This document shows positions 1 through 64,000 of a stretch of 64,000 nt of DNA, piece after piece. How positions within the stretch are numbered: position 1 is the first letter of the stretch; every line of letters starts with the position of its first letter. The notes beneath the pieces are model-generated. The model was not told the DNA's origin. It made no database searches and saw nothing but the letters and a program-made list of their open reading frames with translations. The stretch is from the NCBI GenBank assembly GCA_015680685.1, contig MNCI01000811.1, forward strand, positions 112,381 through 176,380. The letters are read 5' to 3'. A program made the position numbers and the translations under genes. Source of the stretch: Gnetum montanum (taxonomy: Eukaryota; Plantae; Gnetophyta).

Positions 1-515
1 CAACTGTTATTATTATCGTAACAAGACCCAAAAGGGTAGTTGTAATTGAGACCCAAAAGGGCATGTTGTAATAATGGACGTGTCTCTTAAGGTAACTTTT
101 GGGGGTTTGACCTAAGGCATTTATACCTAGGCTTAGAGGTTGTGTTGGCATGGAGTGGTGGAGCTGGTACAGAGAAGTTATGGAAGCTAGGTAAAGTGGG
201 GTAGGAAATGGACTAGCCATTTCTTCTGGTCGGGTTATAGGCCTAATCATGATGGCAGTGCTAGATTGCCTCTAAGGGATAGATTCCAAAAGAAGAAAAC
301 TCTAAGGAACACTCTCAAAGCACAATTTGAATATACTATTCCACATCAACAAAGCATTTTTTTCTTTCTCTTTCTATATTTTTCCTATTATATCCTTTAT
401 ACATAATGTTAAATATCACATATATTTCATATTTTTTATATTTTCTTCATACAAATAATGTCTAATATATTATATATTTGACATTTTCCATGAGATTTGA
501 GGATGAGATGTTATA
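1..515 (+). repeat. Family-A LTR, cut by the window start; followed by a degenerate tRNA-iMet PBS (518-529)
   Basis: Colinear with 9472-10045 and 14569-15143. It ends ...GAGATGTTATA (decayed TGTCACA), then TGGTATTGGAAC (~TGGTATCAGAGC). The internal region breaks off near 570. Confidence 0.8.
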
Positions 516-589
516 ATTGGTATTGGAACAAACCACAACCCAAGCACTACTTAAAATCATGGGCTGACTACAACATGAACTTAATGATG

Positions 590-1740
590 AACCTTGAAGC
601 CACAAAATAGGGAAAGTGATTAATAAAAATTTGTTACATTTGTCTTTTCTATATGCTCTCCATGCTACAACCAAATCTTCTTCTCTAAATGCCTTTATCT
701 TTCTTGGTGATCAAATCATCTTTTCATTAATTTTGCATTTTGTAAGAGCTTATCTAAAGCTTTGTTAATTTCAGCCTCTTGTTTTAATAATAAAGTCATT
801 AGAGCACATTCCATGTCTAATTGTGGGTTCTAATTTTCCATAAATTCTATTGTCAAAGACATGATTGTATTAGTTATTTGAGCATTAAACCCATAAACTA
901 GGCTAAATGGTGTGATTCCTACATATTTTTTAATTCTAATTCTACTAGTCCAAAGAGCTCCTTGCAATATCTTATGCCAATTTCATATACTATTATTCAT
1001 CAAGTGTTTGAGATAAGAGATTATATTTTTATTTGTGGAGTTAGCTAGACCATTTCCTTGTGGCTAATAGTTTGAAGATGAATAAAGAAAAATGTATTTT
1101 TCTGAAGCCCATCTTATGAACTCAACTAATTGGAAAGTTATGCCATTATCAATAACAAGTCTAGCATTACAAACTAATTTATGATGTATTGTTTAAGAAA
1201 CTTTATCATGTCATAAGATGTATGTTTTCTTAGAGCTTTAGATTTTGGCCACTTAATGAAATAGTCAATGGTTGTCAAAATAAATTTGTGTCTTGATTAT
1301 GATGGAGTAATAGTTCCTATCAAATCTAATTCTCATCTTTGAAAAGTTTTATCTACTATCACTAGTTTTACTAGGACATTGGCTCTTTTTAGCTTTGGTT
1401 AGTGCATTTGACACTTATGGAAAATTTATATTTTATCTCACAAATATTTGTACATAGTGGGCCAATAGAAACCATATATCAATATATGTTGCATTGTGAT
1501 TCTTGGAGATTCATAATACAACCCCTCATGACTATGGAATTGATTTTGGATTTCTTTAATATTTTGATCAAATGCATATTCCAGCAAGACACCTTGAAGA
1601 TATATTCTATATAGAATCCCTTAAGTGAAAATATACTTCTTTGTCTTGATTTTGAAAGCTCTTTTTTTTTAGATAGATTCTTAGGAATTTCATAGCTAAA
1701 AAGAAACTTTACTTTGTCATCATATCAATTTCTAATTTCA
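590..1740 (-). pseudogene. Integrase remnant
   Basis: LIGTITPS..., QGNGLANSTNK (PQGNG.AE..NK motif), decayed LW.GP C-terminal motif. Confidence 0.75.
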
Positions 1741-1799
1741 AGAAGAGCTAATACTTCTTGTTTAGATTCTCTTGCCATCATGCTAGCTAATATCATATT

Positions 1800-3230
1800 C
1801 TTGATTATTTTACATGTTTCTAGATAATTCCTAAATTCTTGATGCTTGATTATCTAGTTAGCTCATTTAAGTCCAATTTTGTTTTGTGATAGAAATTATC
1901 TTATAGTTGGCTCTATACTCATAATATGAACTATATTATTTTTTAATTAATACTTGAAATGCCCCAAATATTTAATCCTCCAAATGTTGATTTTTTAAAA
2001 TTAGAGTAATTTGTCATAGCTCCTTTTAATTGATAATTGAAAAATTAAATTGATTTTTCTTCTTTTCCATCTTTTTGCATTAATAATGTATTTAGTGAGT
2101 TTGTTAAGGAAAAAACATATAACCAAAAATCTTCTTTTACTTTGGTTTTACTAGATATGGGGCTTCTAAAATGGGTCTCTTAATTAGGTCTAAAGTCTCA
2201 AGTGATTCTTTAATCTTTTGTAATTCAACATGCTTTTTAACATTTCTAAAAGAGGCTTCATTATTTCTATAAATCCTAGTATAAATTTTTTGATAAATAT
2301 TATCTTTCCAAAGAAATTTCTTAGCACTTTCTTATTTGTTGGATGTTATATACCTTGAATAGCTTGTACTCTAGCTTGATTAATAACTATTCCTTTTTGA
2401 AAAATTATATACCCGAGTAAGCTACCTGATTTCATTCCAAAAATACATTTTTTGAACTTAAAGAAATACCAAATTCTCTACATCTATTGAATATTTATTT
2501 TATGTGGAATATATGATCTGACTCATGGTTTTAATATACTATAATATCATCTAGATAAATGACTATAATTTTTCCAATAAGTCTTTCAAATGTTCTATTC
2601 ATAGCTAATTGAAAAGTATCCCCTACATTTGATAAGCCAAAGGACATTCTTTTGTATGCAAATATTCCCCTTTTTAGGATGAATGCTATTTTACATCTAT
2701 TATTTTTATTTGCTATTATTTGATTATAACCTAAAGATCCATCTAATAATGAATATAACATCTTGCTACTTTTACCCACATTTCATCAATTTTTGGAAGT
2801 GGATACTTATCTTTAACTGAAGATTCATTCAAGTTCCTAAAATCAATACATAATCTTATATCACCATTCTTTTTCCTAACTAGTACTAAATTAGCTATCC
2901 AAGTTGAGTATCTAATTGGATATATCATATCATCACCTAATAATTTTTTAATCTCAGCATCCATTAGTGATTCAAACATCAAATTAAAATTCCTTAATTT
3001 TTTTCTAATTATCTTACAATCCTCTACTAAAGAAAATTTGTGTTATAATATTAGGATCAAAAGTTCTCACATGATCATATAACTAGGCAAATTTTTCTAA
3101 ACTTTCATTGAGAATATGCATCATTTTCTCTTGAATTTTTTATCAAAAATTTATTCCAATGTTAAGATACCTTTGAATGTCTTGACATCTTAAATTCATT
3201 ATTTCATAAGCTTGATCTTTAGGATTTTGG
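1800..3230 (-). pseudogene. Reverse transcriptase / RNase H remnant
   Basis: IYPIRYSTWIANLVLVRKKNGDIRLCIDFRNLN, KDKYPLPKID, GYNQI, MSFGLSNVG, IYLDDII. Confidence 0.92.
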
Positions 3231-3479
3231 ATGTTTGATCCTTTAACTAATTTTTGTCTAAATTTTATTTCAATCATAACACCTTTTGAGATATTCTTCT
3301 TACTTTTAGTATTAAGTCATCTTTTTCATAGATATGATCTTTGAATTTTCCTATGTTTTCTAGGAATTCAATTATTTGATGATCATGTTCAAAAACTTGA
3401 AAGTAATCCTTATTGTTAGGGATGATCAATTTTAATTTCATTTCAATTATTTTTTTATAGTGTCCAATTATCTTAGACA

Positions 3480-3870
3480 AGTCAAGAGTTGAAGCTGCTA
3501 CTACAAGTTGATCAACCTTCTAATCCCTTTTCCTTGGGATATTTTCAATCTTATATTCTATAAAACATTAAAATAATTTCATTGCAAATTTCTTGTAAAT
3601 TCATATGAATGAGCTTTTGACACTACATTTTTCTCTAACCTAGTCACATATAAGTTTTGAGTTTTCCTTAACTTCTAATTTTTGAATCTCCTTATCATAT
3701 GCCATTTTCAATCCTCTACATAGATCTTCATAAATAGCTTTGTTATTAGTATAAGGAAATTGTGATTATATAGCTTTTGATTCCACATGATTCTTTGGAC
3801 TGATAAAAATAGTACCACCTCCTAATCCCTTGGAATTATAAGCTCCATTAAAATATCATTTCCAAAATTA
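3480..3870 (-). pseudogene. Additional (archaeal-type) RNase H between protease and RT; duplicate at ~5900-6290
   Basis: Manual translation gives WK*YFNGAYNSKGLGGGTIFISPK, FPYTNNKAIYEDL and IPRKRD*KVDQL. Confidence 0.8.
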
Positions 3871-4059
3871 TCCTAGTTAATTATCAAAATGCATAATTTG
3901 TATTTCTTGAATAGAGCTAACTCCCAATTTAACTTCTATTAATCCATTCCTTTTATTCTTTCCATCTTAAGTCATATTCTTTATCATCAATGGCTCATTT
4001 TATGTATAAATTTGATTTGGTTCTCATTTCCATGATAACCACATATTTGAATTATCTTT

Positions 4060-4365
4060 TGCTATATATCTAGAGAAATTTCATCTCCAACTTCTACTAA
4101 ATAATAAGATATAAGTATTTGAAATATCAACTACTTGAATTTTAATCCTACTTTTAATTCTAGGGTCCGAGGCTAATTGGAGTAATACATTTGGTAATTG
4201 ATCTATTATCTTAACTCTACTCTTATCAACTTGGATAATTTTCCTACTTGATTGTTCTAGTTTTAATCCTAGTTGATTGCATATTGATAGGGGAATTAAT
4301 TTTTAAGTAGCTTTTGAATCAACTAAGTAATTATATAGTTATATCCCTTTTAATTTTAGAGTTAA
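4060..4365 (-). pseudogene. Aspartic protease remnant; duplicate at ~6480-6800
   Basis: LYNYLVDSKAT*KLIPLSICNQLGL (LDSGAS-type motif). Confidence 0.7.
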
Positions 4366-7300
4366 NAATATGGACATGGCCACTTCCTCTTTATGCTCAC
4401 CACGACAATGACGGTACTGAGCCATCCCAAGAGCACCAGCAGCAACAAAAAAAAAGGGGGGGGGCACAGGCAAAAAAATGTCTGCAGGGAAAATGCCATT
4501 TCTTTAAGGGTTCCGTATCAGTAATGCGCCTAAAGGATCCGCACCTCTGGAACGCGGACGGGTCTGATGTAGTGGACTGGCCTTACTCAGCTTGGCGACG
4601 CCGATGGTTTTACCAGTTCCTTAAAAAAATGTGTGCAACAGACGCAGGAAGCCCTAGGCCCAGAACATATGGTTCAAAATTCGCAAAGCCTACAACGTGT
4701 CTTCGGAAATGAGCAGGGACTCCGCTCCGCCGTTCACCGCCAGCACAACTTGCTCCACTGCAACCAACCAAGAACACGTAGATTAACGCGTCCGGCTGTT
4801 CGCAGATTTCGTTTTTTTTAGCACCATAATGACAAGAACATTTTAGGCCGATTTAACTTGAGAAAAATATCGCTGATTTAACTTTGGTCATCCATAAATC
4901 AATTTTAGGCCGATTATATGCGTTGAATATATAACTCGATGATTCGGTACTCAAATATGATGTGCAAAGACAAAATTTATGAGATATTTATCCAATAACA
5001 TTCACGAACTAAGCACTTGTCAATTGCAACTTTTAGTTAGGTAATGGTTATAACCATCCAAGTTTTAAAACTAACCTATCATAAAAATTCCTCCTAATTG
5101 ATTGACCAAACTACTTGGGAGTTGTAATTTCCTTATATAATATTTTGAAAGGTTGGAAGAAAACTAAAGAGAATATATGTGTATAAGTCGCAACTATCAT
5201 TTTGTATTCCTATGTAATTTAGTGGTTGCATTTTATAACTACTACAAAGGACATTTGTCAATTGTAGCATTTTTATCTCTTTTTGTGGTTACAACCACCC
5301 AAGATATTTTGTAACTTACCTAACTTGTTGAACAAGTAACCTCCTAATTGGTTGGTCAAGTTACTTGGGAGAGAAGTTAGGTGAGATATTTTTTNCATCA
5401 AATTAAAATTCCTTAATTTTTGTCTAATTATCTTACAATCCTCTGCTAAAGAAAATTTGTGTTATAATATTAGGATCAAAAGTTCTCACATGATCATATA
5501 ACTAGGCAAATTTTTCTAAACTTTCATTGAGAATATGCATCATTTTCTCTTGAATTTTTTATCAAAAATTTATTCCAATGTTAAGATACCTTTGAATGTC
5601 TTGACATCGTAAATTCATTATTTCATAAGCTTGATCTTTAGGATTTTGGATGTTTGATCCTTTAACTAATTTTTGTCTAAATTTTATTTCAATCGTAACA
5701 CCTTTTGAGATATTCTTCTTACTTTTAGTATTAAGTCATCTTTTTCATAGATATGATCTTTGAATTTTCCTATGTTTTCTAGGAATTCAATTATTTGATG
5801 ATCATGTTCAAAAAATTGAAAGTAATCCTTATTGTTAGGGATGATCGATTTTAATTTCATTTCAATTATTTTTTTATAGTGTCCAATTATCTTAGACAAG
5901 TCAAGAGTTGAAGCTGCTACTACAAGTTGATCAACCTTCTAATCCCTTTTCCTTGGGATATTTTCAATCTTATATTCTATAAAACATTAAAATAATTTCA
6001 TTGCAAATTTCTTGTAAATTCATATGAATGAGCTTTTGACACTACATTTTTCTCTAACCTAGTCACATATAAGTTTTGAGTTTTCCTTAACTTCTAATTT
6101 TTGAATCTCCTTATCATATGCCATTTTCAATCCTCTACATAGATCTTCATAAATAGCTTTGTTATTAGTATAAGGAAATTGTGATTATATAGCTTTTGAT
6201 TCCACATGATTCTTTGGACTGATAAAAATAGTACCACCTCCTAATCCCTTGGAATTATAAGCTCCATTAAAATATCATTTCCAAAATTATCCTAGTTAAT
6301 TATCAAAATGCATAATTTGTATTTCTTGAATAGAGCTAACTCCCAATTTAACTTCTATTAATCCATTCCTTTTATTCTTTCCATCTTAAGTCATATTCTT
6401 TATCATCAATGGCTCATTTTATGTATAAATTTGATTTGGTTCTCATTTCCATGATAACCACATATTTGAATTATCTTTTGCTATATATCTAGAGAAATTT
6501 CATCTCCAACTTCTACTAAATAATAAGATATAAGTATTTGAAATATCAACTACTTGAATTTTAATCCTACTTTTAATTCTAGGGTCCGAGGCTAATTGGA
6601 GTAATACATTTGGTAATTGATCTATTATCTTAACTCTACTCTTATCAACTTGGATAATTTTCCTACTTGATTGTTCTAGTTTTAATCCTAGTTGATTGCA
6701 TATTGATAGGGGAATTAATTTTTAAGTAGCTTTTGAATCAACTAAGTAATTATATAGTTATATCCCTTTTAATTTTAGAGTTAACAAGAAATGTCAAGCA
6801 TCTTTATCAACTACAACTATTATTCTACTAATAGGTTTATCAATGTTATAAATGTAGTTTGTAGCAACATCACCAATTTATTTTATTATTCATTTCTTTT
6901 AAAATTCTCTTTGAGCATCCTTTATTCATAATTAATTAGTATGGACTAATGTTGGACTTGATTAATTTTAGATCTTCTATTATGTTATATCTTCCCTTGC
7001 CATAAAATCCTAGCTTTCTAAAATCTTGATGACTTTCTTAATTCATTTGAATTTTCTCCTTTGATTTTTGTTTTTCTTCAAAATCTTTTCTCTTTCTAGT
7101 AGGTTTAAGTATTGATCTTGACTGAATAGATATATCTATCTTTTCTTTAATATTCCTGAGTTCATATCTAGGCTCTTCATTGTTATTGAAATCATCATTT
7201 AATGAGTATCCTGATTCTGAGCTCTTAAACATATCATCATTGGATGATCTTTCTAAGTAATGTGTACCTAGGTACATAAATTCCCTAAATTCTTTTTTAA

Positions 7301-7529
7301 ACTCTACTAGGTTTGAATTAGCCAAGGCTTTCTTTTCCTTAGTATCTTTGAGCTTACCTAGGATATCTAATTTTTTGGCTTGTCTAAAGTTTTTTACATC
7401 TTTAAATCTCATTCTAGACATAGCCTTTTCTAATTTGATAGCTTTGTTTAACATTTCTTTCAAATGATTGTCTTTATTAAGCTCTTCACTTTGTAGTTCA
7501 ATGGAACCATTTATTGAAGCTAACATCTA

Positions 7530-8230
7530 GAATTAGTTATATTTTGAAAAGGAAATATTTCTTTTTGAGGCTCTTTCATAGTGGGATGTATGTTATCTTG
7601 AATTAGGTTTAATTATCTTTCTAATTCTATGACTTCACTATAAAGGTTGGCTAAAGTAGTAATATTTGGAGTTCTATGTAATCAAATTGAGATTCTTGCA
7701 TCTATAGCATTTAAGTAAGTATCTTTTAAAACTTTATTACTTGGTAGAAATTGGTTTTGAAGTTAGCCACATATCCTTTGAAATTTAATGTTGAACTCTC
7801 TTACTGATTCTTTATTTTCCTATTTCATTTGAACTAGGACATTATATAGTTAATGTTTCTCAACCTAATTGTCAAATTGACCTATTAATAAAGCTTTCAT
7901 ATTGCCCCAACTAGCAATACTATTATTTGATAAATTTTAATACCAAATTTGAGCTATATTACTAAGGTTACCTATGAAAAATCTGAATGCTTGATCTTGG
8001 TGTTGAATTTTTACATGAACAAGGGCTAGCTAAAATAGGTATAAATATTACTTTGTTAAATAGGCTTTTCTAGGGTTGTACAATTTTGGTAGGTACTTGT
8101 AAGCTACTCTAGGAATATCATGATAAGCATTGAACATCAAAGGTATGGGGAGCTTAAATGGATTAGCATCAGGTAGGTTAGCCATCATTTGTAAACTATG
8201 ATTTCTACTAAATTATCCTATTTCTAACTT
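7530..8230 (-). pseudogene. Gag (capsid) remnant
   Basis: YHDIPRVAYKYLPK..., QHQDQAFRFF..., AQIWY*NLSNNSIASW. Confidence 0.7.
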
Positions 8231-9471
8231 ATCTTTTCTTTTGAAAGATAAACCATTGATTAAAGATGATACCTTAGTTTTTCATGTCTTTATTTAACTT
8301 CCTAAGTTTCTAAATATGGTCTAATATTCTTCCTTTAATGAAGTTTATCTTAAGTTTAAATATGTTTTTTGGACTTTTAAAATATTCTTGTTTATCTAAG
8401 GATTCACTCATGAGTCAATTAACTATTTTAATTACATATACATTAATGGAGACCCTTCTTCCAGTACCAATTAAAACTATTGGAGGAGGAACACTACCCT
8501 ACTTTAGGAACAACCTTAATAACTTGTTTTAGGTGATTTATAGTCTTTGGTACCACCAAGGCATGGATACCCCCAAATAGTTGATCCTAGTACAAATGAG
8601 CTAAATATGACTAATTGTTTTTTAGCAATAAAAATATTCATAAGAAACTATTGTCTTATATGTAATCAATTTTCTCTCTTTTAGCTATCTCTTAATGTAA
8701 GGTAAGATATGTCTCATTCTCTTTCTTGAATCCCTTTAATTCTTCTTGTATCTTGAATGTCTCTTGGTAATTTTTCATAAGAAAATTTGTGAGCTTAGTT
8801 ATTTGAATATTAGCTATTTTTCTCATATATTTAATCAATGTCACTATAGTCTCTAACAAGTCTTGATGAGTTATCACTAGCTTTTGCCTTTTAGTCTTTG
8901 TATCATCTTCTTTATATTGGAAGATGATACTAGCTTCTATTTCTGGTTTAGTAGGGATTTTCTTGGTTATAATAATGCACACCTTTTTTTTCTTTAACTC
9001 TAAAAGACTAGGCTACCCCTTTTATCAAGTAGCCTAATGGGAATTTTAGTGTAGCAAGGCCTAATGATGAGTGTTCTTTTGTTGTTGTTGTTGTGATTCC
9101 TTTAGCCTTTTTTATTCCAATTATTGTCATGTCTTATTTTTTGCTTTTGCATGTTTAATCTTCATTTTTGTTATGGTTTATACTCTTGCATATTCAGCTT
9201 CATCAAGAGAAAATCTTTCATCTAGCATTACTTTCTCTAGATCTAGTAGTTTCCTTGAGAAATAATTTTCTTCTAATTGAGTCAAGTATTCTTTAGAGAT
9301 GTCTCTGGCCAAGGGATGATCTTTGTCTTTCATTCACTTGCATAATTCAATGAATAGTTAATCACAAGTTATAGCTAGAAGCTTCATTGATAAATTCCTC
9401 TTTAGCTATGCTAGAGCTTCATCCTTGGCTTGATTCACTTCTTTGTTAATTGTCCCTATGTAGACTATATT

Positions 9472-10045
9472 TGTAACATCCCCATTCCCAAATGATGTTG
9501 TTGCATAATGAAGATGGTGCTTCTTCATAACAAGTGTTATTGTTATCATAATAAGGCCTAAAAGAGCTTGTTGTAATTGGGACTCAAAAGGGTGCATTAT
9601 AATAATGAACATGTTTCTTCAGGTAACCTTTAGAGGTTTGACCTAAGGCATTTATACTCAGGGTAGAGGTTGTGCTAGCATGGAGTGGTAGAGATAGTAA
9701 AGGCAAGTTATGAGAGCTAGGTGAAGTGGGATAGGAAGTGGACTAGCCATTCCTTTTGGCCAATTGTAGGCCTAACCATGGTGGAAGTGTTGAATTAGCT
9801 CTAAGGGGATAGATGCTAAAGGAAGAAAACCCCAAGGAACACTCTTAGATAATTATCCAAATACTCTATTACATATCAATAAAGCATTCTTTTCTTTCTC
9901 TTTCTGCATGTTCTCTATTATTTTCTTTACACATAATGTTGAATGTTACATATATTGTATGTTTGGTATATTGTCTTCTTAAGCATAATGTCTAATATAA
10001 TGTATACTTGATGTTTACTATGACATTTGGGGACAGGATGTCACA
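9472..10045 (+). repeat. 5' LTR
   Basis: TGTAACATCCCCATTCCCAAATG ... CATTTGGGGACAGGATGTCACA (imperfect terminal inverted repeat), then TAGTATGGAAGC (decayed iMet PBS, 10048-10059). Confidence 0.88.
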
Positions 10046-11394
10046 ACTAGTATGGAAGCAAACCACAAACCAAGGGTCATTTAGAACCATGAAGTCATGA
10101 TAGAGGGAAAGTTATTGATCATCTCCTAATGCATCAGATGTAAGCTAGAAGATATTGTTCCATTAAGTTTATGAACAATGGATCATACATCTACTAAAGA
10201 CATAGATCCCACCAACCAAAAAAATTCTTTCATGGATATCATTAATTGATGAAGATTTGATTACGCCTCATCAAGATTCATTAATTGCAAGAGATGTTGG
10301 TAAGATAGGGATACACTAGTCCAGGTAACTCTTATCCATCTAAATACTATAAATATGATCATTGTTAGGTTTCTTTCAAAAGGTTACTAACCATGATCTA
10401 AATTGATCGTGTTTTGTTGAAACTCATTATCCTAAGTGCTTAACCTTTGTAACTTATCATTATTCATCTCACCTAATATCTATGCATTAGAAAATACAAG
10501 GGGTAAAATCTAAGATCATCCCAGGGTTGGTGCATCTTTTACAACCAAATGCAAGTAATTTAGAAGATGTCAAGTTACCCATATGTCAACCTAGTAATGT
10601 CATTATGGTGGAATAAGCTAGTTGAACCTTTCAAAATATTGAAAAATTCAACTTTTTTTGAACCACAATAGTATGTCCAATGCATAGTACAATCCAAGAT
10701 GATTCCAACAATACCAATTTCATCAAAATCTGACTTACAATTTGGGAGATATGATTTTTCTCGAGTTACGTGCAATTTAAAAATTAAGAAAAAGAAGGAA
10801 TGACAAGTTGTAGGTTCAACTCCAAGTCCCAAATCTTTCAAAAATAATTTAATTAAAATAAGTCCTTTATGAGGGCACCCATGATGCACCACCATCCAGT
10901 CTCCATTACTACTACCACATGTGCTGCCCTCCTGCATGAGTCATTACCTTTACATTTTTCTCACTGTTGCCACCCTTCACTCATGTTGCCACCTCTACAT
11001 GTGCCACTTGCCTCAGATCATTGTTTCCCTTTGTAAGCTCATTTTCCCTCCACATGTAATGCTTGCTACTCCTCTATGTTGTGCTACACCTACTGCTTAC
11101 CACTCGCCTACTTCCATGCCATCACTCCAATTGCTCTAGTGCGCTTCACTTTGCATCATCATCCTTAGCCATTGCCTACCACCTCCAGCCATACTACTTG
11201 CCAAAATTTATATTATTGTTGAAAAACTCACCATATTTCTCATTTCCTATCACACATGTTGGTTTCACTATCACCTGCACTACCATCATCATCACCATTA
11301 ATTACACCACTATTGTTGCCATTGCCTCTACCATTGCTAAGAAATCTATTGTAATTTTTGGTTGCCCATTGGTGATTTGTGGAAACTAATGACA

Positions 11395-11725
11395 TTGTTC
11401 ATAAAGAGCACATTTGATGCTCCATAGGCATTGAATGTGCCACCCATAAAGGACATCTCTAGTGCTTTGTGGGCATCACCCATAAAGAGCACCTCTAGCT
11501 CTCCACGAACACAAATAGTGCTATCCTTAAAGGGCACCTTTGGTGCTCTATGGGCATTGATGGCACTACCCATAAAGTACACCTTTGGGGATCTATAGAC
11601 ACCTATAGCACTATCCATAAAGGGCATCTTCAATGCTTCATAGGCACCAACAACATCATCCATAAAGGGCACCTCTAGTGCTTTTCAAGCATTGATGGTA
11701 TTGCCCATAATGGCCACCTTCGATG
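11395..11725. repeat. 45-bp degenerate tandem array (~7 units); homologue at ~31425-31680
   Basis: Unit ~CCATAAAGGGCACCTYTAGTGCTCTATGGGCATTGATGGCACTAC, with CCATAAA recurring about every 45 bp. Confidence 0.85.
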
Positions 11726-12193
11726 TAATCTACTGTCAAAAAAATTCTCACTATTGATGCCTACATGTTAGTCGGTAAAGGCTACATTGGCCCCTACATG
11801 GACCATGTTGGCTCCCTTTGTGGCATTTTATCACCTCCACACATGTTAATGCCTCCACAATCACCTCCATAACTACCTATGCATTGCACCGATAATGACG
11901 TCAATCTACACCACTAGAGAATTGCCCTACAAAAAAAAACACTACTTTTTCCCCAAACACCAATGCACATGCACCATTTTAAACATTGCTACTGTCATCC
12001 CTACCTACCACATGATGAAAAAATTCTTCGTTATGAACACCAAATTGAAATTTTCTATCAATAGACAAAAAATTTGAGATTCTTGTCAATTGACCAAAAA
12101 TTTAGAATTTAAGTCCTTAAACTATTGGTCTAAATTAAGCACACATAAGAATAAAATTTAAAAATAGAATTTGGGATGTTTGTAGAATATGGG

Positions 12194-12261
12194 ATAAAAA
12201 CTTCATAATTAAGTGTGCTTACTCTAGAGTATAACTAGTATGGGTGACATCTCAGGAAGTC
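12194..12261 (+). promoter_or_regulatory. 5S rRNA-derived internal control region (A box-IE-C box)
   Basis: Gap-free manual alignment to the plant 5S consensus (recalled from memory), 50/68 identical: ..AATTAAGTGTGCTT..AGAGTA..ACTAGTATGGGTGAC..GGAAGTC, followed by a T-run. Confidence 0.85.
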
Positions 12262-13017
12262 TCATTTTTCATGCCAAAGGTTCTAAAATTTAGGAGGCAT
12301 AACTTTTGATTTTGGAAGCCTTTGTTACTAAACGAAGAGTTTTTTTCTATAGATTTCAAGCTTTTGGACATAATGGTAAAGTTAGATCTACCCCATGAAA
12401 TCTGAAAAATTAATTTTTACCACTTGCCTAACATAGTACTTGAACACCCTTAAAAGTTTGATTTTAGCATAACTTTAGCATATTATGTTCATTTTTAACA
12501 TATGAATAGTTATTTCCAATATTTTTCACCCTTCTAAACTTAATGATGAGGTCATATTTATCATCACAGTACTTGATAATTTGATGATATATGAAATTGT
12601 ACCTAAAAGTCTACAACATAAGGATAACTAATCATGCCTCGTTTGGACTAACAAATTTAACCTTTTGGGCCTTAAGATTTAGTGCCTAACCTTTGCAGGT
12701 AATCTTAAGATCACTATGGCATGTCACTAGTTACACTGCTAGAGTCAGTGTCCTAAGATAGGTAAAAGGATCGTTAAGAATTAGATAATGTCATTAAAAA
12801 TTACTAAAATTAGATAATGTATCTAAATATTATCAAAATTAGTTTGAGAATCAATTGATGAAATAGAAAATTCTTCAACAATCAAGAAGATGTATATCAA
12901 TTTTTTTTTGCAATTAAATCATATGATAGATCAACATGGAGAGTCATAATCTCATTTGCACAAGGTGTATGATACCCGTAAAGAGTAATGGTCTAGCATA
13001 AAATCCAAGAATAAGAA

Positions 13018-14130
13018 TGAAAGTTGTAACATAAAATGTGCTTGCAAGATTCCTATCGAGTGAGAAACAACATCTATTATGTTCACCATGGGCCTTGGAT
13101 TGAGACAAATATCAATATCCACACATTTTAGTAGAGTTACAAGATTTTGATGCTGATGTTTTATGCCTACAAGAATTCTTACCATGGGAATTTCTATACT
13201 AATTCCAACTAAACTTGGAAAAGATGGGATATAGAGGTATTTACAAGAAAAAAGGTTCTTGTGGAAGTTCTTCTTTTGAGCCATATAGATTAGCCTATTG
13301 TAGAAAACACAACATGAATGGTTGTGCAATATTTTATAAGGAAATCAAGTTTGAATTAATACAAAGATTTGAATGGAGTTTAGAAAATATCATTTTTGAA
13401 ATTTCAGAACTTCAAATGATGGAAATGAAAGAATGGTTAAGATTTTGGAAAAAATCACATAGCCTTGGTAGTAATTCTAAAAATCCAATTATCATGGAGA
13501 TGTGTATGTGTAGTTAACACACATTTGATTGCCAAATCAACATGTTTAAATGTTAGACTATGAAAACAAGCATACTTGATTAAGAAAATAGGAGAAAGTT
13601 TGAAGAATAAGTCATTCCTACACTATATTGATCTAGTGCCAATTATCCTTTATGGAAAATTTAATGCAAAATTTGGAAGTAGTGTTTATCAATTTTTAAA
13701 ATATGGATGTGCAAAGGAATCCTTAGAAGATGAACTTGATTTGAAGAAGATGTTTCCATCAATTAAACATGAAATTCCATTGGCTAGTGCATATTTTGCT
13801 TACTTTGAATCTTCAATAGATAAATTAGATTCTAGAATTTATGAACAGATGATGTTGATGGATAATACTCATCAAGAACCATAGTTTACCAATTACTCTA
13901 CTATGACTAATGAGAATGGATCAACAACATTCTTCATTGAGACCCTAGATTATATTTGGTACAATGTCTGATTCTTCCAAGTTACCAAGTTATTAGAGTT
14001 AATTTCTAAAGAAGAAGTGGAGAAAAATCAAGATCAAGCCCTTCAACCTTGAACAAGATCATTCGATCATATGCCACTTATGGTAGATTTATAATTACTC
14101 CCATTAGTTCATAAGGTTGATCAAGATTAG
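13018..14130 (+). pseudogene. CCR4: Intronless CCR4-type deadenylase (EEP domain) pseudogene
   Basis: Ordered motifs MKVVT*NVLA, YCSPWALD*, DADVLCLQE, GCAIFYK, CVVNTHL, PIILYGKFN (GDFN), HEIPLASAY, EP*FTNY, TLDYIWY, SFDHMPL (SDH). Stops and frameshifts present; no introns seen. Confidence 0.9.
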
Positions 14131-14555
14131 AAAGTATCTCACTTTTACTTTTATTGATAAATCTTATTATTTCTTCATTTTTTAATTTATATTTTAATTA
14201 TATAATTAAAATATCTAAGTTAATGAAAGTTGGAAATAAAGGATTTGCCTTGCCTTCACTTGGATAACTAGATACAAGTTGCACTTTGTGTGACCTTGCT
14301 TAGGATTGGTGATTGGTGGTTGGTAGATCTTTAATTCACCTCTTGTCATTATCTTAAGAAAATGAAGTAAGTATTATGAAAGTAATATTTAACTTCCCGT
14401 ATATTTTTCTCACATATATCTTGTTTGAAAAATGAGCAAGAAACAACTTCAAGTTCAAAGGAGAAATTAATTTATTAAAGCATAGGAGCATAATAGAAGT
14501 ATTAGACCTAGAAAAAGATAGTGAGCATGGACTTGTTTGAGGATGAACAAAACCT

Positions 14556-15143
14556 AAGGGGGATAGATTGTAATGTTCCCATTCTTAAATGATGTTGTTG
14601 CATAACAAAGATGGTTCCTCTTCATAACAAGTGTTATTATTATCATAACAAGACTTGAAAGGATGTGTTATAATTGGGACATGAAAAGATGCATTGTTAT
14701 AACAAACATGTTTCTTGAGGTGACCTTTGTAGGTTTTACCTAAGGCCTTTATACCTAGGCTTAAAGGTTGTACCAACATGAAGTGAAGGAGCTAGTAAAG
14801 GCAAGTCACTAGAGCCAGTTGGAGCAGGATAGAAAGTCAGCTAGCCATCTCTTCTGGTTGTTTGTAGGCTTAATTGTGGTGGCAGTGCTAGATTACCTCT
14901 ATGGGGATAGATGCCAAAGGAAGAAAATCCCAAGGAACACTCTCAAAGCATGATCCAAATACTCTATTTCATATTAATAAAGCATTATTTTCTTTTTCTT
15001 TCTACACTTTCTTTATTATTTTCTTTATGCATGATGTTGAATGTTACATATATTGGATGTTTGATGTATTATCTTCTTACACATAACGTCTAATATAACG
15101 TATATTTGATGTTTTCCATGACATTTGGGAATGGGATGTCATA
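14556..15143 (+). repeat. PPT (14556-14567) and 3' LTR (14569-15143)
   Basis: AAGGGGGATAGA followed by TGTAATGTTCCCATTC ... GGGAATGGGATGTCATA; colinear with 9472-10045. Confidence 0.88.
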
Positions 15144-16959
15144 GTATCTATTTCATCTAGTTGATGAACCTTTCTTATCTTATTAGTTGAATATATACTT
15201 CTTGAAGCTCAAGGAAAATCACATCTCTCTTTAAATATTCTAGTCATTCCCCTTAAATGTTTTAAATTGATAAACTTCTAGAAGCTAACTTTTAAAGAAA
15301 AAGCTTTTTTGTTCTTATAATCATGCCTCAAGGGGCTTGACCACATTTATCTCCTAACTTTTAAAGTTGCCAAGTAAGGAACTACAAATCTAGGAGACTT
15401 GAAAGACTTTCCCTCAAAACCTACCATAAGAATCTAAGTATAATGGACATGTGAAAAGACAGCATCATGATATTTTGCTTTTATCTCATTAATTATTTGT
15501 TGATTAACTCTTGGAGAAAAAACTCTTAAAATTAACTTTAGTAAATGGGAATAAATACAATTCATTAAGAATTTGAAGGCTTATACATCAAAATAGCTTC
15601 TCTAATAAAAAAAAAAATCTTTTGGATGATCCCTTCTCACTGATGCATAATTGACAACAATTGGGGCTATTCCCTAAGAATGAACTAAGACTTAACTAGG
15701 TCCCTTGTTTTTAAATTTCTACTAAGCTATGCCATAAAGCATCATTCGTATACTATATGGGAAAGAGATGCTTCTTATTTTAGAGGGCTACCCAAGCCCA
15801 AACATTATAATTAGTAACTAATTTAATTTCATAGTTTGAACAAAAGTTTAATTTTGCAATAAAAATTCTATGTACGAACCTAAGCTTAAAATCTTTTAAA
15901 ATGATATTCTTGTATCCCCAAGCGTTTGATAGATTGGCAAAAGGAAGCTTAATGGTTTTTCTAATTTTAAGGTGATTCTAGAATTTTTTGCTTAGTACTT
16001 TCTCATTGAACTATTAAGCTTCTATTTTCATAATTCCTAGTTCTATAATCCCATAGAGCTTGTATGTATTTATGGTACTGATGATGAAGTAGCATTCTGT
16101 GTTCCTTCTAAATTGAATCTTATCCTTCTCATATACTATCTTAGATACCAAGTTATGTAGAACATCTCTAATGATATTTACTCTAGGCCTAAAACCAAGT
16201 TGTGAAGTCGTGTCTTCTCATATATCTTCTGCTAATCCTCCATTGATTCCACAGAATAAAGACCTAATTTTTCTACTATGTCATGATCTTTATGAAACTT
16301 GAACAAATATGCTTCCTATACTTTCAGTTTTAGGTGTACTCAGTAATCCATTGGTGAAGCTAATAAATGTTTAGATTAAATTATAGAAGATAATCTAATA
16401 ATTCGAAGGTATCAACATCTTGAAATTTTTAAGGTACTTCTTCTTTCTCTTTATGAGAAATTTTAGCTCATTTTTTTAGATATTTTGACGGGACTTCAAG
16501 GATGCTTCTTTGCACTTCAATGGTAGCTCTATTTCAATTTTTATCCCTAACTATTAATGGTTGCATATTTTGAAAGCTTCTTTGTTATTATGTATGAGTA
16601 CTTAGAGGTTCATCCTTTAATTTGCTCACTTTTGGATAGGCTATTCAAATATTTTTTTGATACATGTTATGAGCTTTGATTTTGTTGAGCTACTTTGCTA
16701 ATCTTCATTAAAAGCTCTATGTTCAACACTTTATTTTATTCTCATCAACCTAGCTCCTTTTTTCACATTTATAGAGCTTAATTTATATGAATATTTTGAT
16801 TATATGGAAAAGACAATGTTTATTCTACCTATACTAACATGGTAAAGGTTTTTCTTAGCTAATAGAATTTCTTTGCAGAATTATTTTAGATTCTAAAATT
16901 CTCTTCCTTCTAATTTAAGTTGACATGTGGAATAGCTTGTAACTTTCTTTTATAAATCC

Positions 16960-18930
16960 TTCAGTGTTGATGTTAGCTTGTAGAACCTCTTTTAATTTTG
17001 CTTGTAGAGTTTATTTTCAATTCTACATATTCATTCTATAAAAGAGCTATCATGGAAGAATGGTCATAGAACCTTTATGTGGAACTAGATTTTGGTTCTG
17101 TGAGTTGTGTCACATTTTTTAGCTTTGTAGTATGCTAAACAAGATTAAAATATAATGCACATATGCATAAATTAATCTTGTAATATTTAGTGGATCCAAG
17201 ATTAGCTTCATTTATATTAACATGGCTTGTAGAACCACTTTGGCTTTTCTTTGTTTTTGTTCTACAAATCTACATTATATGGAACCTGATGTGGTAAAGC
17301 TTTTTCAAGACCCATCTTTAGAATTGACTCTCTTGATTTGATGAATCAATTAAACTTTCAAGGTTGACATAATTTTAGAACTAATTTTGATCTTGCTTGT
17401 AGAGCTAAGTTTAGGTTCTATAGATTCATTTTGTAAGGGAGCTAATGTGGTAGAACCAATTATACACCTACTTGTAGAACCAAATTTTGGCTTTACAAGC
17501 GATGTTTCTCTTCATATTTTGTCTTTATATAATGACATGGTTCATAGAACTATTTTAGCTTTCCTCTGTAGAACTCATTTTTAGATCTAGGAATCCTTAG
17601 TATAAAATTAGCTAACATGGAAGTAAGGACTGAGTATATTTTTAAAGCTTCTGAATCATCTTTTAGAAATAGTTTAGCTATTCATTCGTAGAATCATTTC
17701 ATAGAATTATTTTTTTGGTTCTACAAACTTGCACTTCATAAATGTTAATTTGGCAAAAGCTTCTCTAAACCTTTCTTTCAGGATCATTTTTAGTTAACTT
17801 TTCAGGATTTGATGTGAGAAAACCAATTTGGAAACTTTTTGTTTGTGAAACTAAATTTTGGTTCTAAGAACCGTGTAATTCAATTTTTCTCTTTATGAAA
17901 TGTGACATCACTTCAAATATTCACTTAGTATAGGTAACAATGAGATTACTTATAAGGATAGATTTTGATTCTACATACAAGCTCATTTTTAGGCTCCATG
18001 ATGATGTGGCTTGTAGAATCATTTTTTCTTTTCTTTGTAGAAATAAATTTTGGTTCTACAACCCATGCTAAAATAGCTAACTTGGCAAGGTGGAAGTGAG
18101 TGTTTAGTATCTCTAAAGATATTTTGATATTGTAGAACCATTTTGTAGAAATGGTTTTTAGTTCTATGAATTTAGGCTACATAATAAGATGACCTGGCAA
18201 AGCCAAAAGTGCACTTCTTATAGAATCATTTTTCAGTTCTACAAATCTCTCTCTCTTAAGAGAGTTGACGTGGTGAAACCACTTCTGCATTTGTTTGTAG
18301 AACCAAACTTGGTTCTACAAACAATGCTTGCTTTCAAACTCTCCACTTAAATAATGATGTGGCACATAGAATAATTTTATCTCTTTTTCATAGAATTAGA
18401 TTTTGATTCTACAAATTCACCTTACAAAATAGCTTACATGAAAGAATGTAGAAATGAGTGTTTAATATTCACTAAGAACTTTTTTCTTCTATGAACTCAT
18501 CCATTATGGAGACATAACATGATTAAGGAATCACTATATCATTTGGTTTTATAGAGCTAACTTTCATTTAAGGGCCAATTATGATAGAAACATTGGTTCC
18601 TTAAGTCTAGCTTCTCTTTTTTAGCCTACGTGCCACATGGGATTTATTCATGAAACTAATTTTAAAATTTTTGTAAATATTCATACTGTAATCATGCAAA
18701 GCTAATTTTGATTCATGGCACATAGAGTTATCTTAAATACCCTCCTAGAATTAGCTAATAGAATCATTTTGTAGAATTACATTTTTGTTCTATGAGCCTC
18801 CTCTACAAAATGAAGTTGTAACTACACATATTAACAATTTTATCTCATAATTAATAGAACTTGTCATGGTTTGTAAAATTATTTTGAAAATCTTTCATAG
18901 AATTAATTTTTTCTATTCTATGAGCCCACT
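16960..18930. repeat. Degenerate array of TAGAACC..GGTTCTA hairpin motifs, probably the 5' UTR of the minus-strand Gypsy
   Basis: Many GTAGAAYY / RRTTCTAC pairs; perfect 15-bp arms at 18291-18324. Confidence 0.65.
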
Positions 18931-20309
18931 TAACCTAACTTAAATGATGTGGAAGAATTAAATGGGCTTCAAAGTATACCCTTTTTCTAAATTAATCAAT
19001 CTCATTTTCTTTTGGGTTTAATTTTTTGTTCTAATGCTAACCTTGCTTTGAGATGAAATCAATTTTTTAACTCTGTGAATTTATTTTTGATAATTCTAAC
19101 TTTGAAAGAGCATTTTCTTGGACCAGGTTATACTTGTATAAGCTCTATCTTGATAGAAAATTTTACTATTTCATGCATTATTAATTATAATTCAAAATTC
19201 TAGTTATTCAAATTAACTTAAACTTAATGAGGTTTCATGATCAATAGATCAAAACCTTCTAGGTTGATTATTTACCTTTAAAAGCTTCCATTGTTAAAAA
19301 GAAAAGTTGATTGAAATGAAATTAATATTCTTAGTATTTCTATATAATATTTCCTATAAAACTTTACTTTCACATGGTATTTATTTTCTAGATACAAATA
19401 TGGCATGATAAATCTTAGCTCAACCATACCATGTGAGTATATCAATCTTTAATTTAAAAGCCATGGAACATCGTGCAAAGAAGTAAGTCCAATAATTCAA
19501 GTCTTGTACTATTTCATGAAAATAACTATTATTACAATAGTAGTAAGTAAATTTAACTTATAAAATAAGAACAAAATAATGAAATGGAGAAAATATCCAT
19601 TTTATTAAAATATTCTCAATATGTAGAGAAATACATAAAACATAAGGATCCAAAGTCAACCCACAACTCTCCCAAGGATCTTAGAGACAACACATGTTTC
19701 CTCTTAATTCTCAATTATTCATAATGGGCCTAAAGCTTAAGACAAGATACTTATAAGATATTCTGTCAACCTCCCTCATGTGCTCTCCCTTTCCTCTCAT
19801 TCAAACTCTCTTACATAAGCTCTCTTCTTTCACAAGCTCTCATGAAACCTCCTATATATCTCTTCTCTCACTCTTACCCAAATTTATGTCTTAGAATCTT
19901 ATTTATAGTTTCTTGGTGTGACATTTTATCTTTATCTAATTTACAATTGAATTTGATATCCATTGAAATCCATACAAAATATCTTTGAGTTGGAAGAGAC
20001 ATCTTGAATATTGAGGAGACATCTTGCAAACATGTGAGATGTCTTATCTTAGATGGACACATATTGGATGTAGTTGAGATGTCTTGCATGAGACTGAGAC
20101 ATCTCACTTACCAAGGTCAAAAATAAATATTCTTATTTTGAGGTCTAGAATTTATGGACATCTTCAAATAACTCATAACAATAGGCTCAAAACATCCCCA
20201 AACATGCCAAAACATTCTTGAATCATCATCAACAAGGTCAACACAAGAAGACAAACTCAAATAAAACTTAAATACACATAAAATACATTGATGATTGCAT
20301 AAGGGCTAG

Positions 20310-22930
20310 GTGATGTTCTCATTTTCTATACCCTTGTAAATTTAAATTGCCACTTCACTTAGTGATTTTCACATTATGAACCTAGGGAAATATGATGTTT
20401 TCTTGGCTATGGATTGGTTGTCTCACTATTATGGTAGTTTGGGTTGTTGTCACAAGGCACTTTCATTGGTGATAGATGATGATGTTCAAATGATGGTGCA
20501 TACTTAATCATGCAAGGTCAAGTTGAATCTTGTATCTTCAATATCTCTTCACCATTTTTTGTGGAAGGATCATTCTTGTTTCACTAATTTAGTAAGCATA
20601 CATTCTTTGTTACTTAAGATTCACTAGATTTTCATTGCCTAAGATTTTCATAATGTGTTTTTTATTAATTCTGAAATACTTGGTTTGCCTCAAGGTGTAA
20701 TATTGAGTTTAATATTTCTCTCAAAACTATTCCTAAGCCTATCTCCAATGTTTCATATAGGATGTTTCCTATTGAGTTACCAAAACTAAAGATTCAACTT
20801 CATGAGTTGCTTGACAAGGATCTAATTTATTCAAGTGTGTCTCCTTTGGGTGCTCTTATTCTCTTTGTAAAAATGAAGAATGGTAATGTGCCATTATGCA
20901 TTGATTATTGATATTTGAATGAAGTGATAGTGAAGAATAAGTATCCTTTATGAGGCATTGATGATTTGTTTAAGTAGTTCAGGAAAGCTTGGGGGTTCTC
21001 AAAGGTAGATATAAAGTTTAGATATCTCTAGGTCTACATTAGAGAGGAAGATGTTCTCAAGACAATCTTTTAGATATGCTATGGATATTATAAGTCCTTG
21101 ATTTTACCATTTGGACTCACTAATGCTCCTATAGTATTTATGCACCTAATGAATAGTGTCATGAGATCATACTAGGACTAGTTTGTTATCATTTCCATTG
21201 ATGATATTTTGATGTACTCTTTATCCAAGGAGTTGCATGAATAATATTTGAGGATCATTTTATAGATACCTTGAGAACCTTAATTTTTTGTCCAATCTTC
21301 TCAATGTTCATTTTGATGCTAAGAGGTTCAATTTTTAGGGCATGTTATTTGAAATGTTGATATACTGCAGGATCCTTCTAAGATTTTAGTTATTCAAGAT
21401 TGGCCTATTCCCAAAAATGTTGAGGAGGTTGGTAGTTTTCTTAGGATGGTAGGTTATTATAAGAAATTTGTCAGGAAATTCTTTCACATTGCTTTACCGC
21501 TCATGAAGCTATTGCAAAATGATGTTGATTTCTTATGGAACCTACATTATAAGGCTACCTTTGATGAACTTAAAGCTAGACTGATCTCAACTTCTATTTT
21601 GATTTTAGCCATCCCAAGTAAACCATTCATTATTTATACTAATACATTAGGAGAGGGTTATGAGTATATTCTTATGTAAGAATACACCTTAGTAGGCTTT
21701 AGTAGGTTCAACTTAGTAGGCTTCAAATGCATTCAAGTAGCAATAATATGTATCAAATGCTAAAAATGTTTAACTAGTAGCAAGGCATGAAGAAGTAGAT
21801 TTGAGAAGTTTTGGCTAGATATTTGATATATCAATAGGTTAAACTTGAGCACTAATTACCAGGTGGCTACTTGTACTATCACACTATTGTAGAGTGAAAG
21901 TGAAAGGTGATTGGTATTAGTTTCATTACTAGTTTGCCTCACACTAGGAGTGGAAGGAATGATATCCTTATTTTGTTGATCTATTGATGAAGTTAGCCCA
22001 TTTCCTAGATATGAAAACTTTAGCTAGTCCAGAGAATGTTGCATAGTTATTCATGTTTAAAATCATATAGTTGTTTGACATTTCTTGCAAGATTATCCAA
22101 GATCACAATGCTATATTTACTTCTTAATTTTAGTGTGCATTCATGGATAGCCTAGGCATTAGGATAAATTTGAGCTTAGCTTATCATCTGTAGATTAATA
22201 GATAGGTTGAGAGAGTCAACTAGGTGTTTGAGAACATGCTTTGGTCTTATGCTTTGTAATTTTTAGATAGTTGGAATAGTCTATTATCATTGGCAGAGTT
22301 TACCTCTAACAAAAACTATTAGGCAAGTCTAAAGAGAGCACTATATAAGGTTTTATATGGGAGACCTTGCAAGATTTCCTTATGTTGGAATATGAATGAG
22401 AATAGGTAGTGTATCAATTTAGAAATTTTGATGAGGATAATCAAGTAGATTAGGGAGCTACATGAGAAGCTTAAAGTAGCTTATGATAACTAAGTGAGCT
22501 ACATGAGAAGACCTCTCAAGTTTACAATTAGTGATAAGATGTTTGTGCATATCTCTTCATATAAGGAGTTGATGTGTTTTATCAAAAAAGTATATTTCAC
22601 CTTGTTATATTAGGTTGTTTAATGTTCTTCAGTGTATAGGATAGGTCGCATATCGTGTTGGTTTACCTCCATAGCTTTCAAACATGCATGATGTATTTTA
22701 TGTCTTCATGCTATGGAAGTATGTACTTGATAGTAATTATGTTTTAGATATGACTAAGGTATAGCTTCAAGCTAATGTCTCATATGTGAAGCATCCTATT
22801 AGAATTGTGGATCACAATTGTGTAGTAGGATAGTATCCATAGTAAATATTTTTTGAAGCCATCATGATTTTTAAGAGACTACTTGGGAGCTTAAAACTGA
22901 TTTATGCTCTTCCTACCCTAAGCTCTTATA
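20310..22930 (+). pseudogene. pol remnant (protease, RT, partial RH, integrase, chromodomain)
   Basis: [72 protein letters not shown]...ETTWE. Confidence 0.88.
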
Positions 22931-22968
22931 AGAGAAAGATTCTTACTAGAAGGGAAAGAGGGGGAGGA

Positions 22969-25900
22969 TATAACACCCCATATTTTTATAATCCTTGGTA
23001 CATATGATCCTTTTTCAAGATTATGTTACTTGTGCTAGATGTATCTCATGCATGCTACTAATTTGATGTATTTTATGCTTGGACATTCAATATTGATCAA
23101 GTTTGAGATGCACATGTGAATTAATGTTATTATGTATATTTTGGGTATTTGTATATATATGTATATATATTTTCATTCATAAAATGTGTACTAATCCTAT
23201 TGTTGAGTATGACAGGCTTTCATGAGAGTTGACTAGGAGCATGACATGGTTGATGATCTATGGGTTTCCTGATATTTCTTAGAGAATATTTTCTATCCTT
23301 GTTTGTTATGTTATGTTTCCAACTACTTTATTTACATTTAATTTAATTAGTTTTATTTTTATTTTATGATATTTATTAGGATATTTTGAGATAGTGTTTT
23401 AATAGCATACACTTTATTAATTATTTTTGGTGTTTGTGGATAGTACATGATAGTACAGGAAGTTACCTATGTGATGAGAGAGATTAATAGAAGTATTCAT
23501 TTAGTTTAGCTCTCATTTTGAGTAACTATATGATTTTTCTCTTTTTATGATTTTTGGTAATCTTCCATCAAAACTTCCATGGCTCTTTCATTACAATCAC
23601 CTTGATGATTGGTGATTGAACCTAGTGGATTTTGGATTAGTAGTAATTTTTATTGGATCTTTGCTTTGTTTCTTTTTTCTCTTATTAATTTATTCATGCA
23701 TATTTGGTGGTGAGAAATCTTGGCTCCCTTTTCATATAAATTGAAAAAATTGTGTACATTTGTGGGATGGGTTTGGTGATATTAAATTCTGCATTATTAT
23801 GTTGTTTGTGAGCTAATTGGTATTATTCTAAATATTTTGGAACATTGATCCTAAAGATTTTTATGTGTGTAATTCATGATTTTTTTTATTGTTGTTTCCT
23901 TCAATTTTAGGTGTGGGTTTTGTCAAAATCAATAGCAACATTATCCTAGGTTTTTCTATTTGTAGGTTCAATATCCTTTGTAATTAAATAATTAGAGTTG
24001 TTGTAATTCTTATTTTGTATTATCTTTGGTTTGGAGAGGTGAATGTAACTTGGTCTCATTTCATGGATAGTTTGGAATCTTAAGATTTTCATTTCTTATT
24101 GATATCTTACTTTGAGCTATTTCTCCTTTATAGATGATGAGCATTTCTTAATTAATTATTGCTATTCCTCTACTTTTATAGTGATATTAATTGAATCCTT
24201 TTCTTGTTGAATGTGTTATTTTCTTATTTGTGTATATAATTCTCTTCATTATGAGATTTTTATTCTCTCTTGATGTCATTTTTATCCCAAAATAACACTA
24301 CCATTAGATATTTTTTTTGTTTCCCATTTGTTTTTATTTCTAGGTTGTTGGAATCCCTGTCTATAGTTTTCTTAACTTTTCCCATTGATTTTACTCCTTT
24401 CTAGATGATTTTTACTCTTTTCTAGCTCATCCTAGATATATTTTGTCTTAGAGATATATCTCCCCTACAAATCAAGTATTCCAAGAAGACAACTCCACTC
24501 TACACAAGACATTTTCTTTCTAGAGTAGACATCTCCCATAGCCTATAGATGTCTCCTATTTAGTGTATATGTCCCCCCAAACCTTCAAATATCTTGTGAG
24601 AGTATTCATTACATCTTGTTAGAGTCATCATGACATTTCTTTAGAGTCTTCATGATATCTCTTTTGAGTCTTTATGACATCTCCTTAAAGTCATTTTGAC
24701 ATTGTTTTAGAGTCTTAGTAATATCTCATTAGAGTCTTTGTGACATCTATTAGTAGATGTTTCCATTATGTGGATGTTTACCTTGTAGGCCCATCACTTC
24801 AACAAACTTATTTTCATAATTTTGGTATTCCATATGAGTCAGGTGTTTGATTTTCTTGACTTCCAGTCTTTTTAAGTCTTGTTAGAATCTAATCTTTGTA
24901 TGAACTATTTTATTCTATTATGGGATTTGTGAAGATGTTTGTGCATTTGACCCTCACAACTGTGCATCAATATGAATTTCATTGTAGGTCCTATTCTATT
25001 CGAGGGTGATTCCATGGCTTATTAGTCTTCTTTTATTTGATTCCTAAAGAATGTTAGAGGTGAGTCTTGGAAACGTTTCTAACACTAGTATATGTATGAT
25101 GTGATTGGATGAGTTTTGATAGAAATATATATTTATAAGACTAATATTAAATCCATTCACATGGTAAATTTTGTATTTGATTTGGAATTTGGTTATTGGA
25201 ATTGGATGAGTATACATGTTAATAATTGATACACATATGACACTAAGTATGGTGTGTACTAGCCTCCTTGTTTACAATGATAGTTGGAGTTGGCAAATCA
25301 TTATTAGTTATATTTGATGATTGCATGTTTTGCTATATATTTTTATGCTTGTTTAGATGGTCTTAAGCTAAAATGTTTTGTAGAATAACCATGCTTCATC
25401 TAACTTCCATGAGATTTTTCCATTCTTTAATTGTAGATGATGCCAAGGTTCATCACTTAGTTTATATTGATATTAATTTTTATTTATATGTTGATCACAT
25501 TGGGTGGATATTGGAGATCTTAGATGGTTTGCTAATTCATTTCTAGTATGATTTATGATGTTATATTCTCAAATTTGAGCTTTAGATATTTATGTATTAT
25601 ACATTTCAACATGTTTTAGACATTACTTATCTTTTTCTAGCTTTTGGATTTATGGATTTTGCATGGGCTAGACCTTTGATATTATGTTAATAATATATTA
25701 ATGAAGATTTAAATTTGTAGTTCATTAGTTCCCATCTCCTTTTCATAATTTTAGGTAAATAAATTTCATTATTTTCTATCTAGTTAGATTGAGCTTCTAA
25801 CATATATGTTTAACATAATTTTATATTTACGTATTCTTTTTCTTCCACTATCAAGTTTCATCTCTTTTTATGGGTCATGGCTTCATGTTAGGTTCCTTGT

Positions 25901-26017
25901 GCTTTCTTTTATTAAATAGTTTATTTTGTCTTATTCCTTATTATGGCCAATCATTTGCTAGAGGTTTTATCGAACATAATGCTCTTGAACCTATAGTTTA
26001 GAAAGGAGGCTGTTACA
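22969..26017 (+). repeat. 3' LTR (~3.05 kb) preceded by a PPT (22949-22967); contains a ~23-bp GACATCTC..AGAGTC tandem at ~24600-24750
   Basis: GAAGGGAAAGAGGGGGAGGA|TATAACACCCC ... GGAGGCTGTTACA. Confidence 0.7.
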
Positions 26018-26489
26018 ATGCTATTACTCATTTAAATGTAAATTATTTTGTTCATCATTCAAGATGATTTTTTTATTATATGAATTATGATACATCAAAA
26101 ATTTAATATTTTCTTGCTTAGATAGTTGAACATTTTCCTTTGGTAAATGAATAGTCATCAACTTCAGTGTTGGCCTTAAAAATCTTGAAGATACTCTATT
26201 GATCCCTTTGGGTGATATCTAGTAAACTATTTTAGTGTTCTGAAAGGAAAAAATTGATGCTTCTTCAATGCTACTCTTTTAATGATTAAATTTCTATTGA
26301 TATTTGAATTTTTCATTTATTGTAAATTTTGAATGGATTATTTATATCATTTACTAATGATGTTCAATGCATGATTACCTCTAGATTTTCCTAAATATTT
26401 AATGTGTTCTAGAAATCTTAACATTCAATTTTATGTTTATATGTAATTACATCATAAGTACTTTAGTATATAGTAGGATGGTATATAGT

Positions 26490-27528
26490 ATTGTTTATAG
26501 TTTTTTGTAATATGTATTGAGTTAGTTACATTTAATCAAAATATTAAATAATAATAATTAATTGTTGTGTCTATTTATTCCTTGGATGCGACTATTCTAT
26601 TATGGCTATAAGTAATGATCCTAGTTTAATAATTATGTAAAATAATAATAATATGTAATATGAAGAATAACACAATGTACTTGGTTATCTTTTTTTTTTC
26701 TTTTTTTTTTATTAGTTCATGTTCTTGTATTTGACATGTATAACACCATGGATTTAGTCTATTTATACAGTGCATGTTTATATTATTCTTGATAGTCACA
26801 AACTATTTTTAATGTCTTAGACTTGGAGATCTAAATATCAAAAAACTTTAGCATGGTATTGAAGTAGGTTTTTGATGAATTTTATGTTACCACTATGAAG
26901 TAGTCATGGTGTGATGGTAGTTAGGCATATTTAATGTGATCATAAGTATAAAAATTAACTATAGAATTTCAATTTTTACATTTTGAGTCTACTGCAAAAA
27001 CTATAAAGAGAGAGTGTGTGTACAACATAGTAATGGTTGTTATTTCTTAAAATATTGCATTCTAGCTTGAATTTCTTTTTGTTCTTAGCTTGTAAGTTTT
27101 ATTTCTTAAATTTATAATCATAATCTCATAGTTTCTAGTAAAATATGAAAAGAATTCAACAATTCACAATTTTGTTATTTTAAAAAGTTAAATTGATTTT
27201 TCCCTAGTGTTTTGAATTATTTTTAGGATAATAGAGTCATGTTTAATGAAGTGAAATCAAAGTTCATAATGAATTTTATTATTAAAATTTCAAATTTAAA
27301 AGGACCTAAATTTTCTTTGGTTTTAGTATAATTATTTGACAAAATGGCTTGCATTTTTAGAGGTCAAGGACAAGGACATGGATCTTTAAAGAGGAAGTTC
27401 ACCCCATTTTCAACATCATTAGAACATACTTAGACATAATCATCATCATGAAGTCACCATAGTAATCCTCATAGTAAGGATTTAAGATAAACAATGAACA
27501 TTAAAAACGTGAAATTACACTGTATAGT
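26490..27528 (+). mobile_element. Possible Ty1/Copia remnant (LTR end, PBS, gag), cut by the 27529 LTR
   Basis: ...TTAGCA|TGGTATTGAAG (PBS-like, 26854). FRGQGQGHG (decayed RGRGRG) precedes a truncated Cys motif. Confidence 0.4.
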
Positions 27529-28099
27529 TGTAACATCCCATCCATGGTTAAGGGTGAAAATGTATTATATAAATGTAATCAACCTTCAAATAAAAGAGTG
27601 CCTCATTATGAAGAGTTATGATTATTCATGTATCCCTCAAGAATGGGTTTTAACTATGCTATTTAAGGCTGGATTTAGAGGTCATGTTAAGCATGGAGTT
27701 GCAAAGCTTGGAAAGGCAAGTGATGAGCATCAAGTGAAGTAAGACAAGAAGGAACTAATCAACCCTTTAGTTGGATAGCCTAACCATGTTGGTAGTGCCA
27801 AATTGCCTCTAAGGCTTAAGTGACATGGAAAGATAACCCAAAGGGTGTTACAGTAATCTTTCTTATTAATGAAATATTTCTCCATTTTTCCTTCCTATTG
27901 CATGTACCAATTATTCATTTACCAATAATTCATTGATCAGAGTATTTTATGATATTTCCATTATGCTACTTATGAATGTTATGAATTAAGAAATGAATGA
28001 TCATGTTTTTATGAAATTCGGGAATGAGATGTTACATTTGGTATTAGAGAAAACCATGATTTATGAGCCAAATTGGAAGAAAATATTATATTATTATTG

Positions 28100-30490
28100 T
28101 TAGTATAAGAAACAAAAGTACATCCAAGTAGAATACATGTAAAAGAAGAAGTAGAACACAAGAATAGGAAAGATATGGAATAAGGAAGCACAATAGTGAT
28201 CATTTGTTTGATGAAATGAGTCAAGGATATTTGAGAATATCTTCAATTGTGTTTCCCATTCTTCATTGATGGCATCTATTTTGCTAAGCACTAGCTTGTA
28301 TCCCACCAACCCATCACAAAATTTCTTGATGTACTTAGTGGCACTCTTTGCTACAACCACTGATTCCTTGCTTATCTTAAGTTGGGCATCTAGTATCTCC
28401 ATCTGAATTGATTGATCATGCATGTCTTTTTTCCATTATTTCTATTTCCTCTACACAAAACTAGATTCAAATTATGAGTATGAACAAAAACATCTAATAG
28501 AAAGAAGAAAAAGAAAAGAGAAAAGAACTACTCGCCTAAAGACAATTGTTATCAATTTGAAGAAACCATTCACGTGTCTATAGATGGCAAGCCAAACATG
28601 TGGCACTCTTCAATTCTCTTAACAGTTACTCTAGATCTTTGGCAACTTCCTAAGAATCCTCAAGAATTGGATAGAAAGATAATGGAGCACTAGCATGTAC
28701 TAATTCATAGTCTTTCTTGAAGTTGCATGATTGGGATGCTTGTATGTGGTAGATATCCTCACAAATAGAGGCAGGTTTGTTTTTGGTAATTTGTTGACAA
28801 AGATGCTAAAGAAGCATGAGTTCTTCTTTGGCATCCACCACTATCTATCCCATTGAATAGGGGGAACCCAAGATAGACAAAGAAGGAATTATTGGAACAA
28901 ATGCAAGAGCTAGTGTCGACACCACCTATGGTAAGGAATCCCTTACAAAAATTACATGAATAGATCACACATGAAATGATCTAGATGGAGGAATGAGAGT
29001 TTGTTTAAAACTTGCACTTACAGTATCATCTCTCTCCATTTCTTAGATAAAGTACCTTTGACCTAGAGACATCTATAACACAAAAATGTCAACATCATAC
29101 AAGAAGAGAAAATGGGAAGTATTCAAAGCTTAAAATAATTAAAGCTTAACTTTGGTTCCTTTCCCTTATCCTATCTTGTATTTTGTTTCTGAGCTTGTTG
29201 TTGGGTTTGTTATTTTGTTTTTTGTATTATAACTAATAGGCTACCAAAACCTTGCCTAGTACATTGCCTTTGTAAAAAGAAATTTATTAGAAAAGAAAAT
29301 ATACATGTAAAATAATAAAATAGGATATTATTTACATATATCTATATATACCTTGGAGCTAGTAAGTTCAATTTTTTCTTGGTACAAAACCCATCTAAAG
29401 GATGAACCACCTTGAATGGATGAAGTACGTTGAACATCCTCTATTTATGCATCTTCAGCTTGTGGACCTTGAACCGGCTGATTCTATAACCCAAATTGCA
29501 TTGTCGATACATAAAAAGACATAAGGAATAATAAGAATTATATATATATATATGCTTTGTTGCTTTCCTCTTAATTTTTGGCTTGTTGCAAAACCATTTG
29601 ACCCCTCCTTGCACCCTCAATCTAACTTTTTATAACTCTATCCTCTTCAAGAAATTTAGGACATAAACTAGGATTGTAATGACTAAAACGTTTGGTGGAA
29701 GGGTTGCAACTTAAGATTAAACACATGATCCAAGGTATGAAACATATGACATAAGATAGTAGCTACTCCATTCATGGCATTGTACAAGGCAGAAAAACAA
29801 GATAATAACCAATCATAAACTCTACCATTTCTAGTATCATGAAGTATAAAAGTGGAATGGGTGCTAACATAAGATTGGTGTTGATGCCATAAGACCTTAC
29901 TATGGATGAATTGACACAAATCATAGTGAATTTCATTAATGAAATCTTCACAAAGAAATTGGCTTTTGCAAACAAAAAAATCAAGAACATAATCAAATAA
30001 TTCATTTTGACAAAATAATTTAAACCTAGGAGATAAACCAGAGGGAATTAAAGGATCCTCATCATATCAAAAACCAAAAAATGTTCAAGTTTTAGCAAGA
30101 TTAATTTTTAGTGCTCCAAAAAGTAATTGTGATGTAGAACTTCCATTTTTATTATATTGATTACACCATTCAACTATTAAGCTTTTGCAATATTTTGCCT
30201 TGAAAATAAGGAAGACAAGTAATTCAGATAATCATGAAGACATAAGATACTGGAACTCCTCCTTCTTAAGTAAAATACACACATGATTAGAAGAAAAAAT
30301 TACATTATTTTCATGCAAAAAAATGGATACCGATTTGCTACTACTTGAAGGAGCTAAAGGAGCTTGGGGTTGGGAAGGACCTAGAGAAGTAGCTTGACAC
30401 TTTGGAGTTATGATGTTAATTAGAATTCTTGATATGTAGGAATTTTGCAATCTTTGAAAATTTTTTCTTCAATCCTCCATTGATATTGTG
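28100..30490 (-). pseudogene. Decayed antisense multi-exon gene of unknown function (coiled-coil C-terminal part)
   Basis: Minus-strand ORF pieces 28100-28423 and 29772-30005, separated by T-rich intron-like tracts; donor-like sites near 29352, 29020 and 28530; TATA-like site near 30520. Confidence 0.45.
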
Positions 30491-32252
30491 TTATGATGGA
30501 AAAAGAATTCTTTCTTCCATATTTATAAAAGAACAATAAGGACCTTAGTGGTAGAAAAGAGGAAGTGCCAATTTAAGTTAATTAATGTCAAGCTAATGCT
30601 TAATTTTCATGATTTTTTTATTGATAGGTTAATCAAAATGGTGCTATCTCTAGTTCAACATGTAGTGTTTTCTAAGATGATTCCAACAGCACCAATTTCA
30701 TTGAAATTCAAGTTATGATTTGGGAGATATGGTGTTTCTTGGGTTACATGTAGTTTTAAAATTACAAAAGTGCTTTTTAAAATTTAAAATTTATTTTTTA
30801 AAATTTTCTTTTAAAAAATTAAGGGAAAAGTGGAAGGTTATGGGTTGAACCCTAAACCCTAATATTATTTATCATTTATTTAAAAAAATTTGAGAAAAAA
30901 GTGAGAGGTCGCAGGTTCGAACCTGAACCCTAATATTATTGAATATTTTTAAAAAATCAAAGGGTGTGTAGGCCCAACAAGGGCTATGATAATCCTATGA
31001 GGGCTATGCTAATCTTGTAGGGGCCACATTGACCCTACAAGGGCTATGTTGATCCTACAAGGGCCACATTGATCCTAAAAGGATTGTGCAGGCCCTATAG
31101 ACAAGGTAGTGTAGCCCTGTGTGGGGCCATGTTAGGCTTAAGGATCAATGTAGCCTTCATTTCAAAGGCCACCATCCTCTAACACTCTACTCCATCATCA
31201 TACTTTAATGTCTATTATTCAGCCTGCTGCTCTGCTCTACCTACCACTCCACCCACCATAACCACTGCTCTATCCCACCATGACAACTTGTTGCCACTCC
31301 TCCTAGCCATGCATCATGCATGACTAATTCCGCCTACCATCACATGTCCTACTGCACCATGCTCCACTACTACCCAACACTCCACCACTATCCATTTCCA
31401 ACACCATTGCTACTATTTGATGGCACCATTTATAATGGCCCATTCCAGTGCTCTATAGGCACCAATGGCATCATCCATAATGGCTCATTCTAGTGCTTTG
31501 TAGACACCAACAATGTTATCTATAATGGATTATTTTGGCTCTCTGTGGACATTGATGATATCATCCATAATGATCCATTCTAATGCTTCATCAATGCCAA
31601 TGATACCATTCATAATGGCTCATTCCAATGCCCCATGGGCACTAATAGTGCTATCGATAATGATCCATTTTAGTGTAGTCTAGCATTGAAAACCCCAAAA
31701 ATCACATGTAATGCTACCTTTAGAGTGGGCCATGCTAGCTCTTATGAGGACCACACAAACTCTAGAGTGGGCTACGTAGATTTCTTTTAAGGCCACATAG
31801 ACCCCTTTGAGGGCAACACAATCCATGTGAAGGCTATGTGCCCTACATAGGCCCCCGTTCCCACAAGCCATGCTACACTAGCCTAAAGCTACCCCACAAC
31901 CAGAAAGAACATTATCGTGCAAAGGCCTCCATTGACATTGCCATACATCAATCCTCCCCCATAGTAACTATCTCCAACGCATGTTTGTTTCCCTCCTTCC
32001 TAGATACTAATCTACTTCTAACATTGCCTACTTTACCCTAGAAACTATTGCCAGTGTGCCACTACAACCATTACTACCCACCATCTCTACCTGCCATGTA
32101 ACGGAAAAATTATCTGTCATCAAATGAAAAATTCAAAATTCCTATCAACTGATAGATAATTCAAAGTTCCCATCATTGAAACATTAAATTAAATTAATAA
32201 TGCATGGATATAATTTTCAAAAATAAAATTTCATGCCTTGCTAGAAATGAGG

Positions 32253-32320
32253 ATAAAAATTCCATAATTAAGCATGCTCATTCTAGAGTAGAACTAGGAT
32301 GGATGACCTCTTAGGAAGTT
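32253..32320 (+). promoter_or_regulatory. Second 5S rRNA-derived internal control region
   Basis: Gap-free manual alignment to the 5S consensus, 51/68 identical, including AGAGTAG.ACTAGGATGG.TGACCTC..GGAAGT. Confidence 0.85.
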
Positions 32321-32669
32321 TTGAAAATCATGTTGGTTTCTACAAACTTAAAACATCCATAACTTTTGAATTTCAAGTCCATTTTAAACCAAATAAAAAA
32401 TGATTCCAATAGAAGTAAACCTATTGAATGCAATGGAATGGTCAAATTTATCTTTCGAACAATAGAAAATTACCTTTTAATCCATTACTTAAAGTTCTAA
32501 AAGAAATTAGGATTCAGTGGTCAAGTATATATTCATGATAGTTTCAACTTCTTATATAATCAATTAACTATCTTGAGATCCATAAAAATGGTCATAGAGG
32601 CTAAGGATTGCCAACATGCCTAATTTCCTCAACTTATTGATGTCTAGAAACCAAAGAGTACATTGGAGA

Positions 32670-33300
32670 GTGATGGAGACCCAAGTCAATGACCAAATGA
32701 ATGCCCTAGAGGATCAAATTAATGAGATCACTGATATTCAAGAAGAGCTTCATCAATCAAATCAATGGTTTAGGAAAAAAATTTAGAATATGTCTAAAGA
32801 AATTAGAAAATTGTCCTAGAGTTTAGAGGATAAATGGTCAAATGTGCAAGGAAAGATGGATTCCTTTGCACATTTCATCAAGCAATTAACCAACCTTCAA
32901 ATCCAAACCATGTTCAACCTAGGGATCAACACCAAGATTAGTCCCTAAATTATAGAGATCAAAATCAAGATCAACTTTCCCCTAAAGATCTACATCGGAA
33001 CCAATCCCCACCTACTAAAAACCAAGATACTAATAACTCTTCCTTAGGTTGAAGAATAGAAACAATAGATGAAGGATATGGAAATTAACATAATGCACCC
33101 AAAGAATCACTAACACAAGTTCATTCTAAGAAGGTAAAATTAGATCACTACAATGGAGCCCCTGGATCTAATGCCAAGATGAAAGATTAGCTTGATACAA
33201 TGAAAAATTTGATATGTACAATTTGTCAAGCCAAGTTTAAAAGCTATCTACTTATATTTAAGAGGACTTTTAGCAACATGGTGGAATGTATTGAGATCTC
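32670..33300 (+). pseudogene. gag N-terminal remnant
   Basis: Coiled-coil start, KVKLDHYNG, decayed W L..M motif, LATWW. Confidence 0.55.
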
Positions 33301-33377
33301 AATATTTTATTATGTTTTGATTGAAAACCTAAATTTACTAAACATATTAAGTGCTTCCCTCCATGGCCATTCCATTT

Positions 33378-34101
33378 ACTAAAAGTAGTGTTCGGGGCAC
33401 CCCTTCCACACTGGAGATGAATCTTCCACACTAAGCTCTCCACCATGCTTGTTGAAGTGGTTGGTCAATTTTGAAAGGCATAACTTGATGAATTTTACTT
33501 CTTAGGGCTTCCATGCTAGGAGTTTGAATTTTCCATATTAAGGGAAAACTTTCTAGGCTGAGGGGAAAGTTTCCAAGCTAGGGGGAATACTTTCTAGGCT
33601 GAGGGGAAAGATTCCAAGCTGGGGGGAACTTTCCAATTTGAGGGAAAATTTTCCAAGCTGGGGAAAACGTTTCCACATTGGGGGAAGACTTTATAATTTG
33701 AGGGAAAAGTTTCCAAGCTAGGGGAAAACTTTCTAGTTTGAGGGAAAAGCTTACAAAATGTATCTTTGGTCTCCACATTGAAGGACAAAAACGTTTTCAA
33801 ACCCCCCACCCTTTCACATTGGGGATAGGTGAGATCTATCCCCCTACATGTGTTTTCAGTGTAGAAAAATGTCTATCACCCATAAAGCCCATCAAATTTT
33901 CTTTTTTGGCACTCCAAAAGACATTTTTGAAACCACCCCACCCCCCAAGCACAAATATAAACACTATGTAACCTTTTTTCACTTGGGGAATGAGGCTTTG
34001 ACCACTTATGAGACATTTTTTAGCTCCAAAAGTATAAATTATGTAAAATTACTCATTGTGGGTTACAAATTTCACATTTACAATGAAATTTTACCTCTAG
34101 T
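33378..34101. repeat. Small non-coding insertion with a ~21-bp GGGAAAA(G/C)TTTCCAAGCT tandem (33540-33750); possibly MITE- or Helitron-like
   Basis: Tandem units are clear. The ends ACTAAAAGTAG / TTACCTCTAGT are imperfectly inverted, with a GGGGCACCCC hairpin near the left end. Confidence 0.45.
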
Positions 34102-34149
34102 TTAAAGTTGTAGCAGACCATTAAAAGTAGGCTTGCCTATTGATGATCT

Positions 34150-36430
34150 GTCAGCTACATGTAATATGGCTTCAGATAGGAATGATTGACTAGATTGGCT
34201 AGCTCATTCCCATTTATGTTGGTTATTTTGAATGTTCCATTTCCATAGGCTTTGGTAATAAGAAAGGACCCTTCTTATTTGGTTGAGAATTTTTCTGCAT
34301 TCTCACGAATGGCCTTGAGGATGAGGTCCCCCTTCTTAATCTTGTGCATGATTAGGTTATGGTGATGTTATCTCTTCTACCTCTCTTGATAGTGCTTGAT
34401 GTGAGAAAGCACTTGCATATGTTTTTCTCCCACCAAATCTAGCATTGCTATCCACAACTCCTTACTCTACTCATTGCTAATGAAGTTGTTCAAGGCTACT
34501 CGAAGCAATGGTACTTGCAATTCAAGAGGTAAAATAGCTTTAGAACCATAAACAAGGCTATAAGGAGTCATGTCAATTATCATGCAATAGGTTTTTCTAT
34601 ATGCGCATAGTACATGGATAAGCCACTCATGCCACTTCTACTTACTATTGTTGTGCATCTTCTTAAGCAAGTTGATGATGGCCTTGTTGCTTGCTTCTAC
34701 TTGTCCATTGGCTTGGGGGTAGTAAGGTGACGAGAAAGAATGCTTAATGTTTAAGTTGTGATAAAAATCCTTGGTTTCTTGGCTACTGAATTGAGGTCCA
34801 TTTTCTGTAACTATGATCATGGGTATGCCAAAACAAGCTACAATGTTGTCTAGGATAAACTTGCAAACTTTTTTAAATGTGGTCTTCCTTAGGGGAATAG
34901 CTTCAATACACTTGGTAAAGTATTCAGTTGCATTGATGATGAAGCTATGTCCTATGGTAGATTTAGGTGTTATGGGTCCAATGATATTCAATCCCCATTG
35001 TTGAAATGGCCATGTTATCTAGGTCATATGCAACTCAATTGCTAATACATGTATCAAGTTTCTATATTGTTGGCATGTGACGCATCGCTTAACCTTTTGT
35101 AGACAGTTATTTTCCATATGGGGCCAATAGTAGCCTAACCATCTAGTATTAGTAGCCATGGCTCTAGGTCCTATATGTCTACCACAAACACCCTCATGAA
35201 CCTCTTCTAGGACTATTTTAGCTTTAGTTTTTCCTAAGAACTTTAGAAGTATGCCATCATAGGACTGTCAACATAATGTGTTGTCACCCATAATGGCATA
35301 CTACTTTAACCACGTACATATGACATTTTTCTGAGAAGTAGTCAAGCTCTATGATGATTCACCATGCATAAGCTAAATTTTGATATTGTCATGCCACTCC
35401 TTGGAAGGAGTAGTATGAATGATGGCCACAAATGTATCCTTAATGTTCTATGTAATGGGAATACTACAATCCATAGTTAAGGTGGGAAACTTGCTAAACA
35501 CATTTGGCATCACACTAAGGGCTAATGTTGCAATTACATTAGCTATGGTATTTTCATTTTGAGGTATGCGTTGGATATCAACTTCTATGAATTCTTGTAG
35601 TATTTTCTTCCCTAGGCCACAGTAAGGTTGTAAGTGCTTAGCTTTTCATGCATAGACTTCAATTACATAGTTAACCATGAGTTGTGAATAACCTTTGAAG
35701 GTTAGGCATCTAATTCCTAGGTCACAAGCTACCATCATCCCTTTGATCAAACCCTTAGATTTTGCTATGTTTTTGGTACAAGGGAACTTGAAATGATAGG
35801 AAAAGGATTGGATTTCACCAAATGGGAATGTTATGATGGAAATAACACTAGCCCCATGGGTGGTTAAAGCTCTATCAAAGTTCATGACTACCTAAGAACC
35901 GTCAAGCACTTGGCTAATTGTATTAACGTGTTCATCAGGGAACTCAAGGTCTATGGTTACTTGGTCATGAACTAGTGAAACTGTGAGTTTTACGACTATA
36001 GCTTGACCTTTTGTTAAGGATTAAGAGATATAATGGAGGTCAAACTCTATAGTTATGGCTTTCCATCGAGCTATATGGCTACTTTCATAGATGTTGACCA
36101 TTATGGCTCTGAGTATGTTATCCCTGCAAACTATGTTGACTTGGCTTCTAAAGAGGTAGTGTCTCCATTTCTTCAAAAAAAAGAAAAGACTAGTGCTAGA
36201 CAATGCTTCTCCACTTCAGTGTATCAAGTCTCATGGGCTACTAATGCATGGGTAAGGTAGTATACAGGAATTTTTACTTCATCATCATGTTTCTAACAAA
36301 GTAGAGAGGCAATGGATGTATCAAAAATGGCAAGATAAATGTCAAATGGTTTACACTCTTACAAAGGATAGACTGTATGTAGCTATGTTAATACTTGCTT
36401 AAGGTTTTCAAAGGCTTCTTGCCATTAAGT
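34150..36430 (-). pseudogene. Tat-type pol fragment (RH-aRH-INT), homologous to 59100-61370
   Basis: KKWRHYLF..ARWK; MNFDRA..FPCTKNIA..KGYSQL; YPQANGQVEASNK. Confidence 0.9.
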
Positions 36431-38819
36431 TGTGAAACACCATAAATTTTAGGACTCATGATTTAGTAGAGTCTCAAAATTTGGGCAAGGATCTCTACAA
36501 GCATGGTGTCACATTGGACCATTTAAATAATATGGCACCCTAGAAGTCCTAATGCTTGCAAAATTACTTTTGAACTTGCCTACCACCCTCTACAGCAGAA
36601 TCAATGTAGCACCTAGCCACAAGGCCAATTTGCATAAAAGAGGCACCAAGGGTAGATCGTACAGTCCAGCAAATTTTCTATCACTCAGGCTAATAAGCTT
36701 GCTACACCTTCTAGGTTGCCCAACTTGATGCCTGACCGAGCTAATGGTGTACCCAGGAACCATGCTAGGAGTTGTTGAAAGTGTTCAGGATGAGTGAAAT
36801 AGTTTTTCAAGTTTTCTAACTATGAGACTTGCTATGCTACATAACATAGTAGGCCTAGAGGAGACTAAACAAGCACCAAAGATGTAGTTGCGAATAACTC
36901 AGCCCTTGGGGTACCTACCCTATTTCATCCCTGAAGCATGAACAACGTGATGTAGCAAAAATGTGGCAAATTTCATCAAGAATCCTCTTCATTTGAGCGC
37001 TATGTTATGTTACACTACACAACATAGCACAACATTGCAAGGTTCTACTATGGCAATGCTTCCGCACAGACTGAGTTTGGTGAAGTGACCATATTTTCCC
37101 CTACCTTAACCATCAAGCATGCTTACTTTTCCAACACACTAGGACATGATCCTTATCCCATGACAAAATGTTTGCAAAATGAGTTAGAATTCAAGCAACA
37201 CAGGGTTGTACATTGTGCTATGCTACGCAGCGTAGCATAGCATAGTAGGGACAGAACACAGAAAGGTCCTCTACCAAGTGGTTTTTGCAAGATACTTGCA
37301 CTTGGGCACACTCTGGCCTTCAAGATTTTCTATCCTACTTTACCCTTAAGCCCCAAGCAAATTTTCTTGAGAAATAATTGTAGATCATACAAGAATTCAT
37401 GTCACATTGGCTGCTACGCTATGCTACATTGCATAGCGTAGCATAGCGTAGTAGGGACACAAAGCCTAAAAGTGTCCCAAGGATGAACTTCACAGGGCCC
37501 ATGACCTTTCAACTTGGAAAGCAGGGTTGCTAATTGTTGTAGTTTCTTGTCTAGCAACATGTTTTCAGTTTTTGGGAAAAAAACATTTCTCTCAAGACAG
37601 GCGGCTACACTATGCAACGTAGCGCAGTGTAGCATGTAGGTGTCTATGCTACACAGATATGCTAAGTAGCATAAACAATGTAACACTGGCATGGAAGCAT
37701 CAGGACATCTCTGGTTAGCTCCAGAACTTGTTGGCAATGGTCACTCTCATCTTGACATTTCTTCAACAAACAAGGATCAGCAAGTTTGCATTTCTTTCAC
37801 CCCCGTTATTACTCCCAAAGTTGTCCCTATGCTTGACCTTGCTCGCAAGAGTAGGGAAGACATAGTCCTAGAGCACAGGCTCCACTTTGCATTCATCATT
37901 GGAATTCTTTGTAATAGACATGGTAGTTCCCTAGATTTTGGCACATACAATTTGAAGAGTATGGTCACAGCGTAGTAGGTTTCACATCTAGCATTACACA
38001 GCAGCATAGCACAGTCACATTTGCACTTTGTGGAACCCAGGACATGTGGCATCCAAACCACATCTTTTTCCTACTCCTAATTCTATAAATACCTTGAAAA
38101 AAAATGTTCAAAGGGTTGGTTTTTAAGGTTGGCTTTTGGCATTTTCTGGCTTTTGGACTAGGCTTTCTTGTGACTAGTATTTTGACATTTGGCTCTCTCA
38201 CGATGGGCTTTTGCAAAGAGACTGGCGAGCAGATAGTTAACAAGTAGCAAACCCTAGTAGCAACATCTCTCAATCTCTTCTATCCTAGCAAGCACTGGCT
38301 CATCAGTCCCTATTAGTAGGCTGTTGTCAATAGTCCAAGACCTATGACCATATTGTTCCATTGTAAGTTGTGCCTATCCACACTACGCATCAATTGTACA
38401 GCTTTAGTAAAACAAAGATCAAATCCCCTGATCTTAGGATGGTGCACTCTCTCACTCAAGCCTATTTCATTTTTTTTCTATTACCATATTTTTTATCATT
38501 ACTTATTAGTTTAAGTTTATCAGTTAAATAACACATAATGTCTTTAAAACAATTTTTTATGAAAGGTTATTATACACTGGTTAAGTCCTTGTCTGATCAA
38601 CCGGACCATTCAGGGAACCCTGTTTTCACTATACCATGTTCACTCTATTGACTACGATATGCTGCTTGTGTCTCGTGTGGTGTAGTGAACCTTTCAGCAT
38701 AGCAGTCCTACTTAGCGTAGTAGGTGTAATAGTGAAGGAATCCAGCTTTCAACACTCCTAGTGTACCTAGTTTCAGTCTCTTTCTTTCTCTCTACAGTTT
38801 ACATTTTACAATAGAAAAT

Positions 38820-41800
38820 GATTCCCATGACCACTGCCATTCCCACCTCAAACTTGAAGGTGCCCTACGCTATCCAAAGCATAGCAAGTCCTAAGTGACC
38901 ACCCAGCCTAGTGCTAGTACAGTAATAGTCCCTTAGGCTATAGCACTTATCACTTGAGCATTTGGCACAAGACGCAGAGCGATACGATTTCCTCTATGCA
39001 AAAGTCCAAGTGAATCTACCCTTAGATCGACAAGAATACAAAGATAAACTTAATTTTGAGTTCCTCCACCAAAATGGGAGGGAGTTCATCCCTACTCCTG
39101 ATGTCACCATCTTGCTAATTGAAGTGTATCAATGGGTGCTAAACCAACTGATGCAAGTGGGTAGGTCTAGGGAATGGGACATAGCATCCCACTATGATGA
39201 AGCATTTTAGGATGGGCAGGAAGACTTGGACTCCCACTCTGAAGGTGGTGGATAGATCTACATCATAGCTATCCCTTCCATTGCTATCTTCTGGTCAAAA
39301 CTACTCTTCTCTTTTGCCCCCTTTGTTGTCGCCACAAGCCTACCATAGCCCACACCCTCTTCAATAATGGGCATTCATCCCATGTTTTCAACCTATCAAC
39401 ACACAACTCCTTCAACTTCATTTCTAGTCACCCTCCCTTCCCAGTCTATCCTGACATTGTACCCAACATTAGTCATGGTTAAGTTGCCATACATGCACAT
39501 TGTGCCTACATCACAACTGCATGCAAGTTTTCCAACTATTCCCTCATCTGCATCCATCCCACTACCAGTAGCAGACCCACTCTCAACCATGTGGTGGATG
39601 CTAACTACTTCCCTCCATACTACAAAACCCTCTCAAATGTCACATTACATCCAACCCCAAGCATACCAAATCCCATAGGTGGTACAACCAAACATAGGGC
39701 TATGGGCCACCCTGCCAACTGGGCAAGTAGCCAACCCCACGGTGCCACCAACGGCCACTGCTCCAACAGCACCACCCACTAGGTGGTGGACCACCCAGGT
39801 AGCACCACTTGCTGGAGCAGCCCCAATGATGCCTCCCATGGGACAGGCCACTACCCCAATGACGTCACCCATGATGGCTTCTTAGGCAACCCTGCAACCG
39901 TCTACAATGTCCCTGAGTCTAGATCAAGCTTTCCAACTCATCCAGACCCTCACTGAGGAAATCAAATGGCTTAAAGTCACTGGTTGTAAAACCGTGTAGG
40001 TTATGGAATTTTACCATGACAACCCTATCAGCCTGGTGATCCCTATGCTTACATTGGTCCCTGGGGTGCCACTCCCCCAATTTATAAAATACAACAGGAA
40101 GGACAATCCCAATGTGCATTTGGTGACTTTCAAGTCTGAATCTCTATTGTTACAGCCATGGCCTCACACCATCATCTACATCTTTTCCATTTCTTTAGTA
40201 GGAAAAGCTCTAGACTAGTACCGTGCACTTCCACATGCCTCCATCTCCACCCTAGAAGAGCTGTTAAGTTAGTTCATGACCTGCTTCAAGTACAACCTGA
40301 AACCGAAGGTCACACTAGATCAACTCATGAGCATCAAGAAGGATTCGCTACAACCTTAAATGGTGGTGGAGCACAACCTTAAATGAGATACGCAAGTTGA
40401 TTACCGAGGATTACTTGTTGGCCATCTTTAAGGGAGAAGTAAATGACTTCATTAAGTCTAAGCTCTACTACCTAGCCTCATGCTCACTCAACCAAGCCTT
40501 TTCTTAGACCAAGAGCATTTAGGATGTGGCCAAAGCTAGTAGGGACTTGACCTATGTCACCTATAAAAATTTCCACATTAAGAAAGACAAAGAGAAGGGC
40601 AAGGCCATAGCAACAATAGTGGCTACTGTGGCCAAAGAAACCAAGCCTAGAAACAACAACAACAAAAAGGTTGCTACAACATCCAACACTCACACCAATG
40701 CCACACCTAGCTCCAATAACACAAGATAGTCCTCAACATCAACACCTGCAGTGCCAACCTAGCCAAGGCCTAACTTTGAGTGCAAAGATCACTCCAAGTA
40801 TACCCCCTTACCCATTAAGCCTTCTAAATGTTTGAAGCAATTGTTGGAAGCCGGGTGTATACAACATAAACGGATGTCAGAGGAGGCAATCAAACACCAT
40901 CAAAGGTATTGCGAAGTTCTTAGGAACCCCTCCTTGGCTATGCCCAATGAGCCACCAGTCCCTAAGAATTTTAGGTTAGAGCATTTCTGTGACTACCACC
41001 AACTATGTGGTCATGATACAGATTACTACCTAGTACTAAAAGATGATATCCAAATGATGATTGATTAGGGCAAGCTAGTCCTAGACAAGAGCAGTCCCAT
41101 CTACCCCAAAAACTAGTTAATTCATGTTTACAAAGACCCCCTTAACACTAACAATGTGGGGTACACCATCAACATTATTGGCATTGACAATAATCCAGAA
41201 CCACCATAGCAACCATTCGTAATGCGCGTGCCTCCTTGTAATGCAGAACCACCAACAAAAACAACATTGCAAGCCCCATTTTTCCTTAAAGTTTCTCATT
41301 AGACATACACCTCATCCTTTGTGCTCAGAGTTGCACCACCACCTGTGCCAACACAATAGGCACCATTTGTCATTAAGGTGTCAAAACATCCAAGCTCCTC
41401 TACCACCCAAAGCTAGGGAATAAAAATTGCACCATAGCCTCCTCATCCAAAAAAGTGTGAAGAGTGTTTGGCAGACAAGCTAGCTAGGGAACGTATTGCC
41501 TTAGGTCCCCCTAAGCCTATCCCCTTATCTACAGTCCCTATGGCCTCTTCATCATCAGCTATTGGTGGTAGCGTACATACACAATTGATGCCCACCAAGT
41601 CAAAAAAGCTTGTTAGCCAACCTAAAACCACTCCCCCTCAGGAGATTCATCTTCTAGGATGTATAGAAGAGGAGAAGGTTGGCAAATAACAAGACGTCAA
41701 GAAGGACTTTCTCAACATCCTTACACAAGTCAAATAGGCCCTGAAGTAGACAAACACAACTTTGAGCCTATATGACCTGATAATGACTTTCAAAACACAT

Positions 41801-42600
41801 CATGAGGCCATGGTTCATATGTTAGCGTCTATCCCTGTTAACGAAAACATGCTAGATGAAGAGAAAGTAATCCACATTTTCATGCTTTCCTCTACGATCA
41901 AAGAACCATGGCCAGTGCATTTGACATTTCATGATAAGCCCATTAAGTATTACCCTAAAAAGGGACAGGTGACAATGTCACCCATGTTCATCACAATTCA
42001 AGTCAACCAGTACAAGATCCAAAGGGTACACATTGATGACAGGGTTGCTACCAATGTCATTCCCTTTCTCATAGTGGACAAATTGGAATTGGTCGATCAA
42101 ATCAAGCCCACGGAAACTTCTTGCCTGAAATCATTCAATGGGGTGCACATAGTGGTAAAGGGAACTATCCACATTAACTTTGTGGTAGGGGACCAGTTCC
42201 CCACAAGCACAGTGTTCATTGTGATGGAAGAGATGCTTGAGTTCAACCTAATCTTGGGGAGGTCATGGTTAGCCCAATTAGGGATTGTCTCTTCATCGAT
42301 ACATAAAGAGATCCACTTACCCTATGTGGGCAGGGAAGTGGTGATCTATGGTGATGAAGCAGCTGCCCAAGACATAAACAACGTTGGCATGGAGTAGGGT
42401 TCAGAGATAGTAATCTCTGAGAATGAAGTATCTCTTCATGCTAAAATCCTTTGCTTGACTGATGAGCTGGCCAAAAATGCCGACTTAGATAAAGAAACTA
42501 TGTGGGCTGAGTTGCCTTCTCAGACAGTAGACAATGACATAGAAGAATACCACAACAAAGCCTCTTAGCCATATGCTTCACCTAGCCCATGATGGGTTAG
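38820..42600 (+). pseudogene. B1 gag-protease
   Basis: LPQFIKYNRKDNPNVHL, SLVGKALD*Y, knuckle FCDYHQLCGHDTD, protease IQRVHIDD..TNVIP..FNLILGRSWL. Confidence 0.88.
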
Positions 42601-42899
42601 TAAATAACTACATAATTAGAGACTAGCTCTAATTCAATTCCATAAATTCTTGGCTTTAACATTTTTTATATTCTTTGTCTTAATTTTAGCATCATATTCA
42701 CTGCCTGCATTATGTTCATGTTTAGCATCACGTTCACTATTTGCATTATGTTCATTTTTGGCATTACGATAACTATTTACATTGTTTTAATTATTTACAT
42801 CATGTCTTCTATTTGCATTCGCATCATGTCTACCATTTACATTATGTCCACCATTTACATCATAGTTGTTGCTTGCATTAATTATCTACCACCCAGCCG

Positions 42900-43260
42900 A
42901 GGATAGCCTTAAACTAGCACCATGGCCCGAAATGGCCTTAAACTACCATTGTGGCCTGAAATGGCCTAAAACTAGCAACTCTAGTTCCCTAAAACAAAGA
43001 ATACAAAAATAAAGTAAAAACTCATCATCATTGAGCAACGGCCCGAACTGGCCTTAAACTATTGTAATGGCCCGAAATAGCCTAAAATTAGCAACGGCCT
43101 AGAATGGCCATAAACTACCATCATGGCCCACTAAGGCCTAAAACTAGCAACTCCACTTCTCAAACAATAGACAAGAATAAAAAGAATCACCATTAAGAAA
43201 ATGGCCTAAAATGACCTTAAACCATTGCTGTGGCTCGAAATGGCCTAAAACTAAAACAAG
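42900..43260 (+). repeat. Array of GGCCCGAAATGGCCTTAAACTA motifs
   Basis: About 9 copies with variable spacing. Confidence 0.85.
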
Positions 43261-43489
43261 GGGCCCTTAAGGGACCCAAACACATTTAAAAAATAATAAT
43301 AACAGATTAACCAAAATGAAATAAATTGTTTCACATTATGTTCTTCATAAAATTTCATTCCATACAATAATGTTTACAAAAAATTAAATTCAAAAAAACA
43401 AAAACAAAAATCAAAACATAAGATAGAAAATAAAATAGTAAATCAAAACTATGATAAGGCTCTCATAAAATCAAATGTGACACAATAAA

Positions 43490-45954
43490 GAATGACTAAC
43501 CTAAGATGGCCCCACATCCATTTCGAAAGGTATCTTATCCATGCCAGCCGCTAGAAATTGTAGGATCTCCTCCTCAATGAGGTTGGCCCAATTTTCCTTC
43601 CCCAGATCAACACTTGTTGCAACTTTCCCTTTCTCCACAGCTATCCATCTCGAAGGTCTTAGGGAAAGGGTGTTGGTGGTGGTCTCCCTGGAAAATAAGG
43701 TCATTTTCCTTTTAGGAGATTCACTGACCACCACCTGTTGCATGAACTTCTCATAAGCTCTAGAAGCGCCAATGACATCAAGGAATAGCTTATGGGTATG
43801 CAACTTAGCTGAAGCATCCTGATATTATTTATGATAGGTGGCATGTTCCATTTTATACATGTGCTTATGGTTCTTTTGTGCCTACCCCCATTCGTATACC
43901 TTTGCACTATAGTCCTTCTATTCTTGGTTCTTCTGAGCTAGGAGGTTCATCTTCATGTGTTGTTTAATAATCTTGCGAGTGGTCTCATTCTTACTCCGTA
44001 CAGCTATCCAGTATCTTGCATAGTTAATCACAGCCATATGCCAACTACCATCATGAGTGTCATGGGCCAATAAAAACTCATTTCTGGACCGAAGGTCCTC
44101 CAACTCAGCGGCTTGGGTAGCCTTCTCTTTCTCAAGTTTTTGTACCCTCTTCCAAAGGTCCTCATTGACATACCTACACTCTCATAAGGAGTGTGTCGAG
44201 TACAGTGAAAATTTACATGTTTTCTCGTATATATGACAAGGTACCTCAACTACTTCTAGAGGAAGTTCAGGCACTACATCAACCTCTATCACTTGTTAGG
44301 GGTCCTACTTGAGACAAGAAGCTATCAATCACACATGGAAAAGCATTAGTCACAGTGCCATAGCAAAGAAATGCAACAACTTAGAGAGTCTAATGTAGTA
44401 ATTCCAACATACCTATCTCAGGATCTATCTACCTTAGGCAATTGATCATGTCATCAACTACTCCATCCATAAAGGTAAATTTATTAGGGGTCTTAGTCCA
44501 TGGTCAGAGACGGATCAAGGAAGAAGGATCAGGGGCATTAACAGTGGTGTCTGCTGCACAATAAAACATGTTAGCAATGATGGAGAGGGAAACAATGAAG
44601 TTGATGAATAACATAAATGAAAGCACAAAGCTCCTACCCAGAAAACCCTCAGGAGTGATAGTGGGGGGATCATCCATTGACACACTGTCAAGCAAGTGAT
44701 CAAACTCACCAGCATTGAATTGCAACCCTATCCATTCTAGCTGACTCAAAAGTGTGGTGGCATCCTCAACACTCATATGCCCCTTAGGTATTGGGGCACA
44801 CTTCATGAAAGGGTCATCGGTTGCAGGGGCCTTTTCCTCTACGACGGGGGGCTCCTCCTTTATGCTGAGGCCTCTTCTTCCTCTACAGCGGGTGCCCCTA
44901 CTTTAGGGGCCAAAACCTCTTCTTGTTCTTCCTCTTCTAATAAACACGTTCAAAATAAGCAAGATACTCCAACTTAAAATAGGCACTACACTAATTAGAT
45001 AGTTAAAAACACTTATCAATGATGGGTTGCACCTTGCGAACCTTGATTCCCAGCTTTCTCCCTCTTTCTTCAGTAGTACGGGGAGGATCTTCCACTGAAT
45101 GAGACTTTTTACGTTGTAGCTTGGTCTTCACCATCTCTACAATGAGATGTTCCCCACTTAACACATTGCCTATGTTGATGGGAGGCACCTCTCCAACATT
45201 GTCCCAGGCATGAAAGGATCATGCCACCCAATCACTCATTGTTATCGAAAGATATTCTGCAATAGCTTCTAGGGGGCTTGGGATCAGGTGATGCGGAACA
45301 CCTAGAAAATCCATGGCTTGGATATCTGGTTACGATCTTGCTATACCCAGGAATCATTTTCATGAACCACCAATAATTGTACAAACTGTCGTAGACAAGC
45401 TATGAAGAAGGCATAGTGAATGTTGAAACATGCATCAAGCTTCTCATGAAGCTTAACCATTTTAGCATGCAAGCCTTCAGAAAGGTACTTGGCCCAATTA
45501 TAATGGATCCCTTCCTTCATGACCTCCCTCATGATCCAATCCAACCCTACTCCAAGGATCTTCCCTTAGGAGAGTAGTTTGGGAAAGGCATGGGCTTAGA
45601 AGACAGGGTAAACTATTTGAGCCACTGCTAGCTTGACCTTATGGATATAAATCCCCTTTCAATCCTTACTTGTCCCTAACCATTCCTTGATATTCCCTTG
45701 ATGGTTTGCATCTTTGCTAGACTTTTCCCCTATAGGTAGACCATTAGAAGGGACCCCAAAAAGATCCAAAAAAAGTTTATCATTAATTTCAAACACCACC
45801 CACACATTATGAACCTGTGTGCAGAATCGATCAGCCTTTTCGAAAAGGAATTAGCTAGGGAAAGCATCTTTGTAGTTGGGACACTTGGATTTACTGCCAA
45901 GAATAAAACCATGAGCCTAGCCTCCTGAATGTTGTGAACTAGGGTGGCTAGGGC
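43490..45954 (-). pseudogene. B1 antisense spliced gene (decayed)
   Basis: Homologous to the B2 antisense gene (YNWAKYL/YNWAQFF; VEKGK..VDLG.ENWANL.EEE.LQ); donor-like sites near 44636, 44412 and 43499. Confidence 0.7.
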
Positions 45955-47386
45955 TGAAACACCACTAATTTCGGCCTAATACTTTGAGCAAGAATGACTC
46001 ACACTTGAGATTTCGAAGGAAAAATTACACATGCTGAGGTGATGCTGGTAGTGTGAGTGCAGCGTGCATAACTTTCAATGCCCAAAACTAAGTCAAAATT
46101 TCAAAGTGCAAGTCATCATCAAGACTTATTGTTGAAAACTTCAGACTTTAGCCTCCAAAATTCCAAGAAAATTACGAGTTTGTTTGCAGCTCACACTGCA
46201 GGTCATGCTGTGGTCACGCTGTAGCATGAGTCCAATGTGAGCTACCATAAATGGCTCAAAATAAGGCACTTTTAGGCTCAATTTGTCAATCACAGTCAGG
46301 AAACCCTTACACTTTAAGAATTAGGCTTCAAAATTCAAAATTCAAGATTTGGTGAAAATTGCAAGTCTTTGCTCATTCACGCTGAAGTCACACTGCAGCA
46401 TGAGTGTAGCATGCACATGCTGAGGACACGCTGCAATAAAATTAACTTACACTAGAAGTCCTGATCAAGTAGAGATGCCTCAAACAGCCACAAAACCACT
46501 CGAATTGACATCTGCAGTAGGCAAGTTAGAAATCTAGAAGTTTCAAGCAAGCCAAAATCAATTTCTCTTGTTATTTCATTATAAATTTCCATCATTTGTC
46601 ATTCGTCGAGCTCTTACGCTCTGAATTGTATGTGCCATGAGTGTAAGCTAACTTGAGCGAGTTGTCACACGTTGTAAGATACAATGTACTTGGTCTAGAA
46701 TGTAGCTTGCCCACACACGTCCAACTCACATACAGTTGTCCATTGGACACGTGTCACTTGATCAGCTTTCCTTTCATCTTCCAACTATTGATTTCATTCT
46801 TGAATTCTACACCCAAGCCTGGCCGAGCCCTATAAATACCCTATCAATTCACATAAATGGGATTGGCAATATTGAAGCTAAACGACTTAGGAAACTCAGA
46901 CCAGTAATCCTTGGGTGCTTAGCACACTTGACTCCTAGCATCCAAGCACTTCTGAAACACATCACATCACATCACCCCGGGGCTTGGCGCGTGACCTACC
47001 ATCCACACGTGTAGCTATGCTTTGACTAGTGCACATCTTTTCTAAGCAATACAATATAGTTCATTTTTCCAACCATTAATTTTTTTTACTCTATTTTACA
47101 TTTAGTTTACATTTTTTTTATGATACTTACATAAGTTTCTGTTTACATTTCGTGTGCACTATTTACATTTTAAAACATCAATTATGATAACCCCAACGGA
47201 AGTCATAGTTTACGCTTGGGGAAGTCCTTGGTTGATTTGCATGCAGATCATCCAAGGCACTTTGCCTTCATTCCCTTTTCTAGCTTACCCTCAAGCAAAG
47301 GCAGGGTCAACTGTGTCTACCTGACAATCTTTCGATGTTTGTTTTTTTTCCTTTTCAGCCTTACACTGACAATTTAGGTCAGTACA
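45955..47386 (+). repeat. B2 5' LTR (right end approximate)
   Basis: TGAAACACCACTAATTT.. matches the sequence from 63524 onward; TATA CTATAAATACC at ~46830; ends ..CAGTACA shortly before the PBS. Confidence 0.75.
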
Positions 47387-47392
47387 GTAAAA

Positions 47393-47409
47393 TGACACCA
47401 GAAGGAGGG
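47393..47409 (+). promoter_or_regulatory. Primer-binding site, tRNA-Asn type
   Basis: TGACACCAGAAGGAGGG ~ TGGCGCTAGAAGGAGGG, the complement of the plant tRNA-Asn(GUU) 3' end (recalled sequence). Confidence 0.65.
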
Positions 47410-47767
47410 CCTAACTTGTTTGTTGTTTTTTAAAATGTCAATCACGCTACCTGCTAAAATGCTACACAGACTAAGTACTGAAACTAAAGCACAGTTTGTC
47501 TAGGTAACTTACATATGCTAGCTTAACTTACCCATCCTGTCCTTGTCAGTCTCCTATTAGTTTCTCACACAGTAGTTGTCATGTTGTCAGTTAGTCACAC
47601 TGTTGTAGTTGTCACACTGTTTGTCAGTCACGCTGCTGCAGTTTCTCATGCTATAGTTGTTATGTTGTCTATCAGTCACGCTGCTGTAGTTGTCATACTA
47701 TCTATTAATCACGCTACTGTAGTTGCTCACATTCAACTCGTCTAACCTAGTTTACTCACGTTCACTA

Positions 47768-50700
47768 TGGAATCCTCCCAAATTAACCCAGTAACACTGC
47801 TGATCTCAAACTTTGGGGTTGAAACCTTGAACCTTGTGACTACTACGGAACCTATAACCATTATTGAACAGATAAATCCCCAAGGCCCTATGCACTAGTC
47901 ACTTAGGTTACAGGGCAAAGACCCTACCTATGTGAATCTTACACCCGAACAGTATAATTTCATCTGTGTCAAGATCCAATCCAATTTACCTATCGATTGT
48001 ATAGAGAGGGAAGCAAATAGAGACTATGAACTTATCAACAAAGGAGGTCATGAGTTCATCCCTTCAGTGTTAAATATAATCCCACTATCTAAACACCATC
48101 ATAAACTCATATCTCAGCTTCTCATGGCAAGGAGTCAAGCCTTACAGCTACCCCCAATAGAGCCTCAGGGTGGAAATGAGGAAGATGAGTTCGCAGCCTA
48201 ATTTGAACATGGGGATTCATACCATACTGTTAGCCCCCATTCCCATACAACCCATTGTTTCAACCTTTCCTAGAAGAGACTACACTTCCACCACCAGCTT
48301 CTCTATAGGAAGTACCCACTCCCATTCCCATCTTCTCAAAGTTCAACATTCAATCTAACATGTCCACTTCCATCGTACCTCTGCAAATACAAACCCAACA
48401 ACCTCCTCCTTAAACTAATGTAGGATTGACCTTTCGATCTCAAGTGATTGGGATGTCATCGGTCATACCAGCTTCCACATCTACCCATTACATACCTCAA
48501 GTGCAAATCCAACAAGCACCACTGATAACCTATGAATAGGTAGTGGGTCCCACCAGTTGTTCAACAAAACCTGTCTACTCATTACAGCGTACCACACCCC
48601 ATAGTCTCAGCCCTGAACATCGTCCCACCATAGCAAACGATAGTCCAACAACCTTTCTTTCCACAAATTGTGCAACGATCGAGTCATTATGAATCACCAT
48701 CAACCCAACCTGCCAATCTTCCTACCACTCAAGAGTAGGCAGATACGAAGAAAATGATGCACTCATTAGCAGAAGAATTAAAATGCCTTAAAAATGTGAA
48801 CACTAAGGAAGTCAAGGTACTAAACTTCTATCAAGATGATCTAATTGATCCCTCAGTCCCACCGCCAACCTTGCCAAAGAGAGTTTTGTTACCCTAGCTA
48901 ACCAAATACAATGGAGAGGGAGATCCAAACACTCACCTAGTAACATTTTGAATAGAATGTCTATTGCTTCAGGCATGGCCTCATGTAATTCTACGTGTGT
49001 TTGCTATGTCCTTAACCAAAAAAAACCCTAGACTAGTACCAAGCTTTACCCCGTAGCTCCATATCTTCTTTAGAGGACTTGCACCAGTTCGTCACCCGTT
49101 TTAAATAAAATCTAAAGCCTGAGGCTACGTTAGATAGCTTGATTCAAATTAAACAAGCGCCATTAGAGCTAGCACAAAAATTCATCCAAAGGTGGAGTGC
49201 GGCCTTGAATGAACTTCATAAGCCCATCCCTGAAACATATCTACTTACCATCCTTAAGGTGGTTGTGAATGATTTTATTAAGTCAAAGCTTTACTATTTG
49301 AAAGCCCATAGCTTGAGCTAAGAATTTGTGCAAATTAAAGACATAGAAGAGGTGGAAAAAACAAGCAATGACCCAGCTTACTCGACCCTTAGAAATCAAC
49401 ATAAAAGGAAGGATAAATCCAAAACAACAGTAGCAGTAGTGGCCAAGATAGCCTGACCTAACCATCAAGGACAAAAGGGAAAGCAACCCACTATCCCAAA
49501 TGGCTATGAAAGAAACACACCCACATAAACACCCGAAACTTCCTGAAATAGGAACACCAACATAGGTCATTCCCATACAGTCGAAAGAAAAGACCTCACT
49601 CAATACACATCCTTTCCCATGAAACCTTCACAATTTCTCAATCAACTTCTAAAGGTAAGGTTAATCAAACATAAACAAATGTCTCCCACAGCGTCTCAAA
49701 AACATGATCGATTCTGTGAGCTAGCCAAGAACCCAGCCTTAGCAACAGCTAATGGACCCCCCATTCCAAGAGGCTTTAGGTTGGATAGGTTTTGTGAATA
49801 TCACCAATGGTGTGGTCATGGGACCGATTACTATTTCACCTTGAAACAAGATATACAACACATGATTGACAGGGGTGAAGTAGTGTTCAATGAGAAAAAT
49901 CCAATAAGACCCCAAAACCAACCCATGGGGGTTTACAAGGATCCTTTCAACACCAATGATGTGCCATATGTGATTAACACTATCCATGTGGAGAATAGAC
50001 AAGATGTCCCACGAAAACCTTTTATGATTCGTAGGCTTTCAGAAAACACACCCACCTCAACATCTCCTCAAACCCCTTTCATCATACACACATCCCCTAC
50101 ACCACAAAAACCATTTGTTATCCAAGTACCTCCTTCTATTGCAACAACAACCACACCATCTGAAAACCAACCCATTCCCTTGTGATCTGGGTGCCAAAAC
50201 ATCCTAACACACAACCTACTTCCATTCCTCCATGACCTCTACGAGAATGTCTTGTCAATAGACTAACAAGAGAGTGCATGGAAAGAGAAAACCATCAGCA
50301 CAAATTAGGACCACCAAAACCTATGCTGCTAAATGTTGTTCCTATGGGTCCGTTCATTAATGAGCCTAGTACGATTCATCAAAACAAGGATGATGTCATG
50401 GGTTGTGTCCCAAACACAGCATCCTTAGTCACTAATGCAAAAATCCCTCCATGAGAAATACGAATGCTAGGTCAAATGGATCAAATCTCTATGGATAAGG
50501 ATGTCCCAAATGGTAAAGACCTAGCGAATGTGTTGACCCAGGTCAAACAAGCCTTAAAAAAAAGAAACACTTCTTTAAGTTTGTATGACCTAGTAATGAC
50601 TTCACCAGTACATCGAGAAGCTCTCGTACGGATGCTGACTTTGATCCCTGTTAGTGAGGACCTTCCTACAGATGAACCATACATTTATGCAGTATTGTCC

Positions 50701-51450
50701 ACGCAACCTCAGGAATCAAAGACTACATTCCTAAAGTTTCGTGCTAAGTACATTAAGCTAGATAAGAAAATAGGAGAAGTCACAATAGCCCCTATGCTCA
50801 TAATGATACAGGACAATCATTTCAAGATACATAGGGTGGATGTCGATGACAATGCGGTGACAAACATAATACCTTTTCCTGTCATCGAAAAATTGGGACT
50901 TACTGAACAAATATAGCCCACGACAACTTCTTTCTTGAAATCCTTTAGTGGTTCTCGCATTGGAGTGAAAGGTATGATTACCTTAGATTTCATATCTAGG
51001 GACCAATTCCCCACATCAGATGAATTCATAGTGGTCGATGGAATGCCAGGGTTTAATCTGATTCTAGGATGTCCCTGGCTAGCTCAACTTAGAGCAGTAT
51101 CCTCACCGGTCCATCAGGAGATCCACCTACCTTACGAGGGTAGTGAAATCATCGTACATGGGGATACAACAGTATCTCCCACTTCCTCACACCTTGGAAT
51201 AGATCAAGAGTCAGAAATTAAGTTCGTTGAGCCTAAGCAAGAAACTATGAGCACACATCAAGAGATGAACCCAACGTTAACTCACGATCTCACTAAAACT
51301 GAGGAAGCACTAGACAATTCAAACATAGGATCCATTCCCAATGATGTCTCCTAGTCAGAATTACCCTTTGACATCACTGATGAAGGGAAAGTGAGTATAA
51401 GATCATACCCACATGCCCAACCCCTCATATTAAACTACAAAATATTAAGA
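47768..51450 (+). pseudogene. B2 gag-protease
   Basis: KYNGEGDPNTHL, FCEYHQWCGHGTD, IHRVDVDDNAVTNIIP, FNLILGCPWL; several TAG stops. Confidence 0.9.
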
Positions 51451-52094
51451 AGTAACTCAATAACTAGAACAAATCACCAATGTCCAAAATGATGTTAAAC
51501 TACCAATGTCCAAAATGACATTAAACTATCAAACATCCGCAATGAAATTAAACTAGCCATGGTCAGAAATGGTCAGCTCCTTTTTAAAAGCTTTCTGAAA
51601 CTGCTATTGCTTTTGGCCCACTATGGCATAAAACTAGTAATCTTTCTTCTCTTAGCAACAGATGCAACAGTCCACCATGACTTTAAACTAATGTGAATGG
51701 CCTGAAATGGCTTTAAACTAGGATTCAATACATCACAAGTTTACAAACATTCAAAAGTTTACAAAAATTCACTACATTATGTCAAATTTTAGTTTAAATG
51801 ATGCAAGTTGCAGTCTCAATCTATGACTTTTTATTACTTCTTTTACAAATATTAATTCATGTTTTGTTCCCCCATCTTACATTTAGTTACACGCATATGT
51901 TCACGATAATACTAGAAAAAGTAGATAAAAAGAGAAAACAAAAAATAAAAAAAATGATACATTAATATGGTAGTAAAGTTTCAACATATTATGTCATAAT
52001 TAGGTCCACATTATTACATTTTTCAACCACATACATCCATCAAACATTCAAAAAATCCAAAAAACATTTAATAGCTAAAGTCTGATTAACAATA

Positions 52095-55000
52095 AGCTCA
52101 TGGAGGGGGCTGGTCCCCAAGATCCTCTTCATCATCTGCTCTTGCTCCACTAGGGCCAACTCTATCATTAACATGTCCCTACAAACAGAAAACAGAAGAC
52201 AAAACAAAAAAAAAATGGATAAGAGTAGTAAAAAAAATTATAAACAGAAAACTAGAAAACATTAAAAAGGAAAACAAAAAAACCATACAAAAAAATGCCA
52301 CAATAAAACACTCATAAGTGAGGAAGGCCCTAAGTTGGCCTCCAAATGTTGTAGAACCTCCTCCTCAAGCATGTTTGCCCAATCCTCCTCCAGGCCAAGA
52401 TCAACACCAGCTAGGGTTTTACCCTTGTCCACTAAAGTCCAGGTAGGATGCTCAAGAGAGAACATGCATGTAGAAGCATCCCTAGAGGTGGTGGCAATTG
52501 TTCTCTCAGGAGATCCCTCCACCTCGATGCACTCGGTGAACCTGTCATAAGCAAACCACAACCCTAACCCATCGATGAATATCTCCATCTGGCAATGTTC
52601 AACTGACTCCTCCTTCAATCATTTCTTATATTGATGTTTGTGGTCCTTTTGATCTTGGCCCCACTTACGTACCTTAGCCGCAAAGGACTTCCAATCATGA
52701 CATTTTCTGTTCAGAAAATCCATCTATGCCTTTTACTTAGCTAGGTCTCGGGTCGCTTGCACTTTGCTATTCAAAACCATCTAGTAACGTGCATAGGTGA
52801 TTTTAGATGTGCGCTAGGTGCTATCACCAGATAGTCTAGCAGCAGCAAGATCATAATGGGATTAGAGATCCCTTTACTCCCTCTCCTTTAATAGCGCTTC
52901 CTTTAATGAATGAACCTCATCCCATAAATACTCAACTGAATGCCTACAAGTCCAAAGTGACTTGGCGTTCTGTACGACACAATCGAAAACTGCATCATAC
53001 ACATTTCTTGGGACTTGCTCAACATTCTCTGGTAGCTTAGGGAGAGCATCAATGTGAGTATCTTTAGAGGGATCCCACTAAAGCTTGGTGCCTACAGGTG
53101 TTAGTACCACATATATGAATCAGTTATAATCAATAAAGAACGTAAAGAAAAATAATAAACCCAAACACTAAGTGTAATACACAATACACATACCTAGCTT
53201 TGGGTCAACTTCTTGTAGGCGAGCAACCACATCATTAACGATGCCTTTAACAAAGTCCATTTTTCTAGGCATCTTAGGCCATGGCCTCAGTTAGTCAGTC
53301 GATGTGGGACAAGTAGGGGAGGTCACTTCGATTGGAAACTGGGTCCCTAGCATCTCTGCTCGGGATGCATGTGCCTCAGAAATCTCAATGTCTACCTCTG
53401 ATACTAGAAATGATCAAGATAATCAAAAACAACACATGAAAATTAAAGGATACAAAAACATAGATTGTGCTGAAAGGAACATACTGAAAAGCCCTTTGCT
53501 ATTTAGCTTAGGTGCATCACCAAGCTGTAAATATCCATACAAGAAGCCATCGAAGACACCTCTTTCATCATTGGATTTCCTGAGTGCATCCAAAGCCTCT
53601 ACAAGCTTCATCCCCATGACGTCTATCACATCTTCCTCTTGCAAGGTGGAAGGTTCTTCAATAGTTTCTTCTTTTTTCTTCGCCTCTTCCTTTGACCCTG
53701 TGACATCCACTTCAGGATCAACCATCATGGCCAAAGTCCCTCTCTCTCTCTCTCAGGAACGTCCTCTAATAATTCTGAAATCTTAGAGTTAGTATAACAT
53801 AGTATATATAACATATAGGCCAAAAAATAGCAAAAAAAGAAATAATAAATATACAACAATAAAATAAGATACTTACCTTCCACTGGTAGTACAAACCAAA
53901 TCTTCTTTGCTTTTGGTGGTATCACATCTGGAGCAGACTCTCTTGGATGTTCTTTCCTCTTTACCTTTTCCTTGGACTTTCCCACAGTCTCACCAATCAA
54001 ACATTCAATTCTTTTAACAGACGTGCGTAGCCTGGGTGATTCCACTCCCAAGCTATCATGGGAATGATGCGAATGGTTGGCCGCACCTCCACTAGTAACT
54101 AACACCGATTCTTCAATATCTTCTGGTGGGTCCTGGGATCTAGTGGTGTTTAATGAATGGTGAATCCAAGGATGGGATAGTTGTGAATAGTCTCTCAAAA
54201 TATAGCGGTTATCATCATAAACCACTAAGAACTCAGCAAACCTATGTAAGTATCCCACAAATAAAGCAAAGGTAAAATGGGATTTACCATGGATGTTGGA
54301 ATGTAATCTATTGATTTTCCCATGAAAACCATATGCAAAAAATTGAGCCCAGTTGTAGCACATGCTTGTCTCCAAAACTGCACGCATGACACATGCAGAC
54401 TCGATCCCAAGGTTTCTTCCTTGAGAAAGAGATTTGGGGAATGCCCATGCTCGGAAGAGTGGATATAAGAAGTTTATCTCCATTGATCAGTTATCATCTC
54501 ACATGGAAAAACCCTAGGACCCTAAGGTACACCTAACCACTACTCAAGCTCTCTTATGATGTAGCCTCTTTTGTGGCTTTATCTATGATCACCGTGGCAC
54601 CATCCATGGGTATGCCAAAAAGATCAGAAAGAAATTCAGTGGTCAAGTGAAAAGATACCTTGACTCCTCAAACTTGCATGCTAAAATGGGAAGCATCATC
54701 ATTGAAAGAGTCAAAAATAGTGACCATCTCAGTAACTGGAATGTTAGGAGTCAAAACTGTGAACAAGTCCATCAGACCTACCTAGGTGAGACAGCTAATG
54801 ATCAAGTTAGAAGCTTTCTTCTGCAACCATTGTTGTGACTGATCTACCTCCCCATACTTCATGAAAAGGGTGGCCTCAGTACGTCTTGTTACAATAGTAA
54901 CTTCTTTGGGGAGGATGGATGTTGTAAAAAGAAAACATAGAGAAAAAATTTAAAAATAGGGTACACGATAATGCAACCAAAAAGAAGAGAAAATGGAGTC

Positions 55001-57540
55001 TAGGGTGTGGTCATTTACCATCAGTAAATGGTGTAGGTGGAATAGGTGCAAGATCAATTATTTGAGGGAAAATTGGCCCATTAGAAGATCATTCCTCATG
55101 TAACCAACCTCGAACTTGGCAATGCTCAAAGGCTCTTGAAAACTACCTATGGTAGTCAACAAGGGATACCTTCATCTGGTCCAACACTGCGACACGAAGA
55201 ATGGGGCCTACCATGAATGTCTCTAGCGTTGTTCGCACTAAGGAAAGCCCACCATCATCATCATGCATCCCATGTTCATCAAAGAGGGGCCTGCATAGGA
55301 ACACAACATTTACATTTAGATGATGACATAAAATTTAAAACAGAATCACAAGTTAATGTAAGACAAAAGGGAGCATGCCTATCCACTCTATATACTATCC
55401 CAGGTGGATTCTGGAATAGAGTGTGCACATGGAGGGCTAGGAAAAGTGTGTTGCTGCGGTTGTAATGACTACACATAGGCAACTACCACACACGAGTCAA
55501 GGGATGTGTAGATCTAGGACCTTCAGCAGGGCCTCCCACAACCTTGAAAAGTCCTTCATCGATATCAGTGATAAAGGAAAGCATGCCTTGTGTAGACCCA
55601 GGCAACGTTGTCTCAATGATGTCACGAGCCAATTGTTCACTCAGGTGAGACCATATAACCACATTAAAATTTCACAAGATAAATGACAAAAATGAACTGA
55701 CACCAAGGCAAAACCATATCACATGAGACTTGATGCACATGTCATAGGGAGGTATGTTTGGTCCAAAGGGGCCAAACCAAGCAAGTACGCCACTAAGCTC
55801 AACCACGAGAAGAGAAGATTTAGGTCCCCTACATACAGCAAAAACATTAGGTAAGTAAAGAATCTAGGTGCTAACAATAGGTCAAAATCCCAAAAATCAA
55901 AAATTACATAAATAGATAGATACTTTGAATACACAGCTTCACCCCATGAGACAAGGACACCGATATCTATTTAGTGTATTTGACACTCACTGGGGTACAT
56001 TGAAATCCATTTCATAGTAAATCCACACAAAAATACAGAACATGAACACTCACTCAAGCAAGGTTTAAATAATCCATTTTAGGAAAACAAATAAAAGATA
56101 TAAACATGAAACCAACAAGTAATGGGCCTTCCTAGCAAACTCGCAAACTCACGTTGTGGCCAAAGGGCTCACGCTGGAGGGCTCACGCTAGAGGACTCAC
56201 GCTTACCTTCCCTCTCTCACGCTAGCCTTCACAACCCAACGCACACTAACATTCCAAATTCATGAATGCTGGGGCCTGTTCACCCACACGCACGTTGGGG
56301 CCTGGTCAACCGCTCATGCTGGGGGAGCTCACGCTGGTCCTGTTTAGCAAAATCACGCTAAGATTTTCCCTATAACACAGGCCTTCCCTACAATGCAAGC
56401 CTTCTTGGTCCACACTGACTTCACCCCTTTCATTGCCCACATTCATGCTTCCAAGAAGGCTGAAAACCCTACGGCCCAGGGGGTTGAAAATAAAAAACTT
56501 GTAGCTCACGCTGCATGCTACCCCACCCTAGAACAGAAATTTGCAAGTCATGTTGCCCTACCAAGAAACCCAACACGCTCACACTGCCAAGAAATCTAGC
56601 CCAAGAAGTCGAAAAAACCCATAAACCCTGTGATGCAGGAAGCCCCAAAAGTTCACATTGTCCTAAACATTTCGTGGTGCTCATGCCCTAGGCACTCACT
56701 CCCTAAGCACTCATGCGGGCCTTTGTAGATGACTCACACTGATCTTTTAGGCCTGTACTCATGCTAGGACTAGCTCCAACAACCCACATTCCAAATTAGA
56801 GGGTTTGCAACTCATGCTTCCCTAACCTAAAACCTTGTTTTTCATACATTGATGCTAAAAAGAAATGAGAAATTGGCGCTGAAAACTTCTGCAATAACGA
56901 AGCTCACACTATGAGTGAAAAGAAAACTAGCTTTTCCCTACACTCACCCTGGTCTTCCCTTCTCTTGGAATTCACGCTACTGAAAACCAAGATGCCCAAG
57001 AAAGCCACAAACCCCACGGCCTAGGATGCCAAGAAAACTTAAAAACCCAACCCATGCACTCATGCCCCAAGGTTGCATTCACGCTGCTCATGCTGATGCC
57101 ATGAAATCCAAAATTGCAGCAACAAAACCCAAAAATCAGAGGAATTTTACCCTAGGAAACATTGTTCATAAAATTTCAAAGAAGAACAAGAGAAAAAAAA
57201 CTTACCTGTGTAAGGCCCCATCCCACGTTGGAATCCTGGCTTGGGAAAGACGGTGGAGAAGCTCTTCACTCTCCTCCAAGAATGCCATATCTACCTGCCT
57301 CTTCCCCTTGTCTCAGCTTGCCTTTCCTCTACCCTTGTAATTCATGTTGCCTTGCTCACGCTGACACTGACGGTGTAGCTCATGCTGCACTCCTAGCTCA
57401 CGCAGCAATCCAAAGTAAAGAACTCTTTCTAGCACAAAACACCCTTCCTCCACTTCGAAACACCCTTTTAAACCCAAAACATTCTATTTTATTCTCTCTC
57501 ATTTTATTTTTTCTCACTTGATCTTATTTATGTTTTATGT
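52095..57540 (-). pseudogene. B2 antisense multi-exon accessory gene between protease and RT
   Basis: ORFs 53725-54483, 53423-53734 and 52262-52618. Minus-strand donors AG|GTAAG (~57205, ~56206, ~53876) and AG|GTATG (~53193). T-rich introns with YAG acceptors (~53775, ~53093, ~52179). Confidence 0.72.
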
Positions 57541-57889
57541 TAGCCTATAATCCTCATTATTCTAGCCTATGGAGATGAGGCTGAAAATTATCATTATGGA
57601 AAGTTAAAATCAAATATATATATATATATAGTTCAAAAACTCATAAAATTCAAAAATCCCATGAACTTATCATACACACAAAGTTTCAAAAAAATCAAAA
57701 ATGCTCAATGCACTCATGACAAATCAACATGCATATTATCGGCCTGGTATGGCCTTAAACTACCATAATTGCCACTACATCTTCCAATTTTTTCAGTACT
57801 TAGTTTGATTACCCTATGTTCGTTTACACTTTGTAACTCTCCTGCTAAGGGGGTGTCTCTTACTTCGCTCTCATTTTAAATTGGTAGGA

Positions 57890-60800
57890 GCAAACACCAT
57901 GGCCACCAAGAATATCCTCTCAATATTGTCTCTCAGTGGACCATATGGGGAGGTAGAAAGAGCAATCAACCTAGAATTCTTGGATCTAGACCCATCCACT
58001 TATACCAATTTAATAGCCTCCACTCAAGAAACATCAGACTAGCCTACAAATGTGACTAAGACTTTGGATCTAGAAGCTGACAATATCATTGAAGATCCTC
58101 TAGTTGAAATCCACATTACTACAGTCAATGGCGAAGCTAGAACATTGAAATTAAGTGCCCTACTAAACTCAAAACTTGTAGGTGACATCACTCAAGTGTT
58201 AAAAGACAACATAAAAATGTTTGCATGGTCATACACTGACATGCCAAGACTAGACCCCCGAATCATCCAAAACAACATCATTCTCGATGAAAAAATTAAA
58301 CTGGTGAAACAAAAAGCATGGAAGGACAGACCCAAGGTAGCATTGGCCATCCATGCTAAAATCACAAAGCTCTACCAAGCTGGTTTCATCCAGGCCATTG
58401 ACTATTCCGATTAGGTATCAAACATTATTGTAGTCCCTAAGAAGAACGGTAGTATATACATATGCATTGACTTCTGTGACCTTAACATAGCCACTATAAA
58501 GGATAATTTCCCATTACCTAGCATTGATCAACTTATTGACACAACTACTAGGCATGCATTATTATCCTTTATGGATGGATTTTTAGGGTACAACCAAATA
58601 AGAATCAATCTAGAACATCAACTCAGAACAACTTTCATGACACCTTGGGGCACATTTTGCTATACGATGATGCCATTTGGCCTTAAAAATGTAGGAGCTA
58701 CATATCAACAAGCAATGACATATATCTTTAGTGATTACATGCTAAATTTTCTCAATGATTACATTGACAACATCGCAGTTAAATCAAAAACAACCAAACA
58801 ACATGTAAAAGATCTAGACCTAGTGCTTAAACATTGTCTCAAATATGACCTTAGTCTTAATCCAAAGAAATGTGTCTTTGGTGTCAAAATAGGCAAGATT
58901 CTTGGTTTTGTATTTTTTGAAATAGGAATACGGGTAGACCCTGATAAGGTTAAGGCAATAACTAACATGCAACCACCGAAGAACCTTACCGAATTGCGTG
59001 GTCTTCAAGGTATGCTACAATTCATTAGACACTTTATCGAAAGGTTGACAGATAAGTTGAGACCAATGTAGCACCTATTACAGAAATATGTGCATTTCCA
59101 ATGGACCCAAAAATGTCAGGAAGCATTCAAGAACATAAAATAAGAACTAGCCCAACTGTCGATAGTTTATCCCCCTCAAGGTGATAAACCCTTCTATATC
59201 TACCTTGCAACTTCTGATGCTTCCATTGCATCGATGCTTTGTCAAAAATGAAAATATGGAGCCGAGATCCCTGTGTATTACCTAAGCCATGATTTAATTG
59301 CCTATGAACAATGATACAACAACATTGAGAAATCATGTCTTTCCCTCATTTTTGCCTTAAAGAAATGGTAGCATTATCTCTTCCGCAATCAATTTTACAT
59401 CATTTACAAGGATAATGTACTCTATGCCATCACTAACAACATCTATGTGTTGAGTAGGATAGCTAGGTGGAAAGTGATGATCGCAGAGTTTGACCTACAC
59501 TATGTTGCTCAATCTTCCACAAAAGGTCAAGTAATAGTCATACAATTAGCCATCTCGCCAACGCATGATCAAGCAATGGTTAACCCTAAGTTCCCTAATG
59601 AGAATGTCAATAGTATAGACATCATACCTGATAACTACGAGGCAATCCTCTACTTCGATGGAGCTTCAACTTCCTAAGGAGGAAGTGCTACAGCCATTTT
59701 AACATACCCCTCTAGAGAAATCCAGCCCTTCACCTATCGATTGACATTTCCCTGTACTAACAACATGGCAAAATACGAAGGTCTTCTTAAAGGTCTTCAA
59801 GCAGCATTGAATTCAGGAATCTCATGTCTTGTAGTTCGAGGTGATTCGCAGTTAGTCATTAATCAAGTCACTAAGTTTTATGCATGTAAGGCTCTCCATT
59901 TGCAACCGTATTGTGATTTGACCAAACATCTGCTGAGGCAACTAGCAAAAAACCAACATACCGCATGTCCCTAGAGGCGAAAATACCATCACCGATGCAC
60001 TTGCTACATTAGCCTTAAACATGACACCCGAAATGTTTCATGCATTACCTAGCTTTATAACAAGTTATGCCAAGCCTATAATTAACACTCTTGATAAAAT
60101 GCCCATAGCATCTGTTAGCACAACACATGCAGTAGAATGGTACGATGATGTAAAAGAGTACCTTCTACGAGGTGAACCTCCACAACATTTGACAAATATT
60201 CAAAAAGATGCAGTGCGAAAATGCTCTCGGCAATATGCGTTAATAGAAGACACCTTGTGTCGTAAATTGTACGAAGGCATTCTGCTGATGTGTGTTAGTA
60301 GCATTGACGGTCAAACAATTGTAGAACAAGTCCACGAAAGAATTTGTGGAGGGAAAATTGCACCCAAAGCAATGACGATGAAGATTAGGAGCTTAGGCTA
60401 TTACTGGCCACACATGGAGTACGATTTCATCTCCAAGGTTAGAACATGTGACATTTGCCAAAAGCATGGTAACCTAATACATGTACCACCTAACGAATTA
60501 CACACAACACAAATCACATGGTCATTTCAAAAATGGGGATTAGACTTAATTGGACTAATAATGCCATCATCCTCTGTAGGACATAGCTTTATTATCACTA
60601 CAACTGAATACTTCACAAAATGGGTGGAAGCTATTTCCCTTAAGAATACCACTTCAAAACATGTTTGCACTTTCATAATTGAAAATATCGTGACCCATTT
60701 TGGTATTCTGATGACCATCATTACTGAAAATGGGCCATAGTTCAGTAGTACAGATACTAAAAGCTTTTGTGAAAGCCTAGGTATTAAACATGCATTTTCA

Positions 60801-61373
60801 TCACCTTACTACCCACAGAGCAATGGTCAAGCAGAGGCTACAAAAAAGACTGTCATCATGGTGCTCAAAAAGATGCTAAATCAGAGCAAGAAATGATGGC
60901 ATGAACAACTGGTGTACACATTGTGGGCATACAAAACACATCAAATATCTACGGTTAAAACTCCATATAGTCTTGTGTATGGATCTAAAGCTATTTTACC
61001 TTTAGAATTACAGGTTCCCTCATTGCAGATAGCTCTCTTGAGCCTTCTCAATGAAAATCAAAACAATGAACTATACATTGATGACCTTGACTCAGTAGAG
61101 GAAGAATGTGTGTGAATGCTTAATCGAATCAAGTGGTACTAGAAAAAATAGAGGAAATGGCACAAACACAATCTCCTTAAACACCCAATCAAAGAAGGAG
61201 ACCTACTCCTCAAGGCCACCCGTGAACATCCAGACAAATTTTCAGCCAACTGGGAAGGGCCTTACTTAGTCACCAAGGCATACAATAATAGAGTATTCAA
61301 ACTAGCGAACATGGATGGGAACAAGTTTGCTAATCCTACAAATCATTTGTACCTAAAACAGTACTATGTCTAA
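57890..61373 (+). pseudogene. B2 RT-RH-aRH-integrase
   Basis: MFAWSYTDMP, MDGFLGYNQI, MPFGLKNVGATYQ, YIDN (YIDD mutated), YFDGAS..TNNMAKYE..GDSQLV, GYYWP, KWGLDLIG, PQSNGQAE, NWEGP. Confidence 0.95.
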
Positions 61374-61392
61374 TAAACTTGATGTACGTAAA

Positions 61393-62358
61393 AGTCCTAG
61401 CATCATGACTTAAAACTGATACCATAGAAAAGTCTTGGCATTATGACTTAAAAATAATACCACAGAAAAGTCCTAGCATCATGACTTAAAATAATATCAT
61501 AAAACAGTCCTGGCATCATGACTAAAACTAATACCATAGAAAAGTCCTGGCATCATGACTTAAAACTGATACCATAGAATAGTCCTAGCATCATGACTTA
61601 AAACTGATACCATAGAACATTCCTAGCATCATGACTTAAAACTGATACCACAGAACAATCTTGGCATCATGACTTAAAACTAATACCACAGAACAATCTT
61701 AGCATCATGGCTTAAAATTGATACCACAAAAAAGTCCAATCCGCTATGACTATAAACTGGCACAGCTGGTCCTGGCATCATGACTTAAAACTGATACCAC
61801 AAAACGGTCCTAGCATCATGACCTAAAATTGATACCACAGAAAGTCCTAGCATCATGACTTAAAATGGATTCCACAGAACAGTCTTGGCATCATGACTTA
61901 AAACTGATACCATAGAACAGTCCTGGCATCATGACTTAAAACTAATACCACAGAACAGTCCTGGCATCATGATTTAAAACTGATACCACAAAAAAGTCCT
62001 GGAATCATGACTTAAAATTGATACCACTAAACAGTCCTAGCATCATGACTTAAAATTGATACCACAAAAAATTCCTGGGGCCATGACTTGAAACTGGTAC
62101 CATAGAATGTCCTGGAGTCATGACAATAAACCAACACCACATAGCTCTATCCGATATGATGCTAAACTGCCACATCTATCTGCCATGATGTAAAACAAGC
62201 ATCCAGAGTCCACTAAGACTATAAAATGGTTTGCCTCTTTACAGTCCACCATGACTATAAACTAGCAATGCACCATCCACTATGACGCTAAACTGGTGTT
62301 GTCCAAAGGATCATGACATGAAACTAACCTGGGACAGTCTGCTAAGACTATAAACTGG
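61393..62358 (+). repeat. 3'-UTR tandem array: ~19 units of 38 bp grading into ~8 motif-plus-variable-spacer units
   Basis: Unit AGTCCTRGCATCATGACTTAAAACTGATACCAYAGAAM; distal units keep only CC-N-ATGAC-N3-AAACT. Confidence 0.95.
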
Positions 62359-63510
62359 TGACATCATTGACAACCAGGAAAAACTTGAAAAGATGTGTTG
62401 CTGCAATTGGTTGTTCATCTTCCACCAAGACTTGCTGCATAAGTTGTCTCATGGACCCTAATGAGGCTAATGTTGTTCATGATTCTGTCTGCTTTGAAAT
62501 TGCACACGATGGCTCCATCTCCTTGTTTAAAGTGCTTAGTTAACCATTTCATTTGTGTTTTTCTTGTCTTCTTGGAGTTGTGTTTGTAGGATGACACACT
62601 TGAGGCATTCGTGCATAGGTGCACTTCATCGTGATGACAAGCTGTCATATTTTTCTTGATGCACGTAACTGGGTTAATCAAACCATTCATAAGTACATCC
62701 TCGACTCCCAGTACATTCCCTATTTCCCCATCATACCCCCTTATCCTATTCAATTACATCCCCTTGATACATTCCATTTACCTCAAAGCTCTTGATACAT
62801 TGTTGCACACCATGACTCTCTAAGTAGTTGCATAAGACAAAAAGCAAGTGCTCTAACATAAGCACAACACTAAAAGCAAGCTCTTTCAAAAATACCAAAG
62901 AAAACAAGAAAATAAAAACAAAAAGAAAAGAACAAATAACAAAAAATAAAAAGAACAAAAAGGTCAAAGAGCAAAATTCATGAAAAAGGTCTTCATGACC
63001 CCATTCACATCATAAACTAAAGACTATTGGCTATTCTCATACAAGCCCTAGGCAAGAAGGCAATTGTCTTGGAAAATAGTCACACTTGTGTCTCAAAGAG
63101 ACCATGTTGCACATCATCATGTAGCTTTGGCTATTTTACAACGGGCCCCATAAACACTCTATAAGAGTCTCGTTTCTCCAAATAATGCACCTCCTAAGTC
63201 TTGGTTCTAAGTCTGCTAAAAAACGGCTACATACAAGGACCAAAGATAAAGCTCATTCACGTGAAAGCATTCCTCTCCCACAATTCTGGCAGTAAATTTA
63301 ATCCTTGATCAACTCCTAGCCCCCCCCCCCCCCTAGTTACAACCAATCCCCTTGCTATCTTGAACTACATTCCTTCAATCCCATGTACTTTTGAAAACAG
63401 TGTGATGACATCTAGCCAAGGGCCAACGGTTAATGCTTGATGCTTGGTTGTTCATGGTGTTTTTCACTTCTTTATCGACACCTCTCCGGTGGATTCCTCC
63501 AGACGTTAAC

Positions 63511-64000
63511 AAAGAGGGACCAATAAAACACCACTAATTTTGGTCTAACACTTTGAGAAAGAACAACTCACACTTGAGCTTTCGAAGGCAAAATTTGGAA
63601 GAATGCATGTTGGCTTGTCCTAGGGAACTCATGCTGGTTTGTAATTTTCTCGATCACACTGAGGTTACACTAGAAGCATGAGTACAATGTGACTGACTCT
63701 CTAATAGACCCAAAATCAAGTGAGAATGATTTTATTTTCATGGTGTAATCCATCCTTGAAGGCCACCAATGTCTACTTCAAGTTTTAGCATTTGGGAATT
63801 CAAATTTGGAGATAAACTATTCACATTTCCTTACGCACGCTATCACACACGTTGAGGTCATGCTGGAAATGTGAGTGTAGCATGCATAACTTTCAGGGCC
63901 CAAAAATGAGTCAAAATTTCAAAGTGCAAGTCATCATCAAGACTCATTGTTGACAACTTTAGACTTCAACCTCTAAAATTCCAAGAAAATTACAAGTTTT
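63511..64000 (+). repeat. PPT (63511-63519) and B2 3' LTR (63524 to window end)
   Basis: AAAGAGGGA, then TAAAACACCACTAATTT..; aligns with 45955-46180 apart from ~245 extra bp. Confidence 0.9.

Follow-up and report, generated by a model that had tools for sequence, protein, structure and literature searches.

A 5S rRNA-derived control region in the leader of large LTR elements of Gnetum montanum and its probable link to Cassandra

Two related LTR elements, A and B, in a 64,000-nucleotide stretch of Gnetum montanum DNA (hereafter the window) each contain a core that is a real, gap-free homologue of the internal control region of 5S rRNA, comprising box A, the intermediate element and box C. From the sequence comparisons laid out below, we favor the interpretation, with a probability of roughly 55%, that the cores of A and B represent one ancestral Cassandra-type 5S module that was situated in the leader of an LTR retrotransposon and kept there by purifying selection. 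Cassandra is the textbook example of an LTR element with an adopted Pol III promoter, and we regard the core described here as a Cassandra-type module in a new structural form. The features of both elements are collected in Table 1.

5S-derived cores at two sites

We searched the 64-kb window using nhmmer with a profile constructed from 20 plant 5S genes, each of which scores 87-114 bits by Rfam. Only two places matched, namely 12198-12265 in element A (E 3.3e-8; profile positions 41-109) and 32258-32319 in element B (E 2.3e-9; profile positions 42-103), with the next match at E 0.26. A third 5S-like stretch at 38916-38888 on the minus strand (E 0.26), whose flank homology is not significant, was left uncounted. 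The query published for Cassandra, RGTTAAGYRHGY-N18-RRRATRGGTRACY (PMC7215508), likewise finds exactly two matches in the window when up to three mismatches are allowed: 12207-12249 with three mismatches and 32266-32308 with two. Its chance expectation is 0.01, and two matches were found in 0/100 shuffles. The E-values of 1e-8 to 1e-9 together with the shuffle result exclude a chance resemblance. The spacer between box A and box C is exactly 18 nt in both copies; the second position of box A is an A in both versus the G that is fixed in the published consensus. The original prediction of a gap-free piece of 5S, running from the A box through the intermediate element to the C box, is thus borne out at both sites by the plant 5S profile.

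The check with Infernal (RF00001) that had been proposed for it came out below the cut-off at both sites, yet the plant-specific sequence profile is highly significant. With the Rfam 5S model there were no matches in the whole window at the gathering threshold (38 bits), and stretches of 2.5 kb searched by E-value gave no 5S match either; when only 171 nt were searched, site B gave 13.9 bits (E 1.9, over 32213-32329) and site A gave no match. Between positions 38 and 108, both cores are ~70% identical to cellular 5S and have a nearly intact box C region; the first 40 nt and the 3' end of 5S are unrecognisable or absent at both sites. The predicted 5S-like fold is no better than that of shuffles (z -1.5 for B and -0.7 for A), although that of B retains a 10-bp terminal stem and a helix IV-like hairpin. 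The cores differ from a cellular 5S gene in scoring far under the Rfam cut-off, in lacking a significant fold and in lacking a tandem array, none being present at either site.

The T-runs that had been noted after the cores are present at both, but they are not at aligned positions. Downstream of the cores of the two elements there are 25 and 18 runs of four or more Ts, and the DNA has only ~30% GC; such runs are therefore commonplace and expected by chance.

Host elements, their copies and cargo

Element A spans 5,672 bp, made up of two LTRs of 575 bp and an internal domain of 4.5 kb; of element B, only the 5' LTR and the primer-binding site were found in the window. That the family boundary is at 9472 is confirmed by loose ends of contigs. 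The 3' ends of the three LTRs are GGATGTCACA, GGGATGTCATA and GAGATGTTACA. The primer-binding site of element A is decayed, whereas the majority form of the family, as seen in the contig loose ends, is TGGTATTAAAGA, which matches the initiator-Met site TGGTATCAGAGC at 9/12 positions; together with the better-matching site of B, this suggests an initiator-Met-like primer site, in line with the prediction. The internal location of the 5S piece is confirmed: the three LTRs have no 5S match at E<=10, and the distance from the 5' LTR inwards to the core is 2.1 kb in A and 4.2 kb in B. We also considered if the block containing the core might be an extra internal LTR, but discarded this possibility upon comparison with the family LTRs (z 2.7, 0.7, -0.6 and 1.9). 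A nested Cassandra LTR with its primer site was similarly rejected, as the downstream stretch matches an 'LTR end plus primer site' no better than shuffles do, and no terminal-repeat match was found close to the core.

Table 1. Features of elements A and B, with positions as in the window
Feature	Position	Strand	Remarks
5' LTR, element A	9472..10046	+	starts TGTAACATCCC, ends GGATGTCACA
Leader block, element A	11942..12419	+	homologous to B block; flanks 58%, core 82%
5S-derived core, element A	12194..12261	+	5S positions ~38-105; nhmmer
Box A-like motif, element A	12207..12218	+	AATTAAGTGTGC, 11/12 to RGTTAAGYRHGY
Box C-like motif, element A	12237..12249	+	11/13 to RRRATRGGTRACY
T5 run just past core A	12265..12269	+	possible Pol III terminator; unaligned with B's run
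CCR4/Angel-like nuclease pseudogene, cargo of A	13030..13970	+	frame-broken; starts ~770 nt downstream of core
Polypurine tract, element A	14556-14568	+	AAGGGGGATAGAT, precedes 3' LTR
3' LTR, element A	14569..15143	+	81% identical to 5' LTR
5' LTR, element B	27529..28036	+	TGTAACATCCC...GAGATGTTACA; 64% identical to A's LTR
Primer-binding site, element B	28039..28050	+	TGGTATTAGAGA, 10/12 to initiator-Met site TGGTATCAGAGC
Leader block, element B	32028..32479	+	homologous to A block
5S-derived core, element B	32253..32320	+	nhmmer
Box A-like motif, element B	32266..32277	+	AATTAAGCATGC, 11/12
Box C-like motif, element B	32296..32308	+	AGGATGGATGACC, 12/13
T4 run closing core B	32319..32322	+	GGAAGTTTTG; same in L040 Cassandra cores

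The elements had been described as a coding family with a sense ORF, CCR4 or gag, downstream of the core. The CCR4-like frame does occur in element A, but as a decayed and frame-broken CCR4/Angel-like pseudogene with weak matches (Angel homolog 2, E 0.59; Exo_endo_phos, E 0.017), and a search for protein relatives of this ORF found none. Downstream of site B no Pfam gag family was detected, and the window has no sense-strand gag, pol or chromodomain belonging to either copy, so that the label 'coding' is not supported for them. The integrase at 34470-35267 is encoded in the opposite orientation and is part of a different element. Of the two, A is a non-autonomous element and B a truncated or interrupted one; both are old, dead insertions that are now decaying neutrally.

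Against a reference word depth of ~6-7 in single-copy contigs, the depth reaches 16,000-50,000 in the LTR and 18,000-41,000 in the cargo, but only 5-190 across 10758-12115. At the core the summed word depth rises abruptly from 54 to 2,600-8,000, and unique contigs assembled from DNA runs of two species stop at 12231 and 12235, inside the core. By read depth, the core is present in hundreds of copies and the LTR and CCR4-like cargo in thousands; further, the contig ends and the depth jump indicate that hundreds of copies possess the core and the sequence downstream of it, but not that upstream. Element A accordingly looks like a recombinant with a breakpoint at the core, and if subfamilies had recently exchanged the core, the outcome could resemble conservation. 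In the RNA run X20, 25 reads fall on the core bin, compared with zero over the preceding 1.4 kb and few past the core; their strand depends on library chemistry, and the polymerase is not assignable. All 25 carry a G at 12237; hence, they come from other copies. A scan of metagenomes with a family-specific 26-mer pattern gave no match, and one with a generic pattern yielded arrays of plant 5S genes and a single Cassandra contig, with no member of the A/B family.

Conservation of the core against its surroundings

The two cores are identical at 56 of 68 positions (82%) without a single gap, and the window has no further copy. They are embedded in leader blocks of ~480 nt that are colinear and homologous between the elements, with more colinear blocks upstream. 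The flanks within these blocks are of similar GC content to the core, but are only 58% identical with 30 gap columns (Fisher p 5e-5 versus the core), and directly downstream of the core the identity is back to 52-57%. The predicted occurrence of the 5S piece at the same place in two diverged elements is thus confirmed, and in this comparison of two copies the core has not decayed at the rate of its flanks. Since homology and colinearity extend to either side of the core, the module was inherited rather than twice inserted.

The 12 differences between the cores include nine transitions, and at 11 of them one of the two copies keeps the 5S base. The common ancestor of A and B still had an intact box C and an unaltered spacing of the boxes. 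The two copies have 12 derived bases in common relative to the 5S consensus, indicating that the conservation was inherited and not refreshed from 5S genes. Given that the LTR pair of element A is itself only 81% identical, decay after insertion is by itself sufficient to explain the 18% difference between the cores, which would then have been about identical when both copies were inserted. Selection is deduced here from one pairwise comparison of two sequences, with the age of B assumed to be similar to that of A. For the predicted use of the module as a promoter, insulator or targeting signal, the stronger conservation of the core and the pile-up of RNA reads from other copies are the only hints, and as such they remain suggestive; Pol III activity finds no support in these data.

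Relation to Cassandra, competing origins and significance

The Cassandra 5S module has been described as a '~70 bp core' (PMC10853983), and the LTRs of Cassandra have the terminal inverted repeat TGTAACATCCC...GGGATGTGACA (PMC4079214), with the 11-bp terminus published for the pear and sugarcane elements (PMC4079214, PMC12486564). The present elements resemble it in several respects: a module of ~70 nt with box A, an 18-nt spacer and box C followed by a T-run; module borders of 41/42-103/109, comparable to 34/36-103/107 in a genuine Cassandra copy (L040); the exact 11-mer at the LTR starts at 9472 and 27529, and LTR ends of the form GGGATGTnACA; and an initiator-Met-like primer site, an AAGGGGG polypurine tract and a non-autonomous nature. 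They differ in that the Cassandra module is placed mid-LTR, in both LTRs, whereas here it is single and 2-4 kb inside, in the leader. Moreover, Cassandra is under ~1 kb, with LTRs of ~200-400 bp and a short non-coding interior, in contrast to the 5.7 kb and 575-bp LTRs of element A, which additionally contains a captured CCR4/Angel-like pseudogene.

At the level of the core, six of the 12 derived bases common to A and B are also found in the L040 Cassandra copy. The transversions found at 5S positions 39 and 66 occur in Cassandra copies as well as in A and B, and in 0/20 5S genes; nevertheless, the common derived bases lie partly at variation-tolerant positions, so convergence is possible. A maximum-likelihood tree of 71-nt cores unites A and B (95/89) with a weak link to the Cassandra copies or the L002 core, and is compatible with either a single or an independent origin. 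The original prediction had left it between an independent 5S capture and a relative of Cassandra. Of these, the borders, the 18-nt spacer, the six of 12 derived bases and the 11-bp terminus make the link to Cassandra the more likely.

Among other known systems, the Del/Tekay chromoviruses (Ty3/gypsy) have a U3 att site, TGTAACACCC (PMC4029996), from which the LTR start of A and B is one base off. This near-match points to a Del/Tekay-lineage integrase as the putative mobilising machinery. Del/Tekay elements differ in having a gag-pol with a chromodomain integrase, none of which was found for A or B in the window, and a 5S module is not described in the cited literature on them. The TRIMp3 elements Ajax and Helenus (PMC10886601) are a parallel case of a retroelement adopting the internal Pol III promoter of a small-RNA gene, but have it in the LTR rather than internally. 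In 5S-headed SINEs such as SINE3, the Pol III promoter of a small-RNA gene likewise serves a retroelement, but as the 5' head of a non-LTR element with a LINE-derived tail, as opposed to a position within the leader of an LTR element; no such SINE traits (a poly(A) or LINE-derived tail, or a target-site duplication) were seen at the core.

A scenario consistent with these observations would have the ancestral module of ~68 nt sitting in the leader, downstream of the primer-binding site and ahead of the slot for the cargo or gag. The host would be a lineage with the same LTR termini, initiator-Met-like primer site and polypurine tract as the Cassandra TRIMs and Del/Tekay. The module would most likely be that of the Cassandra LTR, transferred by recombination or nesting among elements using the same machinery. 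During the phase of transposition it would have stayed almost invariant as the surrounding leader became ~30% diverged, and this disparity would argue for purifying selection in the active elements. TFIIIA, followed by TFIIIC and TFIIIB, might assemble on the module DNA, resulting either in a short Pol III transcript of ~115-120 nt ending at a T-run past box C, or in a chromatin mark bound by Pol III factors. Cassandra itself reportedly produces a short Pol III transcript that stops at a T-run. As 18-25 runs of four or more Ts follow it, the module could not drive a full-length RNA.

Selection need not have been involved. It is possible, though in our estimate rather unlikely, that a nested Cassandra solo LTR or fragment, or a piece of a 5S pseudogene, hitch-hiked neutrally in the leader, with the higher identity of the cores arising from recent gene conversion or template-switch recombination among subfamilies. 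The mosaic structure of element A, with its abrupt shifts in depth and contigs breaking in the core, would be compatible with this, as would the frequent inter-element recombination known in Cassandra (PMC4079214), the non-significant fold and the dead state of both copies. However, the core forms an island with identity dropping immediately downstream, which would require that the exchanged segment was just 68 nt; in the block around it, neither homology to an LTR nor a Cassandra terminal repeat or primer-binding site could be detected; and the box spacing and box C of the ancestor were intact, with the 5S base kept at nearly all sites of difference.

An independent capture from a 5S gene or pseudogene, for instance by read-through or template switching, with the likeness to Cassandra being a convergence on the constrained part of the gene, strikes us as improbable. 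Multiple origins of the 70-bp module have been considered possible (PMC10853983), the core tree leaves A and B unjoined to the Cassandra copies, and several of the common derived bases arose by transition in a CG or CHG context, a kind of change that recurs easily. Yet the Cassandra borders recur here, though any part of the 120-nt gene could have been taken; the two common transversions are absent from 5S genes; and the 11-bp LTR terminus and the polypurine tract are identical to those of Cassandra, as the type of primer site also seems to be. That a mobile 5S cassette, be it a 5S-headed SINE or a Cassandra fragment, was inserted twice is hardly credible given the homologous and colinear flanks over ~480 nt and further upstream, and the lack of a poly(A), target-site duplication or terminal repeat at the core; target-site duplications of its own, named beforehand as evidence against the prediction, were not seen. 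Chance is excluded by the above search statistics.

Taken together, what is new here is the presence of a Cassandra-type module in the leader of large elements with the integration and priming signals of Cassandra, and it bears on two open questions, namely whether the Cassandra module originated by single or repeated uptake and what the autonomous partner of Cassandra is (PMC10853983, PMC4079214). More tentatively, and with considerable doubt on our part, the module might be a selected leader part that binds TFIIIA and Pol III factors in a chromovirus-type lineage and its CCR4-cargo derivative, which would make this lineage the larger relative of Cassandra, the source or recipient of its module and its likely mobiliser. 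If so, the 5S module would move as a unit between LTR and internal positions. Were it instead a neutral passenger, it would offer a clean case of 5S relics spread by a high-copy retroelement, of relevance to 5S annotation and FISH. If the pattern holds genome-wide, the lineage would allow testing of the mobility of the module as a unit and of the machinery that moves Cassandra, as well as of an internal use of Pol III factors in which the module is not the promoter of the genomic RNA.

Homology of two sites to the 5S control region

Two 68-nt stretches, each lying in an LTR element (sites A and B in elements A and B), are identical at 56 of 68 positions without a gap in pairwise alignment, and a search of both strands recovered no third copy of this core in the window. 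Rfam reported no 5S match at the gathering threshold over the whole window, nor in E-value mode on 2.5-kb stretches. In 171-nt searches the RF00001 model gave 13.9 bits (E 1.9; cut-off 38) for site B and no match for site A, so that the Infernal check proposed with the original prediction fails literally. This miss is a matter of sensitivity. Plant 5S genes were pulled from metagenome contigs by a box C pattern and confirmed by Rfam at 64-114 bits; a sequence profile made from 20 of these, run on the whole window, produced just two matches, 32258-32319 (E 2.3e-9, 5S positions 42-103) and 12198-12265 (E 3.3e-8, 5S positions 41-109), with the next-best match at E 0.26. The published search pattern for Cassandra, box A RGTTAAGYRHGY, 18 nt and box C RRRATRGGTRACY (PMC7215508), matches only at 12207-12249 and 32266-32308 when up to three mismatches are allowed, against 0.01 matches expected by chance; the spacing of the boxes is exactly 18 nt in both copies. 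The profile E-values and the pattern matches above chance therefore indicate that the 5S homology is real, which upholds the gap-free 5S piece claimed at both sites. This homology is confined to the internal control region, namely box A, the intermediate element and box C.

Elsewhere, a third 5S-like stretch, resembling box C, scored weakly (nhmmer E 0.26). Relative to a minus-strand gypsy element, whose RNase H and integrase span 34470-35891, it is located ~3 kb upstream in that element's sense; a box A-like AACTCAAAATTAAGT precedes it by ~130 nt, and neither is significant alone.

Position of the core and copy number of the family

Features of the window (positions within it)
Feature	Positions	Strand	Remark
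Third A-family LTR	1-561		cut by window edge
Direct repeats	2977-4368, 5396-6787		1,392 bp, 99.5% identical, 2,419 bp apart
Element A LTRs	9472-10046, 14569-15143		81% identical, TG to CA
Diverged leader tandem repeats	11366-11725 (A), 31417-31689 (B)		colinear, upstream of core
Core A	12194-12261
T-run after core A	12265-12269	+
Local duplication in A	12297-12390, 12467-12560		66% identical, downstream of core
Nuclease-like frame, cargo of A	~13030-13970	+	broken by stops and frameshifts
Polypurine tract of A	directly before 3' LTR		AAGGGGGATAGAT
Element B 5' LTR	27529-28036		64% identical to A's LTR
Core B	32253-32320
T-run after core B	32319-32322	+
Gypsy-type integrase	34470-35267	opposite
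Gypsy-type RNase H	35649-35891	opposite
Box C-like stretch	38888-38916	-
Box A-like stretch	39048-39063	-
38-bp tandem array	61352-62189		two blocks, 60-89% identity between units

The window has 35% GC; its DNA is plant-like and crowded with old LTR elements. The family boundaries of element A, 9472 and 15143, are borne out by the loose ends of hundreds of contigs, and such ends show TTGGTATTAAAGAAAACCATGA coming after the LTR in other family copies. In element B the 5' LTR is followed by TGGTATTAGAGA, a 10/12 match to the initiator-Met primer site; a 3' LTR was looked for in the window and not found, and from ~34.2 kb onwards the sequence is occupied by a gypsy-type pol on the opposite strand. 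The leaders, i.e. the parts between the primer-binding site and the cargo or gag slot, are colinear: 10693-10791 pairs with 30671-30769, the tandem repeats 11267-11732 with 31336-31689, and the block holding the core, 11942-12419, with 32028-32479. The 5S piece therefore sits at an equivalent place in the two diverged elements. Its predicted internal location likewise holds, with the core 2.1 kb interior to the 5' LTR in A and 4.2 kb in B, and no 5S likeness detected in the LTRs of A or B by the plant 5S profile.

Contigs of another species skip 12323-12490, and hence some copies lack the local duplication of element A. At the third A-family LTR homology carries on beyond the LTR for ~45 nt of the primer-site region and stops there, implying that the leader of the adjacent element differs or is truncated. 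The 1,392-bp direct repeats look like a young LTR pair, unlike the 81% pair of A, and would enclose just ~1 kb of internal sequence.

DNA-run contigs from two species were placed on element A at 80% likeness, single-copy contigs giving a depth baseline of 6-7. Summed word depth was 16,000-50,000 over the LTR, 5-190 over 10758-12115, 2,600 in the bin with the core, 6,000-8,000 over 12310-13085 and 18,000-41,000 over the CCR4-like stretch. Unique contigs that span A's leader break off within the core, at 12231 and 12235. This profile and these contig ends thus indicate that hundreds of copies have the core and the sequence after it, and thousands have the LTR and cargo; read depth shows the core to be multi-copy. 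At 80% likeness, the 1.4 kb before the core is private to copy A. Two explanations fit: a leader whose front is hypervariable across the family, or recombination in A, with the junction in the core.

The predicted coding capacity is not borne out, as the cargo of A is a broken pseudogene and no Pfam gag was found downstream of site B. The CCR4 identity of the cargo is consistent with its best matches (Angel homolog 2, E 0.59; Pfam Exo_endo_phos, E 0.017), the predicted ORF being a pseudogene in A. We read A and B as two dead copies. The CCR4/Angel-like pseudogene is part of an enormous repeat in two species. In RNA, reads from the oligo-dT and 'other' libraries fit just short parts of it; their loose ends are sharp and fall at 13572, 13620, 13673 and 13711, which would suit matches to exons of an expressed cellular relative.

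Conservation and possible transcription of the core

In the A-B alignment the gap-free core is 82% identical, against 58% with 30 gap columns over ~435 flanking columns (59-61% just upstream, 52-57% just downstream; Fisher p = 5e-5, or 4e-6 with gaps as mismatches). GC content is similar (core 34%, flanks 26-32%), and transitions make up 9 of the 12 core differences. In this one pair the core as a whole is thus better conserved than its flanks. The LTRs of one element are identical at insertion and those of A have since diverged to 81%; hence, assuming a similar age for B, post-insertion decay alone explains the whole core difference. On that assumption, the cores were near-identical when A and B inserted, with leaders by then ~30% apart. 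The two copies have 12 derived bases in common relative to the 5S consensus, and at 11 of their 12 differences one copy keeps the 5S base; their common ancestor thus had a canonical box C and spacing, and a box A with a single change.

That the core is a neutral passenger we consider less likely than constraint; this explanation owes its standing mainly to the possibility that A is a recombinant joined within the core. Judging from the shared derived bases, conservation was inherited inside the element lineage, without renewal from 5S genes, and the pattern in this one sequence pair fits purifying selection on active elements.

T-runs do follow both cores, as predicted, at positions that are not aligned between A and B. 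Since 18-25 further runs of at least four T lie downstream, the module could yield a short Pol III RNA at most and could not give the element's genomic RNA. Predicted folds of the two cores are no better than shuffles. In one RNA run (X20, library type 'other') mean depth over the core bin is 2.8 on one strand and 6.6 on the other, with nothing in the seven upstream bins and little downstream. At 12237 each of the 25 reads has G where copy A has A, and most reads fit only in part, so they stem from other copies. An oligo-dT run (X23) gave far fewer core reads. As a lead, the X20 reads may represent a short, perhaps non-polyadenylated RNA; assigning its polymerase and strand would require the library chemistry.

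Relation to Cassandra and Del/Tekay elements

All Cassandras, plant non-autonomous LTR retrotransposons (TRIMs), have a ~70-bp core with 'neat borders' (PMC10853983). Our reference was a genuine Cassandra on a metagenome contig (L040:1-1386): its LTR, which contains the 5S core, ends in GGGACATTACA, and its primer site reads TGGCATCAGAGCC. Across this 1.4-kb plant contig, 5S cores of Cassandra type occur five times, in both orientations, and a complete LTR end is present together with a primer site, a polypurine tract and the start of an LTR.

In profile positions the module borders are alike, 34/36-103/107 in this Cassandra and 41/42-103/109 in A/B. The Cassandra copy carries 6 of the 12 derived bases common to A and B; these six include transversions at 5S positions 39 and 66, absent from all 20 5S genes. 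Core B also ends in GGAAGTTTT, like Cassandra cores. The LTRs of both elements start with exactly TGTAACATCCC and end in GATGT[C/T]ACA. Their terminus is the 11-bp terminal repeat of pear and sugarcane Cassandra (PMC4079214, PMC12486564), and their start is one base off TGTAACACCC, the U3 att site that Del/Tekay chromoviruses have (PMC4029996). The AAGGGGG tract and the initiator-Met-like type of primer site also agree with Cassandra (PMC12486564). Because only two groups have support in the ML tree of 71-nt cores, namely A+B (95/89) and the Cassandra copies (99/97), and some derived bases common to A/B and Cassandra are at sites free to vary, the identity of the modules is not a firm claim; judging from borders, derived bases, LTR termini and priming signals, A and B likely carry Cassandra's module and use the same machinery. 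Membership in Cassandra itself fails, since its module is in the LTRs whereas that of A/B is outside them, and Cassandra is miniature whereas A and B are not.

A single 5S-like core, with no second copy nearby, occurs on a 12-kb plant-like contig (L002:3886-3971; same locus on L036 and L082). It has the CTAGAG and GTTTT states in common with A and B, and in the tree it groups weakly with them as sister (71/41).

The observation behind the original prediction is thus confirmed, and its interpretation is supported in part, as regards the internal 5S segment, not the coding family. We propose that an LTR family of high copy number, with att sites of the Del/Tekay type, has a Cassandra-type 5S control-region module in its leader, and that this module was under constraint during the family's active time. 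The module in the leader may be read as a new structural variant of the Cassandra-type arrangement.

What the first reader, a model, noticed from the sequence alone, without database searches (positions are those of the whole stretch)
51391..57899. Split pol: a 6.5-kb gap between protease and RT that hosts a whole antisense spliced gene
Seen: gag-protease ends at ~51450 and RT starts at ~57890 behind a pyrimidine tract and AG (57886-57887). There are two candidate donors: GTGAGT at 51391 (out of frame with RT) and GTAACT at 51452 (in frame). An in-frame ATG in strong context (AACACCATGGCC) lies at 57899. B1 shows the same layout after its protease, so this is family architecture rather than a random insertion. 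Known: Ogre elements have a much shorter intron at this position, and foamy viruses translate Pol from its own AUG on a separate mRNA. Inference: either a giant intron with a nested gene, or Pol made independently of Gag from a bidirectional promoter at ~57540-57750.
Basis: partly seen in the sequence, partly recalled or inferred. Interest (0 to 1): 0.8.

Follow-up and report, generated by a model that had tools for sequence, protein, structure and literature searches.

The report
Retrotransposon with antisense gene splitting pol
A decayed, high-copy plant jumping gene carries a backwards, intron-containing gene in a 6.5-kb gap between its protease and its reverse transcriptase, a position not found in the surveys I read, and its copying enzymes likely start as a separate protein.

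Summary
The observation largely holds. Element B2 (45955 to beyond 64000) is a decayed Tat/Ogre-like gypsy retrotransposon: gag-protease, a 6.5-kb gap, then RT-RH-aRH-INT from ATG 57899. The gap holds an eight-exon antisense gene. Four of its seven introns are spliced in RNA from other copies, and its first exon sits about 600 bp head-to-head with pol. B1, at about 50% Gag/protease identity, has the same gene after its protease under coding constraint. No LTR or inverted ends bound the gap, so it is not a recent nested insertion. Distant relatives keep protease 0.4-2.1 kb from RT (29 of 39 loci). How pol is made is not shown: no sense-strand joint appeared among the rows displayed. A matching donor follows protease in B1 and B2, an acceptor precedes the ATG, and 13-17% of family depth has one base fewer between acceptor and ATG. 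This favours Pol starting at its own ATG (0.5) over an in-frame Ogre-type fusion (0.3). The link from antisense gene to pol is seen on one molecule only in B2. The scan had not noted this on other DNA.

The parts
45955..47180 (+). B2 5' LTR (3' end approximate)
   Evidence: matches 63524-64000 at about 88%; K2P 0.136 over 228 nt
47504..47750 (+). predicted leader intron before gag (donor-like GT, AG about 17 nt before the gag ATG)
   Evidence: sequence only; not tested in RNA
47768..51354 (+). decayed gag-protease; protease core 50770-51177; TAG at 51352
   Evidence: 49-51% aa identity to B1
51391..51400 (+). donor-like GTGAGT (phase 0) with a second GT at +4 (phase 1); B1 has a matching site at 42596/42600
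51476..51720 (+). tandem copies of a short motif that is also found before pol and after INT
52098..52178 (-). antisense gene, last coding exon (8)
   Evidence: RNA joint 52178>52316/7 in 4 of 4 runs
52316..53091 (-). antisense gene exon 7
   Evidence: colinear with B1
53194..53403 (-). antisense gene exon 6
   Evidence: 3' junction in RNA (reported 53094>53207); 5' junction predicted
53485..53774 (-). antisense gene exon 5 (frameshift near the CT microsatellite in this copy)
   Evidence: predicted
53877..54921 (-). antisense gene exon 4, the part best conserved with B1 (frameshift near 54500 in this copy)
55019..55290 (-). antisense gene exon 3
   Evidence: 5' junction in RNA; 3' junction predicted
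55379..55828 (-). antisense gene exon 2 (may hide one more short intron near 55640-55703)
   Evidence: both junctions in RNA
55829..57205 (-). 1377-nt first intron of the antisense gene
   Evidence: RNA joints in X16 and X18; GT..AG ends
57206..57345 (-). antisense gene exon 1; in-frame ATGs at 57288 and 57345
   Evidence: RNA depth up to about 570 in X16; DNA summed depth 8,000-12,000
57430..57510 (-). candidate antisense promoter (TATA-like, locally better conserved)
   Evidence: inferred
57741..57762 (+). single copy of the tandem motif; arrayed here in other copies
   Evidence: table 5c
57775..57796 (+). alternative acceptor (phase 0); one TGA lies between it and the ATG in this copy
57860..57887 (+). 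pyrimidine tract and AG acceptor, 11 nt before the pol ATG (10 nt in a subset of copies)
57899..61373 (+). decayed pol: RT-RH-aRH-INT with no protease; 13 stops in 1157 codons and one frameshift near 59970
61390..62140 (+). 38-bp tandem array after INT
63524..64000 (+). B2 3' LTR (runs off the window), preceded by a purine-rich tract
38800..42600 (+). B1 gag-protease with donor-like site at 42596 (start approximate)
43500..45954 (-). B1 antisense gene, 3' part, cut by the B2 insertion

Best explanation
B2 is a decayed member of a high-copy Tat/Ogre-like gypsy family whose gap between gag-protease and RT holds a spliced antisense gene, and its RT-RH-aRH-INT protein likely starts at its own ATG rather than as a Gag-protease fusion. 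Shown: the layout in B2, the same protease-then-antisense-gene order in B1, and splicing of the antisense gene in RNA from other copies. Inferred: the antisense gene is an element-borne accessory gene with its own promoter next to pol. Its introns survive retrotransposition because they lie backwards on the genomic RNA. The gap is an Ogre-type spacer that grew by taking in this gene. A sense RNA is spliced to acceptor 57887, either from the donor after protease (a two-gene mRNA with Pol made by reinitiation) or from a leader or internal-promoter donor (a pol-only mRNA). Pol would then be packaged without being tethered to Gag.
For: RNA joints at 4 of 7 predicted minus-strand introns. The frame carried across all junctions is the frame with fewest stops in exons 2-7, allowing two frameshifts in this copy; exon 1 is tied and the last exon has its terminal stop. 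B1 versus B2 over 444 antisense codons: identity 0.54/0.68/0.39 at codon positions 1/2/3, a pattern like gag (0.62/0.75/0.33). No terminal repeats at the gap edges. 5839 and 5024 DNA contigs lie on 57100-58300; summed depth is 6,000-15,000 on the non-coding 80 nt before the acceptor and 8,000-12,000 on antisense exon 1. One base is missing between acceptor and ATG in 23 and 22 contigs (1421 of 11218 and 1282 of 7604 depth) and in 3 of 5 and 2 of 4 RNA reads; no compensating indel is among the 12 of 19 rows shown. A donor sits at matching distance and phase in B1 and B2 (chance about 0.007 for the second). An in-frame stop lies 36 nt (B2) and 27 or 3 nt (B1) before that donor (chance from decay about 0.11-0.14 and 0.16).
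Against: No sense-strand joint into 57888 was seen: 15 of 23 joint rows were shown and none by RNA, at depth of only about 3-10. Both B1 and B2 have a phase-1 GT four bases into the donor, which would fuse protease to RT in frame in the 11-nt form, and 57796 is a strong phase-0 acceptor. The stops before the donors may be decay, and the one-base-short copies may be dead copies moved in trans. No diverged contig bridges 57485-57694, so the head-to-head link is seen on one molecule only here. The codon-position test uses tblastx-selected segments, which inflates positions 1 and 2. Reinitiation after a long ORF is usually poor (own knowledge).
Confidence: 0.5

Rival explanations
1. Same family layout, but the gap is a giant Ogre-type intron removed in frame (51395 or 51452 to 57887, or 51391 to 57796) to give a Gag-protease-Pol fusion, with the antisense gene nested inside it.
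For: Donor conserved after protease in B1 and B2, each with a phase-1 GT at +4. Ogre's gap is a shown intron (PMC6317226, passages). RT is most similar to Ogre-like proteins. The 34 codons from 57797 to the ATG hold only one stop.
Against: The one-base-short copies cannot fuse in frame with a phase-0 or phase-1 donor at 57887. There are stops just before the donor in both elements. No such joint in the RNA rows shown. No contiguous, intron-less DNA form among the loose ends shown (a weak test).
Confidence: 0.3
2. B2 is a chimera: a pol-less gag-protease plus antisense-gene element (which B1 may be) recombined with the pol and 3' end of a related element, possibly through the shared tandem motif. 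The split layout would then belong to few copies.
For: B1's pol is not in the window. The same short motif occurs after protease, before pol and after INT. No diverged contig spans exon 1 to the ATG, and depth falls to about 100 or less at 57592-57673.
Against: One LTR pair at about 88% encloses the whole. DNA depth before the acceptor and on exon 1 is similar in two organisms. Diverged contigs run from 57694 into pol and from 57201 to 57397, all 30 bins are covered, and the dip coincides with a skipped AT repeat.
Confidence: 0.13
3. An independent DNA transposon or host gene inserted into the gap, and B2 was dead from then on.
For: A multi-intron gene resembles DNA-transposon accessory genes (own knowledge). 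Weak atlas leads to Athila ORF1 and Transposase_32 clusters at 0.83-0.84, below the reliable range.
Against: The same gene sits in the same place in B1 at only 37% aa identity. No inverted or direct terminal repeats. It has gag-like copy depth and is transcribed from other copies.
Confidence: 0.05

Closest known systems
Ogre elements (Ty3/gypsy, OTA, Tat; Neumann et al. 2019, PMC6317226)
   Same: Protease on the Gag side; a gap between gag-protease and RT with donor- and acceptor-like ends; RT-RH-aRH-INT order; large size; tandem repeats.
   Different: The Ogre gap averages 274 bp, against about 6.5 kb here. Ogre extra ORFs are scored 5' of gag or 3' of pol (Additional file 5), and the table has no class for one between protease and RT. 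B2's RT falls outside the angiosperm cluster on a long branch. The Ogre-type DUF7745 profile does not match the antisense protein.
Antisense extra ORFs of TatIII, TatV/Ogre and Retand, including maize Grande gene23 (PMC4408406, PMC7264820, PMC11963269)
   Same: An antisense accessory gene carried by a family and transcribed; Grande's has its own promoter.
   Different: Those lie between pol and the 3' LTR and carry PMD or Transposase_28. Here the gene lies upstream of RT, has at least seven introns and hits no Pfam family. The passages I read mention no introns in them.
Foamy virus Pol (PMC7828637, passages)
   Same: [quoted passage not shown]
   Different: Foamy Pol includes the protease and the mechanism is demonstrated. 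Here protease stays with Gag and the mechanism is untested.
L1 ORF2 translation by termination-reinitiation (recalled, no call)
   Same: A polymerase ORF that starts a few tens of bases behind a structural ORF on one mRNA, as the spliced two-gene model would give.
   Different: L1 is a non-LTR element with no large intron or nested gene in that spacer.

Membership tests
Tat clade (Ty3/gypsy OTA) | Extra aRH domain in the polyprotein | tested here: met
   RVT_3 hit (E 8.9e-08) after RT_RNaseH
Tat clade (Ty3/gypsy OTA) | RT groups with OTA/Tat elements | tested here: inconclusive
   Best hits are aRH-bearing plant elements at 39-56%; the tree had no labelled REXdb references and was the quick version
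Ogre | aRH between RH and INT | tested here: met
Ogre | Protease with Gag, separated from the RT ORF | tested here: met
Ogre | Short gap (average 274 bp) between the two ORFs | tested here: not met
   about 6.5 kb
Ogre | Gap spliced out to give the full polyprotein | tested here: inconclusive
   no joint among the rows shown, at low depth
Ogre | RT inside the Ogre clade | tested here: inconclusive
   outside the large angiosperm cluster on a long branch, next to a Cryptomeria protein at an open node
Ogre | tRNA-Arg primer site and 5-bp TSD | not testable with these tools
   PBS is decayed and no reference tRNA is held; the 3' flank is outside the window
Ogre | Extra ORF with a PMD/DUF7745 domain | tested here: not met
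   no Pfam hit and no hit with a locally built profile; decay lowers sensitivity
TatII / TatIII (gymnosperm) | aRH before RT (TatII) or after INT (TatIII); protease at the 5' end of pol | tested here: not met
   against PMC6317226 and PMC4408406
Retand | Long pol-to-3'LTR region (2.9-6.6 kb) with an antisense Transposase_28 ORF | tested here: not met
   INT to LTR is 2.15 kb with no ORF over 112 aa; no Transposase_28 hit in the antisense pieces
Foamy-like Pol strategy (works like; not a member) | Separate spliced pol mRNA and Gag-free Pol | tested here: inconclusive
   sequence signals and the indel favour it; no transcript shown

The most novel reading that the evidence does not exclude
An unclassified Tat lineage, probably of gymnosperms, that transposed to high copy number with pol split from gag-protease by a whole multi-exon antisense gene. 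It makes RT-RH-aRH-INT as a Gag-free protein from its own ATG, so an LTR retrotransposon reached a foamy-virus-like expression and packaging scheme independently, perhaps with the antisense protein as a required helper.
Probability: 0.4. Interest if true: 0.8.

Novelty: new variant of a known kind. Interest (0 to 1): 0.66.

Why it matters
Plant LTR-retrotransposon surveys class extra genes only as before gag or after pol, and Pol is assumed to reach the particle fused to Gag. A successful family with a spliced gene between protease and RT breaks the first rule outright and may break the second. It offers a natural test of how Pol is expressed and packaged without Gag, and of what antisense accessory genes do. 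It would also be mis-annotated by tools that expect adjacent domains: as two truncated elements and a host gene.

Tried and rejected
No whole genome is held for this window, so full-length copies could not be compared. No RNA holder was listed by index; RNA runs came by species label only. Two searches with the pol N-terminus found nothing. The antisense exon found 1 hit among 1.84 billion representatives (E 9.4e-04), a repetitive bacterial-looking protein rejected as chance. Pfam gave nothing above cut-off for any antisense piece. The atlas gave only leads under 0.9. A single-sequence fold had pLDDT 40.7, so no fold search was run. A resemblance to PMD seen by eye was not confirmed. Viral contigs gave no relative, and the one motif hit, L080, has no similarity to the window. 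In one search the RH and INT queries were off frame; those columns were discarded and redone (25 of 27 loci in RH-aRH-INT order). Seven joint rows around 51927-52295 in X13/X14 and the large minus-mate depth there were dropped as poly-A matches to A-rich DNA. Plus-strand RNA in X13 is absent at 57715-57878 and present from 57879, but this rests on about three fragments in a library of unstated type, so it was not used. One DNA contig joining 57398 to 57864 has only 29 letters on its short side and was not counted. The element was not dated because the host's rate is unknown.

Full report
Setting. The right half of the window is a nest of decayed gypsy elements. A minus-strand pol fragment (A, about 34.2-36.4 kb) is interrupted by B1, and B1 is interrupted at 45955 by B2. 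B2's LTRs start at 45955 and 63524 and differ by K2P 0.136 over 228 aligned bases. The host is a plant; 'gymnosperm-like' is my inference from composition and from a Cryptomeria protein being among the closest named RT hits. No genome is held.

The observation. Protease core ends at about 51177. Its frame has a TAG at 51352 and next stops at 51490. Pol starts at ATG 57899 and carries RVT_1, RT_RNaseH, RVT_3 (aRH) and integrase, with no protease.

The antisense gene is real. Four RNA runs of organism B were laid on 45900-61380 at 80% likeness. Most reads were under 90% alike (for example 5189 of 5754 in X13), so they come from other copies. Joints match four minus-strand introns: 52179-52315 (39, 35, 17 and 12 reads in the four runs), about 53092-53193 (3 and 3 reads; reported ends are a few bases off), 55291-55378 (3 and 4) and 55829-57205 (8 and 10). 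A fifth, weaker CT..AC joint lies at 51577-51668, beyond the stop codon. Three more introns are predicted. Carrying the frame from ATG 57288 across all seven lands on the frame with fewest stops in exons 2-7, given two frameshifts in this copy, for about 1070 codons in eight exons. Two introns have non-canonical ends in this copy. Exon 1 lies 550-610 bp head-to-head with the pol ATG. Most DNA copies do not hold the ATG at 57288; another in-frame ATG lies at 57345. In X13 and X14 the minus-strand joint is read only by first mates on +, and by that key minus-strand RNA also dominates over gag and pol. The protein has no assignable family.

Family trait or insertion. B1 has 49-51% aa identity to B2 in Gag and protease and carries the same antisense gene colinearly after its protease: 37% identity over 444 codons, with codon positions at 0.54/0.68/0.39 (tblastx selection inflates this pattern). 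No terminal direct or inverted repeat bounds the gap. DNA contigs of two organisms pile on 57100-58300 (5839 and 5024 contigs; all 30 bins covered), with similar summed depth before the acceptor (6,000-15,000) and on exon 1 (8,000-12,000). Summed depth is not a copy number, but it shows many copies. Against this, B1's pol is outside the window, no diverged contig bridges 57485-57694, and 16 of 10,893 pieces were shown. For comparison, 79 metagenome loci carried RT at 43-58% identity. Of these, 39 had at least 2 kb upstream; 29 of the 39 had protease 436-2087 nt from the RT core, against about 7240 here, and 10 had none detected. None of the 79 matched the antisense protein. Several loci are repeats of one element, and all are other lineages, so they show that the layout is unusual, not how this family is built.

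How pol is made. Not shown. No sense joint into 57888 is among the 15 of 23 joint rows, and one search lists no RNA joint at depth of about 3-10 (24 of 674 loose-end rows shown). Sequence evidence points both ways. For splicing: B1 and B2 each have a GT(G/T)AGT in phase 0, 282 and 267 nt after the same protease motif (chance about 0.007 for the second), and the acceptor context is kept in other copies. For an in-frame fusion: both donors have a phase-1 GT at +4. For Pol from its own ATG: 13% and 17% of DNA depth (23 and 22 contigs) and 3 of 5 and 2 of 4 RNA reads have one base fewer between acceptor and ATG, with no compensating indel in the 12 of 19 rows shown. Both elements also have an in-frame stop 3-36 nt before the donor, each with a chance of about 0.11-0.16 from decay alone. 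I put own-ATG Pol at 0.5, in-frame giant intron at 0.3, chimera at 0.13 and independent insertion at 0.05.

Comparison with what is known. PMC6317226 (passages, part 3 of 8, Additional file 5) gives Ogre a gap averaging 274 bp, places aRH between RH and INT only in angiosperm Ogre and Retand, and classes extra ORFs only as 5' or 3'. Its Additional files 1 and 3 could not be read and may hold a similar element. PMC4408406 (passages, section 6) puts the antisense PMD ORF of gymnosperm lineage III at the 3' end. PMC7264820 (parts 1-2 of 3) and PMC11963269 (part 1 of 5) describe antisense ORFs between pol and the 3' LTR. PMC12786077 (passages) says plant LTR elements generally lack introns apart from cases such as Ogre and EVADE. 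PMC7828637 (passages) documents foamy Pol. PMC11539532 (passages) reports Ogre-classified elements in Cryptomeria. The Ogre splicing paper was not held and the 2011 extra-ORF survey was not seen. Nine literature searches listed no description of an antisense gene between protease and RT; most subscription journals are not covered. The RT tree (quick method, 115 rows, no labelled references) puts B2 on a long branch outside the angiosperm cluster, so I file it as Tat and Ogre-like, not as Ogre.

Verdict. A real, transcribed, multi-exon antisense gene in a position not found in the literature I could search, very likely a trait of an old high-copy lineage. It is a new variant of a known kind, interest 0.66, and would rate higher if Gag-free Pol is shown.

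Noticed in passing
window 34155-36430 (-): A third Tat-like pol fragment (RH-aRH-INT, 66% nt identical to B2 in RH), cut by B1 and followed by a 20-bp tandem array at 33530-33750.
   Followed up: partly
window 51476-51720, 57741-57762, 61390-62350, 42904-43250: One short motif family recurs after protease, before pol and after INT in B2, and after protease in B1; it could be a binding or packaging signal, or a recombination seam.
   Followed up: partly
window 47451-49518 and 57791-61380: In stranded runs X13 and X14, family RNA over gag and pol is mostly antisense (for example 87.5 versus 1.7 at 47968-48484).
   Followed up: no
window 57218-57278: About 480 reads in each of X16 and X18 share exon 1 but continue into a different next exon: a highly expressed relative, or an exon 1 captured by another gene.
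   Followed up: no
window 47504-47750 and 38780-38820: Both gag start codons have an acceptor-like AG about 17-20 nt upstream, suggesting leader introns.
   Followed up: no
window 63596-63844: The 3' LTR has about 250 nt that the 5' LTR lacks.
   Followed up: no
window about 2977-4365 and 5396-6790: A near-identical duplication spaced 2419 nt apart, with the window's two N bases (4366, 5395) beside it; each copy has a weak minus-strand protease hit. Possibly an assembly artefact.
   Followed up: no
window 30-433, 9471-9963, 14568-15061, 27778-27844: Three or four diverged copies of another repeat, probably LTR fragments.
   Followed up: no
P0004 (Cryptomeria gene model): A conifer Tat-like protein with protease and RT in one model, about 330 residues apart, so not all conifer relatives are split.
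   Followed up: partly
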